This document shows, piece by piece, positions 1 through 64,000 of a stretch of DNA of 64,000 bases. A program made the position numbers and the translations under genes. The stretch is from positions 1,367,574 to 1,431,573 of the forward strand of contig CBDFJQ010000002.1 in NCBI GenBank assembly GCA_965248575.1, given 5' to 3'. Source of the stretch: Planctomycetota bacterium (GTDB lineage Bacteria > Planctomycetota > B15-G4). The notes under the pieces were generated by a model, which saw only the letters and a list, made by a program, of their open reading frames with translations, made no database searches and was not told the DNA's origin. Positions within the stretch are counted from its first letter, which is position 1. The number at the start of each line of letters is the position of its first letter.

Positions 1-1425
1 GAGAGGGGCAGGTGGACAGCCATCTGGTCACCATCGAAGTCGGCGTTGAAGCCGGCACACACGAGCGGGTGAAGCTTGATGGCGTTGCCCTCGACCAGCA
101 CGGGCTGGAAGGCCTGGATGCCCATACGGTGAAGGGTCGGCGCGCGGTTCAGCAAGACCGGGTGCTCGAAGATGACCTCTTCAAGGATGTCCCAGACTTC
201 CTCTTCCTTGCGCTCGAGCATCTTCTTGGCCGACTTGATCGTGTCGGCGTAACCGAGCTCCTTGAGCCGGCGGATGATGAATGGCTGGTAGAGCTCCAGG
301 GCGATGACCTTGGGAAGCCCACACTGGTGCAGCTGCAGGTCCGGCCCCACCACGATCACGGAACGTGCGGAGTAGTCCACGCGCTTACCGAGCAGGTTCT
401 CGCGGAAGCGCCCTTGCTTGCCCTTGATCATGTCGGTCAAGGACTTCAGCGGGCGGTTGCTGGTGCCCAGCACCGGCCGGCGGCAGCGGCTGTTGTCGAA
501 CAGGGCGTCCACCGACTGCTGCAGCATCCGCTTTTCGTTGCGGATGATGACTTCGGGGGCGTTCAGGTCGAGCAGCTTCTTCAAGCGGTTGTTGCGGTTG
601 ATCAGCCGGCGGTACAGGTCGTTCAGGTCGGAGGTCGCAAAGTTGCCGCTGTCCAGCAGCACCAACGGACGCAGGTCCGGCGGAATCACCGGCACCACGT
701 CGAGCACCATCCAAGACGGCTTGTTGGGCGAATCGCGGAGCATCTCCACGGTCCGCAAGCGCTTGACGATCTCAGCCTTGCGCTGCTTGCTGCGAGTGGT
801 CTTCAGCTCCTCGCGCAGGGACTCCGACGTGGCGTTCAGGTCGAGGTTGACCAACAGCTTCTTGACTGCCTCGGCACCCATGTCCGCCTCGAAGCTCGCG
901 CCGAACTTCTGGCGAGCCTCGCGGAAGGCATCTTCAGAGAGCAGCTGCCCCACCTCGAGCGTGGTGTCGCCAGCCTCGGTGACGATGTACTCCTGGAAGT
1001 AGATCACCTTGTCCAGGTGACTCAGCTTCACGCCCAGCAAGTTGCCGATACGCGAGGGAGTCGCCTTGAAGAACCAGATGTGACCAACCGATGCGGCGAG
1101 GTTGATGTGCCCCATGCGGGTGCGGCGCACCTTGCTGTGCGTGACCTGCACGCCACAGCGATCACAGATGATGTTCTTGTGCTTGATGCCCTTGTACTTG
1201 CCGCAGAAGCACTCCCAGTCCTTGGTCGGACCGAAGATCTTCTCGCAGAACAGACCATCCTTTTCCGGACGGTACGTCCGGTAGTTGATGGTCTCGGGCT
1301 TGCGGACTTCGCCGAACGACCAGCTCCGGATGTCCTCATGGGACGCGAGGCGGATCGTGACGTAAGGGTTGTCGGTGGGGTTCTTACGGAGCGGGTTGAG
1401 ACCGCGAGGTTCCGTCGAATCCATG
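1..1425 (-). CDS. rpoC: DNA-directed RNA polymerase beta' subunit, N-terminal part (gene runs off the window start)
   Basis: Reverse-strand translation from ATG (complement of 1423-1425) reads [111 protein letters not shown], the canonical beta' N-terminus with the zinc-finger cysteines. It lies immediately downstream of rpoB. The ORF track misses it because it has no stop inside the window. Confidence 0.9.
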
Positions 1426-1451
1426 TGGCTTGTGCCTTCGAGTTGCATGAC

Positions 1452-5129
<3,678 letters not shown>

Positions 5130-5182
5130 CGGCGGACTTCAACATCGGGTAGGGACGGACGATCAGAGACACAACAGCGACG

Positions 5183-5212
5183 GACAGCGCCCGCGAAGAT
5201 CGCGGTGCTGTC
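5183..5212 (-). promoter_or_regulatory. Imperfect GC-rich hairpin in the rplL-rpoB intergenic region (candidate attenuator)
   Basis: gacagcgcccgcg-aagat-cgcggtgctgtc forms a roughly 11-bp stem with a 5-nt loop in the 118-nt gap between the rplL stop and the rpoB start. A partial terminator is known at this position in E. coli. Confidence 0.3.
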
Positions 5213-5247
5213 TCGTCCACTGGCGGTGCGTGACAAGCGGGAGGCGA

Positions 5248-5655
5248 CTACTTGACCTCGACGGATGCCCCGGCCTCTTCGAGCTCGCCCTTGACCTTCT
5301 CGGCCTCGTCCTTGGACACACCTTCCTTGACGGCCTTCGGCGCGCTCTCGACAAGCTCCTTGGCCTCCTTGAGGCCCAAGCCGGTGATGCCGCGGACAGC
5401 CTTGATGACTTGGATCTTCTTGTCACCAGGGCCGGTCAGCACGACGTCGAAGGCGGTCTTCTCCTCCTCCTCGCCGCCACCGTCGCCACCCGCTGCGGCC
5501 GCCATCATGACGGCGCCGCCGGAAGCGGGCTCAATCCCGTAGGTGTCCTTCAGATAATCGGAGAGCTGCTGCGCATCGAGAAGGGTCAGAGCGACAATCT
5601 TGTCGCCGAGGTCCTTGATCTCTGCCTTGAACTCGGTGGTTGCTGCTTCGGTCAT
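5248..5655 (-). CDS. rplL: 50S ribosomal protein L7/L12
   Basis: [43 protein letters not shown]...[51 protein letters not shown] is the typical L7/L12 sequence. Confidence 0.95.
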
Positions 5656-5749
5656 GCTCCTGGCTCCATGTCGGGCTCAAGCGCCCGGTACGGGATGTTC
5701 GGGCGTCTCCGCCCGGTGTTGGATGGTGGTGTGTTGAACGGTGTACTGC

Positions 5750-6298
5750 TCAGCTGCCGCTTTCGAGCTTCTCGATGTGGCTCTGGATCGCACCAGCGAT
5801 CTTCGAACCACGTGCGGTGAACTGGCCGGAAAGAGTGGATGCCGGCGAAAGAATCTGTCCCAGAAGCTTGGACTGCATTTCTTGCTTCGTGGGCAACTTG
5901 GATAGGGCCTTGGCGCGGTCGGAGTCGAGAACTTCGCCCTCCATGAAACCGCCCTTGACTGCAGGCAGCTCGTTACCGCTTTCCTTGCGCCACTTCTCGA
6001 TGACGCGAGCAGCCGCGATGGCCGCCCCTTCCACTTCGACGTCCTCCAGCCCAAGAATCAGGGCTGAGGGGCCTTCGAAGAGGGATTCTATGCCTGACAG
6101 GCCCTGAGCTTCGAGCGCGCGCCGGGCCAATGAGCCCTTCACCACTTGCATGCTCAGCTGAGCCTCTTCGAGCAGGCCGCGGAACGAGTTGACGTCCTCG
6201 ACGGTCATGCCGACGGGTTGCACCAACAGGGCGTCGACGCCGCCAGACAGGCGGCGTTCGTACTCGCTGGCAATGGAAACATTGACGATGTTCGGCAT
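5750..6298 (-). CDS. rplJ: 50S ribosomal protein L10
   Basis: ORF 5750..6334; likely start MPNIVNVSIASEYERRL... (ATG complement 6296-6298, GGAG 8 nt upstream). It aligns to L10 (…MTVEDVNSFRGLLEEAQLSMQVVKGSLARRALE…). This start overlaps the rplA stop by 17 nt. Confidence 0.85.
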   Translation of the reverse strand: MPNIVNVSIASEYERRLSGGVDALLVQPVGMTVEDVNSFRGLLEEAQLSMQVVKGSLARRALEAQGLSGIESLFEGPSALILGLEDVEVEGAAIAAARVIEKWRKESGNELPAVKGGFMEGEVLDSDRAKALSKLPTKQEMQSKLLGQILSPASTLSGQFTARGSKIAGAIQSHIEKLESGS

Positions 6299-6311
6299 CA
6301 GTTCGCTCCGG

Positions 6312-7004
6312 TCAGCTCGCCAGGTCCACGGCAACGCCGGGGCCCATGGTCGTGGCTAGGAAGACCTTCTTGAGGTAGGTGCCCTTGGAAGAGGCGGGCT
6401 TCAGCGAGTTGACGGCTGCCACGAAGGCGCGCACGTTGGCCACGAGGTTTTCGTCGTCGAAGGAGCGCTTGCCCACAGCCGCGTGGATCGTCCCACCGCC
6501 ATCGGCGCGGAACTCCACCTTGCCGGCTGCGAACTCTCGCACTGCATTCTCGACGTTGGGCGTCACCGTGCCGGACTTCGGAGTCGGCATCTTGCCCTGG
6601 GGTCCGAGGACCTTACCGAGCTTGCCGACCTTGCCCATCATGTCGGGCGAAGCCACGGCTACGTCAAAATCGGTCCAGCCATCCGCGACCTTCTTGACGA
6701 GATCGTCGTCGCCCACTTCCACGGCGCCGGCCTCGGCCGCAGCCGCCTGCTTGGCAGGATCCTTCACGAACGCGATGACGCGCCGGGTGCGCCCCGTGCC
6801 GTGAGGCAGCGACACCGCGCCGCGCACTGACTGATCAGACTTGCGGGGGTCGATGCCGAGGTTGATGGCGATGTCGATCGATTCGTCGAAGCGCGTCTTC
6901 TCGGACGTCTTGAGAATCGCGATGCCATCGAGGAGCGGGTAGACGATGTCCTTGTCCACCTTGATCGCATTGGCCTTCTTGCGCTTGTTTATGTGCGTCG
7001 TCAT
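6312..7004 (-). CDS. rplA: 50S ribosomal protein L1
   Basis: MTTHINKRKKANAIKVDKDIVYPLLDGIAILK...DESIDIAINLGIDPRKSDQSVRGAVSLPHGTG is the canonical L1 sequence. Confidence 0.95.
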   Translation of the reverse strand: MTTHINKRKKANAIKVDKDIVYPLLDGIAILKTSEKTRFDESIDIAINLGIDPRKSDQSVRGAVSLPHGTGRTRRVIAFVKDPAKQAAAAEAGAVEVGDDDLVKKVADGWTDFDVAVASPDMMGKVGKLGKVLGPQGKMPTPKSGTVTPNVENAVREFAAGKVEFRADGGGTIHAAVGKRSFDDENLVANVRAFVAAVNSLKPASSKGTYLKKVFLATTMGPGVAVDLAS

Positions 7005-7030
7005 GTGTCTAGCGTCCTTTGTTCACCGGC

Positions 7031-7450
7031 TCAGCCGGAGACCTCGATACCCATGGAACGAGCCGTGCCTTCGACCATCCGGCACGCTGCGTCGATGTTG
7101 CGAGCGTTCAGGTCGGCCATCTTGGTCTCGGCGATTTCCTTCACCTGATCCTTCGTGACCTGCCCCACGATCTCGAGATGAGCATTGCCCTTGACGATGC
7201 CCGCTGCGCGCTTCAGGAGCACGGCTGCCGGGGGCGTCTTGAGCACGAAGCTGAACGAGCGATCCTTGTAGACGGTGATCTCGGCCGGAATGATCAAGCC
7301 CATCTGATCGCGGGTCGAGTCGTTGTACTCCTTCACGAACTGCCCGATGTTGACGCCGTGCTGACCCAGCGCGGGTCCAACAGGCGGAGCAGGCGTCGCC
7401 TGCCCGGCGGCCAGCTGGAGCTTGAGGACGGATTGGATTTCCTTGGCCAT
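7031..7450 (-). CDS. rplK: 50S ribosomal protein L11
   Basis: [43 protein letters not shown]... is the canonical L11 sequence. Confidence 0.95.
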
Positions 7451-7542
7451 CTGATGTCGTCTTGCTTGGGGTCGGTCGGTTTGTGTTCGAAGTCGTTGGT
7501 TCGGCCTGTCGGGATCGACGAGGCCGATTCAGGAACTGGTTC
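7451..7542 (-). promoter_or_regulatory. nusG-rplK intergenic leader (candidate L11-operon promoter/leader and possible L1 autoregulatory site)
   Basis: 92-nt untranslated gap upstream of rplK. By analogy to the E. coli L11 operon leader bound by L1. I recognised no specific structure. Confidence 0.25.
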
Positions 7543-8115
7543 TTAGGTCTGCTCGACCTTCCAGTACTCCAGTTCCACGGGCGTTTCACGTCCAAAGATG
7601 GTCACGATCACCCGGACCATTCCCTTCATCTCGTTCACTTCGTCCACCACGCCCGTGTAGGACTCGAACGGTCCGTCGTTGATCTTCACGCGATCACCGA
7701 GCTTGAAGTTGATCTTGAGTTGCGGCGTCTCCTCGGTATCGCGCATGCCATTCAGGATGCGCTCCACCTCGTGATCCGCCATGGGCACGGGCGCGCGGGA
7801 CACACCCACGAAGTCACCGATGCCCTGGGTCTCCCGGATCAGGAACCACACGTCTTCCGGGATCTGCCCCTCTTCATCCAGATACATCTCCACCATGATG
7901 TAGCCGGGGTAGAGCTTGCGCTGGATGACCTTCTTCCGACCGCCCTTCATCTCCGAGATGGTCTCGGTGGGAACGAGCACGCTCGGAACCCGCTCCTCAA
8001 GACCGACGGCCTTCAGCCGGCGCTCGAGTTTGTCGCGCATCTTCTTCTCGAGGTTACTGGCGACCCGGAGGACGAACCAGCGAGAGGAGGCGGCGTTGAA
8101 AGCGGAGGGTTCCAT
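7543..8115 (-). CDS. nusG: Transcription termination/antitermination factor NusG
   Basis: 190 aa with an NGN domain (RWFVLRVASNLEKKMRDKLE) and a C-terminal KOW (KINFKLGDRVKINDGPFESYTGVVDEVNEMKGMVRVIVTIFGRETPVELEYWKVE). Position secE-nusG-rplK. Confidence 0.9.
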   Translation of the reverse strand: MEPSAFNAASSRWFVLRVASNLEKKMRDKLERRLKAVGLEERVPSVLVPTETISEMKGGRKKVIQRKLYPGYIMVEMYLDEEGQIPEDVWFLIRETQGIGDFVGVSRAPVPMADHEVERILNGMRDTEETPQLKINFKLGDRVKINDGPFESYTGVVDEVNEMKGMVRVIVTIFGRETPVELEYWKVEQT

Positions 8116-8129
8116 CAGTCAGGAGCCGA

Positions 8130-8582
8130 TCAGGAGAGGATGTTCTTCGCCACGATCTCGTTGAGCAGCATGTCCATCCCGGCGAGGAGCACCGTGAAGA
8201 CAAGCATGACGACGAGAATGACGATGGAGGAGGTGAAGGTCTCGTTCCAGCTGGGCCAGGTGCACTTGCGCATCTCGGTTTCGGAGTCGATCAGGAGGTC
8301 CGCAACCTTCGGCCGTTCCAGGAACTTCATGAGCGTGGCCAGGCCGACGGAGGCAATGACGACGGCGAGAATCAGCGCATAGGTGAGTGGAACTCCCAGG
8401 ACCGGGAGGTTGTCCTCCATCAGCCGGGTCGCCAACCCACCGGGTGCGGCGGCTTCTGGATCGCCCCGGAAGCTGCCGAGGAAGTAGTACATCTCGTAGC
8501 ATCCGAAAAGCCACAGCGAGCCCAGCAGCCAAAGGGCTGTGGTCCGTGAATAGGTGCCTTGATCAGCTTTGAACTTGGCCAT
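8130..8582 (-). CDS. secE: Preprotein translocase subunit SecE (N-terminally extended, 3-TM form)
   Basis: 150 aa hydrophobic protein ending ...MLVFTVLLAGMDMLLNEIVAKNILS immediately upstream of nusG, after tRNA-Trp. This is the conserved position. Confidence 0.75.
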   Translation of the reverse strand: MAKFKADQGTYSRTTALWLLGSLWLFGCYEMYYFLGSFRGDPEAAAPGGLATRLMEDNLPVLGVPLTYALILAVVIASVGLATLMKFLERPKVADLLIDSETEMRKCTWPSWNETFTSSIVILVVMLVFTVLLAGMDMLLNEIVAKNILS

Positions 8583-8642
8583 GGATGTTTCCGTCGTCTG
8601 TGACGCTTCGAACCTGTGAGCGAGAGGTGGCTGAGAGCCCGA

Positions 8643-8718
8643 TGGCAGGCCAGGAGGGACTTGAACCCCCGACCCTCGGTTTTGGAAACCGATGCTCTAC
8701 CAACTGAGCTACTGGCCT
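8643..8718 (-). tRNA. tRNA-Trp (anticodon CCA)
   Basis: Reverse complement AGGCCAGTAGCTCAGTTGGTAGAGCATCGGTTTCCAAAACCGAGGGTCGGGGGTTCAAGTCCCTCCTGGCCTGCCA has a 7-bp acceptor stem AGGCCAG/CTGGCCT, a D arm GCTC/GAGC, an anticodon loop TTCCAAA and an encoded CCA. Conserved rpmG-tRNATrp-secE position. Confidence 0.85.
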
Positions 8719-8759
8719 CCCGGGTGTGCGGGTGGACATCGGGCTCGCAGGGAAGCGAC

Positions 8760-8924
8760 CTACTTCTTGCGCTCCTTGTGAGAGGTGTGCTTCCGGTCGA
8801 ACCGGCAGTACTTGTTCAACTCGAGCTTCCACTGAGCCTTCGTGCGCTTGCGCAGGGCGTAGTTCCTGCGTCCGCACTCGGAGCATTCGAGGAAGACGAC
8901 GGTGCTGCTTTTGCCTTTGGCCAT
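8760..8924 (-). CDS. rpmG: 50S ribosomal protein L33 (54 aa)
   Basis: Reverse translation is MAKGKSSTVVFLECSECGRRNYALRKRTKAQWKLELNKYCRFDRKHTSHKERKK, with the L33 zinc-ribbon C-x2-C. It is embedded in a larger spurious ORF in the track. Confidence 0.85.
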   Translation of the reverse strand: MAKGKSSTVVFLECSECGRRNYALRKRTKAQWKLELNKYCRFDRKHTSHKERKK

Positions 8925-9000
8925 CTGGTATCCAGCCGTTCGATGTCACGCGAGCCGAACGCAGTGCTCAGCTCGCGTGCCACCAGTGTCTTGGTGAGAA

Positions 9001-10209
9001 CTACTCGACGATCTCGACGACCTTGCCCGAACCAACCGTGCGCCCGCCTTCGCGGATGGCGAACTTCAGGTCCGTGTCCATGGCGATGGGCATGATCAGC
9101 TCCACCACGACTTCAACGTTGTCGCCCGGCATCACCATCTCAGTGCCTTCGGGCAGGGTCACGTTTCCGGTCACATCGGTCGTGCGGAAGTAGAACTGCG
9201 GGCGGTAGCCGTTGAAGAAAGGCGTGTGTCGGCCACCTTCCTCCTTGCTCAGCACGTAGACGACGCCCTTGAACTTCTTGTGGGGCGTGATGCTCTTCGG
9301 CTTGGCCAGGACCTGGCCGCGCTCGATGGCATCCTTTTCGATTCCGCGCAGGAGCAGGCCCACGTTGTCGCCAGCGAGACCCTCGTCGAGGGACTTGTTG
9401 AACATCTCGACGCCGGTGCAGGTCGTGTTGCCGATCTCATCCTTCAGACCGACCAGCTCAAGCGAGTCGCCAACGTTCACCTTGCCACGCTCGATACGAC
9501 CCGTCGCCACCGTGCCACGCCCCTTGATGGAGAACACGTCCTCCACGGGCATGAGGAAGTCCTTGTCGATCTCGCGCTTCGGTTCCGGGACCCAAGAGTC
9601 AACGGCATCCATGAGCTCCCAGATGCAGGTGAAGCGGGGGTCGTCGACAGGCGCGCCCTCAACAGCAGCTTCGCCAGCCTTCAGCGCGGAACCCTGAATG
9701 ATCGGTGTGTCGTCGCCGGGGAAGTCGTAGCTGCTGAGCAGCTCGCGGATCTCCATGTCGACGAGCTCCAGGAGCTCGTCGTCATCGACCTGGTCGACCT
9801 TGTTCATGAACACCAGCACGCTGGGCACACCCACCTGGCGGGCGAGCAGGATGTGCTCACGCGTCTGAGGCATGGGGCCGTCAGCAGCGCTGCAGACCAG
9901 GATGGCGCCGTCCATCTGCGCGGCACCTGTGATCATGTTCTTGACATAGTCGGCGTGGCCAGGGCAGTCCACGTGAGCGTAGTGCCGTGTATCCGTCTGG
10001 TACTCCACGTGAGCGGTGGCGATGGTGATACCGCGCTCGCGCTCTTCGGGAGCCTTGTCGATGGTGTCGAAGCCACGTGCGTCCGCGAGGCCCTTGAGCG
10101 CAAGGGAGCCCGTAATGGCAGCCGTCAGGGTCGTCTTACCATGGTCAACGTGGCCGATAGTGCCCACGTTCAGGTGGGGCTTGGTGCGTTCAAAGGTGCC
10201 CTTAGCCAT
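9001..10209 (-). CDS. tuf: Elongation factor Tu
   Basis: [33 protein letters not shown]...; full-length 402 aa EF-Tu. Confidence 0.97.
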
Positions 10210-10442
10210 TTGGCTCTGATCTCCGTTTTCTGGTGCGCGACGTAGCGCGCGTGCTGTTGATCGGACTTGCGGTCATGCGACCTGGCCAGGGACGCCCAGC
10301 GGAACACCCGCTCGGAACTTCCTGACTCGCTCGCCTCGAAGGCCGTCTGCGGCCCCGGGTACTGCCTAACTCTCACTGCCTACTCGTGTCGCTCGCCATC
10401 TCTGGATGGGATGGCAACTGTCGTGCACTGCCTTGGACTGCT

Positions 10443-10517
10443 TGGAGCTGCTGATGGGATTCGAACCCATGACCTCGTCCTTACCAAGGACGTGCTCTAC
10501 CCCTGAGCCACAGCAGC
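10443..10517 (-). tRNA. tRNA-Thr (anticodon GGT)
   Basis: Reverse complement GCTGCTGTGGCTCAGGGGTAGAGCACGTCCTTGGTAAGGACGAGGTCATGGGTTCGAATCCCATCAGCAGCTCCA; anticodon loop CTTGGTAA. Confidence 0.85.
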
Positions 10518-10700
10518 TTCTTTCGTTCGTGTGTTCGCGGGGGCGGTGCTCCCAGGCTGTCGTGCTGCCGGTGCACCCGTCCTCGCCATATCCATACTCG
10601 TTGTCACTCGTTGTCGGTTGTCGGTTCGTTGAGTGGGTTGTCGGTCGTTTCAACGGTCGGGTCGGGTGAATCGCCCTGCTTCCAGTCACCATCCAAGCGA

Positions 10701-10774
10701 TGGAGCGGGTGATGGGAATCGAACCCACGCAACCAGCTTGGAAGGCTGGGGCTCTACCACTGAGCTACACCCGC
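10701..10774 (-). tRNA. tRNA-Gly (anticodon TCC)
   Basis: Reverse complement GCGGGTGTAGCTCAGTGGTAGAGCCCCAGCCTTCCAAGCTGGTTGCGTGGGTTCGATTCCCATCACCCGCTCCA; anticodon loop CTTCCAA. Confidence 0.85.
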
Positions 10775-10947
10775 ATCGGGCCGTGTGGGCCGTTCCGTCG
10801 TCACCATTCGCTGAGCGCCTGACCTGCGCGACCTCTGCGTCGGATCCCTCTGGACTCGCCTCGTCTGTCCTGTGTCCTCGCTACCTGTCGTCCGTGTTCG
10901 TTTCGTTGAATCCAGCTCTCAAGCACAGTCAGCACGACCGTCAGACC

Positions 10948-11032
10948 TGGTGGGGGAAGTAGGATTCGAACCTACGTAGGCAAAGCCAACGGGTTTACAG
11001 CCCGTCCCCATTAACCACTCGGGCATTCCCCC
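10948..11032 (-). tRNA. tRNA-Tyr (anticodon GTA, long variable arm)
   Basis: Reverse complement GGGGGAATGCCCGAGTGGTTAATGGGGACGGGCTGTAAACCCGTTGGCTTTGCCTACGTAGGTTCGAATCCTACTTCCCCCACCA; anticodon loop CTGTAAA. Confidence 0.85.
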
Positions 11033-11231
11033 AAGATCAGTTGCTTGCTGCTGGGATCGTCTTTCGGTTTCGAATCGCCTCGTATGTTCGCGCGCATGTC
11101 CTGCTTGGCACTCTTCTCCGCCCACGAGACACCGCCTGTCCGGAGACGCTTGCAGACGGCATGCACGCACTCGCCTCCATTCCAAAAGCGTCGCAAAACA
11201 CGGCTTTGAACGGCCTTGAGGCACGCAATGA

Positions 11232-11304
11232 AGCTAGCGACGGGACTCGAACCCACAACATCCGGTTTACAAAACCGGTGCTCTACCAGTTGAGCTACGC
11301 TAGC
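11232..11304 (-). tRNA. tRNA-Thr (anticodon TGT)
   Basis: Reverse complement GCTAGCGTAGCTCAACTGGTAGAGCACCGGTTTTGTAAACCGGATGTTGTGGGTTCGAGTCCCGTCGCTAGCT; anticodon loop TTTGTAA; CCA not encoded. It completes the thrU-tyrU-glyT-thrT-tuf arrangement. Confidence 0.8.
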
Positions 11305-11356
11305 GCCGGAGCGCCTCCCGACACGCAACTTTCGCGCACCGAGAAAACGGAGGATC

Positions 11357-11824
11357 CTAGCTCTGCCGGTTAGGCGAGTCAACACCCACCGAAGACGGAT
11401 CCTTGGGCTCCTCCCGCTCCGTTTCCACGCTCATTCCGAGCACCGAACGGACGTCCCGGGTGAGCTCCTTCAGCTCGAAGGGCTTGCGGATCACGCCTGC
11501 CACGGCGGGCTCAGCGCAGATCTGCGAGACCACGATCGGCTCCAGAAAGGCGCTCATAATAAGGTAGGTCGCGCGTACCCCCTTGGCCTCGAACTGCCTC
11601 ACAAGGTCCAACCCGCTGACCTCCGGCATCGTGTAGTCCGTGAGAATCAGCCGGCAGAGCGCGTTTTCCAGGAGCTGGAACGCCGTGGCGGCATCGTGGG
11701 CGTGCTCCACGGTCAGCCCCTCACGCTCCAGGACCACCCGCACCAGTCGGGCAACGGCCGGGTCGTCGTCGACCACGAGCACATCGAGAGAGGAGGGCCT
11801 TTCCACTGGGGACATGGGCGGCAT
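11357..11824 (-). CDS. Stand-alone response-regulator receiver (CheY-like) protein
   Basis: ORF 11357..12016; plausible start MPPMSPVERPSSLDVLVVDDDPAVARLVRVVLEREGLTVEHAHDAATAFQLLENALCRLILTDYTMPEVSGLDLV... with the acidic pocket DD...D and a conserved T/K. There is no output domain. Confidence 0.7.
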   Translation of the reverse strand: MPPMSPVERPSSLDVLVVDDDPAVARLVRVVLEREGLTVEHAHDAATAFQLLENALCRLILTDYTMPEVSGLDLVRQFEAKGVRATYLIMSAFLEPIVVSQICAEPAVAGVIRKPFELKELTRDVRSVLGMSVETEREEPKDPSSVGVDSPNRQS

Positions 11825-11933
11825 GACACCACGGCCGCAGGGGCGAATCCAATTCCCGAACGGAACGGCCCTAGGGCTCCAAACCCCGCGGTCTGCCCTG
11901 CTAGGATGCCCGGCCCAATCAGAGGAGTCCCTC

Positions 11934-13085
11934 ATGCGCTTCGGCACCACCGCCATCCACGCAGGCCAAACCCCGGATCCGACAACGGGGGCGATCATGA
12001 CCCCCATCTTCTGCACATCGACCTATGTGCAGGAGTATCCGGCGGTGGTGAAGGACGGCTACGACTACTCCAGGGGCAAGAATCCGACCCGCACGGCCCT
12101 TGAGGACAACCTGGCCGGGCTCGAGGGAGCCCAGCACGGGGTCGCCTTCTCGAGTGGTTTGGCCGCCATCCACGCCGTCATGACCTCTGTCGTCGGCACA
12201 GGTGAGCGGGTCATCTGCGGAAACGACCTGTATGGGGGGACCCTGCGCCTTCTGCGCCGGATCTTCGAGCCCCAAGGCATCCAGCTGGATGTGGTGGACA
12301 CCAGTGATGTGCAAGCCATGGCGGCAGCCCTGGCCAGCGGCCCCACCAAGTTGGTCTGGTTGGAGACCCCCACCAATCCCCTGCTCCGCATCACTGACCT
12401 GAAGGCAGTCGCTGCGATGGCCCACGAGGCCGGAGCCCTGGTGGCATGCGACAACACCTTTGCCACCCCCTACCTCCAAAGTCCCTTGGAGCTAGGCTGC
12501 GACTTCGCCATGCACAGTGCCACCAAGTACCTCGGTGGGCACAGCGACGTGATCGGTGGCGCCGTCATGCTCAACAGCGACGAGTTCGCCGAGAAGCTCC
12601 ACTTCGTGCAGATGGCGGTTGGGGCCGTCCCCGGTCCGATGGATTGCTTCCTCTTGCTGCGCGGCATCAAGACCCTGCACGTGCGGATGCAGCGCCATTG
12701 CGAGAACGCGCGCGCGATCGCCGGCATGCTCGACGCGCATCCCCGCGTCCGCAAGGTCTACTACCCAGGCCTCAGCACACACGCCGGCCACGGGTTGGCC
12801 AGCGAGCAGATGCGAGACTTCGGCGGCATGATCTCCTTCGTCCTGGATGGTTCGGTCGAGGACGGCATGAAGTTCACCAGCAAGACCAAGCTGTTCGCCT
12901 TGGCTGAGAGCCTGGGCGGAGTCGAATCGCTCATCGAGCACCCGCCGTCCATGACCCACGCCTCGATCCCCGCTGAAGAACGTCGAGCGTCTGGCCTGGA
13001 TGACGGGCTGATCCGCCTCTCGGTCGGCATCGAGGACATCGAGGATCTCAAGGCTGACCTCGATCAGGCCTTCGACCAGGTCTGA
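11934..13085 (+). CDS. PLP-dependent Cys/Met-metabolism enzyme (cystathionine gamma-synthase/beta-lyase family, MetB/MetC-like)
   Basis: True start MRFGTTAIHAGQ at 11934 (AGAGGAG RBS 7 nt upstream). Family motifs present: ...DLYGGT..., SATKYLGGHSDVIGGAV (PLP lysine). 383 aa. Confidence 0.85.
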   Translation: MRFGTTAIHAGQTPDPTTGAIMTPIFCTSTYVQEYPAVVKDGYDYSRGKNPTRTALEDNLAGLEGAQHGVAFSSGLAAIHAVMTSVVGTGERVICGNDLYGGTLRLLRRIFEPQGIQLDVVDTSDVQAMAAALASGPTKLVWLETPTNPLLRITDLKAVAAMAHEAGALVACDNTFATPYLQSPLELGCDFAMHSATKYLGGHSDVIGGAVMLNSDEFAEKLHFVQMAVGAVPGPMDCFLLLRGIKTLHVRMQRHCENARAIAGMLDAHPRVRKVYYPGLSTHAGHGLASEQMRDFGGMISFVLDGSVEDGMKFTSKTKLFALAESLGGVESLIEHPPSMTHASIPAEERRASGLDDGLIRLSVGIEDIEDLKADLDQAFDQV

Positions 13086-13133
13086 GACAAGCTGCTTGTG
13101 TCAGGCCTCGGGCAACGCCCTCAATCGGTGACC

Positions 13134-13520
13134 CTATGGCTTGCCTGATTCCGAGCTGGAGTCGGAGACATCGGTCGGCGGCGGCGCCGGAACGCGCTCG
13201 CGCATCACGCGACCCACCTTGAACTTGACGACGCGCTTCGGCGGCACGTCCACCTTCTCGAGCGTGCGCGGGTTCTGCGCCCGTCGAGCTCGTCGGGTGC
13301 GCACCTCGAAGACCCCGAAGTCGCGGAATTCCAAGCGATTCCCGCGGCTGAGATCCGCAACGATCTCATCCAGGAACATCTGGATGATCGTCTTCGTGAC
13401 CACCTTGGTCTCCCCGGTCCGCTCGGCAATACGATTCACGAGGTCCTTCTTCGTGATCGTGATACCGCCAGGGACCAGCTCCCCACCAGCCGACGCAGAA
13501 GATTCAGGAGTGGAATCCAA
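13134..13520 (-). CDS. HU/IHF-family DNA-binding protein with N- and C-terminal extensions
   Basis: Core ITKKDLVNRIAERTGETKVVTKTIIQMFLDEIVADLSRGNRLEFRDFGVFEVRTRRARRAQNPRTLEKVDVPPKRVVKFKVGRVM has the IHF/HU fold signature (R-N-P-T-E). Both termini carry Ser/Pro-rich tails. Confidence 0.75.
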   Translation of the reverse strand: MDSTPESSASAGGELVPGGITITKKDLVNRIAERTGETKVVTKTIIQMFLDEIVADLSRGNRLEFRDFGVFEVRTRRARRAQNPRTLEKVDVPPKRVVKFKVGRVMRERVPAPPPTDVSDSSSESGKP

Positions 13521-13685
13521 GAGGCTCCTTCATGGTTCCCCGAACGAAACGACCCGAGCAGGCATGCACGGTGTTCGAGCGTCTGACGCGATCAAATCCC
13601 GGCGCACCAAGCCCGCGCTCACGAGCGCAAAGCGGTCTGATGCGCGCTCACTCTAACAGTGTTCAAACCCTTGTCAAGAAAGCGG

Positions 13686-14159
13686 TTAGGACCCTGACTC
13701 CGCGCCGTGCTGGAAGCCTGGCCGCGAGTCCAGGTGCAAGGTGAACGGCCCGTCGTTGCACAGCGAGAGCTGCATCATTGCGCCGAAGCGTCCCTGAGCG
13801 ACCGGAACCCCGCGCGACTGGAGCTCCCTCTCAAACGCCGCCAACAGTTCCTGGGCCCGCTCTGGAGACGCGGCCTTCGTGAAGCCCGGCCTCCGTCCTT
13901 TCCTCCACTCAGCTGCCAGGGTGAATTGCGACACGACGAGAGCCGCCCCACCCACATCCATCAGTGACCGCTGGCTGCGCCCATCCTCATCCGGGAAGAC
14001 GCGCAGGTCGACGATCTTGTTGGCCAACCAGAGCACCTCTTCGCGTGTGTCTCCTTGGACGGCGCACACGAGAAGGCACAGCCCGGGACCGATCTCACCC
14101 ACGACCTCATCGCCCACGCGCACCGCGGCTTCGCGCACCCGTTGAGCGACGACGATCAT
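13686..14159 (-). CDS. dtd: D-aminoacyl-tRNA deacylase
   Basis: MIVVAQRVREAAVRV...SQFTLAAEW...GRRPGFT...FGAMMQLSLCNDGPFTLHLDS matches DTD family motifs (SQFTL, NDGPVT-like). Confidence 0.85.
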   Translation of the reverse strand: MIVVAQRVREAAVRVGDEVVGEIGPGLCLLVCAVQGDTREEVLWLANKIVDLRVFPDEDGRSQRSLMDVGGAALVVSQFTLAAEWRKGRRPGFTKAASPERAQELLAAFERELQSRGVPVAQGRFGAMMQLSLCNDGPFTLHLDSRPGFQHGAESGS

Positions 14160-15190
14160 GGAGCGCGCATCGCCCGACTCGCTCCGGCCATCCCCACGGC
14201 TTCCCGGGCCGCCCCCACCACCTCCGCCGCCACGGAACGCGCGCGGCCGGCGGCTGTCACCAGCACGTCCTCCACGAAGTCGGGATCCGCTTCCAGCGCA
14301 GCCCTCCGCTCGCGCGCTGCACTGAAGGTGGCATCGATGGCTGCAAGCAGTTCCTTCTTGGCGTCCCCATAGCCGTAGCCCCCCGCCCGCAGACGCTTCG
14401 CCATGCTCTCCGTCTCCTCAGCTGAGGCCACGAGCTTGTAGAGCTGCCACACCGTGCAGGCCTCGGGGTCCTTCACATCGTCGACGCCGAGACTGTCCGT
14501 GACGACAGACATGACCGACTTCTTGAGGGGCTTCCCCGTGGCGAAGATTCCGATGGTGTTGCCGTAGCTCTTGGACATCTTCTGTCCATCCGACCCAGGC
14601 ACGACCGCCCCCGATTCGGACAGCCGCCCTTCGGGGCGCCGGAACACCTCGCATTTGTAGGCGGCATGAAAAGCCTCCGCCATGTCCTGGGTCATCTCGA
14701 TGTGCTGGATCTGGTCCTTGCCCACCGGCACCACGTCCGAGTGGTAGGCCAGGATGTCCGCAGCCATGAGCACGGGATACAGGAACAGCCCTGCCCGGGG
14801 CCGGATCCCCTTGGCCACCTTGTCCTTGTACGAGGTCGCTCGCTCGAGCAGCCCCATCCCCGTCACCGTGGACAGGAGCCACGTCAGCTCGCAGACCTCC
14901 GGCACATCCGACTGCCGGAACAGGAGCGCCTTGGCGGGGTCCAGGCCCAGAGCCAGGTAGTCCAGGGCCACGTCCTTCACGGCGACGGCAAAGGCCGCAC
15001 GATCCTGGAAGGTGGTGAGGGCGTGATAGTCGGCAATGAAATAGAAGCCGTCTCCCTGGTCCTGCAGCGAGATGTGCTGCTGGATCGCCCCGAAGTAGTT
15101 GCCGAGGTGCAGCTTCCCGCTGGGCTGGATGCCGGACAGGATGCGGGTGGTGTTGGCGGGCACGAGGCTCTCCGGCCAGGGAGGAAACAC
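14156..15190 (-). CDS. trpS: Tryptophan--tRNA ligase
   Basis: ILSGIQPSGKLHLGNYFGAI (HIGH-type motif) and KMSKS (DGQKMSKSYGN). 344 aa. The start overlaps the dtd start region with ATGA coupling at 14156-14159. Confidence 0.9.
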   Translation of the reverse strand: MFPPWPESLVPANTTRILSGIQPSGKLHLGNYFGAIQQHISLQDQGDGFYFIADYHALTTFQDRAAFAVAVKDVALDYLALGLDPAKALLFRQSDVPEVCELTWLLSTVTGMGLLERATSYKDKVAKGIRPRAGLFLYPVLMAADILAYHSDVVPVGKDQIQHIEMTQDMAEAFHAAYKCEVFRRPEGRLSESGAVVPGSDGQKMSKSYGNTIGIFATGKPLKKSVMSVVTDSLGVDDVKDPEACTVWQLYKLVASAEETESMAKRLRAGGYGYGDAKKELLAAIDATFSAARERRAALEADPDFVEDVLVTAAGRARSVAAEVVGAAREAVGMAGASRAMRAP

Positions 15191-15347
15191 GGACGAATCG
15201 GCGAGGAAACCGTGGGGAAATCCTCAGGGCTGTCCAGCGGCGCGGAGCCGTCGGGCAGTGCCGACCTAGAACGGTACACCTCGTAGAATCGAAGTCTCAA
15301 GACACGAAGCGCTTGAGACCGGCGCTCCGCCTTGGGACGGTTGTCCC

Positions 15348-16844
15348 GTGCGGACCGGGAGACATCGACAATTCTGGTGGCACCCGGCTGGCGCGGGTGC
15401 CCTTTTCATGCTCTTGCTGGGCGGGTGTTCTTCCCTGCCTGAGCTGGACTGGAATCCGCTCATCCGCATCGAGCACACGCCGGATGGATCCGTCGAGATC
15501 GAGGCCCTGGGCCCGCTGATCGACATCCGTGAGGGCCCCGAAGGGACCTCCCACGCCCTGCGCCCGCTCTACCAGCACAAGGCCAACTTCGGCAAGCCGA
15601 TCACCGATTTCCTGGCGCCCTTCGGCCGGCGCTTCGTCACGGCCGACGCGACCCGCTGGCGCTTCTGGCCCCTCGTCTGGTCGGGTGAAACGCGCGACAG
15701 TCCCGAAGGTGCCGAGTGGGATGCGGTCCTGCTGCCCCTGATCTTCACCGGCGGCGGCCCGCGCCAGGGCGATGGCTACTTTGCCCTCTTCCCGTTGGGC
15801 GGGCGCATTCGCAACATCTTCGGCCTCGAGACCTTCGATTTCTTCCTCTGGCCCTTCTTCATGCGCACGCGCATGGACATCGACGAGCAATCCACCTCGT
15901 GGACGGTCTTGCTGGGCGGCGGCTGGACCACCGGCGGCCCCCGCGACGACAGCTGGCGGGCCCTGCCCTTCTACCGGCACCGCATCGTGCGCCATGTCGA
16001 CGGGACCCTGCGCACCGATCAACGCAGCGCGCTCTGGCCCATCTTCACTTGGGGGCTGGACCACGGCGACAGCGCCGACCCTTCCATGCGCTTTTCCGCC
16101 TGGCCGCTGTTCGGCCGCGAAGCGGGGGAGAGCTGGTCTCGAACCACCGTGCTGTGGCCCTTCTTCCGCGTGAACCGCGAGACAGAAGAGGCCGGCGGTG
16201 ACTACCTCTACGACCTTCCGTGGCCGCTGGTACGCGTCTCCAAGGACGAGAAGAAGTCGGTCACGCGCGTCTTCCCCTTCTACAGCCACCAGGTGAGTGA
16301 GGACTTGGACTCCCTCACGCTGCTCTACCTGTATTGGGACCGGGCCAGCACCGGCCGGACCTCCGACGAGGGCTGGCCGCCGCGGAACTACGAACGCCAG
16401 GACACCTACCTGTTTCCCTTCTGGCACAACTCTCACCGCACCGTGTCCGGGCGCGAGGGGGCCGACGTCCAACATCAACTTTGGCCGCTCTTTCACCGCG
16501 ACGCCGACGCACGCGGACGTCGGGATGCCGCCTTCCTTTCCCTGGTACCGACGCGTCACTTCGAATTCCTGCGCCCCGTCGACGAGCTCTACTCGTTCTT
16601 GTGGACCCTCTGGCGTTCGCGCTCGGACGGCACCAGCCACGAGACGCGCTTCCTCTTCGACACGGTTCTTTATCGCGAGTCCCCGGAAGGTCTCAGAATC
16701 TCGGTTCCCTTCCTCTATTCTCGGCGCCCAGACTCCGCAGGCCTCGACAAGCACCAGATCCTCTGGGGCCTGCTGGGCGCGGGAACGGACGCAGACGGTC
16801 TAGCCGAACTCAGCTTGGCGGGGTGGACGCTTTGGGCACGCTAA
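15348..16844 (+). CDS. Tryptophan-rich repeat lipoprotein of unknown function (signal peptide plus lipobox LLGGC)
   Basis: N-terminus MRTGRHRQFWWHPAGAGALFMLLLGGCSS is a lipoprotein signal. The body carries about eight degenerate copies of a (L/F)WP(L/F)(F/V) motif spaced 25-30 aa apart. Strong GC3 coding bias on this strand. Its 3' end overlaps the mlaE start. Confidence 0.6.
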   Translation: MRTGRHRQFWWHPAGAGALFMLLLGGCSSLPELDWNPLIRIEHTPDGSVEIEALGPLIDIREGPEGTSHALRPLYQHKANFGKPITDFLAPFGRRFVTADATRWRFWPLVWSGETRDSPEGAEWDAVLLPLIFTGGGPRQGDGYFALFPLGGRIRNIFGLETFDFFLWPFFMRTRMDIDEQSTSWTVLLGGGWTTGGPRDDSWRALPFYRHRIVRHVDGTLRTDQRSALWPIFTWGLDHGDSADPSMRFSAWPLFGREAGESWSRTTVLWPFFRVNRETEEAGGDYLYDLPWPLVRVSKDEKKSVTRVFPFYSHQVSEDLDSLTLLYLYWDRASTGRTSDEGWPPRNYERQDTYLFPFWHNSHRTVSGREGADVQHQLWPLFHRDADARGRRDAAFLSLVPTRHFEFLRPVDELYSFLWTLWRSRSDGTSHETRFLFDTVLYRESPEGLRISVPFLYSRRPDSAGLDKHQILWGLLGAGTDADGLAELSLAGWTLWAR

Positions 16845-17644
16845 AGACAACTCTCGAGTCTCGCGGCCGCGCGATTCGGGAGACGGTCACCGAAGCGGGC
16901 TTCGCCGTCACGATCCTGCTGCGCAGTGCCCAGCGCATCGTGCCCGACCTGCGGCACCGCTCGCGCTTCACCCTGGACCAGCTGGCGGTCTGTGGCATCT
17001 CGCCCCTGCCCGTGGTCTGCGTCGTGGGTCTCTTCACCGGCATGCTGCTCGCGCTGCAGGTCGGCATGGAGCTCTCGAAGGTCGGTCAGTCGGAAGCCAT
17101 CGCCAACATGCTCGGCGTGATCCTGTTCCGCGAGATGGGCCCCTTCATGACGTCCATGATCCTCACGGCCAGCGTCGGCAGCGCCATGGCGGCCGAGATC
17201 GGGACCATGCGCGTCTCCGAGGAGATCGACGCGCTGGAGTGCATGTCCGTCGACCCCATCTCCTTCCTGGTCATGCCGCGCATCATCGCCATGGCCATCA
17301 TGACGCCCATCCTCACCTTCATCGGCTGCATCCTGGGCTGCATCGGCGGCGGCATCGTGGCCAAGACGCAGCTGTCCGTCTCCGCCTCCGTCTACCTGCG
17401 CAACCTGCTCAGCTCGCTCGAGGCGGAGCCCAACAGCCTGGGCCCGTTCCCCGAGGAGATCTACACGGGGCTGATCAAGTCCGTGGTCTTCGGCGTGCTC
17501 GTAGCGACCATCAGCTGTGCGGCCGGACTCAAGGCAAGCGGTGGCGCCATCGGAGTGGGCCGCTGTGTCCGCACCGCCGTCGTGCGCTGCTTCCTGATGC
17601 TGATCATCATCGGCTACTACATCTCCTGGATGTTCTTCAAGTGA
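16823..17644 (+). CDS. mlaE: Phospholipid ABC transporter permease MlaE family
   Basis: In-frame GTG at 16823 begins VDALGTLKTTLESRGRAIRETVTEAGFAVTILLRSAQRI.... The 273-aa multi-TM protein has the MlaE/YrbE signature ...EMGPFMTSMILTASVGSAMAAEIGTMRVSEEIDALE.... The upstream part of ORF 16334..17644 overlaps the lipoprotein gene and is not coding. Confidence 0.8.
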   Translation: MDALGTLKTTLESRGRAIRETVTEAGFAVTILLRSAQRIVPDLRHRSRFTLDQLAVCGISPLPVVCVVGLFTGMLLALQVGMELSKVGQSEAIANMLGVILFREMGPFMTSMILTASVGSAMAAEIGTMRVSEEIDALECMSVDPISFLVMPRIIAMAIMTPILTFIGCILGCIGGGIVAKTQLSVSASVYLRNLLSSLEAEPNSLGPFPEEIYTGLIKSVVFGVLVATISCAAGLKASGGAIGVGRCVRTAVVRCFLMLIIIGYYISWMFFK

Positions 17645-18393
17645 TCCAACTCGAGAACGTTCACAAGTCCTTTGGCGATCTGCACATCTTGCGCGGCGTC
17701 GACCTCACCCTCGAAAGTGGCGAGACGCTCGTGGTCCTGGGCCTCTCGGGCACGGGCAAGAGCGTCACCTTGAAGCACATGGTGGGCTTGCTGAAACCCG
17801 ATTCGGGGCGCATCACCGTGGACGGCGTGGACGTACCCACCGCGAACGGTGAGCAGCTGCGGGATATCCGCCGCAAGGTCGCCTACCTCTTCCAGACGGG
17901 TGCGCTCGTGAACTGGATGAGCGTCCGCGACAACGTGTCCCTGCCGCTGGTTGAGAAGCGCTCGCTGCCCCCTGGCGAGATCCGTGAGCGCGTAGACGAA
18001 TCGCTGCAGTCGCTCGACATGTTGGAGGCGGCCGAGCGCATGCCGGCCGAGATCTCCGGCGGCATGCGCAAGCGAGCGGCCCTGGCCAGGGTGCTCGTCG
18101 CCCAACCCAAGGCCATCCTCTACGACGAACCCACCGCGGGCCTCGACCCCATCATGGCGCGCACCGTGGGCCACCTCATCCGGGACGTCCAATCGTCCGG
18201 TGATCGCACCGCCATGGTGGTCACGCACGACCTCGAACTCGCCTTCGCGGTCGCCACCCGCATCGGGCTCCACTTCGAGGGCCAGCTCATCGAGCTCGCG
18301 CCCCCGGACGAATTCAAGCAGAGCAGTCACCCCATCATCCGCGCCTTCCTCGACGGCAGCACCACCGTCGAGGGGGAGGGACTCAAGAAGTGA
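17641..18393 (+). CDS. mlaF: Phospholipid ABC transporter ATP-binding protein MlaF family
   Basis: GTG at 17641 overlapping the mlaE stop (GTGA). VIQLENVHKSFGDLHILRGVDLTLESGETLVVLGLSGTGKSV (Walker A), LSGGMRKRAALARVL (signature), ILYDEPTAGLD (Walker B). Confidence 0.85.
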   Translation: MIQLENVHKSFGDLHILRGVDLTLESGETLVVLGLSGTGKSVTLKHMVGLLKPDSGRITVDGVDVPTANGEQLRDIRRKVAYLFQTGALVNWMSVRDNVSLPLVEKRSLPPGEIRERVDESLQSLDMLEAAERMPAEISGGMRKRAALARVLVAQPKAILYDEPTAGLDPIMARTVGHLIRDVQSSGDRTAMVVTHDLELAFAVATRIGLHFEGQLIELAPPDEFKQSSHPIIRAFLDGSTTVEGEGLKK

Positions 18394-19604
18394 AGAACCG
18401 CAACAACGACGCAATCCTGGGCATCGTGTTCTTTGGCGCCTTGATCGGCCTGGGCGTCATGACGATCGTGCTCTCAGACTTTGCCCTCGGCGCGGAGACC
18501 TTCCGCGTGAAGGTCTACGCCACCGACATCGGCTACCTGCGAGCAGGCGACCCTATCCTTCTGCATGGCATGGCCGCCGGCAAGGTGGAGGAGATCAACC
18601 GGCTCCCGCAGCCGCTGCTCATCGCCGAGCCCCACGACTCCAGCGGCGCGAGCCCAGGCGAGGCCAACTGCACGGTGGAGGTTCAGCTGAAGATGGAGGT
18701 GGACCCCTATCTCTACCTGCGCCAGGACTACGACATCCTGATCGAGGACCTGGGCCTGCTGGGCGGCAAGATGGTGCGCATGGTCGTGGGGAGAGCAGAC
18801 GTCTTCATCCCCAAAGGCCAACAGCTCTACGCCTTGGCCCCCCCGTCGGCCGTCCAGGCTGCCAGCGAGATCCTCGAAGAGAACCGGGCCGACATCCGGG
18901 ACGCCATCGCCCAGATCAACGAGTTTGCCGAGAAGGCGAACCGGGGTGAGGGCACCCTGGGCCTGCTCATGAATGACGCCGAGACGCGGGCGCGCATCGA
19001 GGGCATCATCGACGACATCACCACGGTGGGCGATAGCCTGACCAACGGCGAGGGGACCATGGGCAAGCTGCTCAACGACAGCGCACCCTTCGACGACTTG
19101 AAGGTGGCCATGGCCGATGCTCGCAGCTTCACTGACCGCATCCGCAAGGGTGAAGGCACCGTGGGCAAGATGATCCAGGACGACACCATCTACGAGGACA
19201 TCCGTTCGCTGACAGAAGAGGCGCGGACAGGGCTCTCAGGCATCTGGGATGGCGAAGGAACCCTGGGCAAGCTGATCAACGACGACGCCCTCTACGCACA
19301 GGCCGAAGAGTTCATGGCGGATCTGCTCGAGATTGCCGAGAAGGTCTCCGACGGCGAGGGCACGCTCGGCCGTCTGCTCAATGACGCCCAGCTCTACGAT
19401 GACGTGGTGGCCTTCGTGAACGATGCGAGGGTCGTGTTCAGCGATCTGCGCGATGGCAAGGGGCTTGTGGCCGCGCTCATCAACGACGAAGAGCTACTCG
19501 ACGACTTCCGCTCCATCCTGAGCCAGGTGCTTGGGGCCATCGAGGACGCCCGGGAAACGACGCCCGTCACCAGCCTCGGATCCTTCCTGTTCGGCACCTT
19601 CTAG
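18390..19604 (+). CDS. mlaD: MCE-domain protein MlaD family with a long C-terminal tandem-repeat region
   Basis: GTG start overlapping the mlaF stop. N-terminal TM (AILGIVFFGALIGLGVMTIVL) then an MCE domain. C-terminal 185 aa consists of about six ~30-35-aa repeats centred on G-E-G-T-[LMV]-G-[KRL]-L-[LIM]-N/Q-D. Confidence 0.8.
   Translation: MKNRNNDAILGIVFFGALIGLGVMTIVLSDFALGAETFRVKVYATDIGYLRAGDPILLHGMAAGKVEEINRLPQPLLIAEPHDSSGASPGEANCTVEVQLKMEVDPYLYLRQDYDILIEDLGLLGGKMVRMVVGRADVFIPKGQQLYALAPPSAVQAASEILEENRADIRDAIAQINEFAEKANRGEGTLGLLMNDAETRARIEGIIDDITTVGDSLTNGEGTMGKLLNDSAPFDDLKVAMADARSFTDRIRKGEGTVGKMIQDDTIYEDIRSLTEEARTGLSGIWDGEGTLGKLINDDALYAQAEEFMADLLEIAEKVSDGEGTLGRLLNDAQLYDDVVAFVNDARVVFSDLRDGKGLVAALINDEELLDDFRSILSQVLGAIEDARETTPVTSLGSFLFGTF
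18945..19510 (+). repeat. In-frame coding tandem repeats (6 copies, about 90-105 nt each) inside mlaD
   Basis: Protein-level repeats: NRGEGTLGLLMNDAE / TNGEGTMGKLLNDSAPFDD / RKGEGTVGKMIQDDTIYED / WDGEGTLGKLINDDALYAQ / SDGEGTLGRLLNDAQLYDD / RDGKGLVAALINDEELLDD. Confidence 0.7.
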
Positions 19605-19608
19605 CCGG

Positions 19609-21033
19609 TCAGGCCTCGCCAGCGGTGGACAGCAAGCCGATGTAGCGTCGGAAACGCTGCAGCAGCAATTGCGGCCGGCGCAGCTCGCGCATGATGCGCG
19701 AGGGGCGCATGTAGAAGCTCCGGTAGGCCCGGCGGATGGCTGCGGACACCTGCTCGCTGCTCATGACCTTGGCCACACCCACAGGCGTGGTGCCCGTGAA
19801 CTTGTCGAAGTCGAACTCGTCCTCCTGCTCGGCCCGGCTCTCCTTGTAGAGCTTTGTGTCCGGGTACGGCGTCACCACCGTGAACTGGACGGTGTCGGGG
19901 TCGAGGTAGATCGCCAGGTCGATGGTCTCACGTGCCATCGCCGGGGTCTCCTCCGGGAAGCCGATCATGAAGAAGCCGCGCGTGGCAATGCCATGCTTCT
20001 TACAGGACTCCATGACGACCTTGGCGTGCTCGTGGCTCTTGATCTTGCCGCGGCTGTACTTCTTCTGCAGCCCTTCGTTGCCGGCCTCGATGCCGAAGGA
20101 GACCGAGACGCAGCCGCCGCGCGCCATGGCGGCGATGAGCTCGTCGTCCATGGTCTTGATGGCCGTCTCACACTGCCAGAGCACGCCGAGCTTTGCCTGT
20201 TCCAGCATGGCGCTCAGCTCGATGACGCGGTCGCGGTCGTAGGCAAACAAGGGGTCCCGGAACACGATGTTGGTCACACCTTGCTCGTGAACGATTTGTT
20301 TCAGCTCGTCGAACACATTGACGGCTGATCGGCCACGCCACGGAATGCCCTGCGCAACCACGTACCCGCAGTACGTGCAGTTGATGGGGCAACCCCGGGA
20401 GGACTGCACCGTCTGGATGGGCCCCTCCATCGTGGGGATGCGGTACGGCTCCACGGGCAACAGTGCGCGCGAAGGGAAGGGCAAGGCATCCAAGGCGTCA
20501 CCGCGCAACAGCGGGCGGTCCGGGTTGCTGCTGGCCCCGCTCCCACGACGCACCGTCAGGCCATCCACGGCCAGGGGGTCCTCCCCCGCCTCAAGAGCCT
20601 TGAGCATCTGCTCAATGGTCAGCTCCGGCTCGCCGCGCACCACCGCGTCCACCTGCGAACCCGCCATGGCCAGGTCCGGCACCTTGCTGCCCTGGCTGCC
20701 CGTGATGCAGACCACGCTGTCCGGGGACACCTCTTTGATGCGATCGACCAACGCCAGATCCAGCGAGATGGTCGCGCTGGACGTCGCCAGGACCACCAAC
20801 GGCGAGGGGTGGGCCGCCAGTGCCTCCAGCACCACGCTGTCGTCCGATCCGTCCGCCTCGGCGTCCACGACGCTGGCCTGGTGACCCGCCCGCTCCACGA
20901 TGGCCGCCACGTAGAGCAGGTCCAGGGGCGGATAACAGAGCCCTTCACCCACGACCATGCCAAAACCGCCCATGAGCCCTCGGCTCACGCGCTGACTAGG
21001 AGGTGGTGGTGGATTGACGAGCAAGACGTGCAT
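19609..21033 (-). CDS. Cobalamin-binding (class B) radical SAM enzyme
   Basis: N-terminal B12-binding Rossmann-like domain (MHVLLVNPPPP...LLYVAAIVERAGHQASVVD...), then the radical SAM core with the CxxxCxxC cluster motif (SSRGCPINCTYCG) and GGCVSVSFGIE. 474 aa. Confidence 0.85.
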   Translation of the reverse strand: MHVLLVNPPPPPSQRVSRGLMGGFGMVVGEGLCYPPLDLLYVAAIVERAGHQASVVDAEADGSDDSVVLEALAAHPSPLVVLATSSATISLDLALVDRIKEVSPDSVVCITGSQGSKVPDLAMAGSQVDAVVRGEPELTIEQMLKALEAGEDPLAVDGLTVRRGSGASSNPDRPLLRGDALDALPFPSRALLPVEPYRIPTMEGPIQTVQSSRGCPINCTYCGYVVAQGIPWRGRSAVNVFDELKQIVHEQGVTNIVFRDPLFAYDRDRVIELSAMLEQAKLGVLWQCETAIKTMDDELIAAMARGGCVSVSFGIEAGNEGLQKKYSRGKIKSHEHAKVVMESCKKHGIATRGFFMIGFPEETPAMARETIDLAIYLDPDTVQFTVVTPYPDTKLYKESRAEQEDEFDFDKFTGTTPVGVAKVMSSEQVSAAIRRAYRSFYMRPSRIMRELRRPQLLLQRFRRYIGLLSTAGEA

Positions 21034-21200
21034 GGGGCGGCGTGGATCCTATCAGGCTGCTCGCCAGAGTCGACGAGAGGCCTTCTTTCGCGCGTTTTCA
21101 CCACCCAACTTGAGGCATCTAAGTGCGTTGATATCAAAGGCTTAACCAAAGTCATCCAGAAGCACGTCCGAAGAAAGGTGTTCGAAACTTCATTGTCACT
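21034..21200. promoter_or_regulatory. Divergent promoter region with a locally AT-richer stretch, between the rSAM gene and the 1049-aa gene
   Basis: 167-nt intergenic gap between divergently oriented genes. The stretch aacttgaggcatctaagtgcgttgatatcaaaggcttaaccaaagtcatccagaagcacgtccgaagaaaggtgttcgaaacttcattgtcac is markedly less GC-rich than its surroundings. Confidence 0.35.
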
Positions 21201-24200
21201 TTGGACGGAGAGGAGCCGGGCCAGCAAAGCGATCTGCTGGACGACTCCGCGCAAGCCACCTTGAACGACTCACATCGGGCCTCAGCGAGGCCCTTTTTCC
21301 ATTTCGCCGGCGCAGCGACGCTTCTGACCCTCGTGGCCCTGGCCGCCGTGGTCGTGGAGCCCAGCGAGGCCCCGACGTCCTCGTCCGCAGGCATCAACTC
21401 GAGCGCAGCCTTGGCACTTGGCTCTGCAGGCGCAGCCTCAGAACGACCTGGGCTGGAGTTGCCCTCGGACGGTGACCAGGCTCGCAACACCCGGCTGGAG
21501 TTGTTTGACCGGAAGCCTAGCCAAAGCGTGCCGCTGCTCGTGGACGACCCTCAGCTTGGCGCCGAGCTGACGGGCAAGGAACAGAAGAAGCTGAACAAGC
21601 TGGCCAAGAAGTGGGCCAAGACAGGCGGAAAGATCGCCAAGAAGGAAGCGCTCGTGGTTCAGCGCATTGGCGAACTCGCCGCCGCTCAGGCCGCCCTCGT
21701 CGCAGCCAATGCCCTCCCGGACGGAACGCCTGAAGAGCTGACCCAGAAGGCGAAGGCCATCAAGAAGGCCGAGAAGAAGCTGCTCAAGGCACAAAAGAAG
21801 CTGCTCAAGGCACAGACCAAGTTGGTGGGCCTCAACTCCAAGCTCACGGCCTTTGTCGCGGCCATCGATGAGGTCGACCCTGGCTACTTCGAGAGCCAGA
21901 CGGGCCCCCCACCGGAGCCCGATCCGGACCCGACGGGCGAGCCGGACCCCGACCCCGCCACCAACCCCGGACCCGACTTCCAAGGCGCCGGCGTGCCCAC
22001 CCTGCCCGTCTTCGTGCAGGAAGCCCGGCCGAGCAACGGCACGGGGGTCACCCGCGCTGGAGACATCGCCACCTTCGGCATCCCATTCTCCGAGGGAGAC
22101 GTCGGCATCAAGTCGGGCCGCCCCGCCTTGGCCGTGTCCGGTGCGGACTCGTTTCAGTTCCGCACGCTGAAACTCTGGCCCGACGGCAGCGTCCAGTGGG
22201 CGCTCTGCGACCTGCAGACAGATGTCACCGCCGGCGTCATCAGCCAAGGTCTCGTGGTGCTGGGTGGCGACGGCCAATCGGTCCAAGCCAACCTCGCTGA
22301 CGAGAACGGCAGCTCAATCCAGATCGACACCGGCCCGCTGCAGGCGACAGTCCTCAAGACCACGTTCAACTTCCTCGACAGCGTCACCGTCGACGGGACG
22401 CTGCTGGTCGACGGCCCCAGCGGCCGTGGCCTCACGGGGCGGGCACCCAACGGCGACCTGCTGGTCCCAGCCCTGACGACTGTCACGCTGGAAGAGAATG
22501 GCCCCACCCGCGCCATGATCCGCGTGGACGGCACGATGGTGGACCCCGGCGCCGTGAAGTTTGTCGACTTCACCTTGCGCATCGTGGCACGCCGCGGCTC
22601 GCGCGACCTGGAAACGCAGCTCACGGTTCGCAACGCCAACATCGCTCGCCCCCAACACGCGGTGATCGAGTCCCTGGAGCTCTCCGTCGAGAGTCTGCTC
22701 GGGAGCAGTTCTAGCTCGGTGCGCATGGCCGGGCACGCTGGTGAGCACACCGGCATCCTGCTGTCGTCCCTGGACGCACACCTCTACCTGGCCCACACGG
22801 CCACCAACCAGGCGGGGCTGGGCGGGGCGCAGTATGTCCCCCACCTCCCCAACGTCAGCTCGGGGAGCAAGACGTTCACGCAGGAAGGCTACGAGGCCGC
22901 CATCGCCGGCTCCACGCTGCAGTCCCTGGGTAACGAGAACCTCTACCCCGAGCACGGATGGATCGACCTCACTGGCCCGAACGGCGGCGTGACGGTCGGC
23001 ATCCGACAGGCCCCGTACATGTACCCGGTCTCGCTCGAGGCGTACGGTTCGGGCAAGGTCACGGCGGGCATGTTCAGCTCACACAACCCGGCCGACTTCA
23101 CCTTCAGCTGGCAGCAGCACGAAAGCCGTTCGGCGGTGTTCTCGTTCCACACCGGAGTCGCAGCTGACCCCGAGGCTGTCGTGCGCCGGCTGGACTACCC
23201 CGTCGTAGGCCGCTTCGCGGACTACAAGGACTACGACCGCGCGGGCGTCTTTCCGTACCGCCTGCTCACCAAGCAAGAGCAGGAGGAAGCCCTCTCGCTG
23301 ATGGGCATCAACCACAACATCAGCGTGGGCAACAACACCTTCCTCGTCACCAAGTACCTCTACAAGGGGACGACCGGCGGCACGAACAACCACGCGGGCA
23401 TCGAGCTGCACCTCGGCGGCGATTGGTTGCGGCATGGCACAGGCGGCCAATACCTCTCCGCAATGAATCTGGCCCTCTACAAGTCGGAGTGGCAAGTCGC
23501 TCGTTCGGACAACTTCGAGGACGAAGATGATCCGGGCGCCAGCAACGACCAGGTCCCCCACAGCGTGGGCTTCCAGAGTGACGACGAACATCGCTACCGC
23601 GATGGCATGATCCTGGCGTACCACCTCACGGGTGACCGACGCCTGCGCGAAGCCCTCTACGACGAGGCCGAGGTCCTGCAGAGCGTGTCACTCTGGCCCC
23701 ATGAGCGCTCGATGTACCAGACGCTGCGTGCCATGGGCCTGGTGGCGGAGTTCACGGGCGACCCAGCCCTGATCCCCACGCTGCGCGCACGCCTTCAGTA
23801 CATCACGCAACCCACGGTCAACGTCAACACGGCGAGCAGCGGTTGGGGTTGGGAAACCAGTCAGGACGTGGGCCAACGCCGCTACTTCGTCAACAGCTCG
23901 GACAACAAGAACGAGAAGCCGCCGGGGGAGAACTTCCAGTGCCGGGGCTTCATCTCCGCCAGCCTCGGGCCGCTCGGCTACTTCCACGCCGCACGCTTCT
24001 TCGCCTCCAATGACCCTGACGGCATGGCAGCCAGGGGCCGCATGCGCGACCTCTCCTACTGGGCGCGGGAAGAAATCTTCAGCAACGACCCCAACCCGGT
24101 GAATCGCCGCCTCATGTACTCGTACGCCGTGACGCAGCAACAGGTGACGAACTGGGAGAACGTCGACTTCCATCCGATCTTGTTGGGCATGGCGGAGAGC

Positions 24201-24350
24201 TACCTGGACACCACCGACATCGTCTATCTGCTGCGCGGCGCCGACCAGCTCGAATCCGCGCAGGCGCACGGCGATCTCTACCGCTGGAACACGCGCATGG
24301 ACTGCCAGCACTTCCTCGCCATCTACCGCGACTGGGCCCTCTCCCTCTAG
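21201..24350 (+). CDS. Large (1049 aa) membrane-anchored or secreted protein of unknown function (possible polysaccharide-modifying enzyme)
   Basis: N-terminal hydrophobic anchor (FFHFAGAATLLTLVALAAVVV), a Lys-rich coiled-coil (KKLNKLAKKWAKTGGKIAKKEA...KKAEKKLLKAQKKLLKAQTKLVGL), an acidic Pro-rich linker (PPPEPDPDPTGEPDPDPATNPGPD), then an ~800-aa globular region. GC3 bias is consistent with coding. The exact start is uncertain. Confidence 0.55.
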   Translation: MDGEEPGQQSDLLDDSAQATLNDSHRASARPFFHFAGAATLLTLVALAAVVVEPSEAPTSSSAGINSSAALALGSAGAASERPGLELPSDGDQARNTRLELFDRKPSQSVPLLVDDPQLGAELTGKEQKKLNKLAKKWAKTGGKIAKKEALVVQRIGELAAAQAALVAANALPDGTPEELTQKAKAIKKAEKKLLKAQKKLLKAQTKLVGLNSKLTAFVAAIDEVDPGYFESQTGPPPEPDPDPTGEPDPDPATNPGPDFQGAGVPTLPVFVQEARPSNGTGVTRAGDIATFGIPFSEGDVGIKSGRPALAVSGADSFQFRTLKLWPDGSVQWALCDLQTDVTAGVISQGLVVLGGDGQSVQANLADENGSSIQIDTGPLQATVLKTTFNFLDSVTVDGTLLVDGPSGRGLTGRAPNGDLLVPALTTVTLEENGPTRAMIRVDGTMVDPGAVKFVDFTLRIVARRGSRDLETQLTVRNANIARPQHAVIESLELSVESLLGSSSSSVRMAGHAGEHTGILLSSLDAHLYLAHTATNQAGLGGAQYVPHLPNVSSGSKTFTQEGYEAAIAGSTLQSLGNENLYPEHGWIDLTGPNGGVTVGIRQAPYMYPVSLEAYGSGKVTAGMFSSHNPADFTFSWQQHESRSAVFSFHTGVAADPEAVVRRLDYPVVGRFADYKDYDRAGVFPYRLLTKQEQEEALSLMGINHNISVGNNTFLVTKYLYKGTTGGTNNHAGIELHLGGDWLRHGTGGQYLSAMNLALYKSEWQVARSDNFEDEDDPGASNDQVPHSVGFQSDDEHRYRDGMILAYHLTGDRRLREALYDEAEVLQSVSLWPHERSMYQTLRAMGLVAEFTGDPALIPTLRARLQYITQPTVNVNTASSGWGWETSQDVGQRRYFVNSSDNKNEKPPGENFQCRGFISASLGPLGYFHAARFFASNDPDGMAARGRMRDLSYWAREEIFSNDPNPVNRRLMYSYAVTQQQVTNWENVDFHPILLGMAESYLDTTDIVYLLRGADQLESAQAHGDLYRWNTRMDCQHFLAIYRDWALSL

Positions 24351-25084
24351 GCGCCGCCATCGGCCTCGAGGGGCTTGCGCAACACGCCGTAGAGCGAGAC
24401 ACCAAAGGGCAGGTCCAGCCGCTTCTCGATGGCGATCTCTGTGCGAGTGATGAGCCCTGCCAGCCACTCGGCAGGCGCAGGCATGGGCACCGCGAAGTCC
24501 GACGTGGCTTCCTCAGGCGGTGTGGGCGAGAGCCCGCGCAATTTGCGCAGCGCCCAGACCGGAGGGAAGAGCGCCATCGAGCTGTAGCTCATGCGCTCCG
24601 TGACGAAGCCCGCTTGCTCGAGCCGCCCCCGCAGTTGCGGGCGGCGGTAGCGTCGATGGTGGTGATAGGCCTCATCGTGAGGGCTCCACAAGGCCATGAA
24701 GGCGGGGACCGTGGCGACCAGGACGCCACCGGGGCGCAGCACCCGGTAAACCTCGCGCATGGCCGCCACGTCGTCCTCGAAGTGCTCGAAGGCATCCAGC
24801 GCCAACACCACATCGAAGCCGGCTTTGCGGAAGGGAAGCTCGAGCGCATCCCCTCGGACGATGCGATCGATCCCTCGCTCCCCGCACAGTCGGATCGTCT
24901 CCTCGGAGATGTCGATCCCCCTGATCTCTCCGTAGTCGGCGAGAAAACGGAAGCTCATGCCCGTGGCGCAGGCGAGGTCCAGGATCTGTAGCGGCCCCTG
25001 ACGGGTCACGTAACGGTCCAAGGCCGCGCGCACGAGGGCCCGCCGTCCTTGGTACCACCAATGAGTTTCCTCAATGGCGAACAT
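24347..25084 (-). CDS. Class I SAM-dependent methyltransferase
   Basis: ORF 24347..25345; likely start MFAIEETHWWYQGRR (ATG complement 25082-25084). Motif I ILDLACATGM and a post-I acidic residue GIDISEE. 245 aa. Its stop overlaps the stop of the convergent 21201..24350 gene (CTAG). Confidence 0.8.
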   Translation of the reverse strand: MFAIEETHWWYQGRRALVRAALDRYVTRQGPLQILDLACATGMSFRFLADYGEIRGIDISEETIRLCGERGIDRIVRGDALELPFRKAGFDVVLALDAFEHFEDDVAAMREVYRVLRPGGVLVATVPAFMALWSPHDEAYHHHRRYRRPQLRGRLEQAGFVTERMSYSSMALFPPVWALRKLRGLSPTPPEEATSDFAVPMPAPAEWLAGLITRTEIAIEKRLDLPFGVSLYGVLRKPLEADGGA

Positions 25085-25104
25085 GCGATCGAACTCGGCA
25101 GTGT

Positions 25105-26304
25105 TCACGGGGTGCCGTGTGCTCCACCGGGGCCAGCTACTCTGCCGTCCGACGCCGGTGCTTCCCCATCGGTGGTGCTCTTGTTGCGGGGGTCCACGGG
25201 GCCTCCATGCTTCTCCATGGCGATGATCTTGCGGGTGACCGCGATCATGAACAGGAAGCCACCAGCGAAGATCAGGTAACGGTAGGGGGCGCTGGTCTGG
25301 CGCGCCAGGATCCCGAGGTACGCGATGATCAACGCCAGGCCCCACAGGATCACGACGGCCTCTGCGCTGCTGAACCCACCTCGCACCAAGCGATGGCTCA
25401 GGTGGTGGCAGTCACCCAGGTACACCGGCCGCTTCTCCTTGATCCGCATGAAGACCACGAAGGCCGCATCGAAGAGCGGAATGCCCATGAACAAGACGGC
25501 GGGGATCAGGTGGCTGGCGCCGAAGTCGTGACTGCCAACGCCCATGAAGCCCTTGACCAGGTCGAACTGCACCCACGCCATCCAGAACCCGATGAACATG
25601 CTGCCCGTGTCGCCCAGGAAGACCCGGCTGCGCGGAAAGTTGTAGGGCATGAAGCCCAGGACGGCGGCGAGCAGCACGACGGCCACGGTCATGGACCTGT
25701 AGCTGTCCGTGTTGGACATGTAGAGGATGGCCGCCGCGAAGGAGATGACCGACAGACCGGACATCAGACCGTTCATGTTGTCCGAGAAGTTGAAGCTGTT
25801 GACGATGGTCAGATACCAACCCAGGAAGAAGAGCTGGTAGAGCCATTGCTCTGGACTCCCGCCGCCTGAGATCAGGTCTCTCAAAGTCGGCAGCATGAGC
25901 ACGAGCACGCCCACGATCTGCCCCAACAGCTTGGGCTCGAAGCCCATGGAGTCCTTGAAGATGTCGTCAACCAGCCCGATCAGGAAGATGACGATGCTGC
26001 CCGCTATCACGAAGCTGATGACGGAGAAGCGTAGTCCTTCATCACCCAGCTGGGACTCGGATTGGGTCCAGACCACGGCCAGGCCCGCCATGACGCCGCA
26101 GACGACACCCAGCCCGCCCAGCAAGGGGGTCACCTTCTCGTGGGTCTTGCGGCCCCCAGGCTTGTCCACGATCCCAAAGCGCCGTGCCAGGACGAGGAAG
26201 AGCGGAACGGTGACAAGAGCCACCGCAAGAGCCGCGCCAAAGCCCAAGGCAGCAATCCGAAGAACGGGTTCGTCGAACAAGGAGGAGGTGTCCCGGAAGT
26301 CCAA
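25105..26304 (-). CDS. Polyprenyl-phosphate N-acetylhexosamine-1-phosphate transferase (GT4/MraY-WecA family; initiating transferase)
   Basis: 11-TM protein with WecA/MraY signatures: GIVDKPGGRKTHEKVTPLLGGLG, LIGLVDD, NSFNFSDNMNGL, VFLGDTGSMFIGF. 399 aa. Confidence 0.85.
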   Translation of the reverse strand: MDFRDTSSLFDEPVLRIAALGFGAALAVALVTVPLFLVLARRFGIVDKPGGRKTHEKVTPLLGGLGVVCGVMAGLAVVWTQSESQLGDEGLRFSVISFVIAGSIVIFLIGLVDDIFKDSMGFEPKLLGQIVGVLVLMLPTLRDLISGGGSPEQWLYQLFFLGWYLTIVNSFNFSDNMNGLMSGLSVISFAAAILYMSNTDSYRSMTVAVVLLAAVLGFMPYNFPRSRVFLGDTGSMFIGFWMAWVQFDLVKGFMGVGSHDFGASHLIPAVLFMGIPLFDAAFVVFMRIKEKRPVYLGDCHHLSHRLVRGGFSSAEAVVILWGLALIIAYLGILARQTSAPYRYLIFAGGFLFMIAVTRKIIAMEKHGGPVDPRNKSTTDGEAPASDGRVAGPGGAHGTP

Positions 26305-26373
26305 GGTGACTCTATCCCGATCGGAGAACCGCGGCCAGCTCTAGAGCCTGTCCGCTCCCAAATCCCGGCGCGC

Positions 26374-27444
26374 CTACGTTCTCAAATTCAGACCGCGGCG
26401 GCCAAACCAACGAAAGACGCCATCCACCTCGCACATCACCTCGGACAGATCGCTGTCTTCATTCACCGCGATGCGCTTGAGGTCCAGCAGGGGCGTGGCG
26501 GCGTCATTCAGTCCAGGCATGGCAGTCGTCGAGCTGCGAAAGCCCAGCTCTTCGAGGATCGAGCGCGTCTCCTCGTTGTAGTCCCATGTCCTGCCGTAGG
26601 GATAGGCGAAGGACGCGATGCTGTGGCCCAACCAGGATTCCAGGTCGCGCAGTGAGCCCTCGATCTCCAGGCGCTGCTGCGTGGCATCCAGCGACGAAAG
26701 AATCAGGTGGTTCACGGTGTGGGCTCCGATCTCCACCCCTGCCTTGTCCAGAGCCCGACACTCATCCGGGCCGAGATAGACATGGCTCGCCAGCTCGGCA
26801 TCCACCCCCCCCAGGTCCGAGAAGATACGCGCCAGGATGGTGTCCCGCTCCTTGGGCGTGACCTCGTACTTCAGCAGGCGTTTCATCTCGTACTCGGCGG
26901 CAACGTCATCCTTGGGCAGGCTTCGCAGGTCCTCTCGCAGATGTTGCTTGTCCACCTGCTGGGCGAGACGCTCGGCGAGGTCGTGTGCCCCTCCCAAGTG
27001 CAGTGCCCAGAAGTAATGATGGAGCCAGTTGAGACGCCCCTTCATGGGACCGGTCTGAACGTAGATCGTCGCCGTAGCCCCCATGGACTGGAGCAGGGGC
27101 AGCAAGACGTCGTGGTTGTCGAGGTAGCCGTCATCGAAGGTCAGCACCACCGCATCGGAAGGCACGGCCCCCGATTGCAACTCGTCCACCATCTGGTCCA
27201 CGGTGCACGTTCGATAACCAGCCGCCTGAAGCATGCGTAGCAGGCGCCGCAACTTGGCCTCACTGATCTTCATGTGCCCTGGCAGATAATCCGTCTCCGC
27301 GGGGCTGCCCACGTTGTGGAACATGAGGATGGGCACTCCCTCCCGCGACGCCCGGAACAGCGACCTCAAGCCCGTCAGGTGGAAGGCCTTGGCCACGAAG
27401 GTGGAGAGCCAACGCTTGAGTGTGTGTTTCATCGAGTTCTGCAT
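26374..27444 (-). CDS. Polysaccharide deacetylase family protein (carbohydrate esterase 4)
   Basis: ORF 26374..27987; likely start MQNSMKHTLKRW (ATG complement 27442-27444; the upstream 180 codons overlap the next gene and look non-coding). Motifs ILMFHNVG, LTFDDGYLDNHDVLLPLL, GAHTVNHLIL. Confidence 0.8.
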   Translation of the reverse strand: MQNSMKHTLKRWLSTFVAKAFHLTGLRSLFRASREGVPILMFHNVGSPAETDYLPGHMKISEAKLRRLLRMLQAAGYRTCTVDQMVDELQSGAVPSDAVVLTFDDGYLDNHDVLLPLLQSMGATATIYVQTGPMKGRLNWLHHYFWALHLGGAHDLAERLAQQVDKQHLREDLRSLPKDDVAAEYEMKRLLKYEVTPKERDTILARIFSDLGGVDAELASHVYLGPDECRALDKAGVEIGAHTVNHLILSSLDATQQRLEIEGSLRDLESWLGHSIASFAYPYGRTWDYNEETRSILEELGFRSSTTAMPGLNDAATPLLDLKRIAVNEDSDLSEVMCEVDGVFRWFGRRGLNLRT

Positions 27445-27475
27445 GACGAAAGCTTCGAGAGGTGGTTCGGCGGCA

Positions 27476-28603
27476 TCAGGCGGACAGATGTTCGGCGTCC
27501 CGGTCACCATCGGCCAGATGCCAGCGGGAGATGTCGCCATCCTCCGGACGAGCATCCTTGCGACAAGCACGCACGATGAATGGGAAACGATCCCTGAACA
27601 GTTTACTGCCCGAGGGCTCAGGCCAGCCGAGCTCTCGCAAGGTGGCGGCTGCTGGGTGGTGTAGAAAACAGAGGGCCGTGGCCTCCAGCATCCCGCGTGC
27701 ATGGCCCATGGCGGTGAAGGCCAGCAGCAGCTCCCGTCGAGCCGCCTCGTCCCGGGCGACGTGATCCACAAGGAAGGCATTGCCACCGTGGAACTCCACG
27801 ACGAGCAGGCCGTCGAGCCGCGCAGCCCGCGCCCCGCCCGCTGCTGCCGACACAGCCTCGCCAGGGGCGGGCAACACGTAGCACTCCTGGCGGCCGCTTG
27901 GGGTGTCCACGTAGCGCCAGTTGAGCCAAGCCGCGTCGCGCTCCCCCACCAGCCCCTGGCAGGGCATGGCCGCTTCGCAGAGCTCATCGACGGATTCGGT
28001 CAATCCAACGACCCCATCGAAGCGAGCGACCCGGGTCAGGGGAGAGTGCCAAGCCTCGAATCTCTTGCGATCCCGCCGAAAGCGCCAGCCATCCAGGAGC
28101 GGCGCCAACTGCGCAGCCAGTGGCGCCACGCGCCCCAGTCGACGCAACCCCCGCTCGCTGCGATACCCGTAGCGGAACACGGAGGCTTGTCCGATGTCTT
28201 CCCAGCCGTTGCCCAGGAAGCCCGTGTAGGAGAGACGCCCTGAATAAGCGAACACCCACGGGATGCCCATCTCCCCGGCGGCCTCACACACGATGTCATC
28301 CAGCCCCGTGAAGATGCCCTGCCGTCGGGCCTCCGGAGCGACCATGGCATCGGAAGCCTGCATCAGGAGCAGGGGCTGGCCGTCCCGCCGGAATCTCCGC
28401 GGCACATAGCTGTAGGCACCCACCACCTTTCCCCGCCCGTCCACGGCCACACGCGAGATGGCCGGACCATGGGGGTTCTTTGCATACTTCCAGTCGAAGG
28501 TGTCGACCTGCTTGTCCTTCCGGAAGCAAGCGTTGAACAGCCGACACTGGTCCTCGCGGTCAGCCGCACCGGCCTCGCGCCAGGTCCAGGGGCGTTCGCT
28601 CAT
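27476..28603 (-). CDS. GNAT/FemAB-like acyltransferase (Acetyltransf_6-type, common in EPS loci)
   Basis: ORF 27476..28693; likely start MSERPWTWREAGAADREDQCRLFNACF... (ATG complement 28601-28603, overlapping the upstream gene stop as ATGA). Pattern FDWKYAKNP...VAVDGRGKVVGAYSYVPRRF resembles the BioF2/FemAB-like GNAT fold. Tentative. Confidence 0.5.
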   Translation of the reverse strand: MSERPWTWREAGAADREDQCRLFNACFRKDKQVDTFDWKYAKNPHGPAISRVAVDGRGKVVGAYSYVPRRFRRDGQPLLLMQASDAMVAPEARRQGIFTGLDDIVCEAAGEMGIPWVFAYSGRLSYTGFLGNGWEDIGQASVFRYGYRSERGLRRLGRVAPLAAQLAPLLDGWRFRRDRKRFEAWHSPLTRVARFDGVVGLTESVDELCEAAMPCQGLVGERDAAWLNWRYVDTPSGRQECYVLPAPGEAVSAAAGGARAARLDGLLVVEFHGGNAFLVDHVARDEAARRELLLAFTAMGHARGMLEATALCFLHHPAAATLRELGWPEPSGSKLFRDRFPFIVRACRKDARPEDGDISRWHLADGDRDAEHLSA

Positions 28604-29829
28604 CGGATGCCCGCCGGAGCGTCCACCCGCCCCCCGCCCAGCATCTTCACGGCCCGTTCTACGTCCGAGACCGACAGCTCGTTGTTCCAACACCCGGCAC
28701 CGGCCCGCGCCTCGTCCAGGCCCGGCTTGCCCTCACCTTGGGCACCCGCGTGCTGCACCAGCACCTGGGGTCGGACGGCGATGCGCCGGTCTGCAAACCA
28801 GCGTTGCCAGGCAGAGAGCATGGGGCGCGTCTGTCCGCTACGACCGAGGACGTGCAGCACCACGGCAGACATGCCCGTCACCCGCACGGCCTCGACGGCA
28901 CCTTCCAGACGCGGACGGACCGGGTCGTCCATGGGCGTCCGAGCCTCGGCCTCGATGTCCTCAGGCGAGACGACGAGCACTTCCTTGCAACCTCCTTGGG
29001 CCAAGGTCAGCACGAACGACGGCGAGACGTGATCGGCACGCACACGACAGCTCCAGGGCACACCCGGCGCCGCACCAAACATGCCCCGTGCCACCTCGTC
29101 AGTGAACTCCTGGTCCCGGCCGAGATCGCGATCGTCGAACACCAGCGCGCGGCAGCCGGAGCGCGTCACGGCATGCCGAACCTCTCGGAAGGTGTGGTCG
29201 GGGTCATCCCGCAGGGGACCGACGGTCGTCGTGCGCTGGCCATTGGTCATGCGCGCCGCATAGGCATCCAACGCGAACAACTGCCAGGCCGGCAAAATGT
29301 CGTTCTCGCGATCCGACTCCGCAAGATCGGTGACGTCCACGTCGCACTGCAGCCGCCCTCCATCGAGGCGGGCGAGACCGGGCGTGGACGGTGAGAATTC
29401 CCGCGCGAGGCTCTCGCCGACCGGCCCCAGCATGACCCCTTCCAAATTGGGCAGCAGGGCCATGAGCTCTGCGCCGTAGCGATGGGCCAGGGGGCCACAG
29501 GCCAAGACCGGCGCGGGCCAATCCCAGCCGCTCAGGAGGCTGATGAGCGGACGGGCATCGGGTACGGGGTTCTGGGCCACCGTACTGCCCCCCGCATGCA
29601 ACAACACGAGGTCGGGGCGCCACATCTTGAGTTCACGGCGCACAAGCCGGTGCCCCAGCTGCTCGGAGTCCTGGTCGAGAACGCGCACTTCCGCGCCGTG
29701 GCGCAGAAGCCGGGCGCTCATCATGGCCACATCCCACGAGGGTGGGCCCACGGTCTCGGCCGTTGCGAGGCGAAGGCCACGCTGAGGGCCCTTGGTCACG
29801 ACGATCATGACGCGCCAGCGTCTCTTCAC
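28600..29829 (-). CDS. Degenerate paralogue of class B radical SAM enzymes (B12-like N-domain retained, CxxxCxxC cluster motif absent); predicted pseudoenzyme
   Basis: Collinear with the 19609..21033 protein: MIVVTKGP...WDVAMMSARLLRHGAEVRVLD vs LLYVAAIVERAGHQASVVD; VTRSGCRALVFDDRDLGRD vs GVTNIVFRDPLFAYDRD; LAQGGCKEVLVVSPE vs MARGGCVSVSFGIE. Where the paralogue has SSRGCPINCTYCG this protein has TTTVGPLRDDPDHTF, with no cysteines. Confidence 0.6.
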   Translation of the reverse strand: MKRRWRVMIVVTKGPQRGLRLATAETVGPPSWDVAMMSARLLRHGAEVRVLDQDSEQLGHRLVRRELKMWRPDLVLLHAGGSTVAQNPVPDARPLISLLSGWDWPAPVLACGPLAHRYGAELMALLPNLEGVMLGPVGESLAREFSPSTPGLARLDGGRLQCDVDVTDLAESDRENDILPAWQLFALDAYAARMTNGQRTTTVGPLRDDPDHTFREVRHAVTRSGCRALVFDDRDLGRDQEFTDEVARGMFGAAPGVPWSCRVRADHVSPSFVLTLAQGGCKEVLVVSPEDIEAEARTPMDDPVRPRLEGAVEAVRVTGMSAVVLHVLGRSGQTRPMLSAWQRWFADRRIAVRPQVLVQHAGAQGEGKPGLDEARAGAGCWNNELSVSDVERAVKMLGGGRVDAPAGIR

Positions 29830-29842
29830 GGCAATCCGCCCT

Positions 29843-31096
29843 CTAGTGACTCATCAAATCGCGGTGGACGGCTTCCACCGCATCCAGCTGCTTCTCCAAG
29901 CTAAACATCTGAGAAGCCCGCATGCGCCCCGCCGCCCCCATTCGTTTGGCCAGAGCGGGGTTCAGCAGCAGGCGCCGCAGCCGGTCGGCCATGACCGCCG
30001 TCTGCAGGGGGTTCACCAGGAAGCCCGTCTCACCATCCACCACCACGTCCGAGGGACCGCCCCACATGGAGGCCACCACGGGCCGCCCGGCAGCCATGGC
30101 CTCCAGATTCACCAGGCCAAAGGACTCGAAGCAGAGCGAAGGGCTGACCACCACGGACGCCAGGGAGAAGGCCGCGGCCAGCTCGTCACCTGTCAACCAA
30201 CCGGTGCGGACGAGCCGTTCGGCCCCCAGTCCATTGCGCTCGGCCAGGGCCAGCATCTCCTCGAAGAAGCCCGGCAAGGCATCGCCCACCAACAGCAGGA
30301 CCAGATCGGGCACATCCTGCACCAGGGCGGCCAGGGACTCGACCAACTCGAGCCCTCCCTTGAGCCTGTCGATGCGCCCCCCATAGAGCACGCAGGGCTG
30401 GCCAGCGACACCTAGGCGCTCCGCCAGCTGGCGCGCTACATCAGCCTTTGGCACTGCAACCGCAGGGGGAGCGGCATTGAAGACCGTCGTGCAGGGCCCG
30501 ATACCGCTCTGCGCCAGGGCAGCCCCCATCTCGTCGCTTACGGCCAGCAAGCGATCCACATCCGACGCCAGCACCTTCTTGATGCGCCCATTGCGCAGCG
30601 GATTGAAGCGGCCGCGCACGCAAACGGCACACTTCAGGAGGCCATTCCGATAGGGAACGGGATCGCCCGGCTCGAGCCGCTCGTCCAGGTGACAGAACAG
30701 CTTCTGGTGGCACACGGGCATGATGTCATGCACGTGCAGGATCGTCCTGCAACCCGCAGACCCTGCGGCTGCAAGGGCAGCGTAGCTCAGGTGGATGTGC
30801 AGGTTGTGCACGTGAACGATCTCTGGCCGCACCTCGGCCACCACGCGCTGCATGGCCGAGACGCCCCCGGGGTTGTCCAGGCTGCGCCAAGCCTTCCAAC
30901 GGGGGTTGTAGGTCGGCGTGTACTCCAGGTGCACATCGACCCCGTTCTCGGTCCAGCGGCGAGCCTCAGCAGGCTTCTGGGTCGTAGCCAGGAAGGAGAC
31001 CTCATGCCCCCGACTGGCCAGCCCCTCCGCCATGCGGACCGCGACCCCCGCAGCTGAGGAACGCCCATAGAGATCGTTCGCGACGAGCAGCTTCAT
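29843..31096 (-). CDS. Glycosyltransferase family 4 (GT-B)
   Basis: 417 aa. The C-terminal domain has the GT4 E-x7-E region: VSPSLCFESFGLVNLEAMAAGRPVVASMWGGPSDVVVDGETGFLV. Confidence 0.85.
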   Translation of the reverse strand: MKLLVANDLYGRSSAAGVAVRMAEGLASRGHEVSFLATTQKPAEARRWTENGVDVHLEYTPTYNPRWKAWRSLDNPGGVSAMQRVVAEVRPEIVHVHNLHIHLSYAALAAAGSAGCRTILHVHDIMPVCHQKLFCHLDERLEPGDPVPYRNGLLKCAVCVRGRFNPLRNGRIKKVLASDVDRLLAVSDEMGAALAQSGIGPCTTVFNAAPPAVAVPKADVARQLAERLGVAGQPCVLYGGRIDRLKGGLELVESLAALVQDVPDLVLLLVGDALPGFFEEMLALAERNGLGAERLVRTGWLTGDELAAAFSLASVVVSPSLCFESFGLVNLEAMAAGRPVVASMWGGPSDVVVDGETGFLVNPLQTAVMADRLRRLLLNPALAKRMGAAGRMRASQMFSLEKQLDAVEAVHRDLMSH

Positions 31097-31176
31097 CGCC
31101 GCTCGACGGGGCCCCGTCGCCCCGACCGTCGTTCAACCTGTCCTGCAAGCCGTCCTGCAACAACGACCACGTCAGC

Positions 31177-32634
31177 TCAGATCTCGGGGAAGTCGCTGGA
31201 CACGGGAGCCTGGGTCTTGCCCAGCTTGAACGCACGGGCCACGCGCGCCTTGCCCTCGTCATCCCAGTTCTCGATGTAGTAACGAATCCGGGCCCAGTAG
31301 CGCTTCGCGCGCGAGGGGAAGGAGTCGTACCAGGCCTCATAGTCTTCCACGAGGCTGCGCTTGATGCGGTTCAGCTCATCGTTGCTGAAGTTCTCATGCA
31401 TGTAGGGCGAGCGGTCCGAGTCCACGTATTCGGTGCGCACGAGTTCCGGGTCGATGCGGTCCGCGTATTGCTCAAAGGAGGCAGTGGCCGTGAGCGGATT
31501 GAACAAGGACGTGCGCACACGGTCCGGCATCGCCGCCCGGATCCCGCGTGCCGTCTCTTCGATGTCCTCCATGGTCTCGCCGGGCGTCCCGACGATCAGG
31601 AAGACCTTCGACCAGATGCCTGCGCGACGGGTCATCTTCAGGCACTCGACCACCTTCTCGGCCTTGTAGTCCTTGATCAGCGTGTCGAGGCTGCGCTGGC
31701 TCACGGATTCCACACCGAAGTACATCCGGTTGAAGCCGGCCTTCTTCATGGTGCGGGCCATGTCGTAGTCGATCATGTCCACGCGCGTCTCGCAGGACAT
31801 GTTCAACTTCAGGCCACGCTTCATGATCCCTTCGCAGAGGTCGTAGACGCGCTGCTTCTGGCAGGTGAACAGCTCGTCGATGAACAGCACGTTGCCCGGT
31901 TCGTAGGTGTCCGAGATCTCCTGCAGCTCGTCCAGGATGTTCTCGACCGAACGCGTGCGGAATCCACGGCCCGTCAACTCCTTCTGGCAGAACACACAGC
32001 GGAAGGGGCAGCCGCGACTGGTGAAGATGTAGAACAGCTTCTCCTTGTTCATCGCGGAGTAGCGCGGGAAGGGAAGCATCTCCCAGGCCGGGAACGGGAT
32101 GCGGTCCAGGTCCTTGATGAGCGGGGGCTGGGGGTTGGCGTGCCGCGTGCCGTCTGCCTTGTTGAAGGCGATACCGGGCACCGACTCCAGGGCATCGCGG
32201 CCCTGGTCGACACCGCGGGCGAAGTCGACGATGGAATCCTCGGCCTCACCACCGATGACATAGTCGATAGCGCTGCCGGCATCCAGGAAGGTGTCCACGT
32301 CGACGGTGGCGTGCGGGCCGCCCATGACGGTGATCACTTCGGGCCGCGCCTGCTTCGCCTTCTCGGCGTAGCGGATGGCACGGTTCACGTGCGGCGTGAG
32401 CGCTGACAAGCCCAGGATGTCTGCCTTGGAGATGTACTCATCCACCTCGGCGGCGGTGCAGACGCGCTCGTCGCAGCACTCCACGTCGCAACCCGCCTCA
32501 CGCAGGATGGCGGACAGGTAGATGATGCCCAAGGGCATGGCGATGAAGAAGTCGTCCTGCCCCGGAGGGGTGACATACATCAGGATGATCTTCTTCTTGG
32601 TGACGGGGGCGCTAGGCGCGTTGTCGCTCATCAA
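31177..32634 (-). CDS. Cobalamin-binding (class B) radical SAM enzyme
   Basis: B12-binding N-domain (KKIILMYVTPPGQD...PLGIIYLSAILREAGCDVECCD) and the radical SAM motif FTSRGCPFRCVFCQ. 485 aa. Confidence 0.85.
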   Translation of the reverse strand: MMSDNAPSAPVTKKKIILMYVTPPGQDDFFIAMPLGIIYLSAILREAGCDVECCDERVCTAAEVDEYISKADILGLSALTPHVNRAIRYAEKAKQARPEVITVMGGPHATVDVDTFLDAGSAIDYVIGGEAEDSIVDFARGVDQGRDALESVPGIAFNKADGTRHANPQPPLIKDLDRIPFPAWEMLPFPRYSAMNKEKLFYIFTSRGCPFRCVFCQKELTGRGFRTRSVENILDELQEISDTYEPGNVLFIDELFTCQKQRVYDLCEGIMKRGLKLNMSCETRVDMIDYDMARTMKKAGFNRMYFGVESVSQRSLDTLIKDYKAEKVVECLKMTRRAGIWSKVFLIVGTPGETMEDIEETARGIRAAMPDRVRTSLFNPLTATASFEQYADRIDPELVRTEYVDSDRSPYMHENFSNDELNRIKRSLVEDYEAWYDSFPSRAKRYWARIRYYIENWDDEGKARVARAFKLGKTQAPVSSDFPEI

Positions 32635-32651
32635 TCTACCACTCGGTCAGT

Positions 32652-34100
32652 TCAGCCACGTCTGGGGACAGTCTGCTCTCGCGCCGGATCGTCAGGCGCC
32701 CCAGAGGCGTCTGCTGCACCGGCACTCCCCCCGGCCCTGGCCTTCATTCTGGCTGGAGCACGGCGAAAGTAGACGAATATGTATACCAGATGAAAAAGGA
32801 CAACGACCTGGCCGAAGCCCGCCGCCGCTGCAGCTCCCTTCGGCCCCCAGGCCGTCGTAGCTAAAAAGATCCCAACGGTCATCAGGGTGGAATACAGCAG
32901 GTTCTGGATCACGCAATGCCGCATGCGGTTCGCGTAGATGTAGAACGGCTCCACGATCACGGCGAAGCCGGTGAACAGATAGCCGGAGGCCAGCAACAGG
33001 TAGATCTCGAAGGATCCTGCGTATCGGCTGCCGTATCCGTAGGTGATGACCAGCCAGACGAAGGGGATCGAGAGCAGCGTCGCCCCGATGGCCAAGCCGC
33101 CTGCCGTCAGCGAAAGGCGCCGCAGCATGCCCCCCAGCTTGTCGATGGGAACATCCGACTGACCCATCTTCAGACCCAGGGTCGGCAAGATGTTCGTACC
33201 AATCGCTCCGATGGCCCCGCCCAGCACCATGGTCAGCACGCTGCCCACCTTGTAGACCCCGTTGTCCTCCATGCCCTCCACCGCCATGGCGTTGGCCGCG
33301 GCCACGGCGGGGATGAAGATCATGCCGAGCCGGGGCACCACGGCGGCCATGGACTTGCCGAGGGCCAGGAGGAAGGAGAGGCCAAAAAAAGTGGAAAGGG
33401 GAGCCTTGGGAATGGCCCGCAGCACCTTCCGGAAGGGTGGCGGCGCCAGATTGGGGTGCAGCTTGCGAGCCCAGCGATAGACGAACAGCCCGGCCACGCC
33501 CGACAGGATTCCATGGGCCACGAAGGCCCAGGCCGCCGAGGTGGGTGTCGCACTCACCCACAGAGCCCCCGAGACGAGGCCCACACGCAAGATGTTCGTG
33601 GCCATGTCAAAGGTGGCGTAGGTCCGCATCTGCCGCGTGCCGTTGAAGATCGCCAGCGTCAGGCTGCGCAGGATCTCCCCCACGACCGCCAGCGACAACA
33701 CCGCCGCCACCGCACCCACGTCGCGGTCGTCCAGGAACCTCTCGGCGAGCGCCGGCGCCGCGAACCAGGCCAGGAGCAAGACCCCCACGGACATCAGGGC
33801 GCCCAGCTTCAGCAGCGCCGCCAGCGCTTGGATGCTTCCCCCCTCGTCACTCAGCCCCTTCGCCTTGCTGTAACGGGACACGGCGGCGTTGGTGAGACCG
33901 AGGTTCACCAGGAAGAACAAGAACATGTAGAGCTCGCGCGATGTGGTCCATCGGCCGAACTCGTATTCGGACAACATGCGCGTCGTGATCAGCGACGTCA
34001 CGAGATAGGTCGCGCTCTGGACAAGGCTCGCGCCTTGCAAGACCAGCGTGTCACGTACGAACTTCTTCTGGCCGAAGGCCTTGATGCGATGACGGATCAC
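32652..34100 (-). CDS. Polysaccharide biosynthesis protein, Wzx-type oligosaccharide flippase (MOP/PST family)
   Basis: 482 aa, about 12-14 predicted TM helices. The N-terminus MIRHRIKAFGQKKFVRDTLVLQGASLVQSATYLVTSLITTRMLSEYEFG is typical of the PST family. Confidence 0.8.
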   Translation of the reverse strand: MIRHRIKAFGQKKFVRDTLVLQGASLVQSATYLVTSLITTRMLSEYEFGRWTTSRELYMFLFFLVNLGLTNAAVSRYSKAKGLSDEGGSIQALAALLKLGALMSVGVLLLAWFAAPALAERFLDDRDVGAVAAVLSLAVVGEILRSLTLAIFNGTRQMRTYATFDMATNILRVGLVSGALWVSATPTSAAWAFVAHGILSGVAGLFVYRWARKLHPNLAPPPFRKVLRAIPKAPLSTFFGLSFLLALGKSMAAVVPRLGMIFIPAVAAANAMAVEGMEDNGVYKVGSVLTMVLGGAIGAIGTNILPTLGLKMGQSDVPIDKLGGMLRRLSLTAGGLAIGATLLSIPFVWLVITYGYGSRYAGSFEIYLLLASGYLFTGFAVIVEPFYIYANRMRHCVIQNLLYSTLMTVGIFLATTAWGPKGAAAAAGFGQVVVLFHLVYIFVYFRRAPARMKARAGGSAGAADASGAPDDPAREQTVPRRG

Positions 34101-35329
34101 GAGCGGGCCCGCCTCCCGCGCACGGCGGCGAGTTCTGCGTAGATGTCCGCCACGCGGTTAGCAGCCCGCTCCCAGGTCTGGCCCTTGGCGCGCTCCAGGC
34201 CCGCGCGCCCCATGCTGCGTGCCCTCTCGTCGTTCTCCAGCAACAGACACAGGGCCTCGGCGAGTCCTGCCAGATCGTCGCGGCTGCGGAGGAAGCCGTT
34301 CTCCCCGTCGGTGATGGCGTCCTCGGCCCCGCTGTCCAGCACACCCACCACAGGCCGGCCGGCGGCGCCGGCCTCCAGGAACACGAGGCCGAAAGCTTCG
34401 AAGCCCCCTTCCTTGCTCGTCTGGGGAGTGAGCATGAAGGCCTGCGCTCCACGCATGAGGGCGACCTTGCGGCCCTCGGTCACATTCCCCAGGAAGTGCA
34501 CATGCTCCTGGGCCCCCGCCGCCTCGATCTGCGCCAGGAGGCCCTGGTAGTACGGGTCCTGCTCGGCGAAGCGCCCCACGATCACGAAGTGTGCCGACGG
34601 GCAACGCTCCCAGGCCTTGAGGAAGGCTGGCAGGGAGGTCTCATAGCCCTTGCGCTGCTTCACCTCGCCCACGCACAGGATGTACGGTTCGGGCACTTCG
34701 GGCGTCTCGCCGCGCGCGGCCAGCACGTCGTAATCGTCCGGCACGCAACCGTAGGGCACCACTTCCGCGTCGCCCGGGTCCACGACCCGCTCCACCTGGC
34801 GCAGGGCGAAGCGCGCACCCATCAGGAAGCGGTCGGCTCGCTTGTACATCCAGTTCAGGAGGTTCTGGTGAATGGGCATGGCGGCGGGAGTCACGGAGTA
34901 GGTGCCGTGACCGCTCACCACCACCGGGCGACCGGAGAGCACCCCGACGAGAACTGCCACGAAGCCCAGCGGGTAGTCGGACAGGCTGTGCACCACATCC
35001 GCGCGCCGCGCCGCGCGCACGAGCATGGGCAAGCTGCTGAACACCAACCACGCCAACTTGGGCAGGTTCAGGAAGGGGAAGTGGTTCATGGGCAACAGCG
35101 GATAGACCGTGACCCCCTTGCGCGGCATGTCGCTGGCGAAGCCCCGGTGCCCACGCCCGATGTACAGCTCGAGACCGGAACAACGCGGAATCAGGTAGCG
35201 CAGGGTCGACACGCTGTAGCGCCCCACGCCGTCCACCTCGGAAAGCGAATGGGTCAGCACCATGACCCGAGGCTTGGCTGCATCTCCGGTCCCGGTATCG
35301 ACGTTGGTCTCGAGCTCTGGCTTGCTCAT
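34097..35329 (-). CDS. Glycosyltransferase family 4
   Basis: ORF 34097..35374; start at MSKPELE (35329) or MVLTHSL (35263). C-terminal GT4 motif FMLTPQTSKEGGFEAFGLVFLEAGAAGRPVVGVLDSGAEDAITDGENGFL. Overlaps wzx by 4 nt. Confidence 0.8.
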   Translation of the reverse strand: MSKPELETNVDTGTGDAAKPRVMVLTHSLSEVDGVGRYSVSTLRYLIPRCSGLELYIGRGHRGFASDMPRKGVTVYPLLPMNHFPFLNLPKLAWLVFSSLPMLVRAARRADVVHSLSDYPLGFVAVLVGVLSGRPVVVSGHGTYSVTPAAMPIHQNLLNWMYKRADRFLMGARFALRQVERVVDPGDAEVVPYGCVPDDYDVLAARGETPEVPEPYILCVGEVKQRKGYETSLPAFLKAWERCPSAHFVIVGRFAEQDPYYQGLLAQIEAAGAQEHVHFLGNVTEGRKVALMRGAQAFMLTPQTSKEGGFEAFGLVFLEAGAAGRPVVGVLDSGAEDAITDGENGFLRSRDDLAGLAEALCLLLENDERARSMGRAGLERAKGQTWERAANRVADIYAELAAVRGRRARS

Positions 35330-37176
35330 CCGTCGCTCCCAGTCCCAGTGTCGAGTCGCCAGGCGCGGATCCAAGGACCCGGTCGCTCGTAGCTCCAGAG
35401 CTGCGTCAGGGCAAACTCCATGTCCGTCGGCAAGGCTGCTTCCCCGGGCGCCGACTGGCCCGTGGGCGAACGCTCGTACACGAGCGTGCCGTGCTGCGCC
35501 GTGAACTCGTCGATGGGCGCACGCGGCTCCGCCACGGGCGCACGGTCCACCCGCACGTAGACGTCAACACTCCACTCCTTCATCCAGGCGTCCAAAGACA
35601 TCTCGATGGGCGGCTTCCCGAACAGGAAGTCCGTCGGGTAGTAGCTGATGTACCGCCAGTAGCGCTGGATAGGCAACAGGTGTCGTGCGTGCAGAGGCGC
35701 TGGCACTCCAGCCTCGGCTTCGGCCACGGCGCGTTGCTCCTGTCGACCGAGCCAGACGGAGCCCGCCTGCGCATCCCCCACCGCGCGGCGCCCCTGATCT
35801 TCCAGCATGGCAACGAGTGTCTCGGCGCGCGGCGTCATGGGCGGACCGTATTGGGCACCGAGCCCATCAACGGCGGCGAGCTCTTCCGGACCGATGATTG
35901 CGAGCAACTCCTGGGACGCCAGCGAGCGTGTGTCCGTTCTCCCGAGCAAGGCGTCCAGACGAGCTGCCTGCACGATGGGGACCGCCAGCAATACGCAGGC
36001 CAGCACGCGCATGGCGCCTCCCCTGCGAGCCAGGGCCGTGAGCAGACGACCAGCACCCAGGGCCAGGAAGGGCACCGCCGTCATCATGTAGCGCACATGG
36101 CTGCCGTCGTAGACCAAGAACAGCGCGCAGGCCAGCAGGGCCGGAACGACCACCAGCAGCAGGCTCTCCCAGCGCGTCTGCCGACAGCGAGCCCAGAGCA
36201 GCAGACCCACCAGCCCGGCCAGCGCCAACACCGGGTCGTAGCCCAACCACGAGCGCAGCACGGTTCCGAAGCGCGCGCCCCCCAGCAGCCCCAGACTGAA
36301 GGCTTGTCCGCCCAGGTCCAGCACCTCGTCCCCGCCTTCCGCCAGGAGCTGGCTCTGGTCCGTCTGGAAACCGGCCCCACTGTCTGCGCCGTGCACCCAG
36401 CTGAACGGATAGCCGAGCGAGAGCAGGACCAGCCCCGCCGCCAGCACGCCGACAGCCAGCTGACCAAGCACCCGCACTCTCTTGCCCGGCTCCGCGCGCG
36501 CCGCGACACACAGCAGCCCCACACAGGGGACCGCCAGATAGAGCAGACCCACCTGGAAGCTCGCCCCGGCCAAGGCGCTGGCGCCGAAGGCGGCTAGCAC
36601 ATCCCGGACCCGACGCCGACGCTGCAGGCGCAGGGTCAACGCCAGACCCAAGGCCGCGAAACCCAGCATCGGCGCCCAGGGGCGAACGGTGTGTGCGAAC
36701 TGGACCACCATCAGGGATGAGCCCGCCAGCAGCGCCGCAACGGCTGCTTCGGCCTTGCTGCGTCTCAGCTCCCGGGCCGCCCGATAGACCCCCCAGGGCA
36801 GCAGCAGAGCCAAGAGCGCCGAGAGCACACGGCCGGGGAACCAGGCCAGCCCAGGGTCCTCGAAGATGGCTTCGGCGAAGGCGCCCGCCCCACCCCATTC
36901 GCCGCTCAGCTTGCCGACGGCAAAGCGCATCCCCAGAGCGCCGAGATTCAGATACGGCAAGAGGTAGGGATAGGTGGTGTAGACAGCGCCCTCGGGAACC
37001 AGCGCGCCCAGCCCGCCGCCGTCCGCTGCATCCCGGGCCATGCCCAACGCACAGCGCACCACCGTGTCGTCCGGCACATAGCGATGCGGCAAGCCATGGT
37101 CGAGCGACAAGCCCATCAAGACGGCCACCAAGACCATCACGGCGCGCAGGGGATGGTCTCGCCCCATAAGCATCAC
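35326..37176 (-). CDS. Polytopic membrane protein, putative GT-C-fold glycosyltransferase (ArnT/PMT-like) or polymerase/ligase-like component
   Basis: 616 aa. About 12 TM helices in the first 430 aa with an acidic PDD in the first loop, then a ~190-aa soluble C-terminal domain. Assignment is by architecture only. Confidence 0.4.
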   Translation of the reverse strand: MMLMGRDHPLRAVMVLVAVLMGLSLDHGLPHRYVPDDTVVRCALGMARDAADGGGLGALVPEGAVYTTYPYLLPYLNLGALGMRFAVGKLSGEWGGAGAFAEAIFEDPGLAWFPGRVLSALLALLLPWGVYRAARELRRSKAEAAVAALLAGSSLMVVQFAHTVRPWAPMLGFAALGLALTLRLQRRRRVRDVLAAFGASALAGASFQVGLLYLAVPCVGLLCVAARAEPGKRVRVLGQLAVGVLAAGLVLLSLGYPFSWVHGADSGAGFQTDQSQLLAEGGDEVLDLGGQAFSLGLLGGARFGTVLRSWLGYDPVLALAGLVGLLLWARCRQTRWESLLLVVVPALLACALFLVYDGSHVRYMMTAVPFLALGAGRLLTALARRGGAMRVLACVLLAVPIVQAARLDALLGRTDTRSLASQELLAIIGPEELAAVDGLGAQYGPPMTPRAETLVAMLEDQGRRAVGDAQAGSVWLGRQEQRAVAEAEAGVPAPLHARHLLPIQRYWRYISYYPTDFLFGKPPIEMSLDAWMKEWSVDVYVRVDRAPVAEPRAPIDEFTAQHGTLVYERSPTGQSAPGEAALPTDMEFALTQLWSYERPGPWIRAWRLDTGTGSDG

Positions 37177-38373
37177 TCAGTGAGCCCCCACCACGAGCTT
37201 CTCGCGCAGGAAGTTGGCCACGAGCCGGCCGCGCTCGGCCCAGTCGTAGGGCAGCACATCCTGTTCGGCCTGCAGTGCCAAGCGGGTGCGCAAGGCCTCG
37301 TCCTGGATCAAGGCGTCCAAGCCCTCGGCCATGGCCGTGGGGTCGTCGGGCGCCACGAGGTAGGCGTTGGCATCGTGCTGCAGCACCTCCCGCAGGGAGG
37401 GCAGGTCGGTGCCGAGGATGGCCCGACCGCTGGCCATGGCCTCGAACATCTTGAGCGGCGAGGTGTACTTGCGGCTGATGGTCTCGCGCGCGCTGTTGGG
37501 CAGGGCGATGACATCGCCGGCAGCTAGGTAGAAGGGCACGGCCTGATGCGGAACGCTGCCCGCGAGGATCACGCGCCCCGGCGCGTGTAGCGCTACCAGC
37601 TTCTCGATACGGGACAGGTTCGGCGCGTCGCCTCCGACCACCAGGAGTTGCGCCTGTGGCAGTTGGCCCATGGCCTGCACCAGGGTGTCCACTCCCTTCC
37701 ACTCGTAGAGCTGGCCCGCATACACCACGGTCGGGACATCGGCCCGCAGCGAGAGGTGCTGGCGTGCATCCTCGACACTGGGACGCGTGGCGAAGCGCGA
37801 CAGGTGCACCCCGTCACGCGCCACGAGGATCCGGCTGGACTCAAGGCCCTCGCGCTCCAGGTCCTGCTTCAGGCCGTCGCTGATGACCACCACGGCCCGC
37901 AGCGATTTGAGTGCCGCCACCACTCGTCGTAGACGCCCTCCTGCTTCGGGCAGGTTGTGGATCTCCGCCGCCACCCGGGCACGATCCCCCGCCCGCAAAC
38001 CACCCACCAGGATCTCCAAGGTGTAGTGATCGCGCACCAGGATGCCCGCGTCCCGCTCCACCGCCGCTCGCGCCAAGGCGCGCAACCCGAACGTGATGGA
38101 CTGCATCAGGAAGGGCACGCGCTGGGCCGAGGGCTTCACCATGTCGATGGTGTCGATGTTGGCGATGCGACAGACCTCGAAGTTGCGCCGCACGCCGTAG
38201 TGCGCCCAAGGGTCCACGGCGCGGTACGGGAAGCGGCGCGGCACCACCACATCCACCACCAGGCCCGTGTCCGCCAAGGCCTCGGCCATGGCCGCCACCT
38301 GGATGCCGTGCGCCCGCACGCCAGGGAAGCGCACGTTGACAATCAAGTCGAGACGGGTGAGGTCGCTGCTCAC
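37177..38373 (-). CDS. Glycosyltransferase family 4
   Basis: ORF 37177..38802, but the first 140 codons overlap the upstream gene. Likely GTG start (complement 38371-38373) overlapping the upstream stop (GTGA), giving VSSDLTRLDLIVNVRFPGVRAHGIQ.... C-terminal GT4 motif VIALPNSARETISRKYTSPLKMFEAMASGRAILGTDLPSLREV. Confidence 0.75.
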   Translation of the reverse strand: MSSDLTRLDLIVNVRFPGVRAHGIQVAAMAEALADTGLVVDVVVPRRFPYRAVDPWAHYGVRRNFEVCRIANIDTIDMVKPSAQRVPFLMQSITFGLRALARAAVERDAGILVRDHYTLEILVGGLRAGDRARVAAEIHNLPEAGGRLRRVVAALKSLRAVVVISDGLKQDLEREGLESSRILVARDGVHLSRFATRPSVEDARQHLSLRADVPTVVYAGQLYEWKGVDTLVQAMGQLPQAQLLVVGGDAPNLSRIEKLVALHAPGRVILAGSVPHQAVPFYLAAGDVIALPNSARETISRKYTSPLKMFEAMASGRAILGTDLPSLREVLQHDANAYLVAPDDPTAMAEGLDALIQDEALRTRLALQAEQDVLPYDWAERGRLVANFLREKLVVGAH

Positions 38374-40595
38374 GGTGAGTCGTCGCCTTCCGTGGGAGAG
38401 CTTCCGGCCGGCTCCTCGGGAGCCTGGCCGTTGAAGCCCGGCGGCCACTGGAACGGTCGGCGATAGAGATCCTCTTCGAGGATCTCGTTGGACCCCGTCA
38501 GCTGCCCGAGGTCGCCAGCCTGCAACAGCTTGAGCGCCTCCGCGCTGCCGGCCATGGCCGCGGCCTTCGCGTCTTCCGGCATGTCGCCTGCATAACCGAG
38601 CGCCACCAGACTCTTCATCTGGTTCAGCAGCGCCTGCTCGTCGCCCACCCCGGCCGACATGGGCACTTCCGGCATGGCGGCGTCGTGCAGTTTGTAACGG
38701 GCTGCGATCGCCGCGAAGGCCTGCGCGTAGGCCGGGTCGTTCAAGTCCAGGGGACTGTGCTCGCCGGGGTCGTCGATGAGATCGAACAAGCGCGTCGTCC
38801 ACTGCGCACCCTGCGCCTTGCTCAACGGTGCGAAGCGGCTCTGGGTGAGCTTGTAGCGTTCGTTGCGCATGGAGACGTAGCGCACGTTCTCTGCCACGAC
38901 GTGTCGCTCGTCTTCTCCGGGGTCGACGCCTGCAGCATCGGGCGCGAGGCTGCGCCCCGGTGACGGTCCTCCCGCGACCGCCAGGGTTCCGACACCCGCC
39001 ACGTCGAGCACCGTCGCGGGCAGGTCACGCATCTCCACCGGCCAGGTCACACGCGCCCCACCGTGTTGCTTGCCGGGGAAGCGCACGACCATCGGCACCT
39101 GCAGGTTGGTCTCGAACATCCAATCGTGTTCGAACAGGCCGTGGTCGTATAGCTCTTCACCGTGGTCCGAAGTGAAGATCACCAGGGTGTTCTCGTCGAT
39201 CTCCAGCTCGGCCAGCAGATCGAGCAGGCTGCCGAACATCTCGTCGGCAAAGCTCACGCCACCGTCGTAGAGCGCATTGACGTGTTCCACATCGCGGCCT
39301 GGGTCAAAATGCTCACAGCTCCAGGTCTGCTGACTGTCGTGTTCGCAAACGCCCTGCTGCTGCTGCTTCATGATCCACTGCCCGTGCTTCTGCCGGAAGG
39401 GGTGGAAGTAGCCCCCGTACTCAGGGTCGTAGCGACCGTCGTAGGGCGCCGGCGGCTCATAGGGTGTGTGCGTGCTGTAGTAGTGGACCAGCGCAAAGAA
39501 CGGCCGGTCGGCGTGCTTGCGGATCCAGCCCAGGGCCTCGGTGTTCACGAGCCGCGGGTCCATGGCCTGGCGCGTCTTGTTGTAGAGGATCCAGAGCAGC
39601 ATGCGACTGCGCACCACCGACCACTTGCTGTGCCGGTTCACCGCTTCGTGCCCGACGATGGTCTCGAAGTAGGTGTCGAAGCCATGCAGCAGCCCGGTGT
39701 CGTTGGACAGGGTCCCCGTCAGGAAGGCCCCCGTGGCGTAGCCCTGCTCCTGAAGCGCCTGGGCCAGCGTGCGGTTGCTGTCCACATCCAGTTGCTGCCC
39801 GGGCCACATCTTGATCAGGCCATGCTCGCGCGGGTACTTGCCCGTGAGAAAGCTGCCGAAGGAGGTCCAGGTGAAGGGTGCCTGGGCCCACGCGGTCTCA
39901 TAGACCACACCCTGTTCCGCCATGCGGTCCACGTTGGGAGAGATGTCAGGCGTCTTCTCGTAGCCGTAGCACCCCAGCCGATCGGCACGCAGGGCATCCA
40001 CCACCACATAGAGGACGTTGGGTGCGCCCTCCGGAGCGCCGCCCCGCCCGGCGGTGAGACTGGCCTCGCGCGCCATGGCCCAACTTCCAGCGACCGCGAG
40101 CAACAGCGTCACGACCAAGGTCGTCACCCGGCCCGGCACCCTGACCAGCCCGCCCTCCCGCACCAACATGCGGGCACCCAGGGCTGCCACCACGACCCAC
40201 GCCAGCGTCAGAGCGAGTCGCTTCGGGTGGTGGAACGGCAGCCCCCACGAGAAGTCCCAGAGCTGCTTGGTGTGCCAGTACAGGTTTACGAAGAGAGCTG
40301 AGGCCACCATCAGTCGCGGGGCCAGGAGTTCGGCGCTGCCTGGCGCGGGAGCACGACGCCTCAACCGACTCAGCATGATCACGGCCAGCGTGCAGCCGAG
40401 GGCACCGAGGACCCCGTAGTGCGCGGCCCCCAGGATCAGCGTCGCGGCAAGGTCCACCCCATCGAGGGGCGGCACATCACCCAGGCGCCCCCAGAAGCTC
40501 ATCCAGGGCCCCATGCGCACCACCAGGGCTTCGAGCAATCCCCACACAGCGCCCCACACGAGCCCAGAGGCCAGGGCTTGGCGCAGCTGATTCAC
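38370..40595 (-). CDS. Membrane-anchored alkaline-phosphatase-superfamily enzyme (sulfatase / phospho-substituent transferase-like)
   Basis: 741 aa. Five N-terminal TM helices, then a catalytic domain with PNVLYVVVDALRADRLGCYG and FTSDHGEELYDHGLFEHD, which are metal-ligand motifs of the sulfatase/LtaS/EptA superfamily. Confidence 0.75.
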   Translation of the reverse strand: MNQLRQALASGLVWGAVWGLLEALVVRMGPWMSFWGRLGDVPPLDGVDLAATLILGAAHYGVLGALGCTLAVIMLSRLRRRAPAPGSAELLAPRLMVASALFVNLYWHTKQLWDFSWGLPFHHPKRLALTLAWVVVAALGARMLVREGGLVRVPGRVTTLVVTLLLAVAGSWAMAREASLTAGRGGAPEGAPNVLYVVVDALRADRLGCYGYEKTPDISPNVDRMAEQGVVYETAWAQAPFTWTSFGSFLTGKYPREHGLIKMWPGQQLDVDSNRTLAQALQEQGYATGAFLTGTLSNDTGLLHGFDTYFETIVGHEAVNRHSKWSVVRSRMLLWILYNKTRQAMDPRLVNTEALGWIRKHADRPFFALVHYYSTHTPYEPPAPYDGRYDPEYGGYFHPFRQKHGQWIMKQQQQGVCEHDSQQTWSCEHFDPGRDVEHVNALYDGGVSFADEMFGSLLDLLAELEIDENTLVIFTSDHGEELYDHGLFEHDWMFETNLQVPMVVRFPGKQHGGARVTWPVEMRDLPATVLDVAGVGTLAVAGGPSPGRSLAPDAAGVDPGEDERHVVAENVRYVSMRNERYKLTQSRFAPLSKAQGAQWTTRLFDLIDDPGEHSPLDLNDPAYAQAFAAIAARYKLHDAAMPEVPMSAGVGDEQALLNQMKSLVALGYAGDMPEDAKAAAMAGSAEALKLLQAGDLGQLTGSNEILEEDLYRRPFQWPPGFNGQAPEEPAGSSPTEGDDSP

Positions 40596-40698
40596 AGGTC
40601 ACTCCAGGGGGAACCGATCGCGCATCGTAGATCCTTGGGCGGGGCCAGACTACGGCGCGCTAGAGAGCAGCTCCTCTCGACTGATAACCTCCCCCAGC
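40596..40698. promoter_or_regulatory. Divergent promoter region between the two AP-superfamily genes
   Basis: 103-nt gap between a minus-strand operon start (40595) and a plus-strand gene start (40699). Confidence 0.35.
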
Positions 40699-43600
40699 AT
40701 GAGTGAGGGGCACGACCGACATATGCGCCGCAACAGCATGCCGTTGCTCCTGTCCATCACGGGGCTGGTGTCCGCTCTGGTCTGGCCAGGGAGCGTGCTG
40801 GCCTGGCTGCCTCTGCTGCTCTGCCCGGGCTGGGGTCTGGCCAGGCTCGTCTCCGTCATCGACCGGAACTTTGGAGTTCTCGGTTCTGCCCTGTGCCTCT
40901 CCCCGCTCGTCCTGGGCTCCCTGACCCTCGTGAGTGCTGCCGCGGGCTGGCCGTCCGACCGGCTGGCCCTGGCCGTCCACATCACGTCGGTGGGCCTGTG
41001 CCTGCTGGGCCGCATCCGGCTCGCCGTCTACGACCGCTGGCTGGGGCGCCAACCTCCCATCGACGGGCCCATGCCCTGGTGGCCGGAGAAGCTCTGGGTC
41101 TGCGTGACGATCGTCGTGGTTGCCGTCGCCGCCGGAGCCGAGGTGGTCCCCCTGGACGAGGCTGCGGCCGGATCTCCCCGGCTCGTGGTGGCCAGCGAGG
41201 CGTTGGCCTGGCTGCAGGGCGCCGAGGATCCCATGCACGCCGGCCGGCCCTTGCCCATGGGCTCGCTCCTTTCCGGCGCCTCTGCGGCCCTGGCGGCGGG
41301 TGCCGGCTTGCACCCGCTGGAGTCCACGCAGTTGCTCTCGTGGTCAGCCCTCGTGGCCTGCCTGGTCCTGGCGGCGGAGAGCATCTCGCGACTTTGGGGC
41401 AATCGGGGCGCGGTGCTTGCGATGGCGGCAGTTCTGTTGGGGCTGAACCCGTTGGCCCTCGCCTTCCTGTTGGGCTCCGACGGTGTGCGCATCGACTCGC
41501 AACACCTCACCGCGGACTTCTCCCCCCAGCTCACCACGGCTATCGCTCCCTTCCTGGACGCAGCACCGCTGGCGCTGGCCCTGGCCTTCACGGCCATGCT
41601 GCTCTCGTCGACCCTCTCGATCCTTCGGCGCTCCAGCTATCACGTGCCACGACTCGCTGGCCTGGCAACCCTGGGCCTCGTGCTGACGGACGCCCGCGCG
41701 GCGCTGCTGCTGCTGCCCGGTTGGTTCGCTGGCCTGGCCCTCGCGCACCTCGCGTGCCGGGACAGCAAGGACAACGACCCGCAGCTCAACTCCAGTGTGC
41801 GCCGCCCGGGCGAACCGCTCATCCTCCGGGCTCCCTTCTGGAGACCCGCGCTGCACATCGCGTTGGGCGCGGCCGTGGGTTTCGCGCTCGTGGACCTCCC
41901 GACCTACGACGTGCAGCTTTCGCGCGTCGTGGTCTGGGGCTTGGTGGCCGCCGTGGGCCCGGGCTGCATCCTGTTCATGCCTGGGATTCGCCACCTGAAC
42001 GCCAGCCCAGGGCGCGAGGCGTACTTCTTCCTGCCCGCGGTGGCGGTCGCCGCGCTGTTGGGGATGACGGTGCAGTTCGATGGCGACCAAGGCAATCTGG
42101 TGGTGCGCTTGCTGGCCCTCGTACTCGCCGTCCCCGCGGCCAACGGCGCCATGAAGGTCATCGAGCTGCACGGCCTGCGCGCCACACTGCTGTTGATCTT
42201 CCTGACCTTGATCACGCTGCCTGGTCCGCTCGTCGTCCTCCGTGAAGCTCGCGACACAGCGCGACCGCTGCACTGCGTGGACCACGACTCGGTGCGCTGG
42301 GCCGAGTTGGATGAGGGCATCGCCAGTGCCCTCGCCCTGGTTCACGAGCGCAGCACCCAGGACGCCGTGCTGATCCTGGACGAGCTCCCGGACGCCCACG
42401 ACTTGTACGCGCTGTATCTCTTGTCAGGGCGTCCACTGGTGACCATCCCGAAGTCCACCCTGCTCGACAGCAGCAACGCCTATCAGCGTCAACCCGAGAC
42501 ACTCTCCCGCCCCGAGCGCACAGGCTCCCGGCGCGATCTCGTGAGCCGCCTCTCCCACGGTGATGGAACGGCACTCGCCCGCCTGCGCGGCAGTCGCGGC
42601 CTGCAGGGGCGGGAGATGTGGGCTGTGCACGAAGGGGACAGCTGGCCCGGCTTCCACCCCCAGCGCCAGGCCAGTGCATTGTTGGTGGAGCGCGCCGAAC
42701 TGCCGGACATCGTGCTCGTCACCATCTCGAGCCTGCGTGTGGACCGGGTCAACGCGGACTCCATGCCGGCCCTCGATGCCCGCAGCAAACAAGGCCTGCT
42801 GTTCGAGACAGCCATCACGCCAACGCCCAGCACGGGGCCGGGGCTCGCCAGCTTGCTTTCCGGCCTCTCCCCCGTGGAGCACGATGTGCGCGACGACGGC
42901 CGGCGCCTCTCCGCGGACATCCCAGGCTTGCAGCGACAACTCGCACTACGGGGTTACCGCTCCTCCGCCGTGGTCGCCCTGGGGTCCGACTCCGGATTGC
43001 TCAGGGGCTTTGAACAGGTGCGCGCTGAGTCGACTCTCGATGCGGAGCATTTGGTGGACCTAGCCACTCAACAACTGAGCCTGGCCGACCCCCGCCCTGT
43101 GTTTCTCTGGGTGCACTTCTCGGACCTGGAGCTGCCCTTCGAGGTTCCAGAGCACGCTCGCACGGCAATCACCGGTCCACACGACTTCCCCGACAGCTCG
43201 AATCTCGACGCGACGCGCTACGGCGTCGCTCCCTTTCCTCCCTCGGCGAATCACAGGGGAGAGGTGGATCTCAAGACGGGCGTGGCGCAATACGACGCCT
43301 TGGTGGGCATGGTCGACCGGGAGTTGGGCCGCCTGCTGCAGTCCATTCCGGAAGACGACCTGCTCGCGGTCACGGCCCCCCACGGCACCAGCCTGTCCGA
43401 GCACGGCGCCTACTTCATGCACGGCCCCGACCTCTTCGAACCGTCCATCCATGTTCCGCTGATCGTCGTCGGCGGTGGCATGCCCGTCAGTCGCAGCGGC
43501 AGCCTCACGAGCCTCGAGGACATTCCCGACCTGTTGCTCATGGGCCGGCTCCCTGTTCGCGAACGGGTGATGCTCGAAAGCGCGTGGCGCCCCGGTCTGG

Positions 43601-43857
43601 GCACCGGCGCCGCCTATCCGGCGGACATCGACCCGACGGCACGCGGAGCGGCGCGGCGCATCTGGGGCGAGCGTTCGGCCACCGGCAAGACCTTGTTGAC
43701 GATCAAACCGGATGCCGGTCAAGGCGCGCGCGGGCTCCGCTTTGATCTTGCGGCTGATCCGGATGAACTCCACGGCCAGGCGGCTGACCCCTTCGCCTTG
43801 CGACGGGTGGACACCTGGCGCAGACGCGGCCGACCGGCGAGCGTTGATCTGCCGTAG
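40699..43857 (+). CDS. Large polytopic membrane protein with a C-terminal alkaline-phosphatase-superfamily (sulfatase-like) domain
   Basis: 1052 aa. The N-terminal ~560 aa hold many TM helices (Wzy/O-antigen-ligase-like hydrophobic profile). The C-terminal domain begins PDIVLVTISSLRVDRVN...GLASLLSGLSP and contains APHGTSLSEHGAYFMHGPDLFE, both AP-superfamily-like. The exact start (40699, 40723 or 40738) is uncertain. Confidence 0.6.
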   Translation: MSEGHDRHMRRNSMPLLLSITGLVSALVWPGSVLAWLPLLLCPGWGLARLVSVIDRNFGVLGSALCLSPLVLGSLTLVSAAAGWPSDRLALAVHITSVGLCLLGRIRLAVYDRWLGRQPPIDGPMPWWPEKLWVCVTIVVVAVAAGAEVVPLDEAAAGSPRLVVASEALAWLQGAEDPMHAGRPLPMGSLLSGASAALAAGAGLHPLESTQLLSWSALVACLVLAAESISRLWGNRGAVLAMAAVLLGLNPLALAFLLGSDGVRIDSQHLTADFSPQLTTAIAPFLDAAPLALALAFTAMLLSSTLSILRRSSYHVPRLAGLATLGLVLTDARAALLLLPGWFAGLALAHLACRDSKDNDPQLNSSVRRPGEPLILRAPFWRPALHIALGAAVGFALVDLPTYDVQLSRVVVWGLVAAVGPGCILFMPGIRHLNASPGREAYFFLPAVAVAALLGMTVQFDGDQGNLVVRLLALVLAVPAANGAMKVIELHGLRATLLLIFLTLITLPGPLVVLREARDTARPLHCVDHDSVRWAELDEGIASALALVHERSTQDAVLILDELPDAHDLYALYLLSGRPLVTIPKSTLLDSSNAYQRQPETLSRPERTGSRRDLVSRLSHGDGTALARLRGSRGLQGREMWAVHEGDSWPGFHPQRQASALLVERAELPDIVLVTISSLRVDRVNADSMPALDARSKQGLLFETAITPTPSTGPGLASLLSGLSPVEHDVRDDGRRLSADIPGLQRQLALRGYRSSAVVALGSDSGLLRGFEQVRAESTLDAEHLVDLATQQLSLADPRPVFLWVHFSDLELPFEVPEHARTAITGPHDFPDSSNLDATRYGVAPFPPSANHRGEVDLKTGVAQYDALVGMVDRELGRLLQSIPEDDLLAVTAPHGTSLSEHGAYFMHGPDLFEPSIHVPLIVVGGGMPVSRSGSLTSLEDIPDLLLMGRLPVRERVMLESAWRPGLGTGAAYPADIDPTARGAARRIWGERSATGKTLLTIKPDAGQGARGLRFDLAADPDELHGQAADPFALRRVDTWRRRGRPASVDLP

Positions 43858-43879
43858 CCATGCCCTCTGCCGACGGGCC

Positions 43880-43982
43880 GGCTGGATCTGTCTTTGGACA
43901 GCAGATCTGCTGCTCAGACAACGAGGCAAACGGACGCCTCGAAAACTCGCCTCAGATCTGCTGTCCAAAGACAGATCCAGCC
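43880..43982. repeat. Perfect 30-bp inverted repeat with a 43-nt spacer at a convergent gene junction
   Basis: Left arm ggctggatctgtctttggacagcagatctg (43880-43909) and right arm cagatctgctgtccaaagacagatccagcc (43953-43982) are exact reverse complements. Each arm also contains the self-palindrome cagcagatctgctg / cagatctg. Confidence 0.9.
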
Positions 43983-43998
43983 TCATCGGTAAGAGGCT

Positions 43999-45891
43999 TC
44001 AGGCTTCGGTCCAGGTCTTCTTCCAGCTGCCTTGGACGGTCAGGGTGACGGGAGTGCCGGCGGCGCGTAGCTCCACCAGGTGGCCCCGTTTCGTGAGGTC
44101 GGCGCCATCGGCCTGGACGTCCACGTCCTGGAGTGCGACCGGGAGTTGGTAGCGCGCGAGGCCGTGGACATTCTCCAACCTCAAGACGTCCGTCAGGCGC
44201 ACGCGATCCTCTTCGAACGTGTAGTGGCGTTCCGTGCCGGTGCCGGGGACCCGCTGGCCCCGACCATCCGCCAGCGCCCCTTTGAAGGTGACGGACTGGC
44301 CGTCGAACTCATGCTCGGTCTGGATGTCCTGGTGCGCGGCGCACCAGGGGCTCGACTCCTGCACGCTGCGCACGAGGACGTGCCGCCAGGGGTAGGCCAG
44401 GCCGCGCAGCAGACCGTGGCGCGCCTTCAGTTCGATGCTGGTGACGTAGAGTCGGAAGCGGACGTCGCTCTTCTCTGCCTTCAGCCAGCGCACCCAGCGT
44501 GCGGTACGGGACCCAGCTTTCGACGGGCGCAGGAGAAAGCTCCCGGGTCGCTCACGCTGGAAGCGCACGCGCGGCACGTCTTCCCGGCCTGGTGTGCGAC
44601 CGTCGCTGGCCCATACCAGGGACTGCAGGCTTCCGCCGCCCAGGTCGCACCCGAACAGGTTGCTTGCCCCCAGGCTCTTGCCACGCAAGATTGCGGTGTA
44701 GGCGATGCGCTCCACGTGCAGCAGGCCCGAGTGCGCCAGGTCGATCGTCATGGGTTCGCGCGGGGCAGCGCGCAAGGACACATCGGACAGGACCCTCGCC
44801 GCCCAGGCGGCGTGCCCCGTCCAGAAGATGCGGCACTGGAAGTTCACACCGGCGCCGTGATGGCTGTCTGCGCCTCCGTCCAGGGGATCGATGTGGGCGA
44901 CCCACTCCTCCATGGCGCGACCGGCTTCATTGGCGAACATCGGTTCGTTCAACACCCGAGAGCCCGTCTGCAGCGCGTACGCGTCAAAGGGGTGGCTGGC
45001 GACTTCGTAGGCGCTGACCCAGTACCAGGCCTTGGCCTCGTTGTGCAGGACCTTCCGACCGAGCCCATCCCGGAAGGCCACAAGCGCCCGCAAGCTGGTC
45101 GTCAAGCGCTCGCGAGCCCAGTCACTCAGGCTGGCATCCACACCCTCCATCCGCTCCAGCACCTCGTGCACATAGAGCACGAAGCCCGGCGTCCGGGAGT
45201 GGTAGAAGGTCGAGGTGTCTGCCAACCCTGGATGGGTGCAGTGGTCCGTGTGCGCAGGGATGTACGGGGCCACCCCGTCCGGGGCCAACTCAGCGAGGGC
45301 TGACGCACAGCCCGTGAGAGCATCTTGCGCCCAGTCCTTGCGCCCCAAGCAGCGCGCGGCGCGGGCCACGCCCGTGGCCGCCCACAGGCGCTGCGCGGTA
45401 ATAGGCCGCTCCCGAGCGGCATGCCTCAGATAACCCTCAACGTGTCGTTCCAAAGCATCCCGGCAGCGGGCCGTCTCGGATTCATTGAACAGCTCCGGCA
45501 CGTCCTCCAGCAGCGTGGCGATGGAGTCCGCGCACGCCCCGCCATCAATGGCATTGGTCGACGCGTTGCGGTGGTCAATGCGTCCCGGAAGGAAGACGGG
45601 CACCTTGCTCTGGGGGTCCAGACCCAGGTGATCCACGCTGCGGAGCACCTGGCGCTTGCCGCGCTCGAGGAACTCCTCCTCGCGCGTGTTGCGCCAGGCC
45701 TCGAGGTTGATCACCGCGCCATACGTCAGCTTCCCCGTGTGCTCCACCCGATGGCGCGGGCACAGGCATTCGCCGTCGGGGCCCGTGTACTTCTCGAAGA
45801 AGTTGGACAGGCCCCGCAGGATCCCCAAGCGCAGTTGCACGTGATTCTTCATGCGCGTCTTGCCGCTACCAGGCGCAGGAGAAAGGCTCAC
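43999..45891 (-). CDS. Hypothetical 630-aa protein (Cys/His/Trp-rich; possible polysaccharide lyase/hydrolase-like accessory enzyme)
   Basis: Long ORF with good GC3 bias, translationally coupled to the upstream GT4 (ATGA overlap at 45888-45891). No motif I can assign with confidence. Confidence 0.5.
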   Translation of the reverse strand: MSLSPAPGSGKTRMKNHVQLRLGILRGLSNFFEKYTGPDGECLCPRHRVEHTGKLTYGAVINLEAWRNTREEEFLERGKRQVLRSVDHLGLDPQSKVPVFLPGRIDHRNASTNAIDGGACADSIATLLEDVPELFNESETARCRDALERHVEGYLRHAARERPITAQRLWAATGVARAARCLGRKDWAQDALTGCASALAELAPDGVAPYIPAHTDHCTHPGLADTSTFYHSRTPGFVLYVHEVLERMEGVDASLSDWARERLTTSLRALVAFRDGLGRKVLHNEAKAWYWVSAYEVASHPFDAYALQTGSRVLNEPMFANEAGRAMEEWVAHIDPLDGGADSHHGAGVNFQCRIFWTGHAAWAARVLSDVSLRAAPREPMTIDLAHSGLLHVERIAYTAILRGKSLGASNLFGCDLGGGSLQSLVWASDGRTPGREDVPRVRFQRERPGSFLLRPSKAGSRTARWVRWLKAEKSDVRFRLYVTSIELKARHGLLRGLAYPWRHVLVRSVQESSPWCAAHQDIQTEHEFDGQSVTFKGALADGRGQRVPGTGTERHYTFEEDRVRLTDVLRLENVHGLARYQLPVALQDVDVQADGADLTKRGHLVELRAAGTPVTLTVQGSWKKTWTEA

Positions 45892-46934
45892 GGGAGACGC
45901 CTCATGTCCGCAACAAGACGTGGTACGAGCTTGTCGAGATCGTGTTCGGCCAAGACGCGCCCACGGAGTTCCTGCCCCAGCGACTCCCGATCGCCTGGGG
46001 ACAGGGAGAGCAGGCGCTCCAGGCGCATGGCCAGGCCTTGGATATCACCCTTCGAGAACATCAGCGTCGCCGCCAGCTCGGGGCCGAGCACCCGTTCAAA
46101 GGACTCGTTGCAGGTCAGCACAGGTGTCTCGCACGCCATGGCCTCGAGCACGACCTTGTCCACGCTGCCGGTGCGACTGGCGTTGACCAGGACTCGAGCC
46201 CGACGCATCACGTCGGCAATGTGGGGATAGCTCACAGCCCCCAGCAGCCGCACGCCACCCAAGGCAGCCGCCTGGTGCCCCAAGCTCGAACGGTAGGAGA
46301 CATCCCGATCGAGAAGGACATCTCCAGCGATCTCCACCTGCGTTTCGCCATCGAGCAGACTCACCGCCTCAAGGATCTCGTGGTGCCCCTTGCTCGGCGC
46401 CAGACGCCCTACCGACAGTACATCCACGGGGCGCAAGGCATCACCCGGCCCGAAGTGTTCACAGTCGATGCCGTGGCCGGTGACCACGCGCTTGTCTGTG
46501 GCCGAGGCCAAGCGGAAGGACTCCTCGGAAGCGCTGAACACCCTGCGCACCAAAGGCACGGCCATCTTGAGCGCCCGATCCACCCCCTTGTGCGTGTACC
46601 AGAGGTAGAGGGGAATCCTGCGGGGAACCGTGACGGGCGCGGCGTAGAGAACGAACTTGGGCACCATGTGCGCCAAGAGCGCGTCCGGCCGTCGCTCACC
46701 TCGAAGCCCCATCAGCACGCGGACCAGCCGGGCCTCCATGGCGAGCAGGCCCGCCCCCCGCTCCTTGCCCAGCGACCGGACCTCGACGTTGGCGGGTAGC
46801 TGGGTGTCCCCGACCCGCTGAGCGATGACCGTGAGCTGCTCCACATTCTGGGCGAAGGATTCGCACCAGCGATGGAAGAAGCCCAGAACGGCATCCTGCC
46901 GGTCGAGCACTTGCGTCAGGAGGACGATGTGCAT
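45888..46934 (-). CDS. Glycosyltransferase family 4
   Basis: 348 aa. C-terminal LVNASRTGSVDKVVLEAMACETPVLTCNES is a GT4-like E-x7-E region. Confidence 0.8.
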   Translation of the reverse strand: MHIVLLTQVLDRQDAVLGFFHRWCESFAQNVEQLTVIAQRVGDTQLPANVEVRSLGKERGAGLLAMEARLVRVLMGLRGERRPDALLAHMVPKFVLYAAPVTVPRRIPLYLWYTHKGVDRALKMAVPLVRRVFSASEESFRLASATDKRVVTGHGIDCEHFGPGDALRPVDVLSVGRLAPSKGHHEILEAVSLLDGETQVEIAGDVLLDRDVSYRSSLGHQAAALGGVRLLGAVSYPHIADVMRRARVLVNASRTGSVDKVVLEAMACETPVLTCNESFERVLGPELAATLMFSKGDIQGLAMRLERLLSLSPGDRESLGQELRGRVLAEHDLDKLVPRLVADMRRLP

Positions 46935-48196
46935 GACGGCGCAGCATGACCGCTGTTCGCCATGGTCTCCAGCCCGGTCTCCAGGCCACTTTCCCGCACG
47001 GCTCTCAGCGCCTCATCGGTCACCAGGTCGGGGTCGATGGGAATCACCGACCCGCCCATGACCTCGGCGTAGATTTCTGCGAGGCGAGCCGCCACGGCCT
47101 GGGCCGTCATCTGGGGTCGCGGACGCAGGCGTGCAGCGGCCCCCATCGCCTGCCGCAGCTCGGGCTCCGCCGCCAGTCTTTCCAGCCCGGCTGCCAGACC
47201 GTTCACGCTGTCGGCTTCCGCGAGCAGGCCGTCCACACCGTGTCGAACCAACTCGGGCACTCCACCCACGGCACTGGCCACGACGGGCACACCCGCCTCC
47301 AAGGCTTCAACCAGGACTTGCGGCAAGCCCTCCCGGCGCGACGACTGCAGGAGCATGTCCAAGGCTCCGTAGACATCCCCCAACTGGGCCCGCCCCGGCA
47401 GGTGAAGGGCCCCCGGCAAGCCAGACAGCTGGTCACGGGCAGACTGATTGCCGCTCCCTTCGCCCACGACGAGCAGGCGCAGCGGTGCCCCTGCGGCCCG
47501 TGCCCGCCCGACCGCCTGCACGGCGAGGGGCAGGTTCTTCACCGGTTCCAGGCGACCGACCCAACCCACCAGCAGCTCGTCGGGGCGGACTCCCAGTTCT
47601 TCCCGCAACGCCGCCCCCGCAAGCTGGTCGGGCGCGGTCCGTTGGGCGTCGATGCCCGGAGGGATGATGGCGTATTGATCCCGGCGACCGACGTGGTGTT
47701 GGTCCACCAACTCGTCGCGCACGGCCTCGGCCACGGCGATCAGCTTGTCCGTGCGGCGGGCCAGATAGGATTCCGTCAGCGCGAAGGCCCGCGACGTCAG
47801 GCTGCCGAAGTAGCCCGAGAGAACGTGCCCATGGTAGGTGTGTACCCGACGGGGAGCGGGGTGCAGGGCTCCCGCCGCCAGCCGGCCGAGAACCCCGGCC
47901 TTGGCAGTGTGGGTGTGGACGAGAGCGGGTTTCACCTCACGCACCAGCCGACGCAGCGCCACGGCCGCCGCGATGTCCTGCCGAGGGCGCACGGCCCGGC
48001 CCAACTCGGGAATCACGTGCACGCGCATGCCCGCCTCGCGGGCCTCATCAATCAGGTCGGCTTCACCCTCTTCGACGGAACCCGTGGCCAGGACCGTGCG
48101 CCAGCCGTGACAGCGCAAGGGTGCCGTGACCCGGATCACATGGCGCGCCGGCCCACCCATGTTCAGGCGAGCGATGACGCGCAACAGCTCAGGCAT
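46916..48196 (-). CDS. Glycosyltransferase family 4
   Basis: 426 aa. LLQSSRREGLPQVLVEALEAGVPVVASAVGGVPELVRHGVDGLL is the GT4 signature. Confidence 0.8.
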   Translation of the reverse strand: MPELLRVIARLNMGGPARHVIRVTAPLRCHGWRTVLATGSVEEGEADLIDEAREAGMRVHVIPELGRAVRPRQDIAAAVALRRLVREVKPALVHTHTAKAGVLGRLAAGALHPAPRRVHTYHGHVLSGYFGSLTSRAFALTESYLARRTDKLIAVAEAVRDELVDQHHVGRRDQYAIIPPGIDAQRTAPDQLAGAALREELGVRPDELLVGWVGRLEPVKNLPLAVQAVGRARAAGAPLRLLVVGEGSGNQSARDQLSGLPGALHLPGRAQLGDVYGALDMLLQSSRREGLPQVLVEALEAGVPVVASAVGGVPELVRHGVDGLLAEADSVNGLAAGLERLAAEPELRQAMGAAARLRPRPQMTAQAVAARLAEIYAEVMGGSVIPIDPDLVTDEALRAVRESGLETGLETMANSGHAAPSCTSSS

Positions 48197-49115
48197 GTTG
48201 AAGCGCCTGCTTCAGGATGTCGTCCAGGGCCCAACGCGGCCGGAAGTCGATGCGGCGTCGCAAGGCCTTCAGGTGGGGTGCCCGGCGCGGCAAGTCCTCA
48301 CGGCCTGCTTCGGCTGGTGTGCACGTCACGCGCGCGCCGCGTCCAGCCAACTCCGCCATGCGCTGGGCCAGACCTGCAATGCTCGTGCGCTCTTCGGAAC
48401 CCAGCTCGATGACTTCGAAGCCTTCCGCCAGGGGTGCTCGCAGCAGTGACAGGGTCGCCGAGACGCAATCATCCACGTGCAGGAAGGAACGCTGCTGGAC
48501 GCCCGTGCCGTGCACCGGCATCTCCTGGCCAGTGCGGGCGGCGACGGCCATGGCCGGCAGGACCATCCCGGGAGCGCATTGTCCAGGCCCCACGATGTTG
48601 AACGGGCGCACGATGGTGACCGGCACCCCACCGGGTTGAGCCGCTTGCTCCGACAGGAGGGCTTCCGCCGCACGCTTTGCTTCGGCGTAGATGGAGCGCG
48701 GCCCCCGCCGCCCAGCATCTGTCACTTCGCTGGTGGAGAAGAAGAGCAGCGGAGCGCCCGCCCTGCGGGCAACAGCCAACGCGACGTCCGTCCCCTCAAG
48801 AATCACGGAGCCGGTGCGGGCGGGGTCGGCCAGAACAGCCTCCACGCCCACCACGGAAGCGAGGTGTACCACCGCATGCACACGGGTGGCACCGTTCATG
48901 TCAGCGGCGAACGCCCCCGCGGCCGTCTCCACGGGTGCCTGTCGCCGGACGTCCCCCACGTGGACCCGCAAGTGCGGGTGCTCTGGAAGCGGCAAGCTGC
49001 TGGGAGCCGAGAAGTCATCCAGGACGCTGACCCGGTCGCCAGCCTGCAAGAGCCGGCGCACCAAGTGCGTGCCGATGAACCCAGCACCTCCGGTGACGAG
49101 CAACGTACGTGTCAT
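48189..49115 (-). CDS. NAD-dependent sugar epimerase/dehydratase (SDR family)
   Basis: MTRTLLVTGGAGFIGTHLVRRLL (GxxGxxG) and a YxxxK equivalent (SIYAEAKRAAE). 308 aa. Confidence 0.85.
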   Translation of the reverse strand: MTRTLLVTGGAGFIGTHLVRRLLQAGDRVSVLDDFSAPSSLPLPEHPHLRVHVGDVRRQAPVETAAGAFAADMNGATRVHAVVHLASVVGVEAVLADPARTGSVILEGTDVALAVARRAGAPLLFFSTSEVTDAGRRGPRSIYAEAKRAAEALLSEQAAQPGGVPVTIVRPFNIVGPGQCAPGMVLPAMAVAARTGQEMPVHGTGVQQRSFLHVDDCVSATLSLLRAPLAEGFEVIELGSEERTSIAGLAQRMAELAGRGARVTCTPAEAGREDLPRRAPHLKALRRRIDFRPRWALDDILKQALQHA

Positions 49116-49274
49116 GAATGGCCTTGGACGAAGAAGGGGCTGCTCATCGTCCCACTGCCCCCGTCCTGATTTCCAGCCTTCTTCACGCTGCCACGACTCG
49201 TGGGGTGCTGGGCCTTGCCCGGGGCCAAGCCGTCCAGGACCTCAGAGCCCGCCTGGGACAGGACCCAGCCCCTG

Positions 49275-49982
49275 TCAGACCCGACTGGCGTGGGCCTGGA
49301 CGAAGACGGCAACAGCTCCAAGCCAATCCGGCATGGGCCCCAACTCCCGTTCATCCCGCTTGCGTCGCGCGAAGGAGTGATCCCCGCCAGGAATGAGCAG
49401 GAGTTCCGCCCTGCTGAGTCCGCCGACCACGGCCTCGAGTCGCTCCAAGTTGGCCAAGGGGTCGCGGGTCCCGGAGATGAACAACTGAGGCACCGACACC
49501 TCGGAAAGATGATCCGCCCGTTCTTTGCCTGGCTGGCCCGCAGGGTGCAGGGGATAGCCCAGGTAGACAGCCGCCCGCACCTGGGGTGCCCGGCCCGCCG
49601 CCAACACCATCGAAGCCACGCGCCCGCCCATGGACTTGCCAGCCATCACGAGCGGGCCTGCACCCGCCATCTTTCCGACCCGGTCGAGAATCGCGCACCA
49701 CGTGTCCAACAGCAAGGGAGCCCGGTCCGGCGGACGGCGACTCCCGTCATCCACTCGCTGCTGCATGTAGGGGAAGTGGAAACGCACGACGCAGAATCCG
49801 CGCCGCTCGAGCTCCTGGGCAGTGGACTCCATGAAGGGGCTGTCGAGTGCAGCACCCGCGCCGTGTGCCAGCACCAGCACCGGGCGTCCATCCAAGCTGC
49901 CTTGGCGCCGCCAGGCCGCGGGCCGCCCAGCAACCTGGAGACTGCCTCTCGATGTGCGCGCCATGATCATGGCCCTCGTCAT
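49275..49982 (-). CDS. Alpha/beta-hydrolase fold protein (dienelactone-hydrolase-like)
   Basis: ORF 49275..50096; likely start MTRAMIMAR (49982). Nucleophile elbow GKSMGG and a C-terminal GGDHSF. Confidence 0.65.
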   Translation of the reverse strand: MTRAMIMARTSRGSLQVAGRPAAWRRQGSLDGRPVLVLAHGAGAALDSPFMESTAQELERRGFCVVRFHFPYMQQRVDDGSRRPPDRAPLLLDTWCAILDRVGKMAGAGPLVMAGKSMGGRVASMVLAAGRAPQVRAAVYLGYPLHPAGQPGKERADHLSEVSVPQLFISGTRDPLANLERLEAVVGGLSRAELLLIPGGDHSFARRKRDERELGPMPDWLGAVAVFVQAHASRV

Positions 49983-50043
49983 TCCGTGTCGGGCAGCCCG
50001 ACATACAGGAAGCCTCTGACATCCAGGGCCCCCCGGACATGCA

Positions 50044-50079
50044 GAAGCCCCCCGAAGCATGGGCGCTTCGAGGGGCTTC
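50044..50079 (-). terminator. GC-rich hairpin downstream of hup (15-bp stem, 6-nt loop)
   Basis: gaagccccccgaagc-atgggc-gcttcgaggggcttc with one mismatch, 80 nt downstream of the hup stop. A second smaller hairpin ctgttcg...cgaacag lies at 50127-50158. Confidence 0.4.
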
Positions 50080-50160
50080 GTGTGTCGAGCCCGCACGCCG
50101 TGGGCGTGATGCGCTCAACTCATGCTCTGTTCGATTCGGAGCGAAACGCCCCGAACAGGA

Positions 50161-50484
50161 TCAGACCATGTCCTTCAGGTTCTTCAACGGCGTGGTCTTG
50201 ACGACCTTCCGTGCGGCCTTCGCCTTGAACATCATCTCTTCGCCCGTGAAGGGGTTGATGCCCTTGCGTGCCTTGACGGCAGGCTTGCTGACGACCCGGC
50301 ACTTGACGAGGCCGGGAATCGTGAAGACGCCCGGGCCACGACGGCCGAGGTCCTTCTTCATGATCAAGCCCATCTCGTCGAACACGGACACGACCTCTTT
50401 GCGGGTCAGGCCAGTGTTCTCGGAAATGGTTTTCAGGATGTCGGTCTTGGTGCGCGGCTTCGCGGCTGCCTTGGTAACGGCCAT
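50161..50484 (-). CDS. hup: HU-family histone-like DNA-binding protein with a Lys/Ala-rich N-terminal extension
   Basis: ORF 50161..50523; likely start MAVTKAAAKPRTKTDILKTISENTGLTRKEVVSVFDEMGLIMKKDLGRRGPGVFTIPGLVKCRVVSKPAVKARKGINPFTGEEMMFKAKAARKVVKTTPL. HU core motifs R-N-P-x-T-G and the FKAK arm. Confidence 0.8.
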   Translation of the reverse strand: MAVTKAAAKPRTKTDILKTISENTGLTRKEVVSVFDEMGLIMKKDLGRRGPGVFTIPGLVKCRVVSKPAVKARKGINPFTGEEMMFKAKAARKVVKTTPLKNLKDMV

Positions 50485-50869
50485 CTCTGTTGTCCTCTGC
50501 TTGGATTCGTGTGGGGTTTGCACTCATCAATAGAAGTGTGTCGAGACACTACCGGCGAAGATCAGCTCCTTCAAGCAGCGGATTCCCTATGTTTTTCGAG
50601 GTTTCTGACGGATTTTCGGGATGGCTTCCGCGAGCCGGCCCTGTTCATCGCCGGCGGGAGGGTGCCGCGCGCCGGCCGGCAGCTCCCGTCACGAGGGGTG
50701 CTGAGCGGGTCCGGCCCGGGTGCATGCGGGGTGTGACGAGGGGCGCCGGAAGTCCCGAAACACTCCCTCCTCGCCGACAATCTGGCAGCTCCCCTGACAC
50801 GCTCCTGGTGACGTAAGCAGCGCGCTGGACGGAACCTGCGGGATCGTCCTGCTCCCTTGTGCTTCCTTG

Positions 50870-50955
50870 TGGGGGCGCCGGGGCTCGAACCCGGACGGCC
50901 CATGCGGGCCAGGGGATTTTAAGTCCCCTGCGTCTACCAGTTCCGCCACGCCCCC
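50870..50955 (-). tRNA. tRNA-Leu (anticodon TAA, long variable arm)
   Basis: Reverse complement GGGGGCGTGGCGGAACTGGTAGACGCAGGGGACTTAAAATCCCCTGGCCCGCATGGGCCGTCCGGGTTCGAGCCCCGGCGCCCCCA; anticodon loop CTTAAAA; CCA not encoded. Confidence 0.85.
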
Positions 50956-51072
50956 TACGGAAGACCGACACAGATTCCTGCGTGAAACCGCTGAGTTGCG
51001 CAGGCTAGCAGCCCAGCGCCACTCCACTCCAGGACGGGCTGGCTCGGGCCCGCCCTCCCAGTCTTTTTGGGG

Positions 51073-52773
51073 TCACCCGGCCCCCTTCGCCTCCAGCTCC
51101 TGCTCCCGCAGCGTGCGCCTCAGTAGCTTCATCATGGCGCTCTTGGGCAGGTCGCTCCGGAAGGCAAAACCCCTGGGCACCTTGTAGGCCGCGAGGTTCT
51201 TGCGGCAATGCGCCTCGAGCTCTTCTGCGCTCACCTGCATGCCGGGCTCGAGCACGACGAAGGCCTTGACCGTCTCGCCCCGCTTCTTGTCGGGTAAGCC
51301 AATGGTGCAGGCCTCGGCGACGGCCGGATGGTCCGTCAGCACATGGTCGATCTCGTCCGGGAAGATGTTGTAGCCGCTGGCCAGGATCATGTCCTTCTTG
51401 CGGCCCACGATGCGGAAGTAGCCCTGCTCATCCATGGTGGCCAGGTCGCCGGTGTGCAGCCAACCATCCCGAAGTGTCAGCGCCGTTTCCTCTGGGCGAT
51501 TCCAGTACCCGGACATGACCTGCGGTCCCTGGATCACCAACTCCCCCTCTTGGCCGGGCGGCAACACCGTCGTCCCGTCCTCGAGGTCGACGATGCGGCA
51601 GTCGGTGTCGGGAAACGGCAAACCCACGGTTCCCGTCTTGCGTTGCCCCAAGAGGGGGTTGGCGTGAGTGGCTGGCGAACTCTCGGTCATGCCGAACCCT
51701 TCAAAGATGCGCGCGCCTGTCTTTTGCTCGAAGCGACGGCGGGTGTCTTCGGGCAGTGGCGCCGACCCACTGAAGACGGCCTTGACGCTCGTCAGGTCCA
51801 TGCCCTCCACGCCGGGGTGAGACACCATCGCACCCAACATCGCCGGCACGGCGGGGAACACACTGACACCATGCTTCGCGATGGAGGCGAGCAACGCTCC
51901 CGTGTCACGGGGGTTGGGCGCCAAGACGATCGTCGATCCCAAGGCGATGGGCTCGTTCAGTGCAATGGTCATGCCGAAGATGTGGAAGTAAGGCAGCGCC
52001 GCGAGGAAGACCTCCTCGCTCACCTCGAGGTCGGCCATCCAAGCGCAACACTGGTCCACGTTGTGCACCAGGTTGCGGTGGCTGAGCATCGCAGCCTTGG
52101 ACACGCCTGTCGTCCCACCGGTGTACTGCAACACGGCCAGGTCCGATGGGTCGATGTCCAGGAAGGCGCAGGGCTGGGTTGCCTCCAAGGAGGCCTTGAA
52201 GGGATGCAGGTTCTCGCCCTTGGGGAAGGGTGCGATGGCGGGCGGATTCTGCTTGCGCAATTTGAAGGGAGCGAGCTGCTTCAGCGGGAAGCGCAGGAAC
52301 TCGGGAATCGAAGCGATGATCACGTGCTTCACAGGCGTGGAGGGCAGGGCCGACCGTACAGATCGTTCGAACAGGAAATCAGTGGTGACAGCCAGCTCGC
52401 AGCCGGCGTCCGTCCACTGGTGCACGATCTCCCGCGCCACGTAGAGCGGGTTGGTCATGACCACCTGAGCCCCACAGGCCAGGGCTCCGTAGTACGCGAT
52501 GACCGTCTGGGGCAGATTGGGAAGGTGGATTGCCACCCGAGCCCCCGGCTTCACCCCCAGCGAGGCGTAGACACCTGCCATGCGGGCCACCAGCTGCTCC
52601 AGCTCGGCGTAGCTGATGCTGGCGTTGAAAAAGACCAGCGCGCTGCGACCCGGGGAGCGACGCGCCGAGCGCTGGAGAAGGCCCGGAACACTGAGGTCTT
52701 CCCGGTCGACGATGGATGCGGGCACACCTTCATCGTAGTGCTCGTGCCAGACCCGTTTGTCCATCGCAGACAC
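51073..52773 (-). CDS. fadD: Long-chain-fatty-acid--CoA ligase (AMP-binding family)
   Basis: 566 aa with the AMP-binding motif YTGGTTGVSKAAMLSHRN and adenylation-core motifs GYWNRPEET, LHTGDL, GRKKDMI. Confidence 0.9.
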   Translation of the reverse strand: MSAMDKRVWHEHYDEGVPASIVDREDLSVPGLLQRSARRSPGRSALVFFNASISYAELEQLVARMAGVYASLGVKPGARVAIHLPNLPQTVIAYYGALACGAQVVMTNPLYVAREIVHQWTDAGCELAVTTDFLFERSVRSALPSTPVKHVIIASIPEFLRFPLKQLAPFKLRKQNPPAIAPFPKGENLHPFKASLEATQPCAFLDIDPSDLAVLQYTGGTTGVSKAAMLSHRNLVHNVDQCCAWMADLEVSEEVFLAALPYFHIFGMTIALNEPIALGSTIVLAPNPRDTGALLASIAKHGVSVFPAVPAMLGAMVSHPGVEGMDLTSVKAVFSGSAPLPEDTRRRFEQKTGARIFEGFGMTESSPATHANPLLGQRKTGTVGLPFPDTDCRIVDLEDGTTVLPPGQEGELVIQGPQVMSGYWNRPEETALTLRDGWLHTGDLATMDEQGYFRIVGRKKDMILASGYNIFPDEIDHVLTDHPAVAEACTIGLPDKKRGETVKAFVVLEPGMQVSAEELEAHCRKNLAAYKVPRGFAFRSDLPKSAMMKLLRRTLREQELEAKGAG

Positions 52774-52857
52774 CTCCCTCGCGCCGAAGCGGCGCAGTCT
52801 ATCAACGCGCGACGAAGATCCTCAGCAAGGCTGCCAGGTCCCTTGGCCGGTCGAGGC

Positions 52858-54324
52858 TCATGAGCGCTTGCCTTCGCTCCCACGCTTGGTGGGGTCGGAC
52901 TCCACATAGAAGGACAGGCCGCGCACATTCTCATCCATGCCCAGGCGCGACCGGATCGGTGGGAACGCGCGCTGCCGGCAATCCATGCGCTCGCAGAGCC
53001 GGCACGTGGGGCCGATGGGCTCCGCCGCATCCAGGTTCTCGAGGTCGATGCCATCGGCGTAGACCAGCTCCCGAGCATGGGAGACATCACAACCCAGTCC
53101 GATGGCGAGGCGGCTCTGGGGCGCGCGGAAGCCGCCGCCCTCCTTGCGGACCGTGCGCGCGATGCAGAAGTAGGTCGTTCCATCGGGCATGCGCGAGAGC
53201 TGCGTCCGAATGAATCCCGGTTGCATGAACGCCGCGTGGACATTCCAACGCGGGCAGGCCCCGCTGAAGCGTGCGAAGCGGATGCCGCTCGCGCTGAAGT
53301 GCTTGCTGATGTTCCCTGCGATGTCGACCCGGACCATGTGCAAGGGCACGCCTGCTTCTCCGGGTCGGTTGAGTGACGTCAGCCGTTGGCACACCTGCTC
53401 GAAGCTCGTTCGGAAGCGGTGCCCCAGCATCTCGACGTCGTAGCGCATCGCCCGCGCCGCTTCCAGAAAGGGCGTGTACGGCATCAGCAGGGCACCGGCA
53501 AAGTAGTTGGCGAGAGCCACCCTGCCGAGAGTTCGGCTGTCTTCCGTGGACAGGTTGCCCTGGGCCAGATAACCATCCAGGACAGGTCGGTGCTCGATCA
53601 GCGCGATCTGGTGAGCCAGCTGGAAGCTCCGGCTGCGCGGGGGCAAGACCTCCGAGAGCACCAGGCGACCGCGCGCGGCGTCGAAGCGCCGGACCGCTGA
53701 ACCCGCTTCGTTGGCCGGAATGATGTCGACATCCACCCCATGGCGGTCGGCGAGATGCGCCATGAGCCCCCGGTCCAGGGATTCAGCCCGGGCGTCCGCC
53801 TCCGTCCGCAACTGGGAGGCTGCCGTCTCCAGCTCAGGAAAGTGGTTCATGCAGCTCTGCAGCAGGTCACTCACTTCCTCAGAAGGCAGGCGAGGGGGCT
53901 CCAAGCTCTCATCACCCCACCCGGTACCAGCCAGCTGTTCCACCAGGACCGTGCGGTCCGTGATGCTCGCCCGATAGGCGCGATACAGGGAGACCACGGC
54001 CCGAGCCACTTCTGGCGCCACGTCCACCACATCTTCCATCGCTGAGGGTGCCGGCGCGTCTCGCTCGAAGAGCCCATCACCGAAGACCTCTGTCAGGTCC
54101 TGGACCAGCAGGTTGCCGTCATCCTCCGCGAGGGATTGCAGCTCCAGCTCAAAGACCTGGGCGAGTTTGAGCAACAGGGCCACGGTCAGCGGCCGCTTGT
54201 CGTGCTCGAGCAGGTTGAGGTAGCTGGGCGAGATCCCCAGGGCCTCGGCCATCTGAGCCTGCGTCAAACCCCGGGCCAAGCGCTCCCTGCGCACGCGGTG
54301 CCCAAGTCTGTGGCGTCTGGCCAT
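52858..54324 (-). CDS. XRE-family transcriptional regulator with a C-terminal ImmA/IrrE-like (DUF955/DUF2083-type) domain; RamB/ScfR-like regulator of short-chain acyl-CoA and glyoxylate metabolism
   Basis: N-terminal HTH (LARGLTQAQMAEALGISPSYLNLLEHDKRPLTVALLLKLAQVF), a central peptidase-like region (HQIALIEH...ANYFAGALLMPY) and a C-terminal Cys cluster (CRLCERMDCRQRAF). Divergent from aceB. Confidence 0.75.
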   Translation of the reverse strand: MARRHRLGHRVRRERLARGLTQAQMAEALGISPSYLNLLEHDKRPLTVALLLKLAQVFELELQSLAEDDGNLLVQDLTEVFGDGLFERDAPAPSAMEDVVDVAPEVARAVVSLYRAYRASITDRTVLVEQLAGTGWGDESLEPPRLPSEEVSDLLQSCMNHFPELETAASQLRTEADARAESLDRGLMAHLADRHGVDVDIIPANEAGSAVRRFDAARGRLVLSEVLPPRSRSFQLAHQIALIEHRPVLDGYLAQGNLSTEDSRTLGRVALANYFAGALLMPYTPFLEAARAMRYDVEMLGHRFRTSFEQVCQRLTSLNRPGEAGVPLHMVRVDIAGNISKHFSASGIRFARFSGACPRWNVHAAFMQPGFIRTQLSRMPDGTTYFCIARTVRKEGGGFRAPQSRLAIGLGCDVSHARELVYADGIDLENLDAAEPIGPTCRLCERMDCRQRAFPPIRSRLGMDENVRGLSFYVESDPTKRGSEGKRS

Positions 54325-54339
54325 GGGATTCTCCTCGTT

Positions 54340-54529
54340 TGTGAAGCAAGGGCCCCATCGGCGCGTGACAAAGCTTTACAGCATTACAAATCCTATCTGT
54401 ATGGATGTATGCATCCTTACACCTTAACTAGCAATGACTTATTGACGATTCGGATTATTGGTCAATACTTCACATGTCGACAGAAGCGCCGCTCGACTGG
54501 GCCCGAAGCCTTCTCCGGACTTCCAGCAC
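54340..54529. promoter_or_regulatory. AT-rich divergent control region between the regulator and aceB, with candidate promoter and operator repeats
   Basis: The only strongly AT-rich stretch in the window. Direct repeats ACAAAgctttacagcattACAAA (54368-54390) and TGTATGgaTGTATGcat (54399-54415). Candidate -35 TTGACG (54442-54447), 16-17 nt spacer, -10-like AATACT/ATACTT (54464-54470), upstream of the aceB ATG at 54530. Confidence 0.45.
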
Positions 54530-56167
54530 ATGAATGTTCCACCCAGCGGTTCCGCAGCTGCCCCACGACCCAAGTCGGGGTCCATCGAGCTTCTCGCTCC
54601 GCGCAGCGACTTCTCGGATGTCGTCCTCAGCCCTGAAGCTCTTGAGTTCGCCGCCAAGCTCCAACGTCGTTTCGAACCTCGGCGACGGGAACTCATGGAG
54701 CGTCGTCGGATGCGCCAATCCGAACTCGACGCGGGCGATCGGCCGGATTTCCTGGAAGCCACCGCTGACATCCGCGCGAGCGATTGGACGGTGGCTCCGC
54801 TTCCGTCTGACCTGGCTGACCGGCGCGTCGAGATCACGGGCCCCGTCAGCCGCAAGATGGTCATCAACGCCCTCAACTCGGGCGCCAACGTTTTCATGGC
54901 CGACTTCGAGGACAGCAACTCCCCGACCTGGGCCAACGTCATCGAAGGACAGGTGAACCTCGCGGACGCCGTGCGCGGCAGCATCGAGTACACCCACCCC
55001 GACTCAGGCAAGCACTATCGACTCGTGGATCAACCGGCCACGCTGCTCGTGCGACCACGCGGTTGGCACCTGCTCGAGAAGCACGTGCTCGTGGACGGCC
55101 AGCCCATCTCCGCCTCCATTTTCGACTTCGCGCTGTACTTCTTCCACAACGCGCGAGCGCTGCTCGAGCGCAACACGGGCCCCTACTTCTACCTGCCCAA
55201 GATGGAAAGCCATCTCGAGGCCCGGCTCTGGAACGACATCTTCTGCGAAGCGCAGGACGAGCTGGGCATCCCTCGCGGAACCATCAAGGCCACCGTCCTG
55301 ATCGAGACCATCCTCGCTGCCTTCGAGATGGATGAGATCCTCTACGAACTCAGGGAGCACAGCGCTGGCCTGAACTGCGGGCGTTGGGACTACATCTTCA
55401 GCTTCATCAAGCGCTTCGCCAAGCAACCCGACTTCGTCCTGCCCGATCGCGCGCAGGTCGGGATGACGCAGCATTTCCTGCACAGCTATAGCCAACTGCT
55501 GATCAAGACCTGCCACCGTCGACGCGTGCACGCCATGGGTGGCATGGCGGCGCAGATCCCCATCAAGGGCGATGACACCGCGAACGAAGCCGCGCTCAAC
55601 TCCGTGCGAGCCGACAAGCAACGCGAGGTCAGCAACGGCCACGACGGCACCTGGGTCGCCCACCCCGCACTGGTCCCCCTCGCGAAGGAGATCTTCGACG
55701 CGCAGATGACTGGCCCGAACCAACTGGACATCGCTCGCGACGACGTGCACGTCACGGCCCGCGACCTGCTGTGGGTCCCCAAGGGGGACATCACGGAAGC
55801 AGGACTGCGACAGAACGTCAACGTAGGCGTCCAGTATCTGGAGGCCTGGCTGAACGGCAACGGTTGCGTCCCCCTCTACAACCTCATGGAAGACGCCGCG
55901 ACGGCCGAGATCTCACGCACACAGATCTGGCAGTGGATCCGGCACCACGCCCAGATGGACGACGATCGCGTCGTCACGGCGGAGCTCTTCCGCAGCATCC
56001 TGTTCGAAGAATTGAAGTCCATTCGCGAGACCCTCGGCGACGCCCGCTTCGAGGGCGGCCGGTTCGCCGAAGCAGCCGGTCTCTTCGATGCCATGAGCAC
56101 CGGCGAGGAGTGTGAGGACTTCCTCACGATCCCCGCCTACGAACGAATCCTCACGCGCACGACCTGA
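54530..56167 (+). CDS. aceB: Malate synthase A
   Basis: ORF 54458..56167; likely start MNVPPSG (54530). Malate synthase signatures [21 protein letters not shown], and the catalytic region ...NCGRWDY.... Confidence 0.9.
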
Positions 56168-56234
56168 GCCCCGCCCCCACCACGAATCCCCCTCTGAACT
56201 CTCCACCTCTCACCCACCATCGACGGACACCACC

Positions 56235-57521
56235 ATGTCAGCCAGCAACGGAAAGAACCGACTCCCCGCGGACGCCCCCCCAGCAGACGCGCCCAACCGT
56301 TTCGACGGAATCCGACGGGACTACACGCCCGAGGACGTGGCTCGCCTGGGCGGATCCCTTCCCATCGAGCAGACCCTCGCCAAGCACGGTGCTCAGAAGC
56401 TCTGGGGTTACCTGCACTCAGAGGACTACATCAACGCGCTGGGTGCCCTCACCGGCAACCAGGCCATGCAGCAGGTGCGTGCGGGCCTCAAGGCCATCTA
56501 CCTGAGCGGCTGGCAGGTTGCAGCAGACGCCAACAACGCTGGCCAGATGTATCCCGACCAGAGCCTCTACCCCGTCAGCAGCGTCCCCGATGTGGTCCGC
56601 CGCATCAACCGCACCCTGCAGCGCGCTGACCAGATCCAGCACATGGAAGGCGGGTCGGACACCGATTGGTTCCAGCCCATCATCGCCGACGCCGAAGCGG
56701 GTTTCGGTGGACCACTGAACGCCTTCGAGCTCATGAAGAACATGATCGAAGCGGGTGCCGCCGGCGTGCACTTCGAAGACCAACTGGCGTCCGAAAAGAA
56801 GTGCGGACACCTGGGCGGCAAGGTCCTGGTGCCAACCCAATCCTTCATCCGCACCCTGAACTCCGCACGCCTCGCGGCCGACGTCATGGGTGTACCGACG
56901 GTGCTCATCGCTCGCACGGATGCGGACAGCGCCAACCTGCTCACCGCGGACATCGATGAGCGGGACCGCCCCTTCTGCACGGGGGAGCGTACGCCCGAGG
57001 GCTTCTTCCGCATCAACGGCGGCCTCGACAGTGCCATCGCCCGCGGGCTCAGCTATGCCCCTTACGCCGATCTCATCTGGTGTGAGACCAGCACGCCAGA
57101 CCTGGATGACGCCCGGCGCTTCGCCGACGCCATCCATGCCGAGTTCCCCGGCAAGTTGCTGGCCTACAACTGCAGCCCGTCGTTCAACTGGCGCGCCAAG
57201 CTAGACGAGTCCACCATCGCGAAGTTCCAGCGCGAGCTGGGTGCCATGGGCTACAAGTTCCAGTTCGTGACGCTCGCCGGCTTCCACAGCTTGAACCACT
57301 CCATGTTCGAGCTGGCCCGGGGCTACCGCGAGCGTGGCATGGCCGCCTACTCCGAGTTGCAGCAGGCCGAGTTCTGCTCAGAGGAGCAGGGCTACGGCGC
57401 GACCAAGCACCAGCACGAAGTGGGCACCGGTTACTTCGACGCCGTCTCCAACGCGGTTTCAGGTGGCAAGTCGTCCACCACCGCCCTGGCGGGCTCGACG
57501 GAGACATCACAGTTCCACTGA
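56235..57521 (+). CDS. aceA: Isocitrate lyase
   Basis: Start [11 protein letters not shown] at 56235. ICL signature [15 protein letters not shown] and ...[19 protein letters not shown].... 428 aa. Confidence 0.95.
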
Positions 57522-57609
57522 TCAGCTCCGACCGTCGGGTCCCACGGCCCGGGGAATGGATGGGGGCCGGAACATGTCCCGGCTCCTGACCATCCTGCCA
57601 AGGTCCTGC

Positions 57610-57644
57610 GGGGGCGAGTTGCACTCTGCGCGCAGCTCGCCCCC
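57610..57644 (+). terminator. GC-rich hairpin downstream of aceA (9-bp stem GGGGGCGAG/CTCGCCCCC)
   Basis: gggggcgag-ttgcactctgcgcgcag-ctcgccccc lies 90 nt after the aceA stop. There is no U-tract, which is common in high-GC genomes. Confidence 0.35.
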
Positions 57645-57738
57645 GTTGCATTCGGCACCCCCGCTCCGGTCGGCGCCCCGCCCTAGTTGGCGAAGCCGTC
57701 ATCGGTGAGCCATGCCGTGCGAGGTAGACTCCCGAACG

Positions 57739-58350
57739 ATGACAACTTCGCCAAGGGTCTCTCTTGCGGCTTGTGGGTGTTGCGGGCTCGTGCAACAACT
57801 CCCGGCAGCCGAACCCAAGCAGCGCATCCGCTGCGTGCGTTGCCACACGTCCTTCGCCCAGCGACGTGATCGGCTGAGGAGCAACCGGCGCACCCTGGCC
57901 CTCGCCCTCAGCGCCCTCTTTCTCTACCCCTTCGCCGTGGGCCTGCCCATCATGGAGGTCGAGCGCCTCGGCGCGACGCACAAGGCCAGCGTGCTCTCGG
58001 GCGGCATGGCACTGCTCAGCGACGGGCAGGTTCTGGTGGGCGTGGTGGTCTTGCTCTGCTCCGTCGTGCTGCCGCTGGGAAAACTCGCCGGTCTTTTCCT
58101 GCTCGCGGGCGCAGGCACCAGACTTCGACCCACGCTCCGGGCCTGGACCTGGCACCTCGTCGAATGGACCGGACGTTGGGGCATGCTCGACGTGCTTCTG
58201 GTCGCCGTGCTGGTGGCCGTCCTCAAGCTGGGCCACATCGTGGAACTTCGTGCTGGCCCCGCGGCACTCGCCTTCACGGCCTGCGTGTTGCTCAACCTGG
58301 CGGCGAGCGCCAGCTTCCAGCCCCATAGTCTCTGGCGGAATTCCGCATGA
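57739..58350 (+). CDS. pqiA: PqiA-family integral membrane protein (paraquat-inducible protein A-like)
   Basis: ORF 57712..58350. Paired Cys zinc-ribbon-like N-terminus (CGCCGLVQQLPAAEPKQRIRCVRCHTSF) then four TM segments. The stop overlaps the pqiB start (ATGA). Confidence 0.7.
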   Translation: MTTSPRVSLAACGCCGLVQQLPAAEPKQRIRCVRCHTSFAQRRDRLRSNRRTLALALSALFLYPFAVGLPIMEVERLGATHKASVLSGGMALLSDGQVLVGVVVLLCSVVLPLGKLAGLFLLAGAGTRLRPTLRAWTWHLVEWTGRWGMLDVLLVAVLVAVLKLGHIVELRAGPAALAFTACVLLNLAASASFQPHSLWRNSA

Positions 58351-59750
58351 CGGACGACAGCCCTCCTGTGGCTCGCATCGACCCGGCGCCCTCGTGGTCC
58401 CCCATCTGGCTCGTGCCGCTGGCTGCGGCGGCACTGGCTGGCATCCTGGGCTGGCAGTCCTGGGGCGCCCTGGGAACGAGCATCGAGATCGCCTTCGAAC
58501 AGGGCCACGGCATCAAGACCGGCGACACCCTGCGCTACAAGGGCATCGTGGCCGGTGAGGTCACCGCCATGACCTTCGCCGATCGCCTGGGTGGGGTATC
58601 CGTGGAGGTCACACTCGACTCGGCCGCCACCAGCCTGGCCGTGGCGGGCAGCCGGTTCTGGATCGTGCGCCCTCGCTTCGGCTGGACCGGTATCACAGGC
58701 CTCGACACCTTGATCGGTGACCGCTACCTCGGCGTCATCCCCGGCGACGGCCCCGAACGACGTCAGTTCGTCGGCCTCGACCAGGCACCGATTCCCGACG
58801 CGCTCCTGCCTGGCTTGGACATCAAGTTGGAGGGCACATCGCGCGGCAGCATCGTCGCCGGCTCACCGGTCACCTACCGCCGCATCCACGTGGGCAGCGT
58901 GCTCTCGGTCAGCCTCGCCAGCGACAGCCGCAGCGTCGAGATCCTGGCACGCATCCGTCAGGAGTATTCGGCGCTGATCCAGGAAGGCACCCGCTTCTGG
59001 GAAACCAGCGGTGTCGGCCTCGATGTAGGCCTGACCGGTGCAGCATTCCACCTCGAAAGCCTGGAATCCCTGGTGCGCGGCGGCGTTTCCCTGGCCACGC
59101 CCACGGCAGACGGAGCACGTGTGTCCACGGGACACCGCTTTGACTTGGACTCCAAGCCCGAGTCTGCCTGGCTTGCATGGCGCCCCGCCGTGCCCATCGG
59201 CCATTCGCTCTTACCGCCCGGCACATCGGTCCCGCACCCGCGCCGCGTCCAGCTGAGCTGGAGGCAAGGCACGCTCTGGTCGGGCGACGAGGTGCGCGAA
59301 GGTTGGGGGTTGCCGCTCTCCGGCGCGCTGCTGGCGCCCGCCGACCTGTTGACCGCCCCCGAGAAGGCCGATGAGGCAAGCGCCGCCTTGGAGGTCGCGG
59401 GGCTACGCCTGCCCGTCGAATCTGCAGCGGACATCGTCACGCCAGGCCTGGCCACACGCTCCATGCCCGAGGGCGCCGGTATGCAGGCCTGGCCCCGCGC
59501 CCAACAACGGGTCCCCACGCAGCCCGAAGACTGTCTGGTGGTGGCCGACCCCGGCTCGGCACCGCTGAGCATCGCTCCCGGCGGCTTCGATGTCACAGAC
59601 GACGGCTGGCACGTCGACCGTGCTCTCCCGGTCGACAAGCGCTGGCACGGGGCACCGGTCCTCGCTCGCAAGGACGGCCGACTGATCGGGATCCTGCTCG
59701 TGGAGTCTGGAGGCGCCCGTGTGGTTCCCCTTCCGCGACTCCTTCCCTGA
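58347..59750 (+). CDS. pqiB: MCE-domain protein, PqiB-like, with a divergent C-terminal region
   Basis: N-terminal TM (IWLVPLAAAALAGILGW), MCE-type beta-barrel segments (IEIAFEQGHGIKTGDTLRYKGIVAGEVTAM...; ...SIVAGSPVTYRRIHVGSVLSVS...), then a C-terminal ~150 aa region ending HGAPVLARKDGRLIGILLVESGG. 467 aa. Confidence 0.7.
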   Translation: MTDDSPPVARIDPAPSWSPIWLVPLAAAALAGILGWQSWGALGTSIEIAFEQGHGIKTGDTLRYKGIVAGEVTAMTFADRLGGVSVEVTLDSAATSLAVAGSRFWIVRPRFGWTGITGLDTLIGDRYLGVIPGDGPERRQFVGLDQAPIPDALLPGLDIKLEGTSRGSIVAGSPVTYRRIHVGSVLSVSLASDSRSVEILARIRQEYSALIQEGTRFWETSGVGLDVGLTGAAFHLESLESLVRGGVSLATPTADGARVSTGHRFDLDSKPESAWLAWRPAVPIGHSLLPPGTSVPHPRRVQLSWRQGTLWSGDEVREGWGLPLSGALLAPADLLTAPEKADEASAALEVAGLRLPVESAADIVTPGLATRSMPEGAGMQAWPRAQQRVPTQPEDCLVVADPGSAPLSIAPGGFDVTDDGWHVDRALPVDKRWHGAPVLARKDGRLIGILLVESGGARVVPLPRLLP

Positions 59751-59810
59751 AGATCCTGCCCTCACACGTATCCGCCCGATCACACCTCACCCTCGCGACC
59801 TGACGCACCC

Positions 59811-60626
59811 ATGGCCCTCCCCGAAACGAACGCCATCGTCTCCCAGAAGATCGAGATTGCCCCTGGCCTCGCAATCCTGCGGGTGGTCCCGGATGGCTGG
59901 GACCTTCCCGACTTCACGGCGGGCCAGTTCGCAGTGATCGGGCTGCCACCGGACGCGCCCCGCTGCGCAGGCGCTGAAGTAGAAGAGGCCCCGCCGCCAC
60001 CGGAGCGCATGCTCAAGCGCGCCTATTCCATCGCCTCGTCCTCGCTCAGCAGCGAGTTCATGGAGTTCTACATCGCCTTGGTGCCCTACGGCGGGCTCAC
60101 GCCACGGCTCTTTGCGTTGGAGCCGGGAAGCCGCATCTGGTTGGGGGCGAAGACGAGTGGACACTTCACGCTCTCCGAAGCGCCGGACGATGCCCACGTC
60201 ATCTTCGTTGGCACGGGGACCGGCCTGGCACCGTACATGAGCATGCTGCGCACCTATCTAGAGGCTGGCTCCAGCCGCCACTTCGCCGTTCTGCATGGCG
60301 CCCGCCACTCCTGGGACCTGGGCTACCGCTCCGAACTCATGACGCTCACACGCCTCTGTGAGAACTTCCGCTACTTGCCGGTCGTCAGCCGCCCGGATGA
60401 AGAGCACGCCGGCTGGGATGGCCCCACGGGTCACGTCCAGGACCTGTGGAGCAGCGGCCAGGTCGAGAAAGCCTGGGGCTTCCACCCCACCCCCGAGAAC
60501 ACACACGTCTTCCTGTGCGGAAGCCCCGGCATGATCGACAGCATGGTGGAGATGCTCGGTGAGGAAGGCTTCGTGGAGCAAACCCGATCCCAACCGGGAC
60601 AGATCCACGTGGAGCGCTACTGGTAG
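59811..60626 (+). CDS. fpr: Ferredoxin--NADP(+) reductase (FNR family)
   Basis: FAD-binding motif RAYSIASS, GxxTP-type motif GGLTPRLF, NAD(P)-binding VIFVGTGTGLAPYMSML and C-terminal FLCGSPGMIDSM...VERYW. Confidence 0.85.
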   Translation: MALPETNAIVSQKIEIAPGLAILRVVPDGWDLPDFTAGQFAVIGLPPDAPRCAGAEVEEAPPPPERMLKRAYSIASSSLSSEFMEFYIALVPYGGLTPRLFALEPGSRIWLGAKTSGHFTLSEAPDDAHVIFVGTGTGLAPYMSMLRTYLEAGSSRHFAVLHGARHSWDLGYRSELMTLTRLCENFRYLPVVSRPDEEHAGWDGPTGHVQDLWSSGQVEKAWGFHPTPENTHVFLCGSPGMIDSMVEMLGEEGFVEQTRSQPGQIHVERYW

Positions 60627-60633
60627 CGCTGCC

Positions 60634-61869
60634 TCACTGCGGCTGGAGGCTCCGGGCCACCCACTCGGTGCGTGCTTCCAAGCTGGCGACGTCGGCTGGC
60701 ATCCGCAACAACTGGGCCCCCTGAGCGTGCCGCTCGAGGACGCCTTCGACGATGGTCTGGAACATGAACTGGACCCAACGGTTGGACGAGCGCACACCAT
60801 CGGCGTGCAAGGGCAACACGCCCCAGGGCAGCAACACGACCCTGTCCGTCCGTTCCAGCCGCTTGAGCGCGCGCGCCATGAAGCGATCCGTGTCGGCGGC
60901 GTCATGATGGAAGCCGTAGTAGATCCAGAAGGCCGCAAAGTCGGCGGCTGAACGGTCAGCGACGAAACCGTCTGTGGCGGCATCCTCTGCAGCGCACTGC
61001 TCGTCCCAGAGTTCGAGCAGCAGACGTCTCATCCCGCGGTGGTCGAGCTGATGCAGATCCAGACCGGCCTCCAGCCGGGTGCGCATGCCTTCCTCGATGA
61101 ACGGCAGCCCCAGGCAATCGGCGAGCCGTCGCCCCAAGGACGTCTTGCCGGTCCCCGCGGAACCGGAGAGCGACAGCCGCACGCCACGTGCGCTCTGCAA
61201 GCCGGCCGACAGGTCGTCGAGCGGCGCCGCGCCGAGCCCAGACTCCCCCATCCACGGCCGCTCCCCCATGCCGCTGAGGACTGCGCCCGCGACTGCCAAC
61301 TGCAATCGGGTGTGGGAGGCCGCTGGCGGCGCAAAGCGAAGCGCCTGGTCGAGGGGCAGCCCCAAGGACTCACACAGCACGATGCGGATGACACCGGAAT
61401 GGGTGACGACGACGAGCTTCGAGTCGTCGTAGGTCGTCGTGTTCTCCCGCCACCAACTGCCGATGCGCTGCGCGGTGTCCTGCAACGACTCACCGCCCGG
61501 AGGTCGCGCGTGAAGATAGTCGTCCCAATAGTCGTTGATGGCGTGCCCGAATTCTTCCGTCAGGCTACGCCAGGTGCGCCCTTCCCACTCGCCCATGGAC
61601 TGCTCGCGCAACTGCGGCGTCGCCTCATACGGGACACCCTTCGCTTCCGAGAGGCTTTGGGCAAGCTGCACGCAACGAGACAGGTCGCTGCAGACGATGC
61701 GGTCTGGGGCGGCCTCGCAGTTGGCGAACCAGCGCACGAGCCGCTCATGCTGTGCCAGACCCTCGGGCGACAAGGCCGCATCCATGTGACCGCGCACGAC
61801 CCTCTCTCCAAAGCCTTCGACCTCGCCGTGCCGCAGGAGGTGCACGTTGAGCGCACCCTGGGAAGGCAT
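60634..61869 (-). CDS. Fusion protein: histidine phosphatase (phosphoglycerate-mutase family, CobC-like) plus P-loop NTPase/kinase-like domain
   Basis: ORF 60634..62043; likely start MPSQGALNVHLLRHGEV (ATG complement 61867-61869). The N-domain has the RHG catalytic motif and VVTHSGVIR (His phosphatase). The C-domain has Walker A GSAGTGKTS and ...RVVLLPWGVLPLHADGVRSSNRW.... Confidence 0.65.
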   Translation of the reverse strand: MPSQGALNVHLLRHGEVEGFGERVVRGHMDAALSPEGLAQHERLVRWFANCEAAPDRIVCSDLSRCVQLAQSLSEAKGVPYEATPQLREQSMGEWEGRTWRSLTEEFGHAINDYWDDYLHARPPGGESLQDTAQRIGSWWRENTTTYDDSKLVVVTHSGVIRIVLCESLGLPLDQALRFAPPAASHTRLQLAVAGAVLSGMGERPWMGESGLGAAPLDDLSAGLQSARGVRLSLSGSAGTGKTSLGRRLADCLGLPFIEEGMRTRLEAGLDLHQLDHRGMRRLLLELWDEQCAAEDAATDGFVADRSAADFAAFWIYYGFHHDAADTDRFMARALKRLERTDRVVLLPWGVLPLHADGVRSSNRWVQFMFQTIVEGVLERHAQGAQLLRMPADVASLEARTEWVARSLQPQ

Positions 61870-61942
61870 GACAGACTGAGTGGGCTTGTCGAAGTGCTCT
61901 CCGGCCGCGTGACCGCTGCGCGAAATCGCACTGTCTCGCGCG

Positions 61943-62782
61943 TCACCCACCCGGGGACCCACCCTTTGCAGGCTTCTCGCGATTCGCCCATGGCACGACG
62001 ATCGGCCGCCCGTCCGGGGCCGTACCGAAGTGCAGGTGCTCACCGTAGACGGGCGTCAGCACTTCGGGCCGCAACACCTCCGCCGGCGGGCCGCGGGTCA
62101 CCACACGTCCGTTCTGCAGGATCAGCACGGACGTGGCGACCTGGCTCGCGAGATTGAGGTCATGGGTCACCAGGATCGCCGAACGTCCCTGGGCAACCTG
62201 GGCGGCTATGAGCTGGACAACGCGCACCTGGTGTTCGGGGTCGAGCCCCGTGGTGGGCTCGTCGACCAGCAGCACGCGCGCGTCACTCGCCAAGGCACGC
62301 CCTAGCAATGCCCGCTGGCGCTGCCCTCCCGACAGGGTGCTCATGGGCCGGTCGCTTAGCTCCTCGACTTCCGTGGCACGCAGGGCACCCTGAACCGCGT
62401 CGCGATCCACTTCGGTAGGCCCGCGCCAGCGATCGATACGGGCGTAGCGTCCTGCCACCACGAACTGCTCCACGGTTACGTCGGGCAGCGTGTGCAAGGA
62501 CTGCGGAACCAAGGTGATGCTTTTGGCGCGCTCGGACAGGGGTAGCGCCTGGAGGTCCCGACCGTCAAAGCTCACCTCTCCCTCATCTGCCTTCAGCAAT
62601 CCACACAACAGGCGCAAGAGTGTGCTCTTGCCCGAACCATTCGGCCCGCAGACCACGAGCAACTCTGCAGGACCCAGGTGGAGGTCAACGCACGAGACGG
62701 CGCGGACATCACCTGGGTACTCGTAGGACAGCCCCATGGCTTGCAACTCGGGAGAATCAGCGCCGACCGCGTCCTTCACCAC
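61943..62782 (-). CDS. ABC transporter ATP-binding protein (FecE/BtuD-type, iron-siderophore/cobalamin importer family)
   Basis: Walker A GPNGSGKST, signature LSGGQRQRALLGRAL, Walker B VLLVDEPTTGLD. 279 aa. Confidence 0.85.
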   Translation of the reverse strand: MVKDAVGADSPELQAMGLSYEYPGDVRAVSCVDLHLGPAELLVVCGPNGSGKSTLLRLLCGLLKADEGEVSFDGRDLQALPLSERAKSITLVPQSLHTLPDVTVEQFVVAGRYARIDRWRGPTEVDRDAVQGALRATEVEELSDRPMSTLSGGQRQRALLGRALASDARVLLVDEPTTGLDPEHQVRVVQLIAAQVAQGRSAILVTHDLNLASQVATSVLILQNGRVVTRGPPAEVLRPEVLTPVYGEHLHFGTAPDGRPIVVPWANREKPAKGGSPGG

Positions 62783-63915
62783 TGGTCCACCTCCCGCTTG
62801 TAGAAGCTGAGCAGGAACAGGAAGAATAGACCGCCCAGGAGCGACATCACGACGCCGGGTCGCAACGCGTGCTCCGCGAGCAGCGCATGATTGAGCAGCT
62901 CGATGCTCAGCAGGAAGACCGCACCGCCGGGCAGCGCCAGGGGAAGCAAGCCCTTGTGACGTCCGCCGCAGAGCATGCGCAAGAGGTGCGGCACCACCAG
63001 CCCCAGGAACGCGATCTGTCCGGCCACAGCCACGGCTGAGGCCGCTGACAACGCCGCTGCGCCAATGGCCAGCAGACGGACCTTGCGCACATCGACACCC
63101 AGGGCGCTCGCGTCCTCTTCACCGCCCGCGAGGAGATCCAGCTCCCAGGACACGAAGGGGATCACGGCGACGGCCAACGCAAGCCCGCCCCAGACAGTCA
63201 GCACGTGGTAGAGCGAGCGATCCGCCAGCGTTCCGAACGTCCAAGCAAAGATGGCGCGCGAAACCGCCCAGTCGTCCAGAAGCAGGGAGCTCACCAAGGA
63301 GAGCACACCTGCGATGCAGGTGTTCACGGCAATGCCGGTCAGCAACAGTGTCGGCACCGAGAAGCGCCCGCCACGCGAAGACAGCGTCGCCACCAACAAC
63401 ACGACGGCCACGGAACCCAGGAAGCCAAAAGCGGGGATCAAGAAGGTCAGCAGGCCGACGTGACGCAGGGACGCCAGCGCCATCTCACTGGAGTCCGAGA
63501 GCCCGCTGAGGAAAGCGGGGCCGTAACCGCTCATGAGCAGGATCGCGCAGGTCGCCCCGAGCGTGGCACCGCCCGTCACTCCGATCACGGAAGGAGCCGC
63601 CAAGCCGTTGCGGAACAAGCCCTGGATCAGGACGCCCGAGAAGGCCAGGGCTGCGCCCACGCCCGCCGCGGTCAAGGCTCGCCACAGGCGCAGCTCGACA
63701 ATAATCTGAGCCTGTCCGTCGAGCGCCTCGCCCAGACCCAACACCGCGAGGATGCCTTGCAGGGTCTCACCCAGATCCAAGACACCGGTCACGCCGACTC
63801 GGACGGACAGCAGCACCAAGACAGGCAGGGCCACGAGCAAGGTGACGCCCAAGGTGCGGGCCGAAAGCACCGCGCGTGAGCGGCTCAACGGGGGCCCCGC
63901 TCCGCGCGCCCCCAC
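62776..63915 (-). CDS. FecCD-family ABC importer permease (BtuC/FhuB-like)
   Basis: 379 aa. About 9-10 TM helices with characteristic FecCD stretches (...LTAAGVGAALAFSGVLIQGLFRNGLAAPSVIGVTGGATLGA...; ...AVAGQIAFLGLVVPHLLRML...). GTG start. Confidence 0.85.
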   Translation of the reverse strand: MGARGAGPPLSRSRAVLSARTLGVTLLVALPVLVLLSVRVGVTGVLDLGETLQGILAVLGLGEALDGQAQIIVELRLWRALTAAGVGAALAFSGVLIQGLFRNGLAAPSVIGVTGGATLGATCAILLMSGYGPAFLSGLSDSSEMALASLRHVGLLTFLIPAFGFLGSVAVVLLVATLSSRGGRFSVPTLLLTGIAVNTCIAGVLSLVSSLLLDDWAVSRAIFAWTFGTLADRSLYHVLTVWGGLALAVAVIPFVSWELDLLAGGEEDASALGVDVRKVRLLAIGAAALSAASAVAVAGQIAFLGLVVPHLLRMLCGGRHKGLLPLALPGGAVFLLSIELLNHALLAEHALRPGVVMSLLGGLFFLFLLSFYKREVDQW

Positions 63916-64000
63916 TCCGCGGACTGCTCCAACACCCGCTCAGCAGCGTCGAGCAGGTGGTGCGACAGGGTCGTATAGAGCCAGGAGTCGAGCACGATGA
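63885..64000 (-). CDS. 3' end of an upstream gene in the same importer operon (possibly the substrate-binding protein); partial
   Basis: Minus-strand frame reads ...IVLDSWLYTTLSHHLLDAAERVLEQSAEWGRAERGPR* with its stop overlapping the permease GTG start. Too short to assign. Confidence 0.3.
   Translation of the reverse strand, partial: IVLDSWLYTTLSHHLLDAAERVLEQSAEWGRAERGPR

Follow-up and report, generated by a model that had tools for sequence, protein, structure and literature searches.

What does a large protein of 1049 amino acids do beside a divergently transcribed radical SAM gene, in a stretch of Planctomycetota DNA that also carries genes for glycan biosynthesis? The question was raised by an earlier note, made from the sequence alone, which proposed an anchored protein with a basic stalk and an enzyme-sized domain. 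The window analysed here, that is, the whole 64-kb stretch of DNA, has the following layout around this gene:

19609..21033, minus strand: B12-binding radical SAM (B12-rSAM) enzyme, 474 aa, with Pfam matches to B12-binding and Radical_SAM
21034..21200, no strand: intergenic region separating the gene studied here from its divergent B12-rSAM neighbor, 167 bp, GC 0.515 versus ~0.65 in the flanks
21201..24350, plus strand: the ORF under study, 1049 aa plus stop, TTG start; a listed ORF whose translation was checked
24347..38802, minus strand: downstream biosynthetic genes, from a SAM methyltransferase (MTase) to a GT1, assigned by Pfam and NCBIfam

The ORF is real and codes over its full length, with a choice of start between TTG 21201 and a second, equally possible in-frame TTG at 21261 (aa 21). 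No Shine-Dalgarno sequence was found ahead of either TTG, and an extension further 5' is impossible because of an in-frame stop at 21129. NCBI and ENA hold an identical 1049-aa protein (P0001). The translation contains all of the strings quoted in the earlier note: KEQKKLNKLAKKWAKTGGKIAKKEA corresponds to aa 126-150, KKLLKAQKKLLKAQ to aa 192-205 and PEPDPDP to aa 238-244, and RYRDGMILAYHLTGDRRLREALYDE begins at aa 798. The concern that the N-terminal portion might be non-coding, with the true start far downstream, is ruled out by two observations. GC3 is 0.75-0.89 across every segment of the ORF compared to 0.47 in the upstream intergenic DNA, and about 20 of the 37 homologs also have the transmembrane (TM) segment, the Lys-rich helices and an acidic or Gly linker. 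No second copy of the gene is present within the 64-kb window.

The N-terminal 267 amino acids are made up of several short modules, encoded as follows:

21201..21299, plus strand: short acidic tail, aa 1-33, predicted to be cytoplasmic, ending in HRASARP before the anchor
21300..21356, plus strand: single TM or signal-anchor segment, aa 34-52, Kyte-Doolittle maximum 2.14
21357..21572, plus strand: low-complexity Ser/Ala/Gly/Pro spacer, aa 53-124, pLDDT ~30, poorly conserved in homologs
21573..21875, plus strand: Lys-rich alpha-helical hairpin, helices aa 125-170 and aa 177-225, AlphaFold2 pLDDT 86-97
21774..21814, plus strand: exact 21-bp tandem duplication encoding KKLLKAQ twice, aa 192-205 (TRF: period 21, 2.0 copies, 100% matches)
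21903..22001, plus strand: acidic Pro/Asp linker, aa 235-267, which includes PEPDPDP, pI 4.05, 37% Pro

The hydrophobic anchor and the acidic linker are both as originally described, and the anchor is the only hydrophobic segment of its kind in the whole protein. Nearly all homologs have a TM segment, a signal peptide or a lipobox (LAAC, LAGC) at the same position, and the ARP motif beside the TM segment is shared with the relative P0002. The Arg and His residues before the TM segment and the Glu after it suggest an N-in, C-out topology, and the single TM segment, together with the signal peptides and lipoboxes of the homologs, points to an extracytoplasmic location for the large domain.

The heptad-like, coiled-coil stalk proposed between anchor and linker survives in part. 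The helices are indeed basic (pI 10.2, net charge +12 and 20% K for the hairpin), and the a/d heptad pattern of helix 2 is highly regular, being equalled by only 1 of 5000 shuffles, but that of helix 1 was equalled by 1869 of 5000. Nor is a single long stalk predicted: in the AlphaFold2 model a turn of 6 residues lies between two long helices, as expected for an intramolecular hairpin. The turn lies at ~LPDGTP (aa 172-177), and a motif (M/L)P(E/D)xT(P/A)EEL is conserved in homologs. Generic coiled-coil noise was the only Pfam signal for the hairpin. Regions with pLDDT below 50 flank the helices on both sides; aa 235-249 of the linker are also below 50, and the linkers of homologs are acidic or Gly-rich and vary in length. 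The hairpin can be dispensed with: among orthologs from the same kind of gene cluster, it is missing from P0027 and P0033, and L029 and L030 have short N-termini. The disordered spacer, the basic hairpin of ~7 nm and the acidic linker may form an optional tether that would hold the enzyme off the membrane; an anionic partner might also bind to the basic hairpin.

The remainder of the protein, encoded by three contiguous segments, had been described as an uncharacterised domain of ~800 aa:

22002..22265, plus strand: Domain 1, PcRGLX-like N-terminal RIFT barrel, aa ~268-355, Pfam PF19501 (PcRGLX_1st), all-beta in the model
22266..23165, plus strand: Domain 2, PcRGLX-like central beta-sandwich, aa ~356-655, Pfam PF21345 (PcRGLX_2nd) and model
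23166..24347, plus strand: Domain 3, alpha/alpha toroid, aa ~656-1049, helical in the model and holding most of the invariant residues

The region is large and conserved (~780 aa), as had been noted, but it does have a known relative. The AlphaFold2 model of aa 265-1049, a RIFT barrel followed by a beta-sandwich and an alpha/alpha toroid, is of high quality (pLDDT 95.2, pTM 0.95). A Foldseek search of the PDB with this model placed chains of PcRGLX, the exo-rhamnogalacturonan lyase of Penicillium chrysogenum (CAZy family PL26; 5XQ3, 5XQG, 5XQJ and 5XQO), at ranks 1-13, with E values of 2e-21 to 3e-19, TMq of 0.60-0.62 and ~990 aligned columns; the next match had an E value of 2e-7 and a TM score of 0.2. 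PcRGLX has the same three-domain architecture and stands alone as a strong structural match (TM 0.62, 13% identity). Profile searches agree, in that the family profile matched the PcRGLX sequence with an E value of 1e-17 over chain residues 20-615 of 906. PF19501 was matched with an E value of 4.7e-5 (23.6 bits against a cut-off of 22.1) and PF21345 with 1.6e-6 (27.9 bits against 23.5), and these models were also matched by 40 and 45, respectively, of the 46 other family members. The remote-homology and structure searches that the earlier note had called for therefore do away with its alternative of an entirely new fold, which is ruled out by Pfam, profile search and Foldseek alike.

Sequence homology to PcRGLX at the profile level covers domains 1 and 2 and the first toroid helices. 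Within the profile alignment R718, N729, R744 and E763 are identical in PcRGLX, and the alignment ends at PcRGLX residue 614-615, so that the second half of the toroid resembles PcRGLX by structure only. The toroid gave no match to the Pfam model PcRGLX_3rd (PF21346) in the protein or in its 46 relatives. Searches for PDB sequence matches returned none for the toroid profile, for the whole protein (single-sequence phmmer against solved structures) or for P0047, a distant relative. However, hhalign matched the toroid profile to an alignment of 30 distant PcRGLX-like proteins (PF21346 or PF07944 is present in some of these). The probability was 99.95% and the E value 3.5e-38 over 368 columns, and H797, R836, R893 and E958 aligned to conserved positions of the wider PcRGLX-like toroids. 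Single-sequence hhalign of the toroid against P0045 and P0047 gave a weak, motif-level match, and significance was reached only with the alignment of 30 relatives. With two Pfam domains above their cut-offs and a toroid homologous by hhalign, the protein is a member of the PcRGLX-like superfamily. CAZy families are defined by sequence; the protein shares the overall three-domain fold of PcRGLX and is not a demonstrated member of PL26.

Among 28 homologs (39-57% identity), 68 columns are invariant, and they cluster at charged and aromatic positions in the toroid. These include N729 N730, R744, K761 E763 W764 Q765 R768 S769 D770, H797 R798 Y799, D812 R814, R836, W884, R893, R915, R947 D950, E958, H991 and Q1036. 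An invariant strand motif, WxQHESR (aa 639-643, nt 23115-23129), closes Domain 2. We propose a putative active site at the toroid helix ends, formed by H797-R798-Y799, N729-N730, K761/E763/Q765, R836, R893, R915, R947, E958 and H991, which the QHESR strand of the sandwich would cap. The same residues bear on the suggestion that this is a non-enzymatic structural or adhesive protein of the envelope, in which a CAZyme-like fold has been reused as a glycan-binding module. One homolog does have an added PA14 glycan-binding domain, but invariant H, R, K, E, D, N and Y as dense as these, in 28 sequences at ~45% identity, are typical of an active site and not of a binding surface, and we regard this suggestion as highly improbable.

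Other polysaccharide-degrading families fit less well. The first reading of the sequence had guessed at a surface lyase or hydrolase, possibly of the heparinase II/III type. The fold, the predicted topology and the anchors, signal peptides or lipoboxes of homologs support the general part of this guess. The heparinase type (PL12/15/17/21) is not supported: it had no Pfam match in the protein or its 46 relatives, and the 50 best Foldseek matches include none. As for six-hairpin glycosidases, partial matches to PF07944, the model for GH127/GH146 (beta-L-arabinofuranosidase-like), or to GH88 occur in a few of the toroid's distant relatives, which share a helix motif, EH...Y.LTGD.R. The catalytic centre of GH127 consists of Cys and Zn. 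The protein studied here has no PF07944 match and no invariant Cys column; such a centre cannot be present in it because it contains only 3 Cys in all, none of them conserved.

The gene has its place within a conserved cluster for polysaccharide biosynthesis. On its downstream side (24347..38802), the order is SAM MTase, WecA-like GT4, polysaccharide deacetylase, GNAT, a 409-aa protein of no assigned function, GT4, a second B12-rSAM, a Wzx-type flippase, GT4, a PMT_2 GT-C and GT1. The order from the MTase to Wzx and the following GT4 is identical in L001-L003, tblastn detected the genes from the MTase up to Wzx in as many as 13 genomes, and the PMT_2 GT-C and GT1 are annotated in this window only. 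In 13 genomes one copy of the family lies, as in the window, with the divergent B12-rSAM gene on one side and the MTase on the other; the slot is kept, and the protein itself, at 42-75% identity, is the least conserved of the cluster (the second rSAM is 77-90% identical). Searches of the literature on this Planctomycetota cluster returned nothing relevant.

The divergent pairing with the radical SAM gene, noticed at the outset, was confirmed by Pfam, and the identical arrangement is seen in the 13 related genomes, among which the B12-rSAM protein is 68-82% identical. The best NCBIfam models for this protein, HpnJ and AprD4, are both far under cut-off. The intergenic region had been called an AT-richer promoter island. 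It is AT-richer than its flanks, but no sigma-70-like promoter was found in the 167-bp spacer. A riboswitch or other known RNA in the spacer, such as a cobalamin element for the B12-rSAM gene, was rejected, as no Rfam element was matched there at the gathering threshold; the only matches in the window were six tRNAs located elsewhere.

Synteny is not by itself proof of a shared pathway, and the fold has a catabolic precedent. PcRGLX-type catabolic pectin lyase activity is classified as EC 4.2.2.24, with Rha-alpha-1,4-GalA as substrate (PMC13501991). No pointer to a Rha-GalA substrate was found for the protein in the window, which differs from PcRGLX in being bacterial and membrane-tethered, in its extra 267-aa N-terminal module and in lying in a biosynthetic cluster, whereas the PcRGLX type belongs to a context of pectin utilisation. 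To our knowledge, one PL26-like protein has been characterised, and this sole characterised structural relative is a fungal, catabolic pectin lyase. The protein might accordingly be a periplasmic exo-lyase of the PL26 type, or else a kindred glycosidase, and break down polysaccharides imported from the environment, for instance acidic glycans of algae or plants, its position in the cluster being incidental.

The distribution of the family bears on this alternative. The toroid family is rare, with 157 matches among 1.84 billion representative proteins. Its named members come almost entirely from MAGs of uncultured Planctomycetota, often with several paralogs per genome, and the family of the protein in the window is almost confined to the clade that carries the cluster. 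As many as five paralogs occur in one genome (the MAG OFTM49), most of them outside the cluster and some near sulfatases, and the family is not exclusively tied to the cluster, because 15 other loci have stand-alone paralogs. T9SS tails and dockerin, fn3 or PA14 domains are found on distant relatives, and architectures with dockerin or T9SS tails are those of secreted, degradative enzymes. However, the slot between the first rSAM and the MTase has been kept in 13 genomes at the identities given above, and no transporter, sugar kinase/isomerase operon or PUL-like set was seen beside the paralogs examined. Their neighbors, which include MTases, membrane proteins with sulfatase domains and a YfhO-like protein, look envelope-biosynthetic instead. 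We consider the catabolic reading unlikely.

The reading that we prefer is that the window copy, an ortholog belonging to a Wzx-dependent, undecaprenyl-phosphate-primed glycan biosynthesis cluster, processes the product of that cluster. Periplasmic glycanases and lyases encoded within exopolysaccharide clusters are familiar from AlgL (PL5), BcsZ (GH8) and PslG (GH39), which form a functional class and not a sequence family; AlgL and BcsZ are alpha/alpha-toroid enzymes. In common with these, the protein has a fold of the glycan-cleaving type, is predicted to be exported and is encoded inside the biosynthetic cluster of a polymer. It differs from them in having no sequence or family kinship to them, in its domains and in its tether of TM segment and hairpin, and it is synteny alone that suggests its action on its own polymer.

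It could also be asked whether the protein cleaves anything at all. It may be a glycan modifier, such as a C5-epimerase-like enzyme or a transglycosylase working on the nascent polymer, or a factor for chain length or export in which the hairpin serves as a periplasmic ruler. Folds that combine a toroid and a sandwich host epimerases and phosphorylases too, and two relatives match the C-terminal model of D-glucuronyl C5-epimerase, but weakly (E 0.014) and below significance. Wzz, Wzc and Wza were not recognised in the cluster, which would leave room for such a factor. Moreover, membrane-fusion proteins (MFPs) and polysaccharide co-polymerases (PCPs) also have an anchor in the inner membrane and, after it, a long pair of antiparallel helices that reaches into the periplasm. 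The protein has, however, one TM segment and not the two of a PCP, and neither Pfam nor the model shows the lipoyl or beta-barrel domains of an MFP, so that membership in either group is ruled out. Its hairpin is unusually Lys-rich compared to those of MFPs and PCPs, and the conserved function cannot depend on it, because several cluster orthologs (the four mentioned above) lack it. A non-cleaving role therefore seems to us quite improbable.

Taken as a whole, the fold of a pectin-cleaving lyase and a fixed slot in a sugar-polymer cluster suggest that the protein most likely trims or remodels the envelope glycan of its own cell. We envisage a type-II (N-in, C-out) carbohydrate-active enzyme, tethered to the inner membrane and situated outside the cytoplasm, whose PcRGLX/PL26-like catalytic region of ~780 aa would cleave, trim or otherwise process the cluster's glycan on the periplasmic side, by analogy with AlgL, BcsZ and PslG. 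This reading, in which activity, substrate, chemistry and the role of the hairpin are all conjectural, has in our judgment about an even chance of being correct. Lyase and hydrolase are both candidate chemistries; a strict lyase reading is weakened because neither the window nor the syntenic flanks showed a recognisable Ugd-type gene for uronic acid formation. A bolder version, which we hold only tentatively and think rather doubtful, is that the protein founds a CAZyme family apart from PL26 at the CAZy level, restricted to one uncultured Planctomycetota clade. It would process, in the periplasm, a clade-specific envelope glycan or glycolipid made with two or three B12-radical-SAM enzymes and transported perhaps via an adjacent Mla-like system, and the hairpin would be a periplasmic device of a new kind, serving for spacing or docking, by which the enzyme is positioned with respect to the membrane or an anionic partner.

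These results overturn no existing concept. They describe a PL26-like fold as a rare, tethered bacterial subfamily, fixed in a radical-SAM-rich glycan cluster of uncultured Planctomycetota, and the sequence divergence of its toroid could justify a new CAZy family. If the enzyme does act on the glycan of the cluster, the rule that a biosynthetic cluster carries its own glycanase would extend to a new fold, and the enzyme would be a specific depolymerase, providing a handle on the structure of an uncharacterised envelope polymer.

The ORF at 21201..24350 (+) is the longest in its region and encodes 1049 amino acids from a TTG start. An identical 1049-aa protein is on record in NCBI and ENA. ORF listing and translation agree with the extent that an earlier note had assigned to this gene, and all of the peptide strings quoted there occur in the translation. 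The upstream limit is fixed by an in-frame stop at 21129, and upstream of the hydrophobic core only two start codons are in frame, TTG 21201 and TTG 21261; a Shine-Dalgarno motif is absent at both. GC3 along the gene is 0.79 for the tail and transmembrane (TM) segment, 0.75 for the spacer, 0.83 for the helices, 0.89 for the linker and 0.875 for the large domain, compared to 0.47 for the 167-bp intergenic region, and the same module order recurs in homologs. The N-terminal 270 residues are therefore coding, and a non-coding N-terminus is ruled out. A terminator-like GC hairpin with a T run was found at 21277-21293 (+), in codons ~26-33 just ahead of the TM segment; since 0.6 +/- 0.8 such sites are expected from shuffles, this single one is probably due to chance. 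The protein is organized as follows.

Modules of the 1049-aa protein
aa 1-33: short acidic tail, ending in HRASARP
aa 34-52: hydrophobic segment, the only one in the protein (Kyte-Doolittle 2.14)
aa 53-124: Ser/Ala/Gly/Pro-rich spacer (pLDDT about 30)
aa 125-170 and 177-225: two long helices (pLDDT 86-97), separated by a short turn around LPDGTP
aa 235-267: acidic Pro/Asp linker (37% Pro, pI 4.05, low model confidence)
aa ~268-1049: conserved region

Translation, hydropathy, AlphaFold2 and Pfam thus bear out the earlier description of an ORF with a hydrophobic anchor, a Lys-rich helical segment, a linker and a large domain. The divergent neighbor at 19609..21033 (-) is indeed a B12-binding radical SAM protein (rSAM1), and the 167 bp between the two genes form the AT-richer island described (GC 0.515).

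Structure prediction and remote-homology searches both led to the PL26 exo-rhamnogalacturonan lyase of Penicillium chrysogenum (PcRGLX), which comprises a RIFT barrel, a beta-sandwich and an alpha/alpha toroid. The Pfam domains PcRGLX_1st (aa 290-334) and PcRGLX_2nd (aa 368-478) are matched above gathering scores, and the same domains were found in 40 and 45, respectively, of 46 relatives. AlphaFold2, run on aa 265-1049 with a 46-sequence alignment, gave a model (pLDDT 95.2, pTM 0.95) that is all-beta to about residue 650 and a helical toroid thereafter. In Foldseek searches of the PDB, PcRGLX occupied ranks 1-13 (E 2e-21 to 3e-19, TMq 0.60-0.62, 12-13% identity); the next match (E 2e-7, TM 0.2) was restricted to sandwich-type domains. 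The single sequence showed no match to PcRGLX or PDB sequences, and the family profile matched the PcRGLX sequence with E 1e-17 over chain residues 20-615. Searches of Pfam and PDB sequences with the toroid (aa 655-1049) were likewise without a match. It is homologous to the toroids of distant PcRGLX-like proteins (hhalign probability 99.95%, E 3.5e-38, 368 columns), a few of which carry matches to PcRGLX_3rd or partial matches to the GH127 catalytic domain. The block RYRDGMILAYHLTGDRR, which had been singled out earlier as conserved-looking, is conserved indeed: it holds invariant H797-R798-Y799, G802, G811, D812 and R814 and corresponds to the superfamily-wide 'EH...YYLTGD' motif.

The large domain is thus predicted to adopt a PcRGLX-like (PL26-like) fold. 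The earlier note had proposed a cell-surface polysaccharide lyase or hydrolase, possibly like heparinase II/III, or else a new fold. The general enzyme type is supported by fold and predicted topology; the new fold was not borne out, as Pfam, profile, AlphaFold2 and Foldseek results all point to PcRGLX, and a heparinase II/III-like identity was rejected on the Pfam results for the query and 46 relatives and on the top 50 Foldseek matches. A GH127-like identity was also rejected: the query has no such Pfam match, and no Cys is conserved across 28 homologs (the protein itself has only 3). With respect to PL26, the protein is structurally related and shares the fold, but sequence similarity is only partial. 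It may also work like PL26, of which it is at most a candidate member; according to a review, PL26 activity is EC 4.2.2.24 (PMC13501991).

A word-indexed search returned 48 matches, about 38 of them full-length at 40-59% identity, and every named match was a hypothetical protein of a Planctomycetota MAG. The toroid family is rare: an exhaustive HMM search of 1.84 billion representatives with the toroid profile identified 157 proteins at E <= 1e-3, with 39 reaching E <= 1e-30. In 185,579 species genomes 28 loci were found. These loci belong to uncultured Planctomycetota/Phycisphaerales MAGs, except for L005 and L006 (one 'bacterium' MAG) and one from a Pseudohongiellaceae MAG. Genomes carry up to five paralogs; there is no second copy within the window. 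Across 28 homologs 68 columns are invariant. Among them are WxQHESR (639-643), N729-N730, R744, K761/E763/W764/Q765/R768/S769/D770, H797/R798/Y799, R836, W884, R893, R915, R947/D950, E958, H991 and Q1036.

Nearly all homologs start with a hydrophobic segment. In about 20 of 37 this is a TM segment with a Lys-rich region behind it; others carry a short signal peptide, which in some ends in a lipobox-like LAAC or LAGC. One homolog has a PA14 domain inserted between the helices and the catalytic region, and distant relatives carry T9SS sorting tails, dockerin, fn3 or Kelch domains. Together with the charges at the TM segment (Arg and His before, Glu after), these features support an N-in, C-out anchor that would place the putative enzyme outside the cytoplasm.

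The two helices between anchor and linker are 20% Lys, with a net charge of +12 and a pI of 10.2. Helix 2 consists of near-perfect heptads (I/L at a, A/L/F/V at d), a pattern reached by 1 of 5000 shuffles; the heptad pattern of helix 1 had no significance against 5000 shuffles. We infer from the model that the helices would pack antiparallel into an intramolecular hairpin of about 7 nm, which resembles those of MFP and PCP in outline only. Its double heptad, KKLLKAQKKLLKAQ, is an exact tandem duplication of 21 bp (21774-21814, 2.0 copies, 100% match) encoding KKLLKAQ twice inside helix 2, by which the helix appears to have grown recently, and in frame, by one heptad. The hairpin is absent from the cluster orthologs P0027 and P0033 and from the short N-termini in loci L029 and L030, and for L006 and L007, which are stand-alone copies, the alignment begins at query residue ~131, inside the hairpin region; it is not confined to the cluster copy. 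The stretch made up of spacer, basic hairpin and acidic linker resembles a tether or spacer that is optional. Speculatively, the hairpin might bind an anionic polymer or lipid, or dock to another envelope component.

The gene lies within a cluster of glycan biosynthesis genes of ~30 kb (19609-49115), whose core is kept in 13 uncultured Planctomycetota genomes.

Gene order around the 1049-aa protein
15348-19604: 498-aa lipoprotein-like ORF (LLLGGCSS), MlaE, ABC ATPase, 404-aa MlaD-like protein; housekeeping genes farther out
19609-21033 (-): rSAM1
21201-24350 (+): the 1049-aa protein
24347-25345 (-): class I SAM methyltransferase (longest ORF, 332 aa)
next (-): WecA-like GT4 polyprenyl-phosphate GlcNAc-1-P transferase
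26374-27987 (-): polysaccharide deacetylase (longest ORF, 537 aa)
next (-): GNAT
28600-29829 (-): soluble 409-aa unknown protein
next (-): GT4
31177-32634 (-): second B12-binding radical SAM protein (rSAM2)
next (-): Wzx-type flippase, additional GT4 and GT1 enzymes
further downstream: PMT_2 GT-C
38370-40595 (-): sulfatase-superfamily membrane protein, 741 aa, 4 predicted TM
40699-43857 (+): sulfatase-superfamily membrane protein, 1052 aa, about 15 TM
further downstream: more GTs, NAD-dependent epimerase/dehydratase

The core order, from rSAM1 through the 1049-aa protein and the methyltransferase to Wzx and the next GT4, was also found around homologs P0004, P0033 and P0022. By tblastn of the window neighbors against the fetched loci, 13 genomes have one copy each in this slot, with identities of 68-82% for rSAM1, 59-82% for the methyltransferase, 77-90% for rSAM2 and 42-75% for the protein itself. 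At a further fifteen loci the paralog stands alone, with none of the cluster genes. Several of those examined have class I methyltransferases and sulfatase-domain proteins nearby, and one adjoins a YfhO-like protein; no recognizable sugar-catabolic operons surround them. Stand-alone paralogs L006, L007, L011, L018-L021, L023-L027 (and L032-L034) all retain the family's invariant residues.

Best matches of the two radical SAM enzymes, all sub-threshold, were HpnJ, AprD4 and BchE, and the 409-aa protein shows faint AprD4-like similarity. GT4/GT1 enzymes number at least six in the cluster, and neither Wzy nor Wza, Wzc or Ugd was recognized in its ~30 kb. The sulfatase-domain membrane proteins recall transferases such as LtaS, EptA and OpgB rather than soluble sulfatases, and their best NCBIfam matches are far below cut-offs. 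The methyltransferase and deacetylase ORFs overlap their upstream neighbors and exceed their counterparts as called at homologous loci (247-263 and 352-353 aa, respectively) by about 70-185 aa; their true starts are probably farther downstream. The lipoprotein-like ORF and the Mla-like set directly upstream, which about 7 of the 13 syntenic genomes share and L003 lacks, are a hint of some link with the transport of lipids or glycolipids. Housekeeping genes (rpoB, ribosomal protein L1, EF-Tu, class I tRNA synthetase) form a block in the 5' part of the window, and this block is syntenic with the upstream flank of the cluster in related MAGs. Five tRNA genes lie around EF-Tu (9001-10209) at 8646-11304 (-), and one more at 50870-50955 (-).

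The protein is very probably an extracytoplasmic carbohydrate-active enzyme of PcRGLX-like fold, which would be tethered to the inner membrane, and the window copy is a constant part of a Wzx-dependent glycan biosynthesis cluster. A polysaccharide cluster with its own periplasmic glycanase or lyase is a familiar pattern, as with AlgL, BcsZ and PslG. On the simplest reading, the protein would be the periplasmic glycanase or lyase of its cluster, trimming, sizing or clearing the polymer; we consider it an even chance that it acts on the cluster's own glycan. That it is specifically a lyase is rather doubtful. Beta-elimination of the Tyr/His type would be compatible with the invariant His/Tyr/Asn/Arg set, and hydrolysis with the invariant Glu and Asp residues; the lyase reading is mildly disfavored, because no uronate-forming gene was recognized in the window or its flanks.

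Within the PcRGLX-like superfamily, the protein thus represents a tethered bacterial branch that is rare, divergent in sequence and set inside a conserved biosynthetic cluster, and the radical-SAM-rich glycan cluster around it is arguably more intriguing than the protein itself.

Follow-up and report, generated by a model that had tools for sequence, protein, structure and literature searches.

The analysed window is a 64,000-nucleotide stretch of the genome of a Planctomycetota bacterium (GCA_965248575.1, contig CBDFJQ010000002.1). The gene under study, hereafter the target, is an ORF on the minus strand at 28600–29829 with a GTG start, a TGA stop and a translation of 409 aa, identical to the 409-aa protein record P0001. 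Its TGA overlaps the ATG of a downstream GNAT gene as ATGA (28600–28603), and 13 nt lie between its start and the stop codon of the GT4 gene upstream; the ORF and both junctions were confirmed in the sequence as the first-pass annotation had given them. The GC3 of the target was 0.80, compared to 0.77–0.89 in the neighbouring genes, and a promoter and terminator scan of the operon returned sites no more numerous than in shuffled sequence. The features of the locus are as follows.

19609..21033, minus strand: rSAM_A, an intact AprD4/HpnJ-like radical SAM (rSAM) gene with a B12 domain, carrying SSRGCPINCTYCG (translation, Pfam, NCBIfam, PDB 6FD2)
24347..27444, minus strand: rest of the downstream operon, comprising a polysaccharide deacetylase, a WecA-like polyprenyl-phosphate sugar-1-P transferase and a class I SAM methyltransferase (Pfam; deacetylase gene start)
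27476..28603, minus strand: GNAT (Acetyltransf_9) gene, 375 aa, downstream of and translationally coupled to the target (Pfam; exact record P0197; orthologues)
28600..28603, minus strand: ATGA stop/start overlap with the GNAT gene (sequence; same four nucleotides in L001, L002, L003 and L018)
28600..29829, minus strand: the target, CDS of a B12-rSAM-fold protein without an Fe-S cluster, 409 aa (ORF, 50 homologues, AF2)
28762..29232, minus strand: partial (beta/alpha)6 radical-SAM-type barrel, residues 200–356
28912..28935, minus strand: family-specific invariant motif P299-M-D-D-P-x-R305-P306, on the catalytic side of the barrel in the loop that follows strand beta4 (conservation)
29188..29232, minus strand: residues 200–214, TTTVGPLRDDPDHTF, barrel strand beta1 and a short loop replacing the [4Fe-4S]/SAM-binding loop (hhalign gap, conservation)
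29380..29829, minus strand: N-terminal Rossmann-like domain of B12-binding type, approximately residues 1–150
29843..31096, minus strand: GT4 glycosyltransferase gene, upstream, 13 nt from the target start (Pfam, sequence)
31177..32634, minus strand: rSAM_B, an intact B12-binding radical SAM gene (Pfam, NCBIfam)
32652..38802, minus strand: upstream operon, comprising a Wzx-like flippase, a GT4, a PMT_2/GT-C-like membrane protein and a GT4 (Pfam)

Single-sequence searches pointed only weakly to rSAM homology of the target. No Pfam model matched it even at E≤10, including PF04055 and PF02310, and NCBIfam returned just two matches, collinear and both below the curated cut-off. The AprD4-family model NF033070 gave a partial match of 18.3 bits over residues 223–335 against a cut-off of 500, which places the target outside that family, and BLASTP against rSAM_A aligned 73 aa at 26 % identity (E 1e-6).

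Profile and fold comparisons are decisive for this homology. An hhalign comparison of a 30-member target-family alignment with 32 intact B12-binding rSAMs gave a probability of 100 % and an E value of 1.5e-41 over 336 collinear columns (target residues 4–349, rSAM residues 3–367), with the gap exactly at SRGCxxxCxxC, bearing out the proposed collinearity with an intact B12-rSAM. The AF2 model of the target (pLDDT 92.4, pTM 0.90) had AprD4 and TsrM as its closest solved structures in Foldseek (E 2e-15), and the PDB matches by sequence and by fold were rSAM or corrinoid proteins throughout. A search of 1.84 billion proteins with the target-family profile yielded 2578 matches at E≤1e-3, and CxxxCxxC was present in 127 of the 146 newly listed. 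The target is thus shown to be a soluble protein, about 400 aa long, that preserves the entire two-domain layout of class B rSAMs: an N-terminal Rossmann-like domain of cobalamin-binding type ahead of a partial (beta/alpha)6 TIM barrel homologous to rSAM cores. Framework residues of the barrel are retained (D233, W259, C261, R264, G279, C281, G319 and G329), as are G45, D52, G112 and G135 of the intact B12-rSAM N-domain, which in the target also has a family-specific invariant loop, G80-G81...P88-x-P90-D91.

The catalytic motifs of the superfamily are lost from this scaffold. Approximately 20 residues including RGCxxxCxxC are deleted, the hhalign gap falling between P205 and L206; residues 200–214 of the target stand opposite SRGCPINCTYCG... 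of the intact paralogue. The segment in which SSRGCxxxCxxCG would be expected is therefore free of cysteine, as the first-pass annotation had stated, and the alignment confirmed the loss of all three cluster ligands. The ribose-binding GxE after beta4 is lost as well, the invariant G314 and E316 of intact members corresponding to V287 and P289, and the conserved Lys of intact B12-rSAMs aligns to D301/D302. At the GxIxGxxE-type SAM motif of beta5, the target retains the glycines of 'iGxPG' alone.

Ligation of an Fe-S cluster by an alternative set of cysteines, leaving the target a non-canonical radical enzyme, was considered very improbable. Three cysteines are frequent in the family, with C281 the sole invariant one, C261 in 45 of 50 members and C380 in 48 of 50. 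Against such a site, some full-length members have only two cysteines in total, no conserved Cys-rich motif occurs in the 50 members, and CxxxCxxC is found in none of them. Furthermore, C261 and C281 occupy the 'WxC' and 'GGC' positions, both of which intact B12-rSAMs carry in addition to CxxxCxxC. With the loop deleted, GxE and Lys replaced and no other conserved cysteine set, the alignments show that the target is unable to bind the radical-SAM [4Fe-4S] cluster or to cleave SAM reductively.

Loss of these residues has not been accompanied by decay of the gene. The 50 homologues (44–72 % identity) are all full length without frameshifts, and their alignment has 45 invariant columns. The target dN/dS was approximately 0.26–0.33 by NG86 with dS saturating, close to the values for the flippase and GT-C-like genes and above the 0.13–0.24 of the intact rSAMs. 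Compared across loci, the target (45–71 % identity) ranks last or close to last in each of them; its divergence is comparable to that of the flippase, GT-C-like and 1049-aa genes and faster than that of every recognisable enzyme gene of the gene cluster, in which rSAM_B is the most conserved gene (79–90 %). This divergence, together with the absence of a Pfam match, is all that would favour reading the gene as a pseudogene in decay, or the ORF as an artefact of GC-rich DNA. That explanation is refuted, its probability being negligible, by the full-length homologues, the purifying selection, the confident fold (pLDDT 92) and the conserved position and coupling of the gene; the GC3 match to the neighbours likewise agrees with the earlier view that the gene is not decaying.

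Conservation within the barrel is uneven. Residues 204–212, the former Fe-S loop, form its least conserved stretch, while family-specific polar invariants are found at the C-terminal end of each strand from beta2 to beta5. The motif P299-M-D-D-P-x-R305-P306 followed by E309 is invariant in 30 of 30 aligned members and present in at least 98 % of the 50 sequences. Further invariant charged residues in the catalytic-face loops are R234/D235, R262/R264/D266, D301/D302/R305/E309 and R330, and invariant helix residues are H219/R223 of alpha1 and W341/R343/W344/R348 of alpha5. Judging from TIM-barrel topology, the polar invariants would converge on one pocket. Two hallmarks of a pseudoenzyme, loss of essential residues and retention under purifying selection, were observed, so this much of the first-pass description stands. 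Given the polar invariants of the catalytic face, the protein may be read as a 'pseudoenzyme' or, alternatively, as having a site re-purposed for binding or catalysis.

The target lies in what is shown to be a conserved gene cluster for polyprenyl-phosphate-linked glycan assembly, comprising the WecA-like transferase, GT4s, flippase, GT-C, deacetylase, methyltransferase and two intact B12-rSAMs. Gene order was identical in all target-containing loci (L001–L011 and L018–L021), with the target always between the GT4 and GNAT genes and coupled to both, the stop/start overlaps around it being conserved as well. The two-sided coupling noted in the first pass is thus a property of the orthologous loci. 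In the collections searched, the family is small and confined to Planctomycetota.

A collinear outgroup gene cluster, L015, retains all other genes and both rSAMs (66 % and 48 % identity) and lacks the target, its GT4 overlapping the GNAT gene directly. The rSAM_B orthologue is also found in L016 and L017, again without the target. The target is therefore a clade-specific accessory gene that the two rSAMs do not need, and, since GNAT and GT4 work without it in the outgroup, an obligate role as a subunit is excluded. In Pla163 and L016, an intact B12-rSAM gene directly upstream of GNAT was considered as an un-degenerated counterpart of the target and was rejected, being the rSAM_B orthologue (49–51 % identity). 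The genomic context of P0061, the closest intact relative of the target, was uninformative.

The first-pass annotation had called the target a radical-SAM paralogue and suggested it as a partner of the active rSAMs. Superfamily homology holds, but close kinship does not: the in-cluster rSAMs scored 35.5 and 23.9 bits against the target-family HMM, compared to up to 92 for unrelated intact B12-rSAMs. By profile score the target is no closer to the in-cluster enzymes than to unrelated B12-rSAMs, and so did not arise by recent duplication of a would-be partner. These scores weaken the proposal that it is a non-catalytic regulatory, substrate-presenting or chaperone partner of an intact B12-rSAM, by comparison with enzyme/pseudoenzyme heteromers. 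The proposal draws on the common superfamily and fold, on the co-occurrence of both intact rSAMs with the target in every target-containing locus long enough to show them, and on a conserved Trp/Arg helix surface (W341, R343, W344 and R348) that could be an interface. As the target never adjoins or is coupled with an rSAM gene, and the outgroup clusters keep their rSAMs without it, we consider such a partnership improbable.

Several characterised systems resemble the target or its surroundings in part. AprD4 (PDB 6FD2; NF033070), the radical SAM 1,2-diol dehydratase of apramycin biosynthesis, likewise has a B12-like Rossmann domain and a partial barrel, and its amino-sugar substrate fits the gene context of the target; AprD4 has CxxxCxxC and cleaves SAM, whereas the target lacks the whole loop and GxE. 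The AprD4-like gene proper of this locus is rSAM_A, which matched 6FD2 at E 1.5e-40. In comparison with the class B rSAMs TsrM, MgmA, CysS, OxsB and TokK, the target is without the [4Fe-4S] site and the SAM motifs and is missed by PF04055 and PF02310. In Elp3, an rSAM domain that has its cluster and is catalytic is fused to a GNAT/KAT domain. The parallel with the target and GNAT is architectural only, as these are separate proteins, no specific sequence relationship was found between Elp3 and the target, and the GNAT gene occurs without an rSAM-like gene in the outgroup.

In hopanoid side-chain tailoring by HpnI, HpnK and HpnJ, a glycosyltransferase adds GlcNAc and a deacetylase acts, followed by a B12-type rSAM (PMC13459092). 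The likeness is to the gene cluster (GTs, deacetylase and HpnJ/AprD4-like rSAMs) and not to the target; the HpnJ model score of 198 bits is far below the cut-off of 577, and no cluster-less component has been described in that pathway. By analogy, the combination of GT, deacetylase and HpnJ/AprD4-like rSAMs suggests radical remodelling of a de-N-acetylated amino-sugar. Literature searches on cluster-less, degenerate or pseudoenzyme radical SAM proteins and on a planctomycete rSAM/GT cluster yielded nothing relevant, in line with the first-pass view that the arrangement is essentially undescribed for glycan pathways.

Two uncharacterised proteins, P0156 and P0188, also combine a B12 domain and an rSAM barrel without CxxxCxxC. 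Their loop is full length but Cys-free whereas that of the target is deleted, they are detected by Pfam whereas the target is not, and at 60–62 bits against the target-family profile, compared to more than 450 for members, they fall outside the family. Their genomic contexts also differ from that of the target, P0156 adjoining an Mla-type transporter operon. Their lack of a cluster site shows that Fe-S loss has occurred more than once in the superfamily.

For the role of the target, we tentatively favour, as the likeliest reading of the sequence evidence though by no means an assured one, a non-radical ligand-binding or adaptor subunit. The former [4Fe-4S] site would have become a short variable loop while the other catalytic-face loops kept their invariant charged residues. 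The remnant of the ancestral substrate pocket may hold the product of the upstream GT4, an amino-sugar or lipid-linked intermediate, and the target may then pass this intermediate to, or tune, the downstream GNAT/deacetylase step, possibly docking with a partner through the conserved helix surface. Its place among the fastest-evolving genes of the gene cluster fits an adaptor and equally a weakly constrained remnant, and the outgroup arrangement limits any such subunit to a non-obligate role.

The same polar residues could instead belong to a neofunctionalised enzyme, its rSAM barrel adapted to act on the sugar intermediate by non-radical, Fe-S-independent catalysis. This reading is realistic if rather unlikely. 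In its favour, the invariant acidic, basic and His residues follow beta2 to beta5 on the TIM-type catalytic face, the target is an add-on relative to the outgroup as an extra tailoring step would be, and its dN/dS is comparable to that of bona fide enzymes and transporters of the gene cluster. Candidate chemistries under this reading would be acid/base or metal-dependent epimerisation, dehydration or phosphoryl/acyl chemistry, with D301/D302, E309, D235, D266, H219 and Arg as candidate residues; a single clade-specific modification would thereby be added after the GT4 reaction and before that of GNAT. Conversely, the target shows no likeness to known non-radical enzyme families and has no Pfam or NCBIfam match above the curated cut-off, its PDB matches by sequence and fold are all rSAM or corrinoid proteins, and no recognisable enzyme gene around it evolves as fast.

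Retention of cobalamin by the B12-type domain was considered quite improbable. The target would then serve the two B12-rSAMs as a carrier or reservoir of cobalamin, or take part in polar (non-radical) methyl transfer with the SAM methyltransferase of the gene cluster. To our knowledge, cobalamin binding in class B rSAMs has no diagnostic sequence motif. The shared framework residues G45, D52 and G112 are compatible with binding, and TsrM, which ranks second among the structural matches, is a B12-rSAM working without radical chemistry, although it still needs its [4Fe-4S] cluster. However, the B12-like domain of AprD4, the best structural match, does not bind cobalamin, no Pfam B12-binding model matched the target at E≤10, and a family-specific insertion has reshaped the loop that follows beta3. 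Taken more broadly, an active enzyme or cofactor-handling protein on the rSAM/B12 scaffold without Fe-S, having either a new non-radical site (D301/D302/E309/D235/D266 with Arg and His) or serving as a cobalamin-only component, is possible but doubtful.

The rSAM superfamily is in practice defined by its cluster motif; homologues lacking it go undetected by Pfam and carry the label 'hypothetical'. The significance of the present case is limited by how common pseudoenzymes are among large superfamilies and by the small size and, in the collections searched, planctomycete-only distribution of the family. The target nevertheless provides a clean, conserved and high-confidence case, with P0156 and P0188 as two independent further ones, that selection can maintain a B12-rSAM scaffold once the Fe-S cluster is lost. 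It is a conserved, optional extra gene of a planctomycete sugar-polymer gene cluster, and the existence of a collinear cluster without it offers a natural with/without comparison of what the cluster-less scaffold contributes to the glycan. Should the target prove to be an Fe-S-free enzyme or cofactor handler, it would add a clade-specific modification to a planctomycete envelope glycan and be a documented case of the rSAM fold leaving radical chemistry behind.

The target gene was found to lie in a cluster running on the minus strand from 40595 down to 24347.

Genes of the cluster, in order, and those past its end
1. 38370–40595, minus, sulfatase-family gene
2. minus, GT4
3. minus, PMT_2/GT-C-like gene
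4. minus, GT4
5. minus, Wzx-like flippase
6. 31177–32634, minus, intact B12-rSAM (rSAM_B)
7. minus, GT4
8. 28600–29829, minus, target (GTG start, 409 aa; open reading frame and translation)
9. minus, GNAT (Acetyltransf_9)
10. minus, polysaccharide deacetylase
11. minus, WecA-like transferase
12. minus, down to 24347, SAM methyltransferase
Past the methyltransferase: 21201–24350, plus, 1049-aa PcRGLX-like gene
Past the 1049-aa gene: 19609–21033, minus, intact AprD4/HpnJ-like rSAM (rSAM_A)
Past rSAM_A: 16334–19604, plus, Mla-type transporter genes

As the first-pass annotation had described, the reading frame, the ATGA shared by the target stop and the next gene's ATG (28600–28603) and the 13 nt between the upstream GT4 stop and the target start are all present in the sequence, and the coding bias is in line with that of the neighbours (GC3 0.80 versus 0.77–0.89). 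GAGGG lies about 10 nt 5′ of the GTG. An identical 409-aa protein is already on record in NCBI/ENA.

Every retrieved locus with the target, in each case from a Planctomycetota MAG or metagenome, showed the identical gene order, and most had the 4-nt GT4/target and target/GNAT overlaps. Based on the families present, the cluster looks like one for polyprenyl-phosphate-linked glycan assembly with amino-sugar tailoring; the likeness to HpnI/K/J logic (PMC13459092) is an analogy only. In one target-containing lineage (L020/L021) no flippase occupied the usual site between GT4 and rSAM_B, the order being otherwise the same. The oppositely oriented 1049-aa gene, with weak PcRGLX (rhamnogalacturonan-lyase-like) domains, keeps its position in related loci reaching that far and is poorly conserved in sequence (42–69% identity). 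Divergent sulfatase/alkaline-phosphatase-superfamily genes (38370–40595, minus; 40699–43857, plus) mark the upstream edge, one of them holding the same position in loci L001, L015 and L017. The mechanical deacetylase ORF (26374–27987, minus, 537 aa) shares about 500 nt with the GNAT gene; most orthologues have 352–365 aa, and the true start is probably ATG 27444 or 27432, 31–43 nt past the GNAT stop.

Judged from its single sequence, the target's homology to radical-SAM enzymes would appear thin. It had no Pfam match even at E≤10, and two sub-threshold, collinear NCBIfam matches (BchE model 1–74 on residues 6–82; AprD4 model 240–353 on residues 223–335). BLASTP gave 26% identity over 73 aa to rSAM_A (E 1e-6) and E 0.005 to rSAM_B. 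At the family level the evidence was decisive. Fifty homologues were recovered (44–72% identity, about 400 aa), all annotated 'hypothetical' and none with a Pfam domain, and the family is covered by no Pfam or NCBIfam model. A profile from an alignment of 30 of these matched a single PDB sequence, AprD4 (6FD2, E 8e-7), and its hhalign comparison with 32 intact B12-rSAMs, including both window paralogues, gave 100% probability (E 1.5e-41) over 336 columns (target 4–349 versus 3–367). The AlphaFold model built on the family alignment (pLDDT 92.4, pTM 0.90) retrieved AprD4 and TsrM first in Foldseek (E 2e-15), then MgmA, OxsB, MiaB and TokK. Among 1.84 billion representatives the family comprised about five full-length 50%-identity clusters, with profile scores falling from 455 to 106 bits at its edge. 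Beyond it were 2578 matches (E≤1e-3), mostly of 450–500 aa and covering both domains; CxxxCxxC was present in 127 of the 146 newly listed. The top non-family match (P0060, 106 bits), a metagenomic protein of 1879 aa, has two or more rSAM modules with CxxxCxxC intact.

The loss of the cluster cysteines noted in the first pass was borne out by hhalign, in which R-G-C-x3-C-x2-C and the next ~10 residues of the intact enzymes face a gap at P205/L206, a deletion of about 20 residues (target residues 200–214 read TTTVGPLRDDPDHTF). G314/E316, the invariant SAM-ribose 'GxE' after beta4, are replaced by V287/P289, and a near-invariant Lys by D301/D302, invariant in the target family. The framework residues G45, D52, G112, G135, G151, P180, D233, W259, R264, G279/C281, G319 and G329 are kept. 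C281 is the sole invariant Cys in the 50 near-full-length members (C380 48/50, C261 45/50); in several of them the Cys total is just two or three, and no conserved Cys-rich motif was found. C261 and C281 occupy the 'WxC' and 'GGC' positions, which intact B12-rSAMs have besides the cluster motif. An alternative cysteine triad is therefore very unlikely, and an alternative Fe-S site is essentially excluded. The target is a B12-rSAM-fold protein unable to do radical SAM chemistry.

Every homologue was full length, with 45 invariant columns, and Nei-Gojobori dN/dS against three orthologous loci was 0.26–0.33, upper estimates because dS (~1–1.5) is saturating. Values elsewhere were 0.30–0.43 for the flippase, 0.19–0.36 for the GT-C-like gene and 0.13–0.24 for the two intact rSAMs. 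Amino-acid identity of the target across loci (45–71%) was among the lowest in the cluster, compared with 79–90% for rSAM_B. The target is therefore constrained yet fast-evolving, and a pseudogene is essentially excluded, in agreement with the earlier annotation.

That annotation also made the target a paralogue of the cluster's rSAM; the shared fold and collinear profile alignment support membership of the same superfamily, but it is no close paralogue or recent duplicate, since the intact neighbours score only 35.5 and 23.9 bits with the family HMM versus up to 92 bits for unrelated intact B12-rSAMs. Pairwise BLASTP likewise gave 55.8 bits with P0061, the closest intact relative, and 36.6 with rSAM_A. 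Distant cluster versions were located by searching with the coupled GNAT. In L015 (JGI 3300056625, Ga0558121_00887, 1–21128) the whole glycan cluster is fully collinear with the one described here (rSAM_B 66%, GT4_b, the GT4 just upstream of the target, 46%, GNAT 38%, deacetylase 39%, methyltransferase 56%, rSAM_A 48% identity), the target is missing and the stop codon of GT4 overlaps the start codon of GNAT. L016 and strain Pla163 (L017) have rearranged clusters, again without the target, the gene upstream of GNAT being an rSAM_B orthologue (49–51%). The target is therefore a clade-specific accessory gene, and both intact rSAMs, GT4 and GNAT can work without it. That it partners the active rSAMs, as was proposed, is conceivable but doubtful: gene position, this relatedness and the outgroup cluster with both intact rSAMs and no target all speak against it.

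Within the barrel, residues 204–212, the short loop replacing the cluster loop, are the most variable part, and polar residues that are invariant or nearly so come after strands beta2 to beta5.

Conserved residues of the target barrel
R234/D235, polar
R262/R264/D266, polar
P299-M-D-D-P-x-R305 and E309, polar
G329-R330-x-G332

Further invariant residues lie on two helices (alpha1 H219, R223; alpha5 W341, R343, W344, R348). The ligand or catalytic face of a TIM-type barrel is built from the loops that follow its strands, and this topology would place the conserved polar residues of the loops there. The most likely reading, held tentatively, is a non-radical ligand-binding or adaptor protein, which would employ the substrate-pocket remnant and the conserved helix surface. 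The main rival, a genuinely new non-radical enzyme acting from the same face, seems rather unlikely, and a putative corrinoid-binding role for this B12-type fold is very improbable.

Genes for MlaE, MlaF and an MlaD-like protein (16334–19604, plus) adjoin rSAM_A (19609–21033, minus), also in orthologous and outgroup loci (L001, L002, L015), and P0156, an unrelated Cys-less HpnJ-like B12-rSAM homologue, lies divergently beside an MlaEFD operon in L013. These placements hint that this rSAM type is connected with lipid transport.

The literature searches turned up no paper on rSAM homologues that lack the Fe-S cluster, nor any on this glycan cluster, consistent with the earlier description of the arrangement as essentially undescribed for glycan pathways. 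P0156 (L013:4306-5691) and P0188 (L014:227-1597), Cys-less B12-domain/rSAM-barrel homologues among the profile matches, lack CxxxCxxC; their loop keeps its full length but has no Cys, and Pfam still recognises both. They are independent cluster losses outside the target family, so cluster loss is recurrent in the superfamily, though undescribed. The small size of the target family limits its significance. Selection retains the target as a translationally coupled accessory gene between GT4 and GNAT, and with L015 as a natural 'minus' comparator the system offers a clean, testable comparison of the cluster with and without it.

Follow-up and report, generated by a model that had tools for sequence, protein, structure and literature searches.

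The described elements closest in form to the one reported here are REP dimers or REPINs and RAYT-/TIRYT-associated TIR repeats (Bertels and Rainey, 2011, PMC3116915; Di Nocera et al., 2013, PMC3733652), which are non-coding intergenic elements of about 100 nt whose two inverted units fold into one long hairpin. Their spacers measure 20-100 bp and often contain small stem-loops, the elements sometimes lie inside host palindromes, and REP units are tagged at one end by a conserved tetranucleotide, GTAG or CGTC (PMC3733652). Such repeats occur in the PVC group, including Planctomycetes, and Rhodopirellula baltica possesses many tyrosine-transposase genes with flanking repeats (PMC3733652). The REPs of E. 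coli act as dual terminators and stabilisers, and their presence between convergent genes is correlated with raised expression of the two (bioRxiv 10.64898/2026.03.23.713779). The Correia elements of Neisseria (CREE, nemis) are non-coding MITEs of about 100-150 bp with terminal inverted repeats of 26-30 bp, which produce a TA target duplication, are present in hundreds of copies, and carry an IHF site and promoter-forming ends (PMC2649163). When co-transcribed with adjacent genes they form a long RNA hairpin that may be cut by RNase III or may protect the transcript (PMC2649163). Inverted repeats are also homogenised and expanded by template switching of the polymerase (PMC8604942, PMC13100816), a process documented at quasipalindromes of E. 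coli (PMC7202029).

The element studied here is located in a 64-kb window (the whole stretch of DNA that was analysed) of a Planctomycetota genome and measures 103 nt. Its left arm (43880-43909, GGCTGGATCTGTCTTTGGACAGCAGATCTG) and right arm (43953-43982, CAGATCTGCTGTCCAAAGACAGATCCAGCC) form an inverted repeat that is complementary at 30 of 30 positions across a 43-nt spacer (43910-43952), in agreement with the coordinates and sequences of an earlier sequence-only reading, which had described the arms as exact reverse complements 43 nt apart. The spacer has an apical stem of its own, consisting of 6 bp (CGAGGC at 43922-43927, GCCTCG at 43936-43941) around an 8-nt loop, and the centre of this stem lies at most about 1 nt off the symmetry axis of the main repeat. 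The inner end of each arm is the 8-bp palindrome CAGATCTG, and the two identical copies are 51 bp apart. The left-hand copy grows into a perfect 14-bp palindrome, CAGCAGATCTGCTG (43899-43912), which spans the border between left arm and spacer, with the consequence that the 11-nt CAGATCTGCTG is directly repeated, at 43902 and at 43953. Each arm further contains the mini-hairpin CTGTC-TTTG-GACAG and GATCTG motifs at a spacing of 20 bp. Open reading frames across the 103 nt are spurious overlaps only. With its perfect 30-bp terminal repeats, short length and lack of coding sequence, the element has the form of a MITE.

The repeat lies between two convergent genes, as the sequence-only reading had placed it. 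The plus-strand gene (40699-43857) encodes a protein of 1052 aa whose N-terminal region is long and whose C-terminal domain belongs to the sulfatase superfamily, and the minus-strand gene (43999-45891) encodes a 630-aa protein of a family that is conserved in Planctomycetota MAGs and metagenomes. Both are real open reading frames with clear homologues or domains and conserved C-termini, and the convergent arrangement is real. The element is set off from the two stop codons by 22 and 16 nt. The encoded proteins are intact to their last residues (one ends in ...RRGRPASVDLP*, its orthologue in ...RRGRPASVDVAEEP*, and similar); because they end like their orthologues, the extra DNA is purely intergenic. 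The 630-aa protein had no sequence match in Pfam, NCBIfam or PDB. Its 85 homologues (P0001-P0085) are at best 75% identical and none reaches 90%, and all of those named by organism are from Planctomycetota MAGs; it is a conserved uncharacterised family. A few of the homologues carry a precomputed alginate-lyase hit (PF05426).

A small inverted duplication could also have been introduced spuriously during metagenome assembly. The source is apparently an uncultured lineage whose proteins are absent from large collections, and chimeric reads can yield perfect repeats. Artefactual foldbacks are, however, typically long and situated at contig ends, whereas this repeat is internal to the window, has intact genes on both sides, and its arms are separated by a unique 43-nt spacer. 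We therefore regard an assembly artefact as extremely unlikely.

Within the window the repeat stands alone. At up to three mismatches the 30-mer occurs in two places only, namely the two arms, which bears out the earlier statement that it is found once in the window, and 100 dinucleotide-preserving shuffles gave 0 matches. A scan of the whole window identified it as the sole long perfect inverted repeat in 64 kb, the runners-up being 71-89% complementary. The 141-nt gap between the two genes folds at -88.4 kcal/mol on the plus strand and -93.9 kcal/mol on the minus strand, and none of 200 shuffles was as good; the RNA folding that the sequence-only reading had suggested returned a z of about -11 on both strands. 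The 103 nt alone reach -73.3 kcal/mol as RNA and -43.9 kcal/mol as DNA (z -11.6). Among 1,825 sliding 140-nt windows the most stable one, at -84.6 kcal/mol (mean -51.6, sd 7.7), is the one at this site, at a G+C content of only 0.58.

Taken singly, an arm reaches only -4.1 kcal/mol (z -1.4 and -1.9; equalled by 22/200 and 11/200 shuffles) and forms the 5-bp CTGTC/GACAG stem plus 3 bp across a bulge, nothing more, and the spacer alone as DNA reaches -6.4 kcal/mol (z -1.9). The nested palindromes that the sequence-only reading had seen in each arm are present as the 8-bp CAGATCTG and the mini-hairpin, but the single arms fold no better than shuffles and only the 14-bp CAGCAGATCTGCTG stands out; the emphasis that this reading gave them lacks statistical backing. 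In the folds of the 141-nt gap the stem pairs outward to 43862-43997, which is nearly the whole gap. An interpretation of this extension as an insertion into the loop of a pre-existing hairpin or as a longer, decayed terminal repeat was not sustained, since random flanks equalled it in 18% of trials.

Compared with REP dimers and TIR repeats, the element shares the length of about 100 nt, the non-coding intergenic position, the two inverted units that form one long hairpin (Bertels and Rainey, 2011, PMC3116915; Di Nocera et al., 2013, PMC3733652), a spacer of 20-100 bp with a small stem-loop, the missing target-site duplication and the location between convergent genes. Unlike in REPs and REPINs, the arms carry no GTAG/CGTC tag and are singly unstable, no further copies were found in the searched collections, and no RAYT is present among the scanned genes of the window. 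GTAG, CTAC, CGTC and GACG are all absent from both arms; the only GACG of the element is at 43933 in the apical loop region, and a GTAG at 43854 shares bases with the stop codon of the plus-strand gene. REP units are required to be stable imperfect palindromes with a stem of about 8-10 bp or more, and the single arms are not. A candidate assignment of the nested palindromes as REP units was accordingly discarded, as single arms fold no better than shuffles. The 30/30 identity of the arms would also be unusual for a REP heterodimer. REPs number tens to hundreds per genome and have a cognate RAYT (Y1 transposase) gene that the same repeats flank, while the 64 kb contain one copy. With the Correia elements it has in common the size class of about 100-150 bp, terminal inverted repeats of 26-30 bp and the lack of coding sequence (PMC2649163), but it differs from them in having no duplication, in being single-copy in the searched sequence and in lying at gene 3' ends only. 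A search against Rfam gave nothing at the gathering threshold, the best match being a plant miRNA-precursor model (38 bits versus 197), which reflects a generic resemblance of long hairpins.

The position of the element calls to mind a bidirectional terminator, and the sequence-only reading had listed a very stable one among its possibilities. Like intrinsic bidirectional terminators, the element places a hairpin tens of nucleotides past both stop codons, and this hairpin is symmetric on both strands. A terminator that works independently of a U-tract and was selected to keep converging RNA polymerases out of the opposite gene would fit the 22 and 16 nt that separate the repeat from the stop codons and the equal strength of the hairpin on both strands, and the 33-38 nt gaps of relatives carry small G+C-rich hairpins. 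Unlike Rho-independent terminators, the element has no flanking A/U tracts: the first 12 nt past the stem hold 3 T on the plus strand and 1 T on the minus strand, so the canonical intrinsic type lacks support. A scan for terminator-like sites (43000-45000) and for promoter-like sites around the element found none. The stem of 30 bp is three to four times the usual length, in line with the earlier remark that it is far longer than a terminator needs, and its arms have only 53% G+C in a 65% G+C genome. Moreover, selection for pairing alone needs no 30/30 identity, relatives whose gaps are 3 and 27 nt long have a working junction that lacks any hairpin, the hairpin is not conserved at the orthologous junction, and the other convergent pairs of the window manage with gaps of 4, 7 and 48 nt. 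A purpose-evolved terminator of this kind therefore appears improbable to us.

The palindromes within the element could alternatively form a site that is read at the DNA level, namely an operator bound by a dimeric regulator, or a binding site of the recombinase or partition type, centred on CAGATCTG and CAGCAGATCTGCTG. The two 8-bp palindromes at a distance of 51 bp, the extension of one of them to 14 bp and the 20-bp spacing of GATCTG in each arm would suit such a site. It would, however, be located at the 3' ends of both genes, away from any promoter-like site and with no regulator, recombinase or integrase adjacent, and the motif is not conserved at the junction of relatives. The attC core sites RYYYAAC and GTTRRRY were both missing from 43850-44010, and the stem is perfect and free of bulges, unlike the extrahelical bases that attC requires. 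The attC, dif and operator readings were rejected for want of supporting features, and the operator or recombination site proposed in the sequence-only reading has nothing positive in its favour: a promoter context, a nearby regulator or recombinase, and attC or dif features are all missing. The window holds 4 copies of CAGATCTG (1.7 expected), and the frequencies of CAGATCTG and GATC in the window are near expectation. We consider a DNA-level site very unlikely.

Base composition was likewise examined as a sign of foreign origin. The element has a G+C content of 0.55 compared with 0.65 for the window, but this value falls within the window's intergenic range of 0.44-0.72, which counts against an acquired insert. 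A foreign composition was therefore dismissed as an argument either way, also because AGATCT and GATC are neither avoided nor enriched. Low G+C values are found in two intergenic regions with divergent promoters, 54325-54457 (0.44) and 21034-21200 (0.52); the former lies between a gene for an HTH-M78-ScfR-type regulator and the malate synthase and isocitrate lyase genes.

In order to see the junction in other genomes, we compared five independent syntenic loci (L002, L003/L004, L005, L025 and L026) with 66-75% identity over the 630-aa protein. The gene order epimerase - GT4 - GT1 - 630-aa gene, converging on the sulfatase-like gene, is kept in all five. The gap at the junction measures 78 nt in L002, 27 nt in L003/L004, 3 nt in L005, 38 nt in L025 and 33 nt in L026, as opposed to 141 nt in the window, and a comparable repeat is carried by 0/5 of these gaps. 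None of them clearly beats shuffles in folding, which argues that a big hairpin is no general requirement at this junction. The absence at orthologous junctions, together with the short gaps at other convergent pairs, marks the large hairpin as a lineage-specific addition. According to the sequence-only reading, absence from close relatives with otherwise identical flanks would point to a recent insertion. The repeat is indeed lacking in the five syntenic relatives, but their flanks are only 66-75% identical in protein, so that an insertion cannot be called recent, and a longer ancestral gap is conceivable at this distance and speaks against insertion.

Subtracting the 103 nt from the gap leaves 38 nt, a value inside the range of the relatives. 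The residual left part (43858-43879) and right part (43983-43998) join to a reconstructed 'empty site', CCATGCCCTCTGCCGACGGGCC|TCATCGGTAAGAGGCT, which forms a modest hairpin of -13 to -15 kcal/mol that is not significant (z -1.0 to -1.5), as 15% of random 38-mers fold as well. It resembles the hairpins of the L025 and L026 gaps and is consistent with an insertion into the loop of a pre-existing hairpin. The check for target-site duplications suggested by the sequence-only reading turned up nothing beyond chance: only 2-3-nt matches were seen, at asymmetric boundary shifts and at chance frequency.

The window is core chromosome, with rpoB, rplL, rplA, rplK, nusG, secE, tuf and a tRNA run, as well as trpS/tyrS-type genes, dtd, and aceA/aceB with a regulator. 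It also includes a large polysaccharide cluster of many GT4/GT1 glycosyltransferases, a flippase-like protein, radical-SAM enzymes, sulfatase-superfamily proteins and an epimerase. Among about 45 window genes scanned with Pfam there was no transposase (including the tyrosine type), no Y1/RAYT and no integrase, which upholds the earlier observation that no transposase flanks the repeat.

Further copies were searched for in several collections, by exact 18-20-mers and with the source genome in none of them. The window and the syntenic loci contained no second copy, complete or partial. A core 20-mer gave 0 matches in 185,579 species genomes (one genome per species, the source genome not among them) and 0 matches in IMG/VR. 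The terminal 18-mer gave 19 single matches in the 185,579 species genomes, scattered over unrelated phyla, where we estimate that about 17 are expected; these were rejected as chance, since 0/19 extend past the 18-mer and 0/19 have a partner arm. A blastn search against plasmid and phage collections returned nothing. At the level of such exact matches, and outside its own genome, these searches show that the element would not be part of a widespread, sequence-conserved family. The generic REP-like repeat with many copies that the sequence-only reading had considered gained no support from them.

In the JGI metagenomes the core 20-mer had one match (L001, contig Ga0179593_1822787). It was dismissed as a copy and attributed to chance, being 22 nt long, in AT-rich DNA, devoid of an inverted partner and part of a diverged-palindrome contig. 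This contig contains, at 1634-3246, a large diverged inverted duplication of about 20 collinear inverted segments that are 71-100% complementary and arranged about a midpoint near 2500. Whether a genuine long palindrome or a foldback produced by assembly, it has no connection with the 103-nt element.

The main rival to an insertion is a local origin without mobility. A longer ancestral spacer would have contained a quasi-palindrome or imperfect hairpin, which polymerase template switching then homogenised and lengthened in one or few events; the outcome would be a single-copy structure and at most a local 3' hairpin. Like the repeats expanded in this manner (PMC8604942, PMC13100816, PMC7202029), the element is single-copy, with perfect arms beside imperfect symmetry, and needs neither a transposase nor a duplication. 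Template switching would thus account for the single copy in the searched collections, for the missing target-site duplication and for perfect arms next to imperfectly symmetric inner parts, and the palindrome CAGATCTG at the inner end of both arms, extending to CAGCAGATCTGCTG, would offer it microhomology. The 78-nt gap of L002 shows that the gap length varies in the lineage and supports a local origin. On the other hand, one switch adds at most 30 nt, that is one arm, so that the other ~73 nt must be ancestral, and four of the five relatives have gaps of at most 38 nt. Reading of the sequence revealed no microhomology at the outer switch points, and an intermediate, imperfect version is not at hand. 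Documented template-switch events are mostly shorter, and the extra ~100 nt relative to most orthologous gaps would also have to be explained. On balance we judge a local template-switch origin somewhat unlikely, although it is a serious contender.

We tentatively favor, at a confidence slightly short of even, the explanation that this 103-nt sequence is a foldback insert specific to the lineage, free of a target-site duplication and shaped like a MITE or REPIN, which serves both mRNAs as a passive 3' hairpin. The insert would have been acquired in a 3' spacer of about 38 nt between the convergent genes of a conserved polysaccharide cluster, and its closest form would be a miniature palindromic mobile element of the MITE or REP-dimer type that leaves no target-site duplication. 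We infer that the element arose by insertion, that it is mobile and that it may affect RNA. Against an acquired insert stand the lack of a second copy in any searched collection, of a target-site duplication beyond chance, and of a transposase, RAYT or integrase among the scanned window genes. In kind the element is an ordinary object, a small palindromic insert or hairpin, which is unusually perfect and single-copy among the searched sequence.

Since the element starts 22 and 16 nt past the stop codons, we propose that transcription carries it into both mRNAs at their 3' ends. In each of them it would fold into a perfect 30-bp stem of about -73 kcal/mol and would probably act passively, as a barrier and as a hairpin that protects the 3' end, limiting read-through into the antisense gene. 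A perfect duplex of 30 bp is a textbook substrate of RNase III, and we propose, as an alternative role of the insert, that it is a processing site. By analogy to REPs and Correia elements, the hairpin would either stop read-through and hold off 3'-exonucleases, or serve RNase III as a cleavage site. A more far-reaching version, which we regard as a long shot, is that the Planctomycetota have an undescribed family of duplication-less foldbacks, of which this element would be the first to be seen, and that such foldbacks enter the loops of short terminator-like hairpins where genes converge and turn a weak 3' hairpin into a 30-bp dsRNA that resets termination and RNase III processing of both transcripts.

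If the element is an inserted foldback, it would represent a clean natural case in which about 100 nt of selfish or accidental palindromic DNA alter the 3' ends of two genes with the coding sequence untouched, in a phylum, the Planctomycetota, whose terminators and small mobile elements are barely described. Beyond annotation its practical weight is small: it marks the border of two transcription units in a conserved uncharacterised polysaccharide cluster and is a candidate RNase III or termination site for transcriptomics in this lineage. A more conventionally terminator-like stem than that of the 103-nt element, likewise with no obvious U-tract, is found elsewhere in the window at 57609-57645, 3' of the isocitrate lyase gene, where a G+C-rich hairpin of 14 bp (CGGGGGCGAGTTGC / GCAGCTCGCCCCCG, 93% complementary) encloses a 9-nt loop.

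All six retrieved loci have the 630-aa gene within this polysaccharide cluster, and the cluster at 38370-49115 of the window is kept across distant Planctomycetota (L002-L005, L025 and L026). The conserved set comprises the epimerase, the GT4 and GT1 glycosyltransferases, the 630-aa protein, the convergent membrane and sulfatase-like 1000-aa protein, a second sulfatase and another glycosyltransferase, which suggests a pathway for a sulfated or phospho-substituted polysaccharide. Two B12-binding radical-SAM enzymes, both encoded on the minus strand (19609-21033 and 31177-32634), are furthermore found within the window's glycosyltransferase cluster or at its side and are unusual companions for polysaccharide genes.
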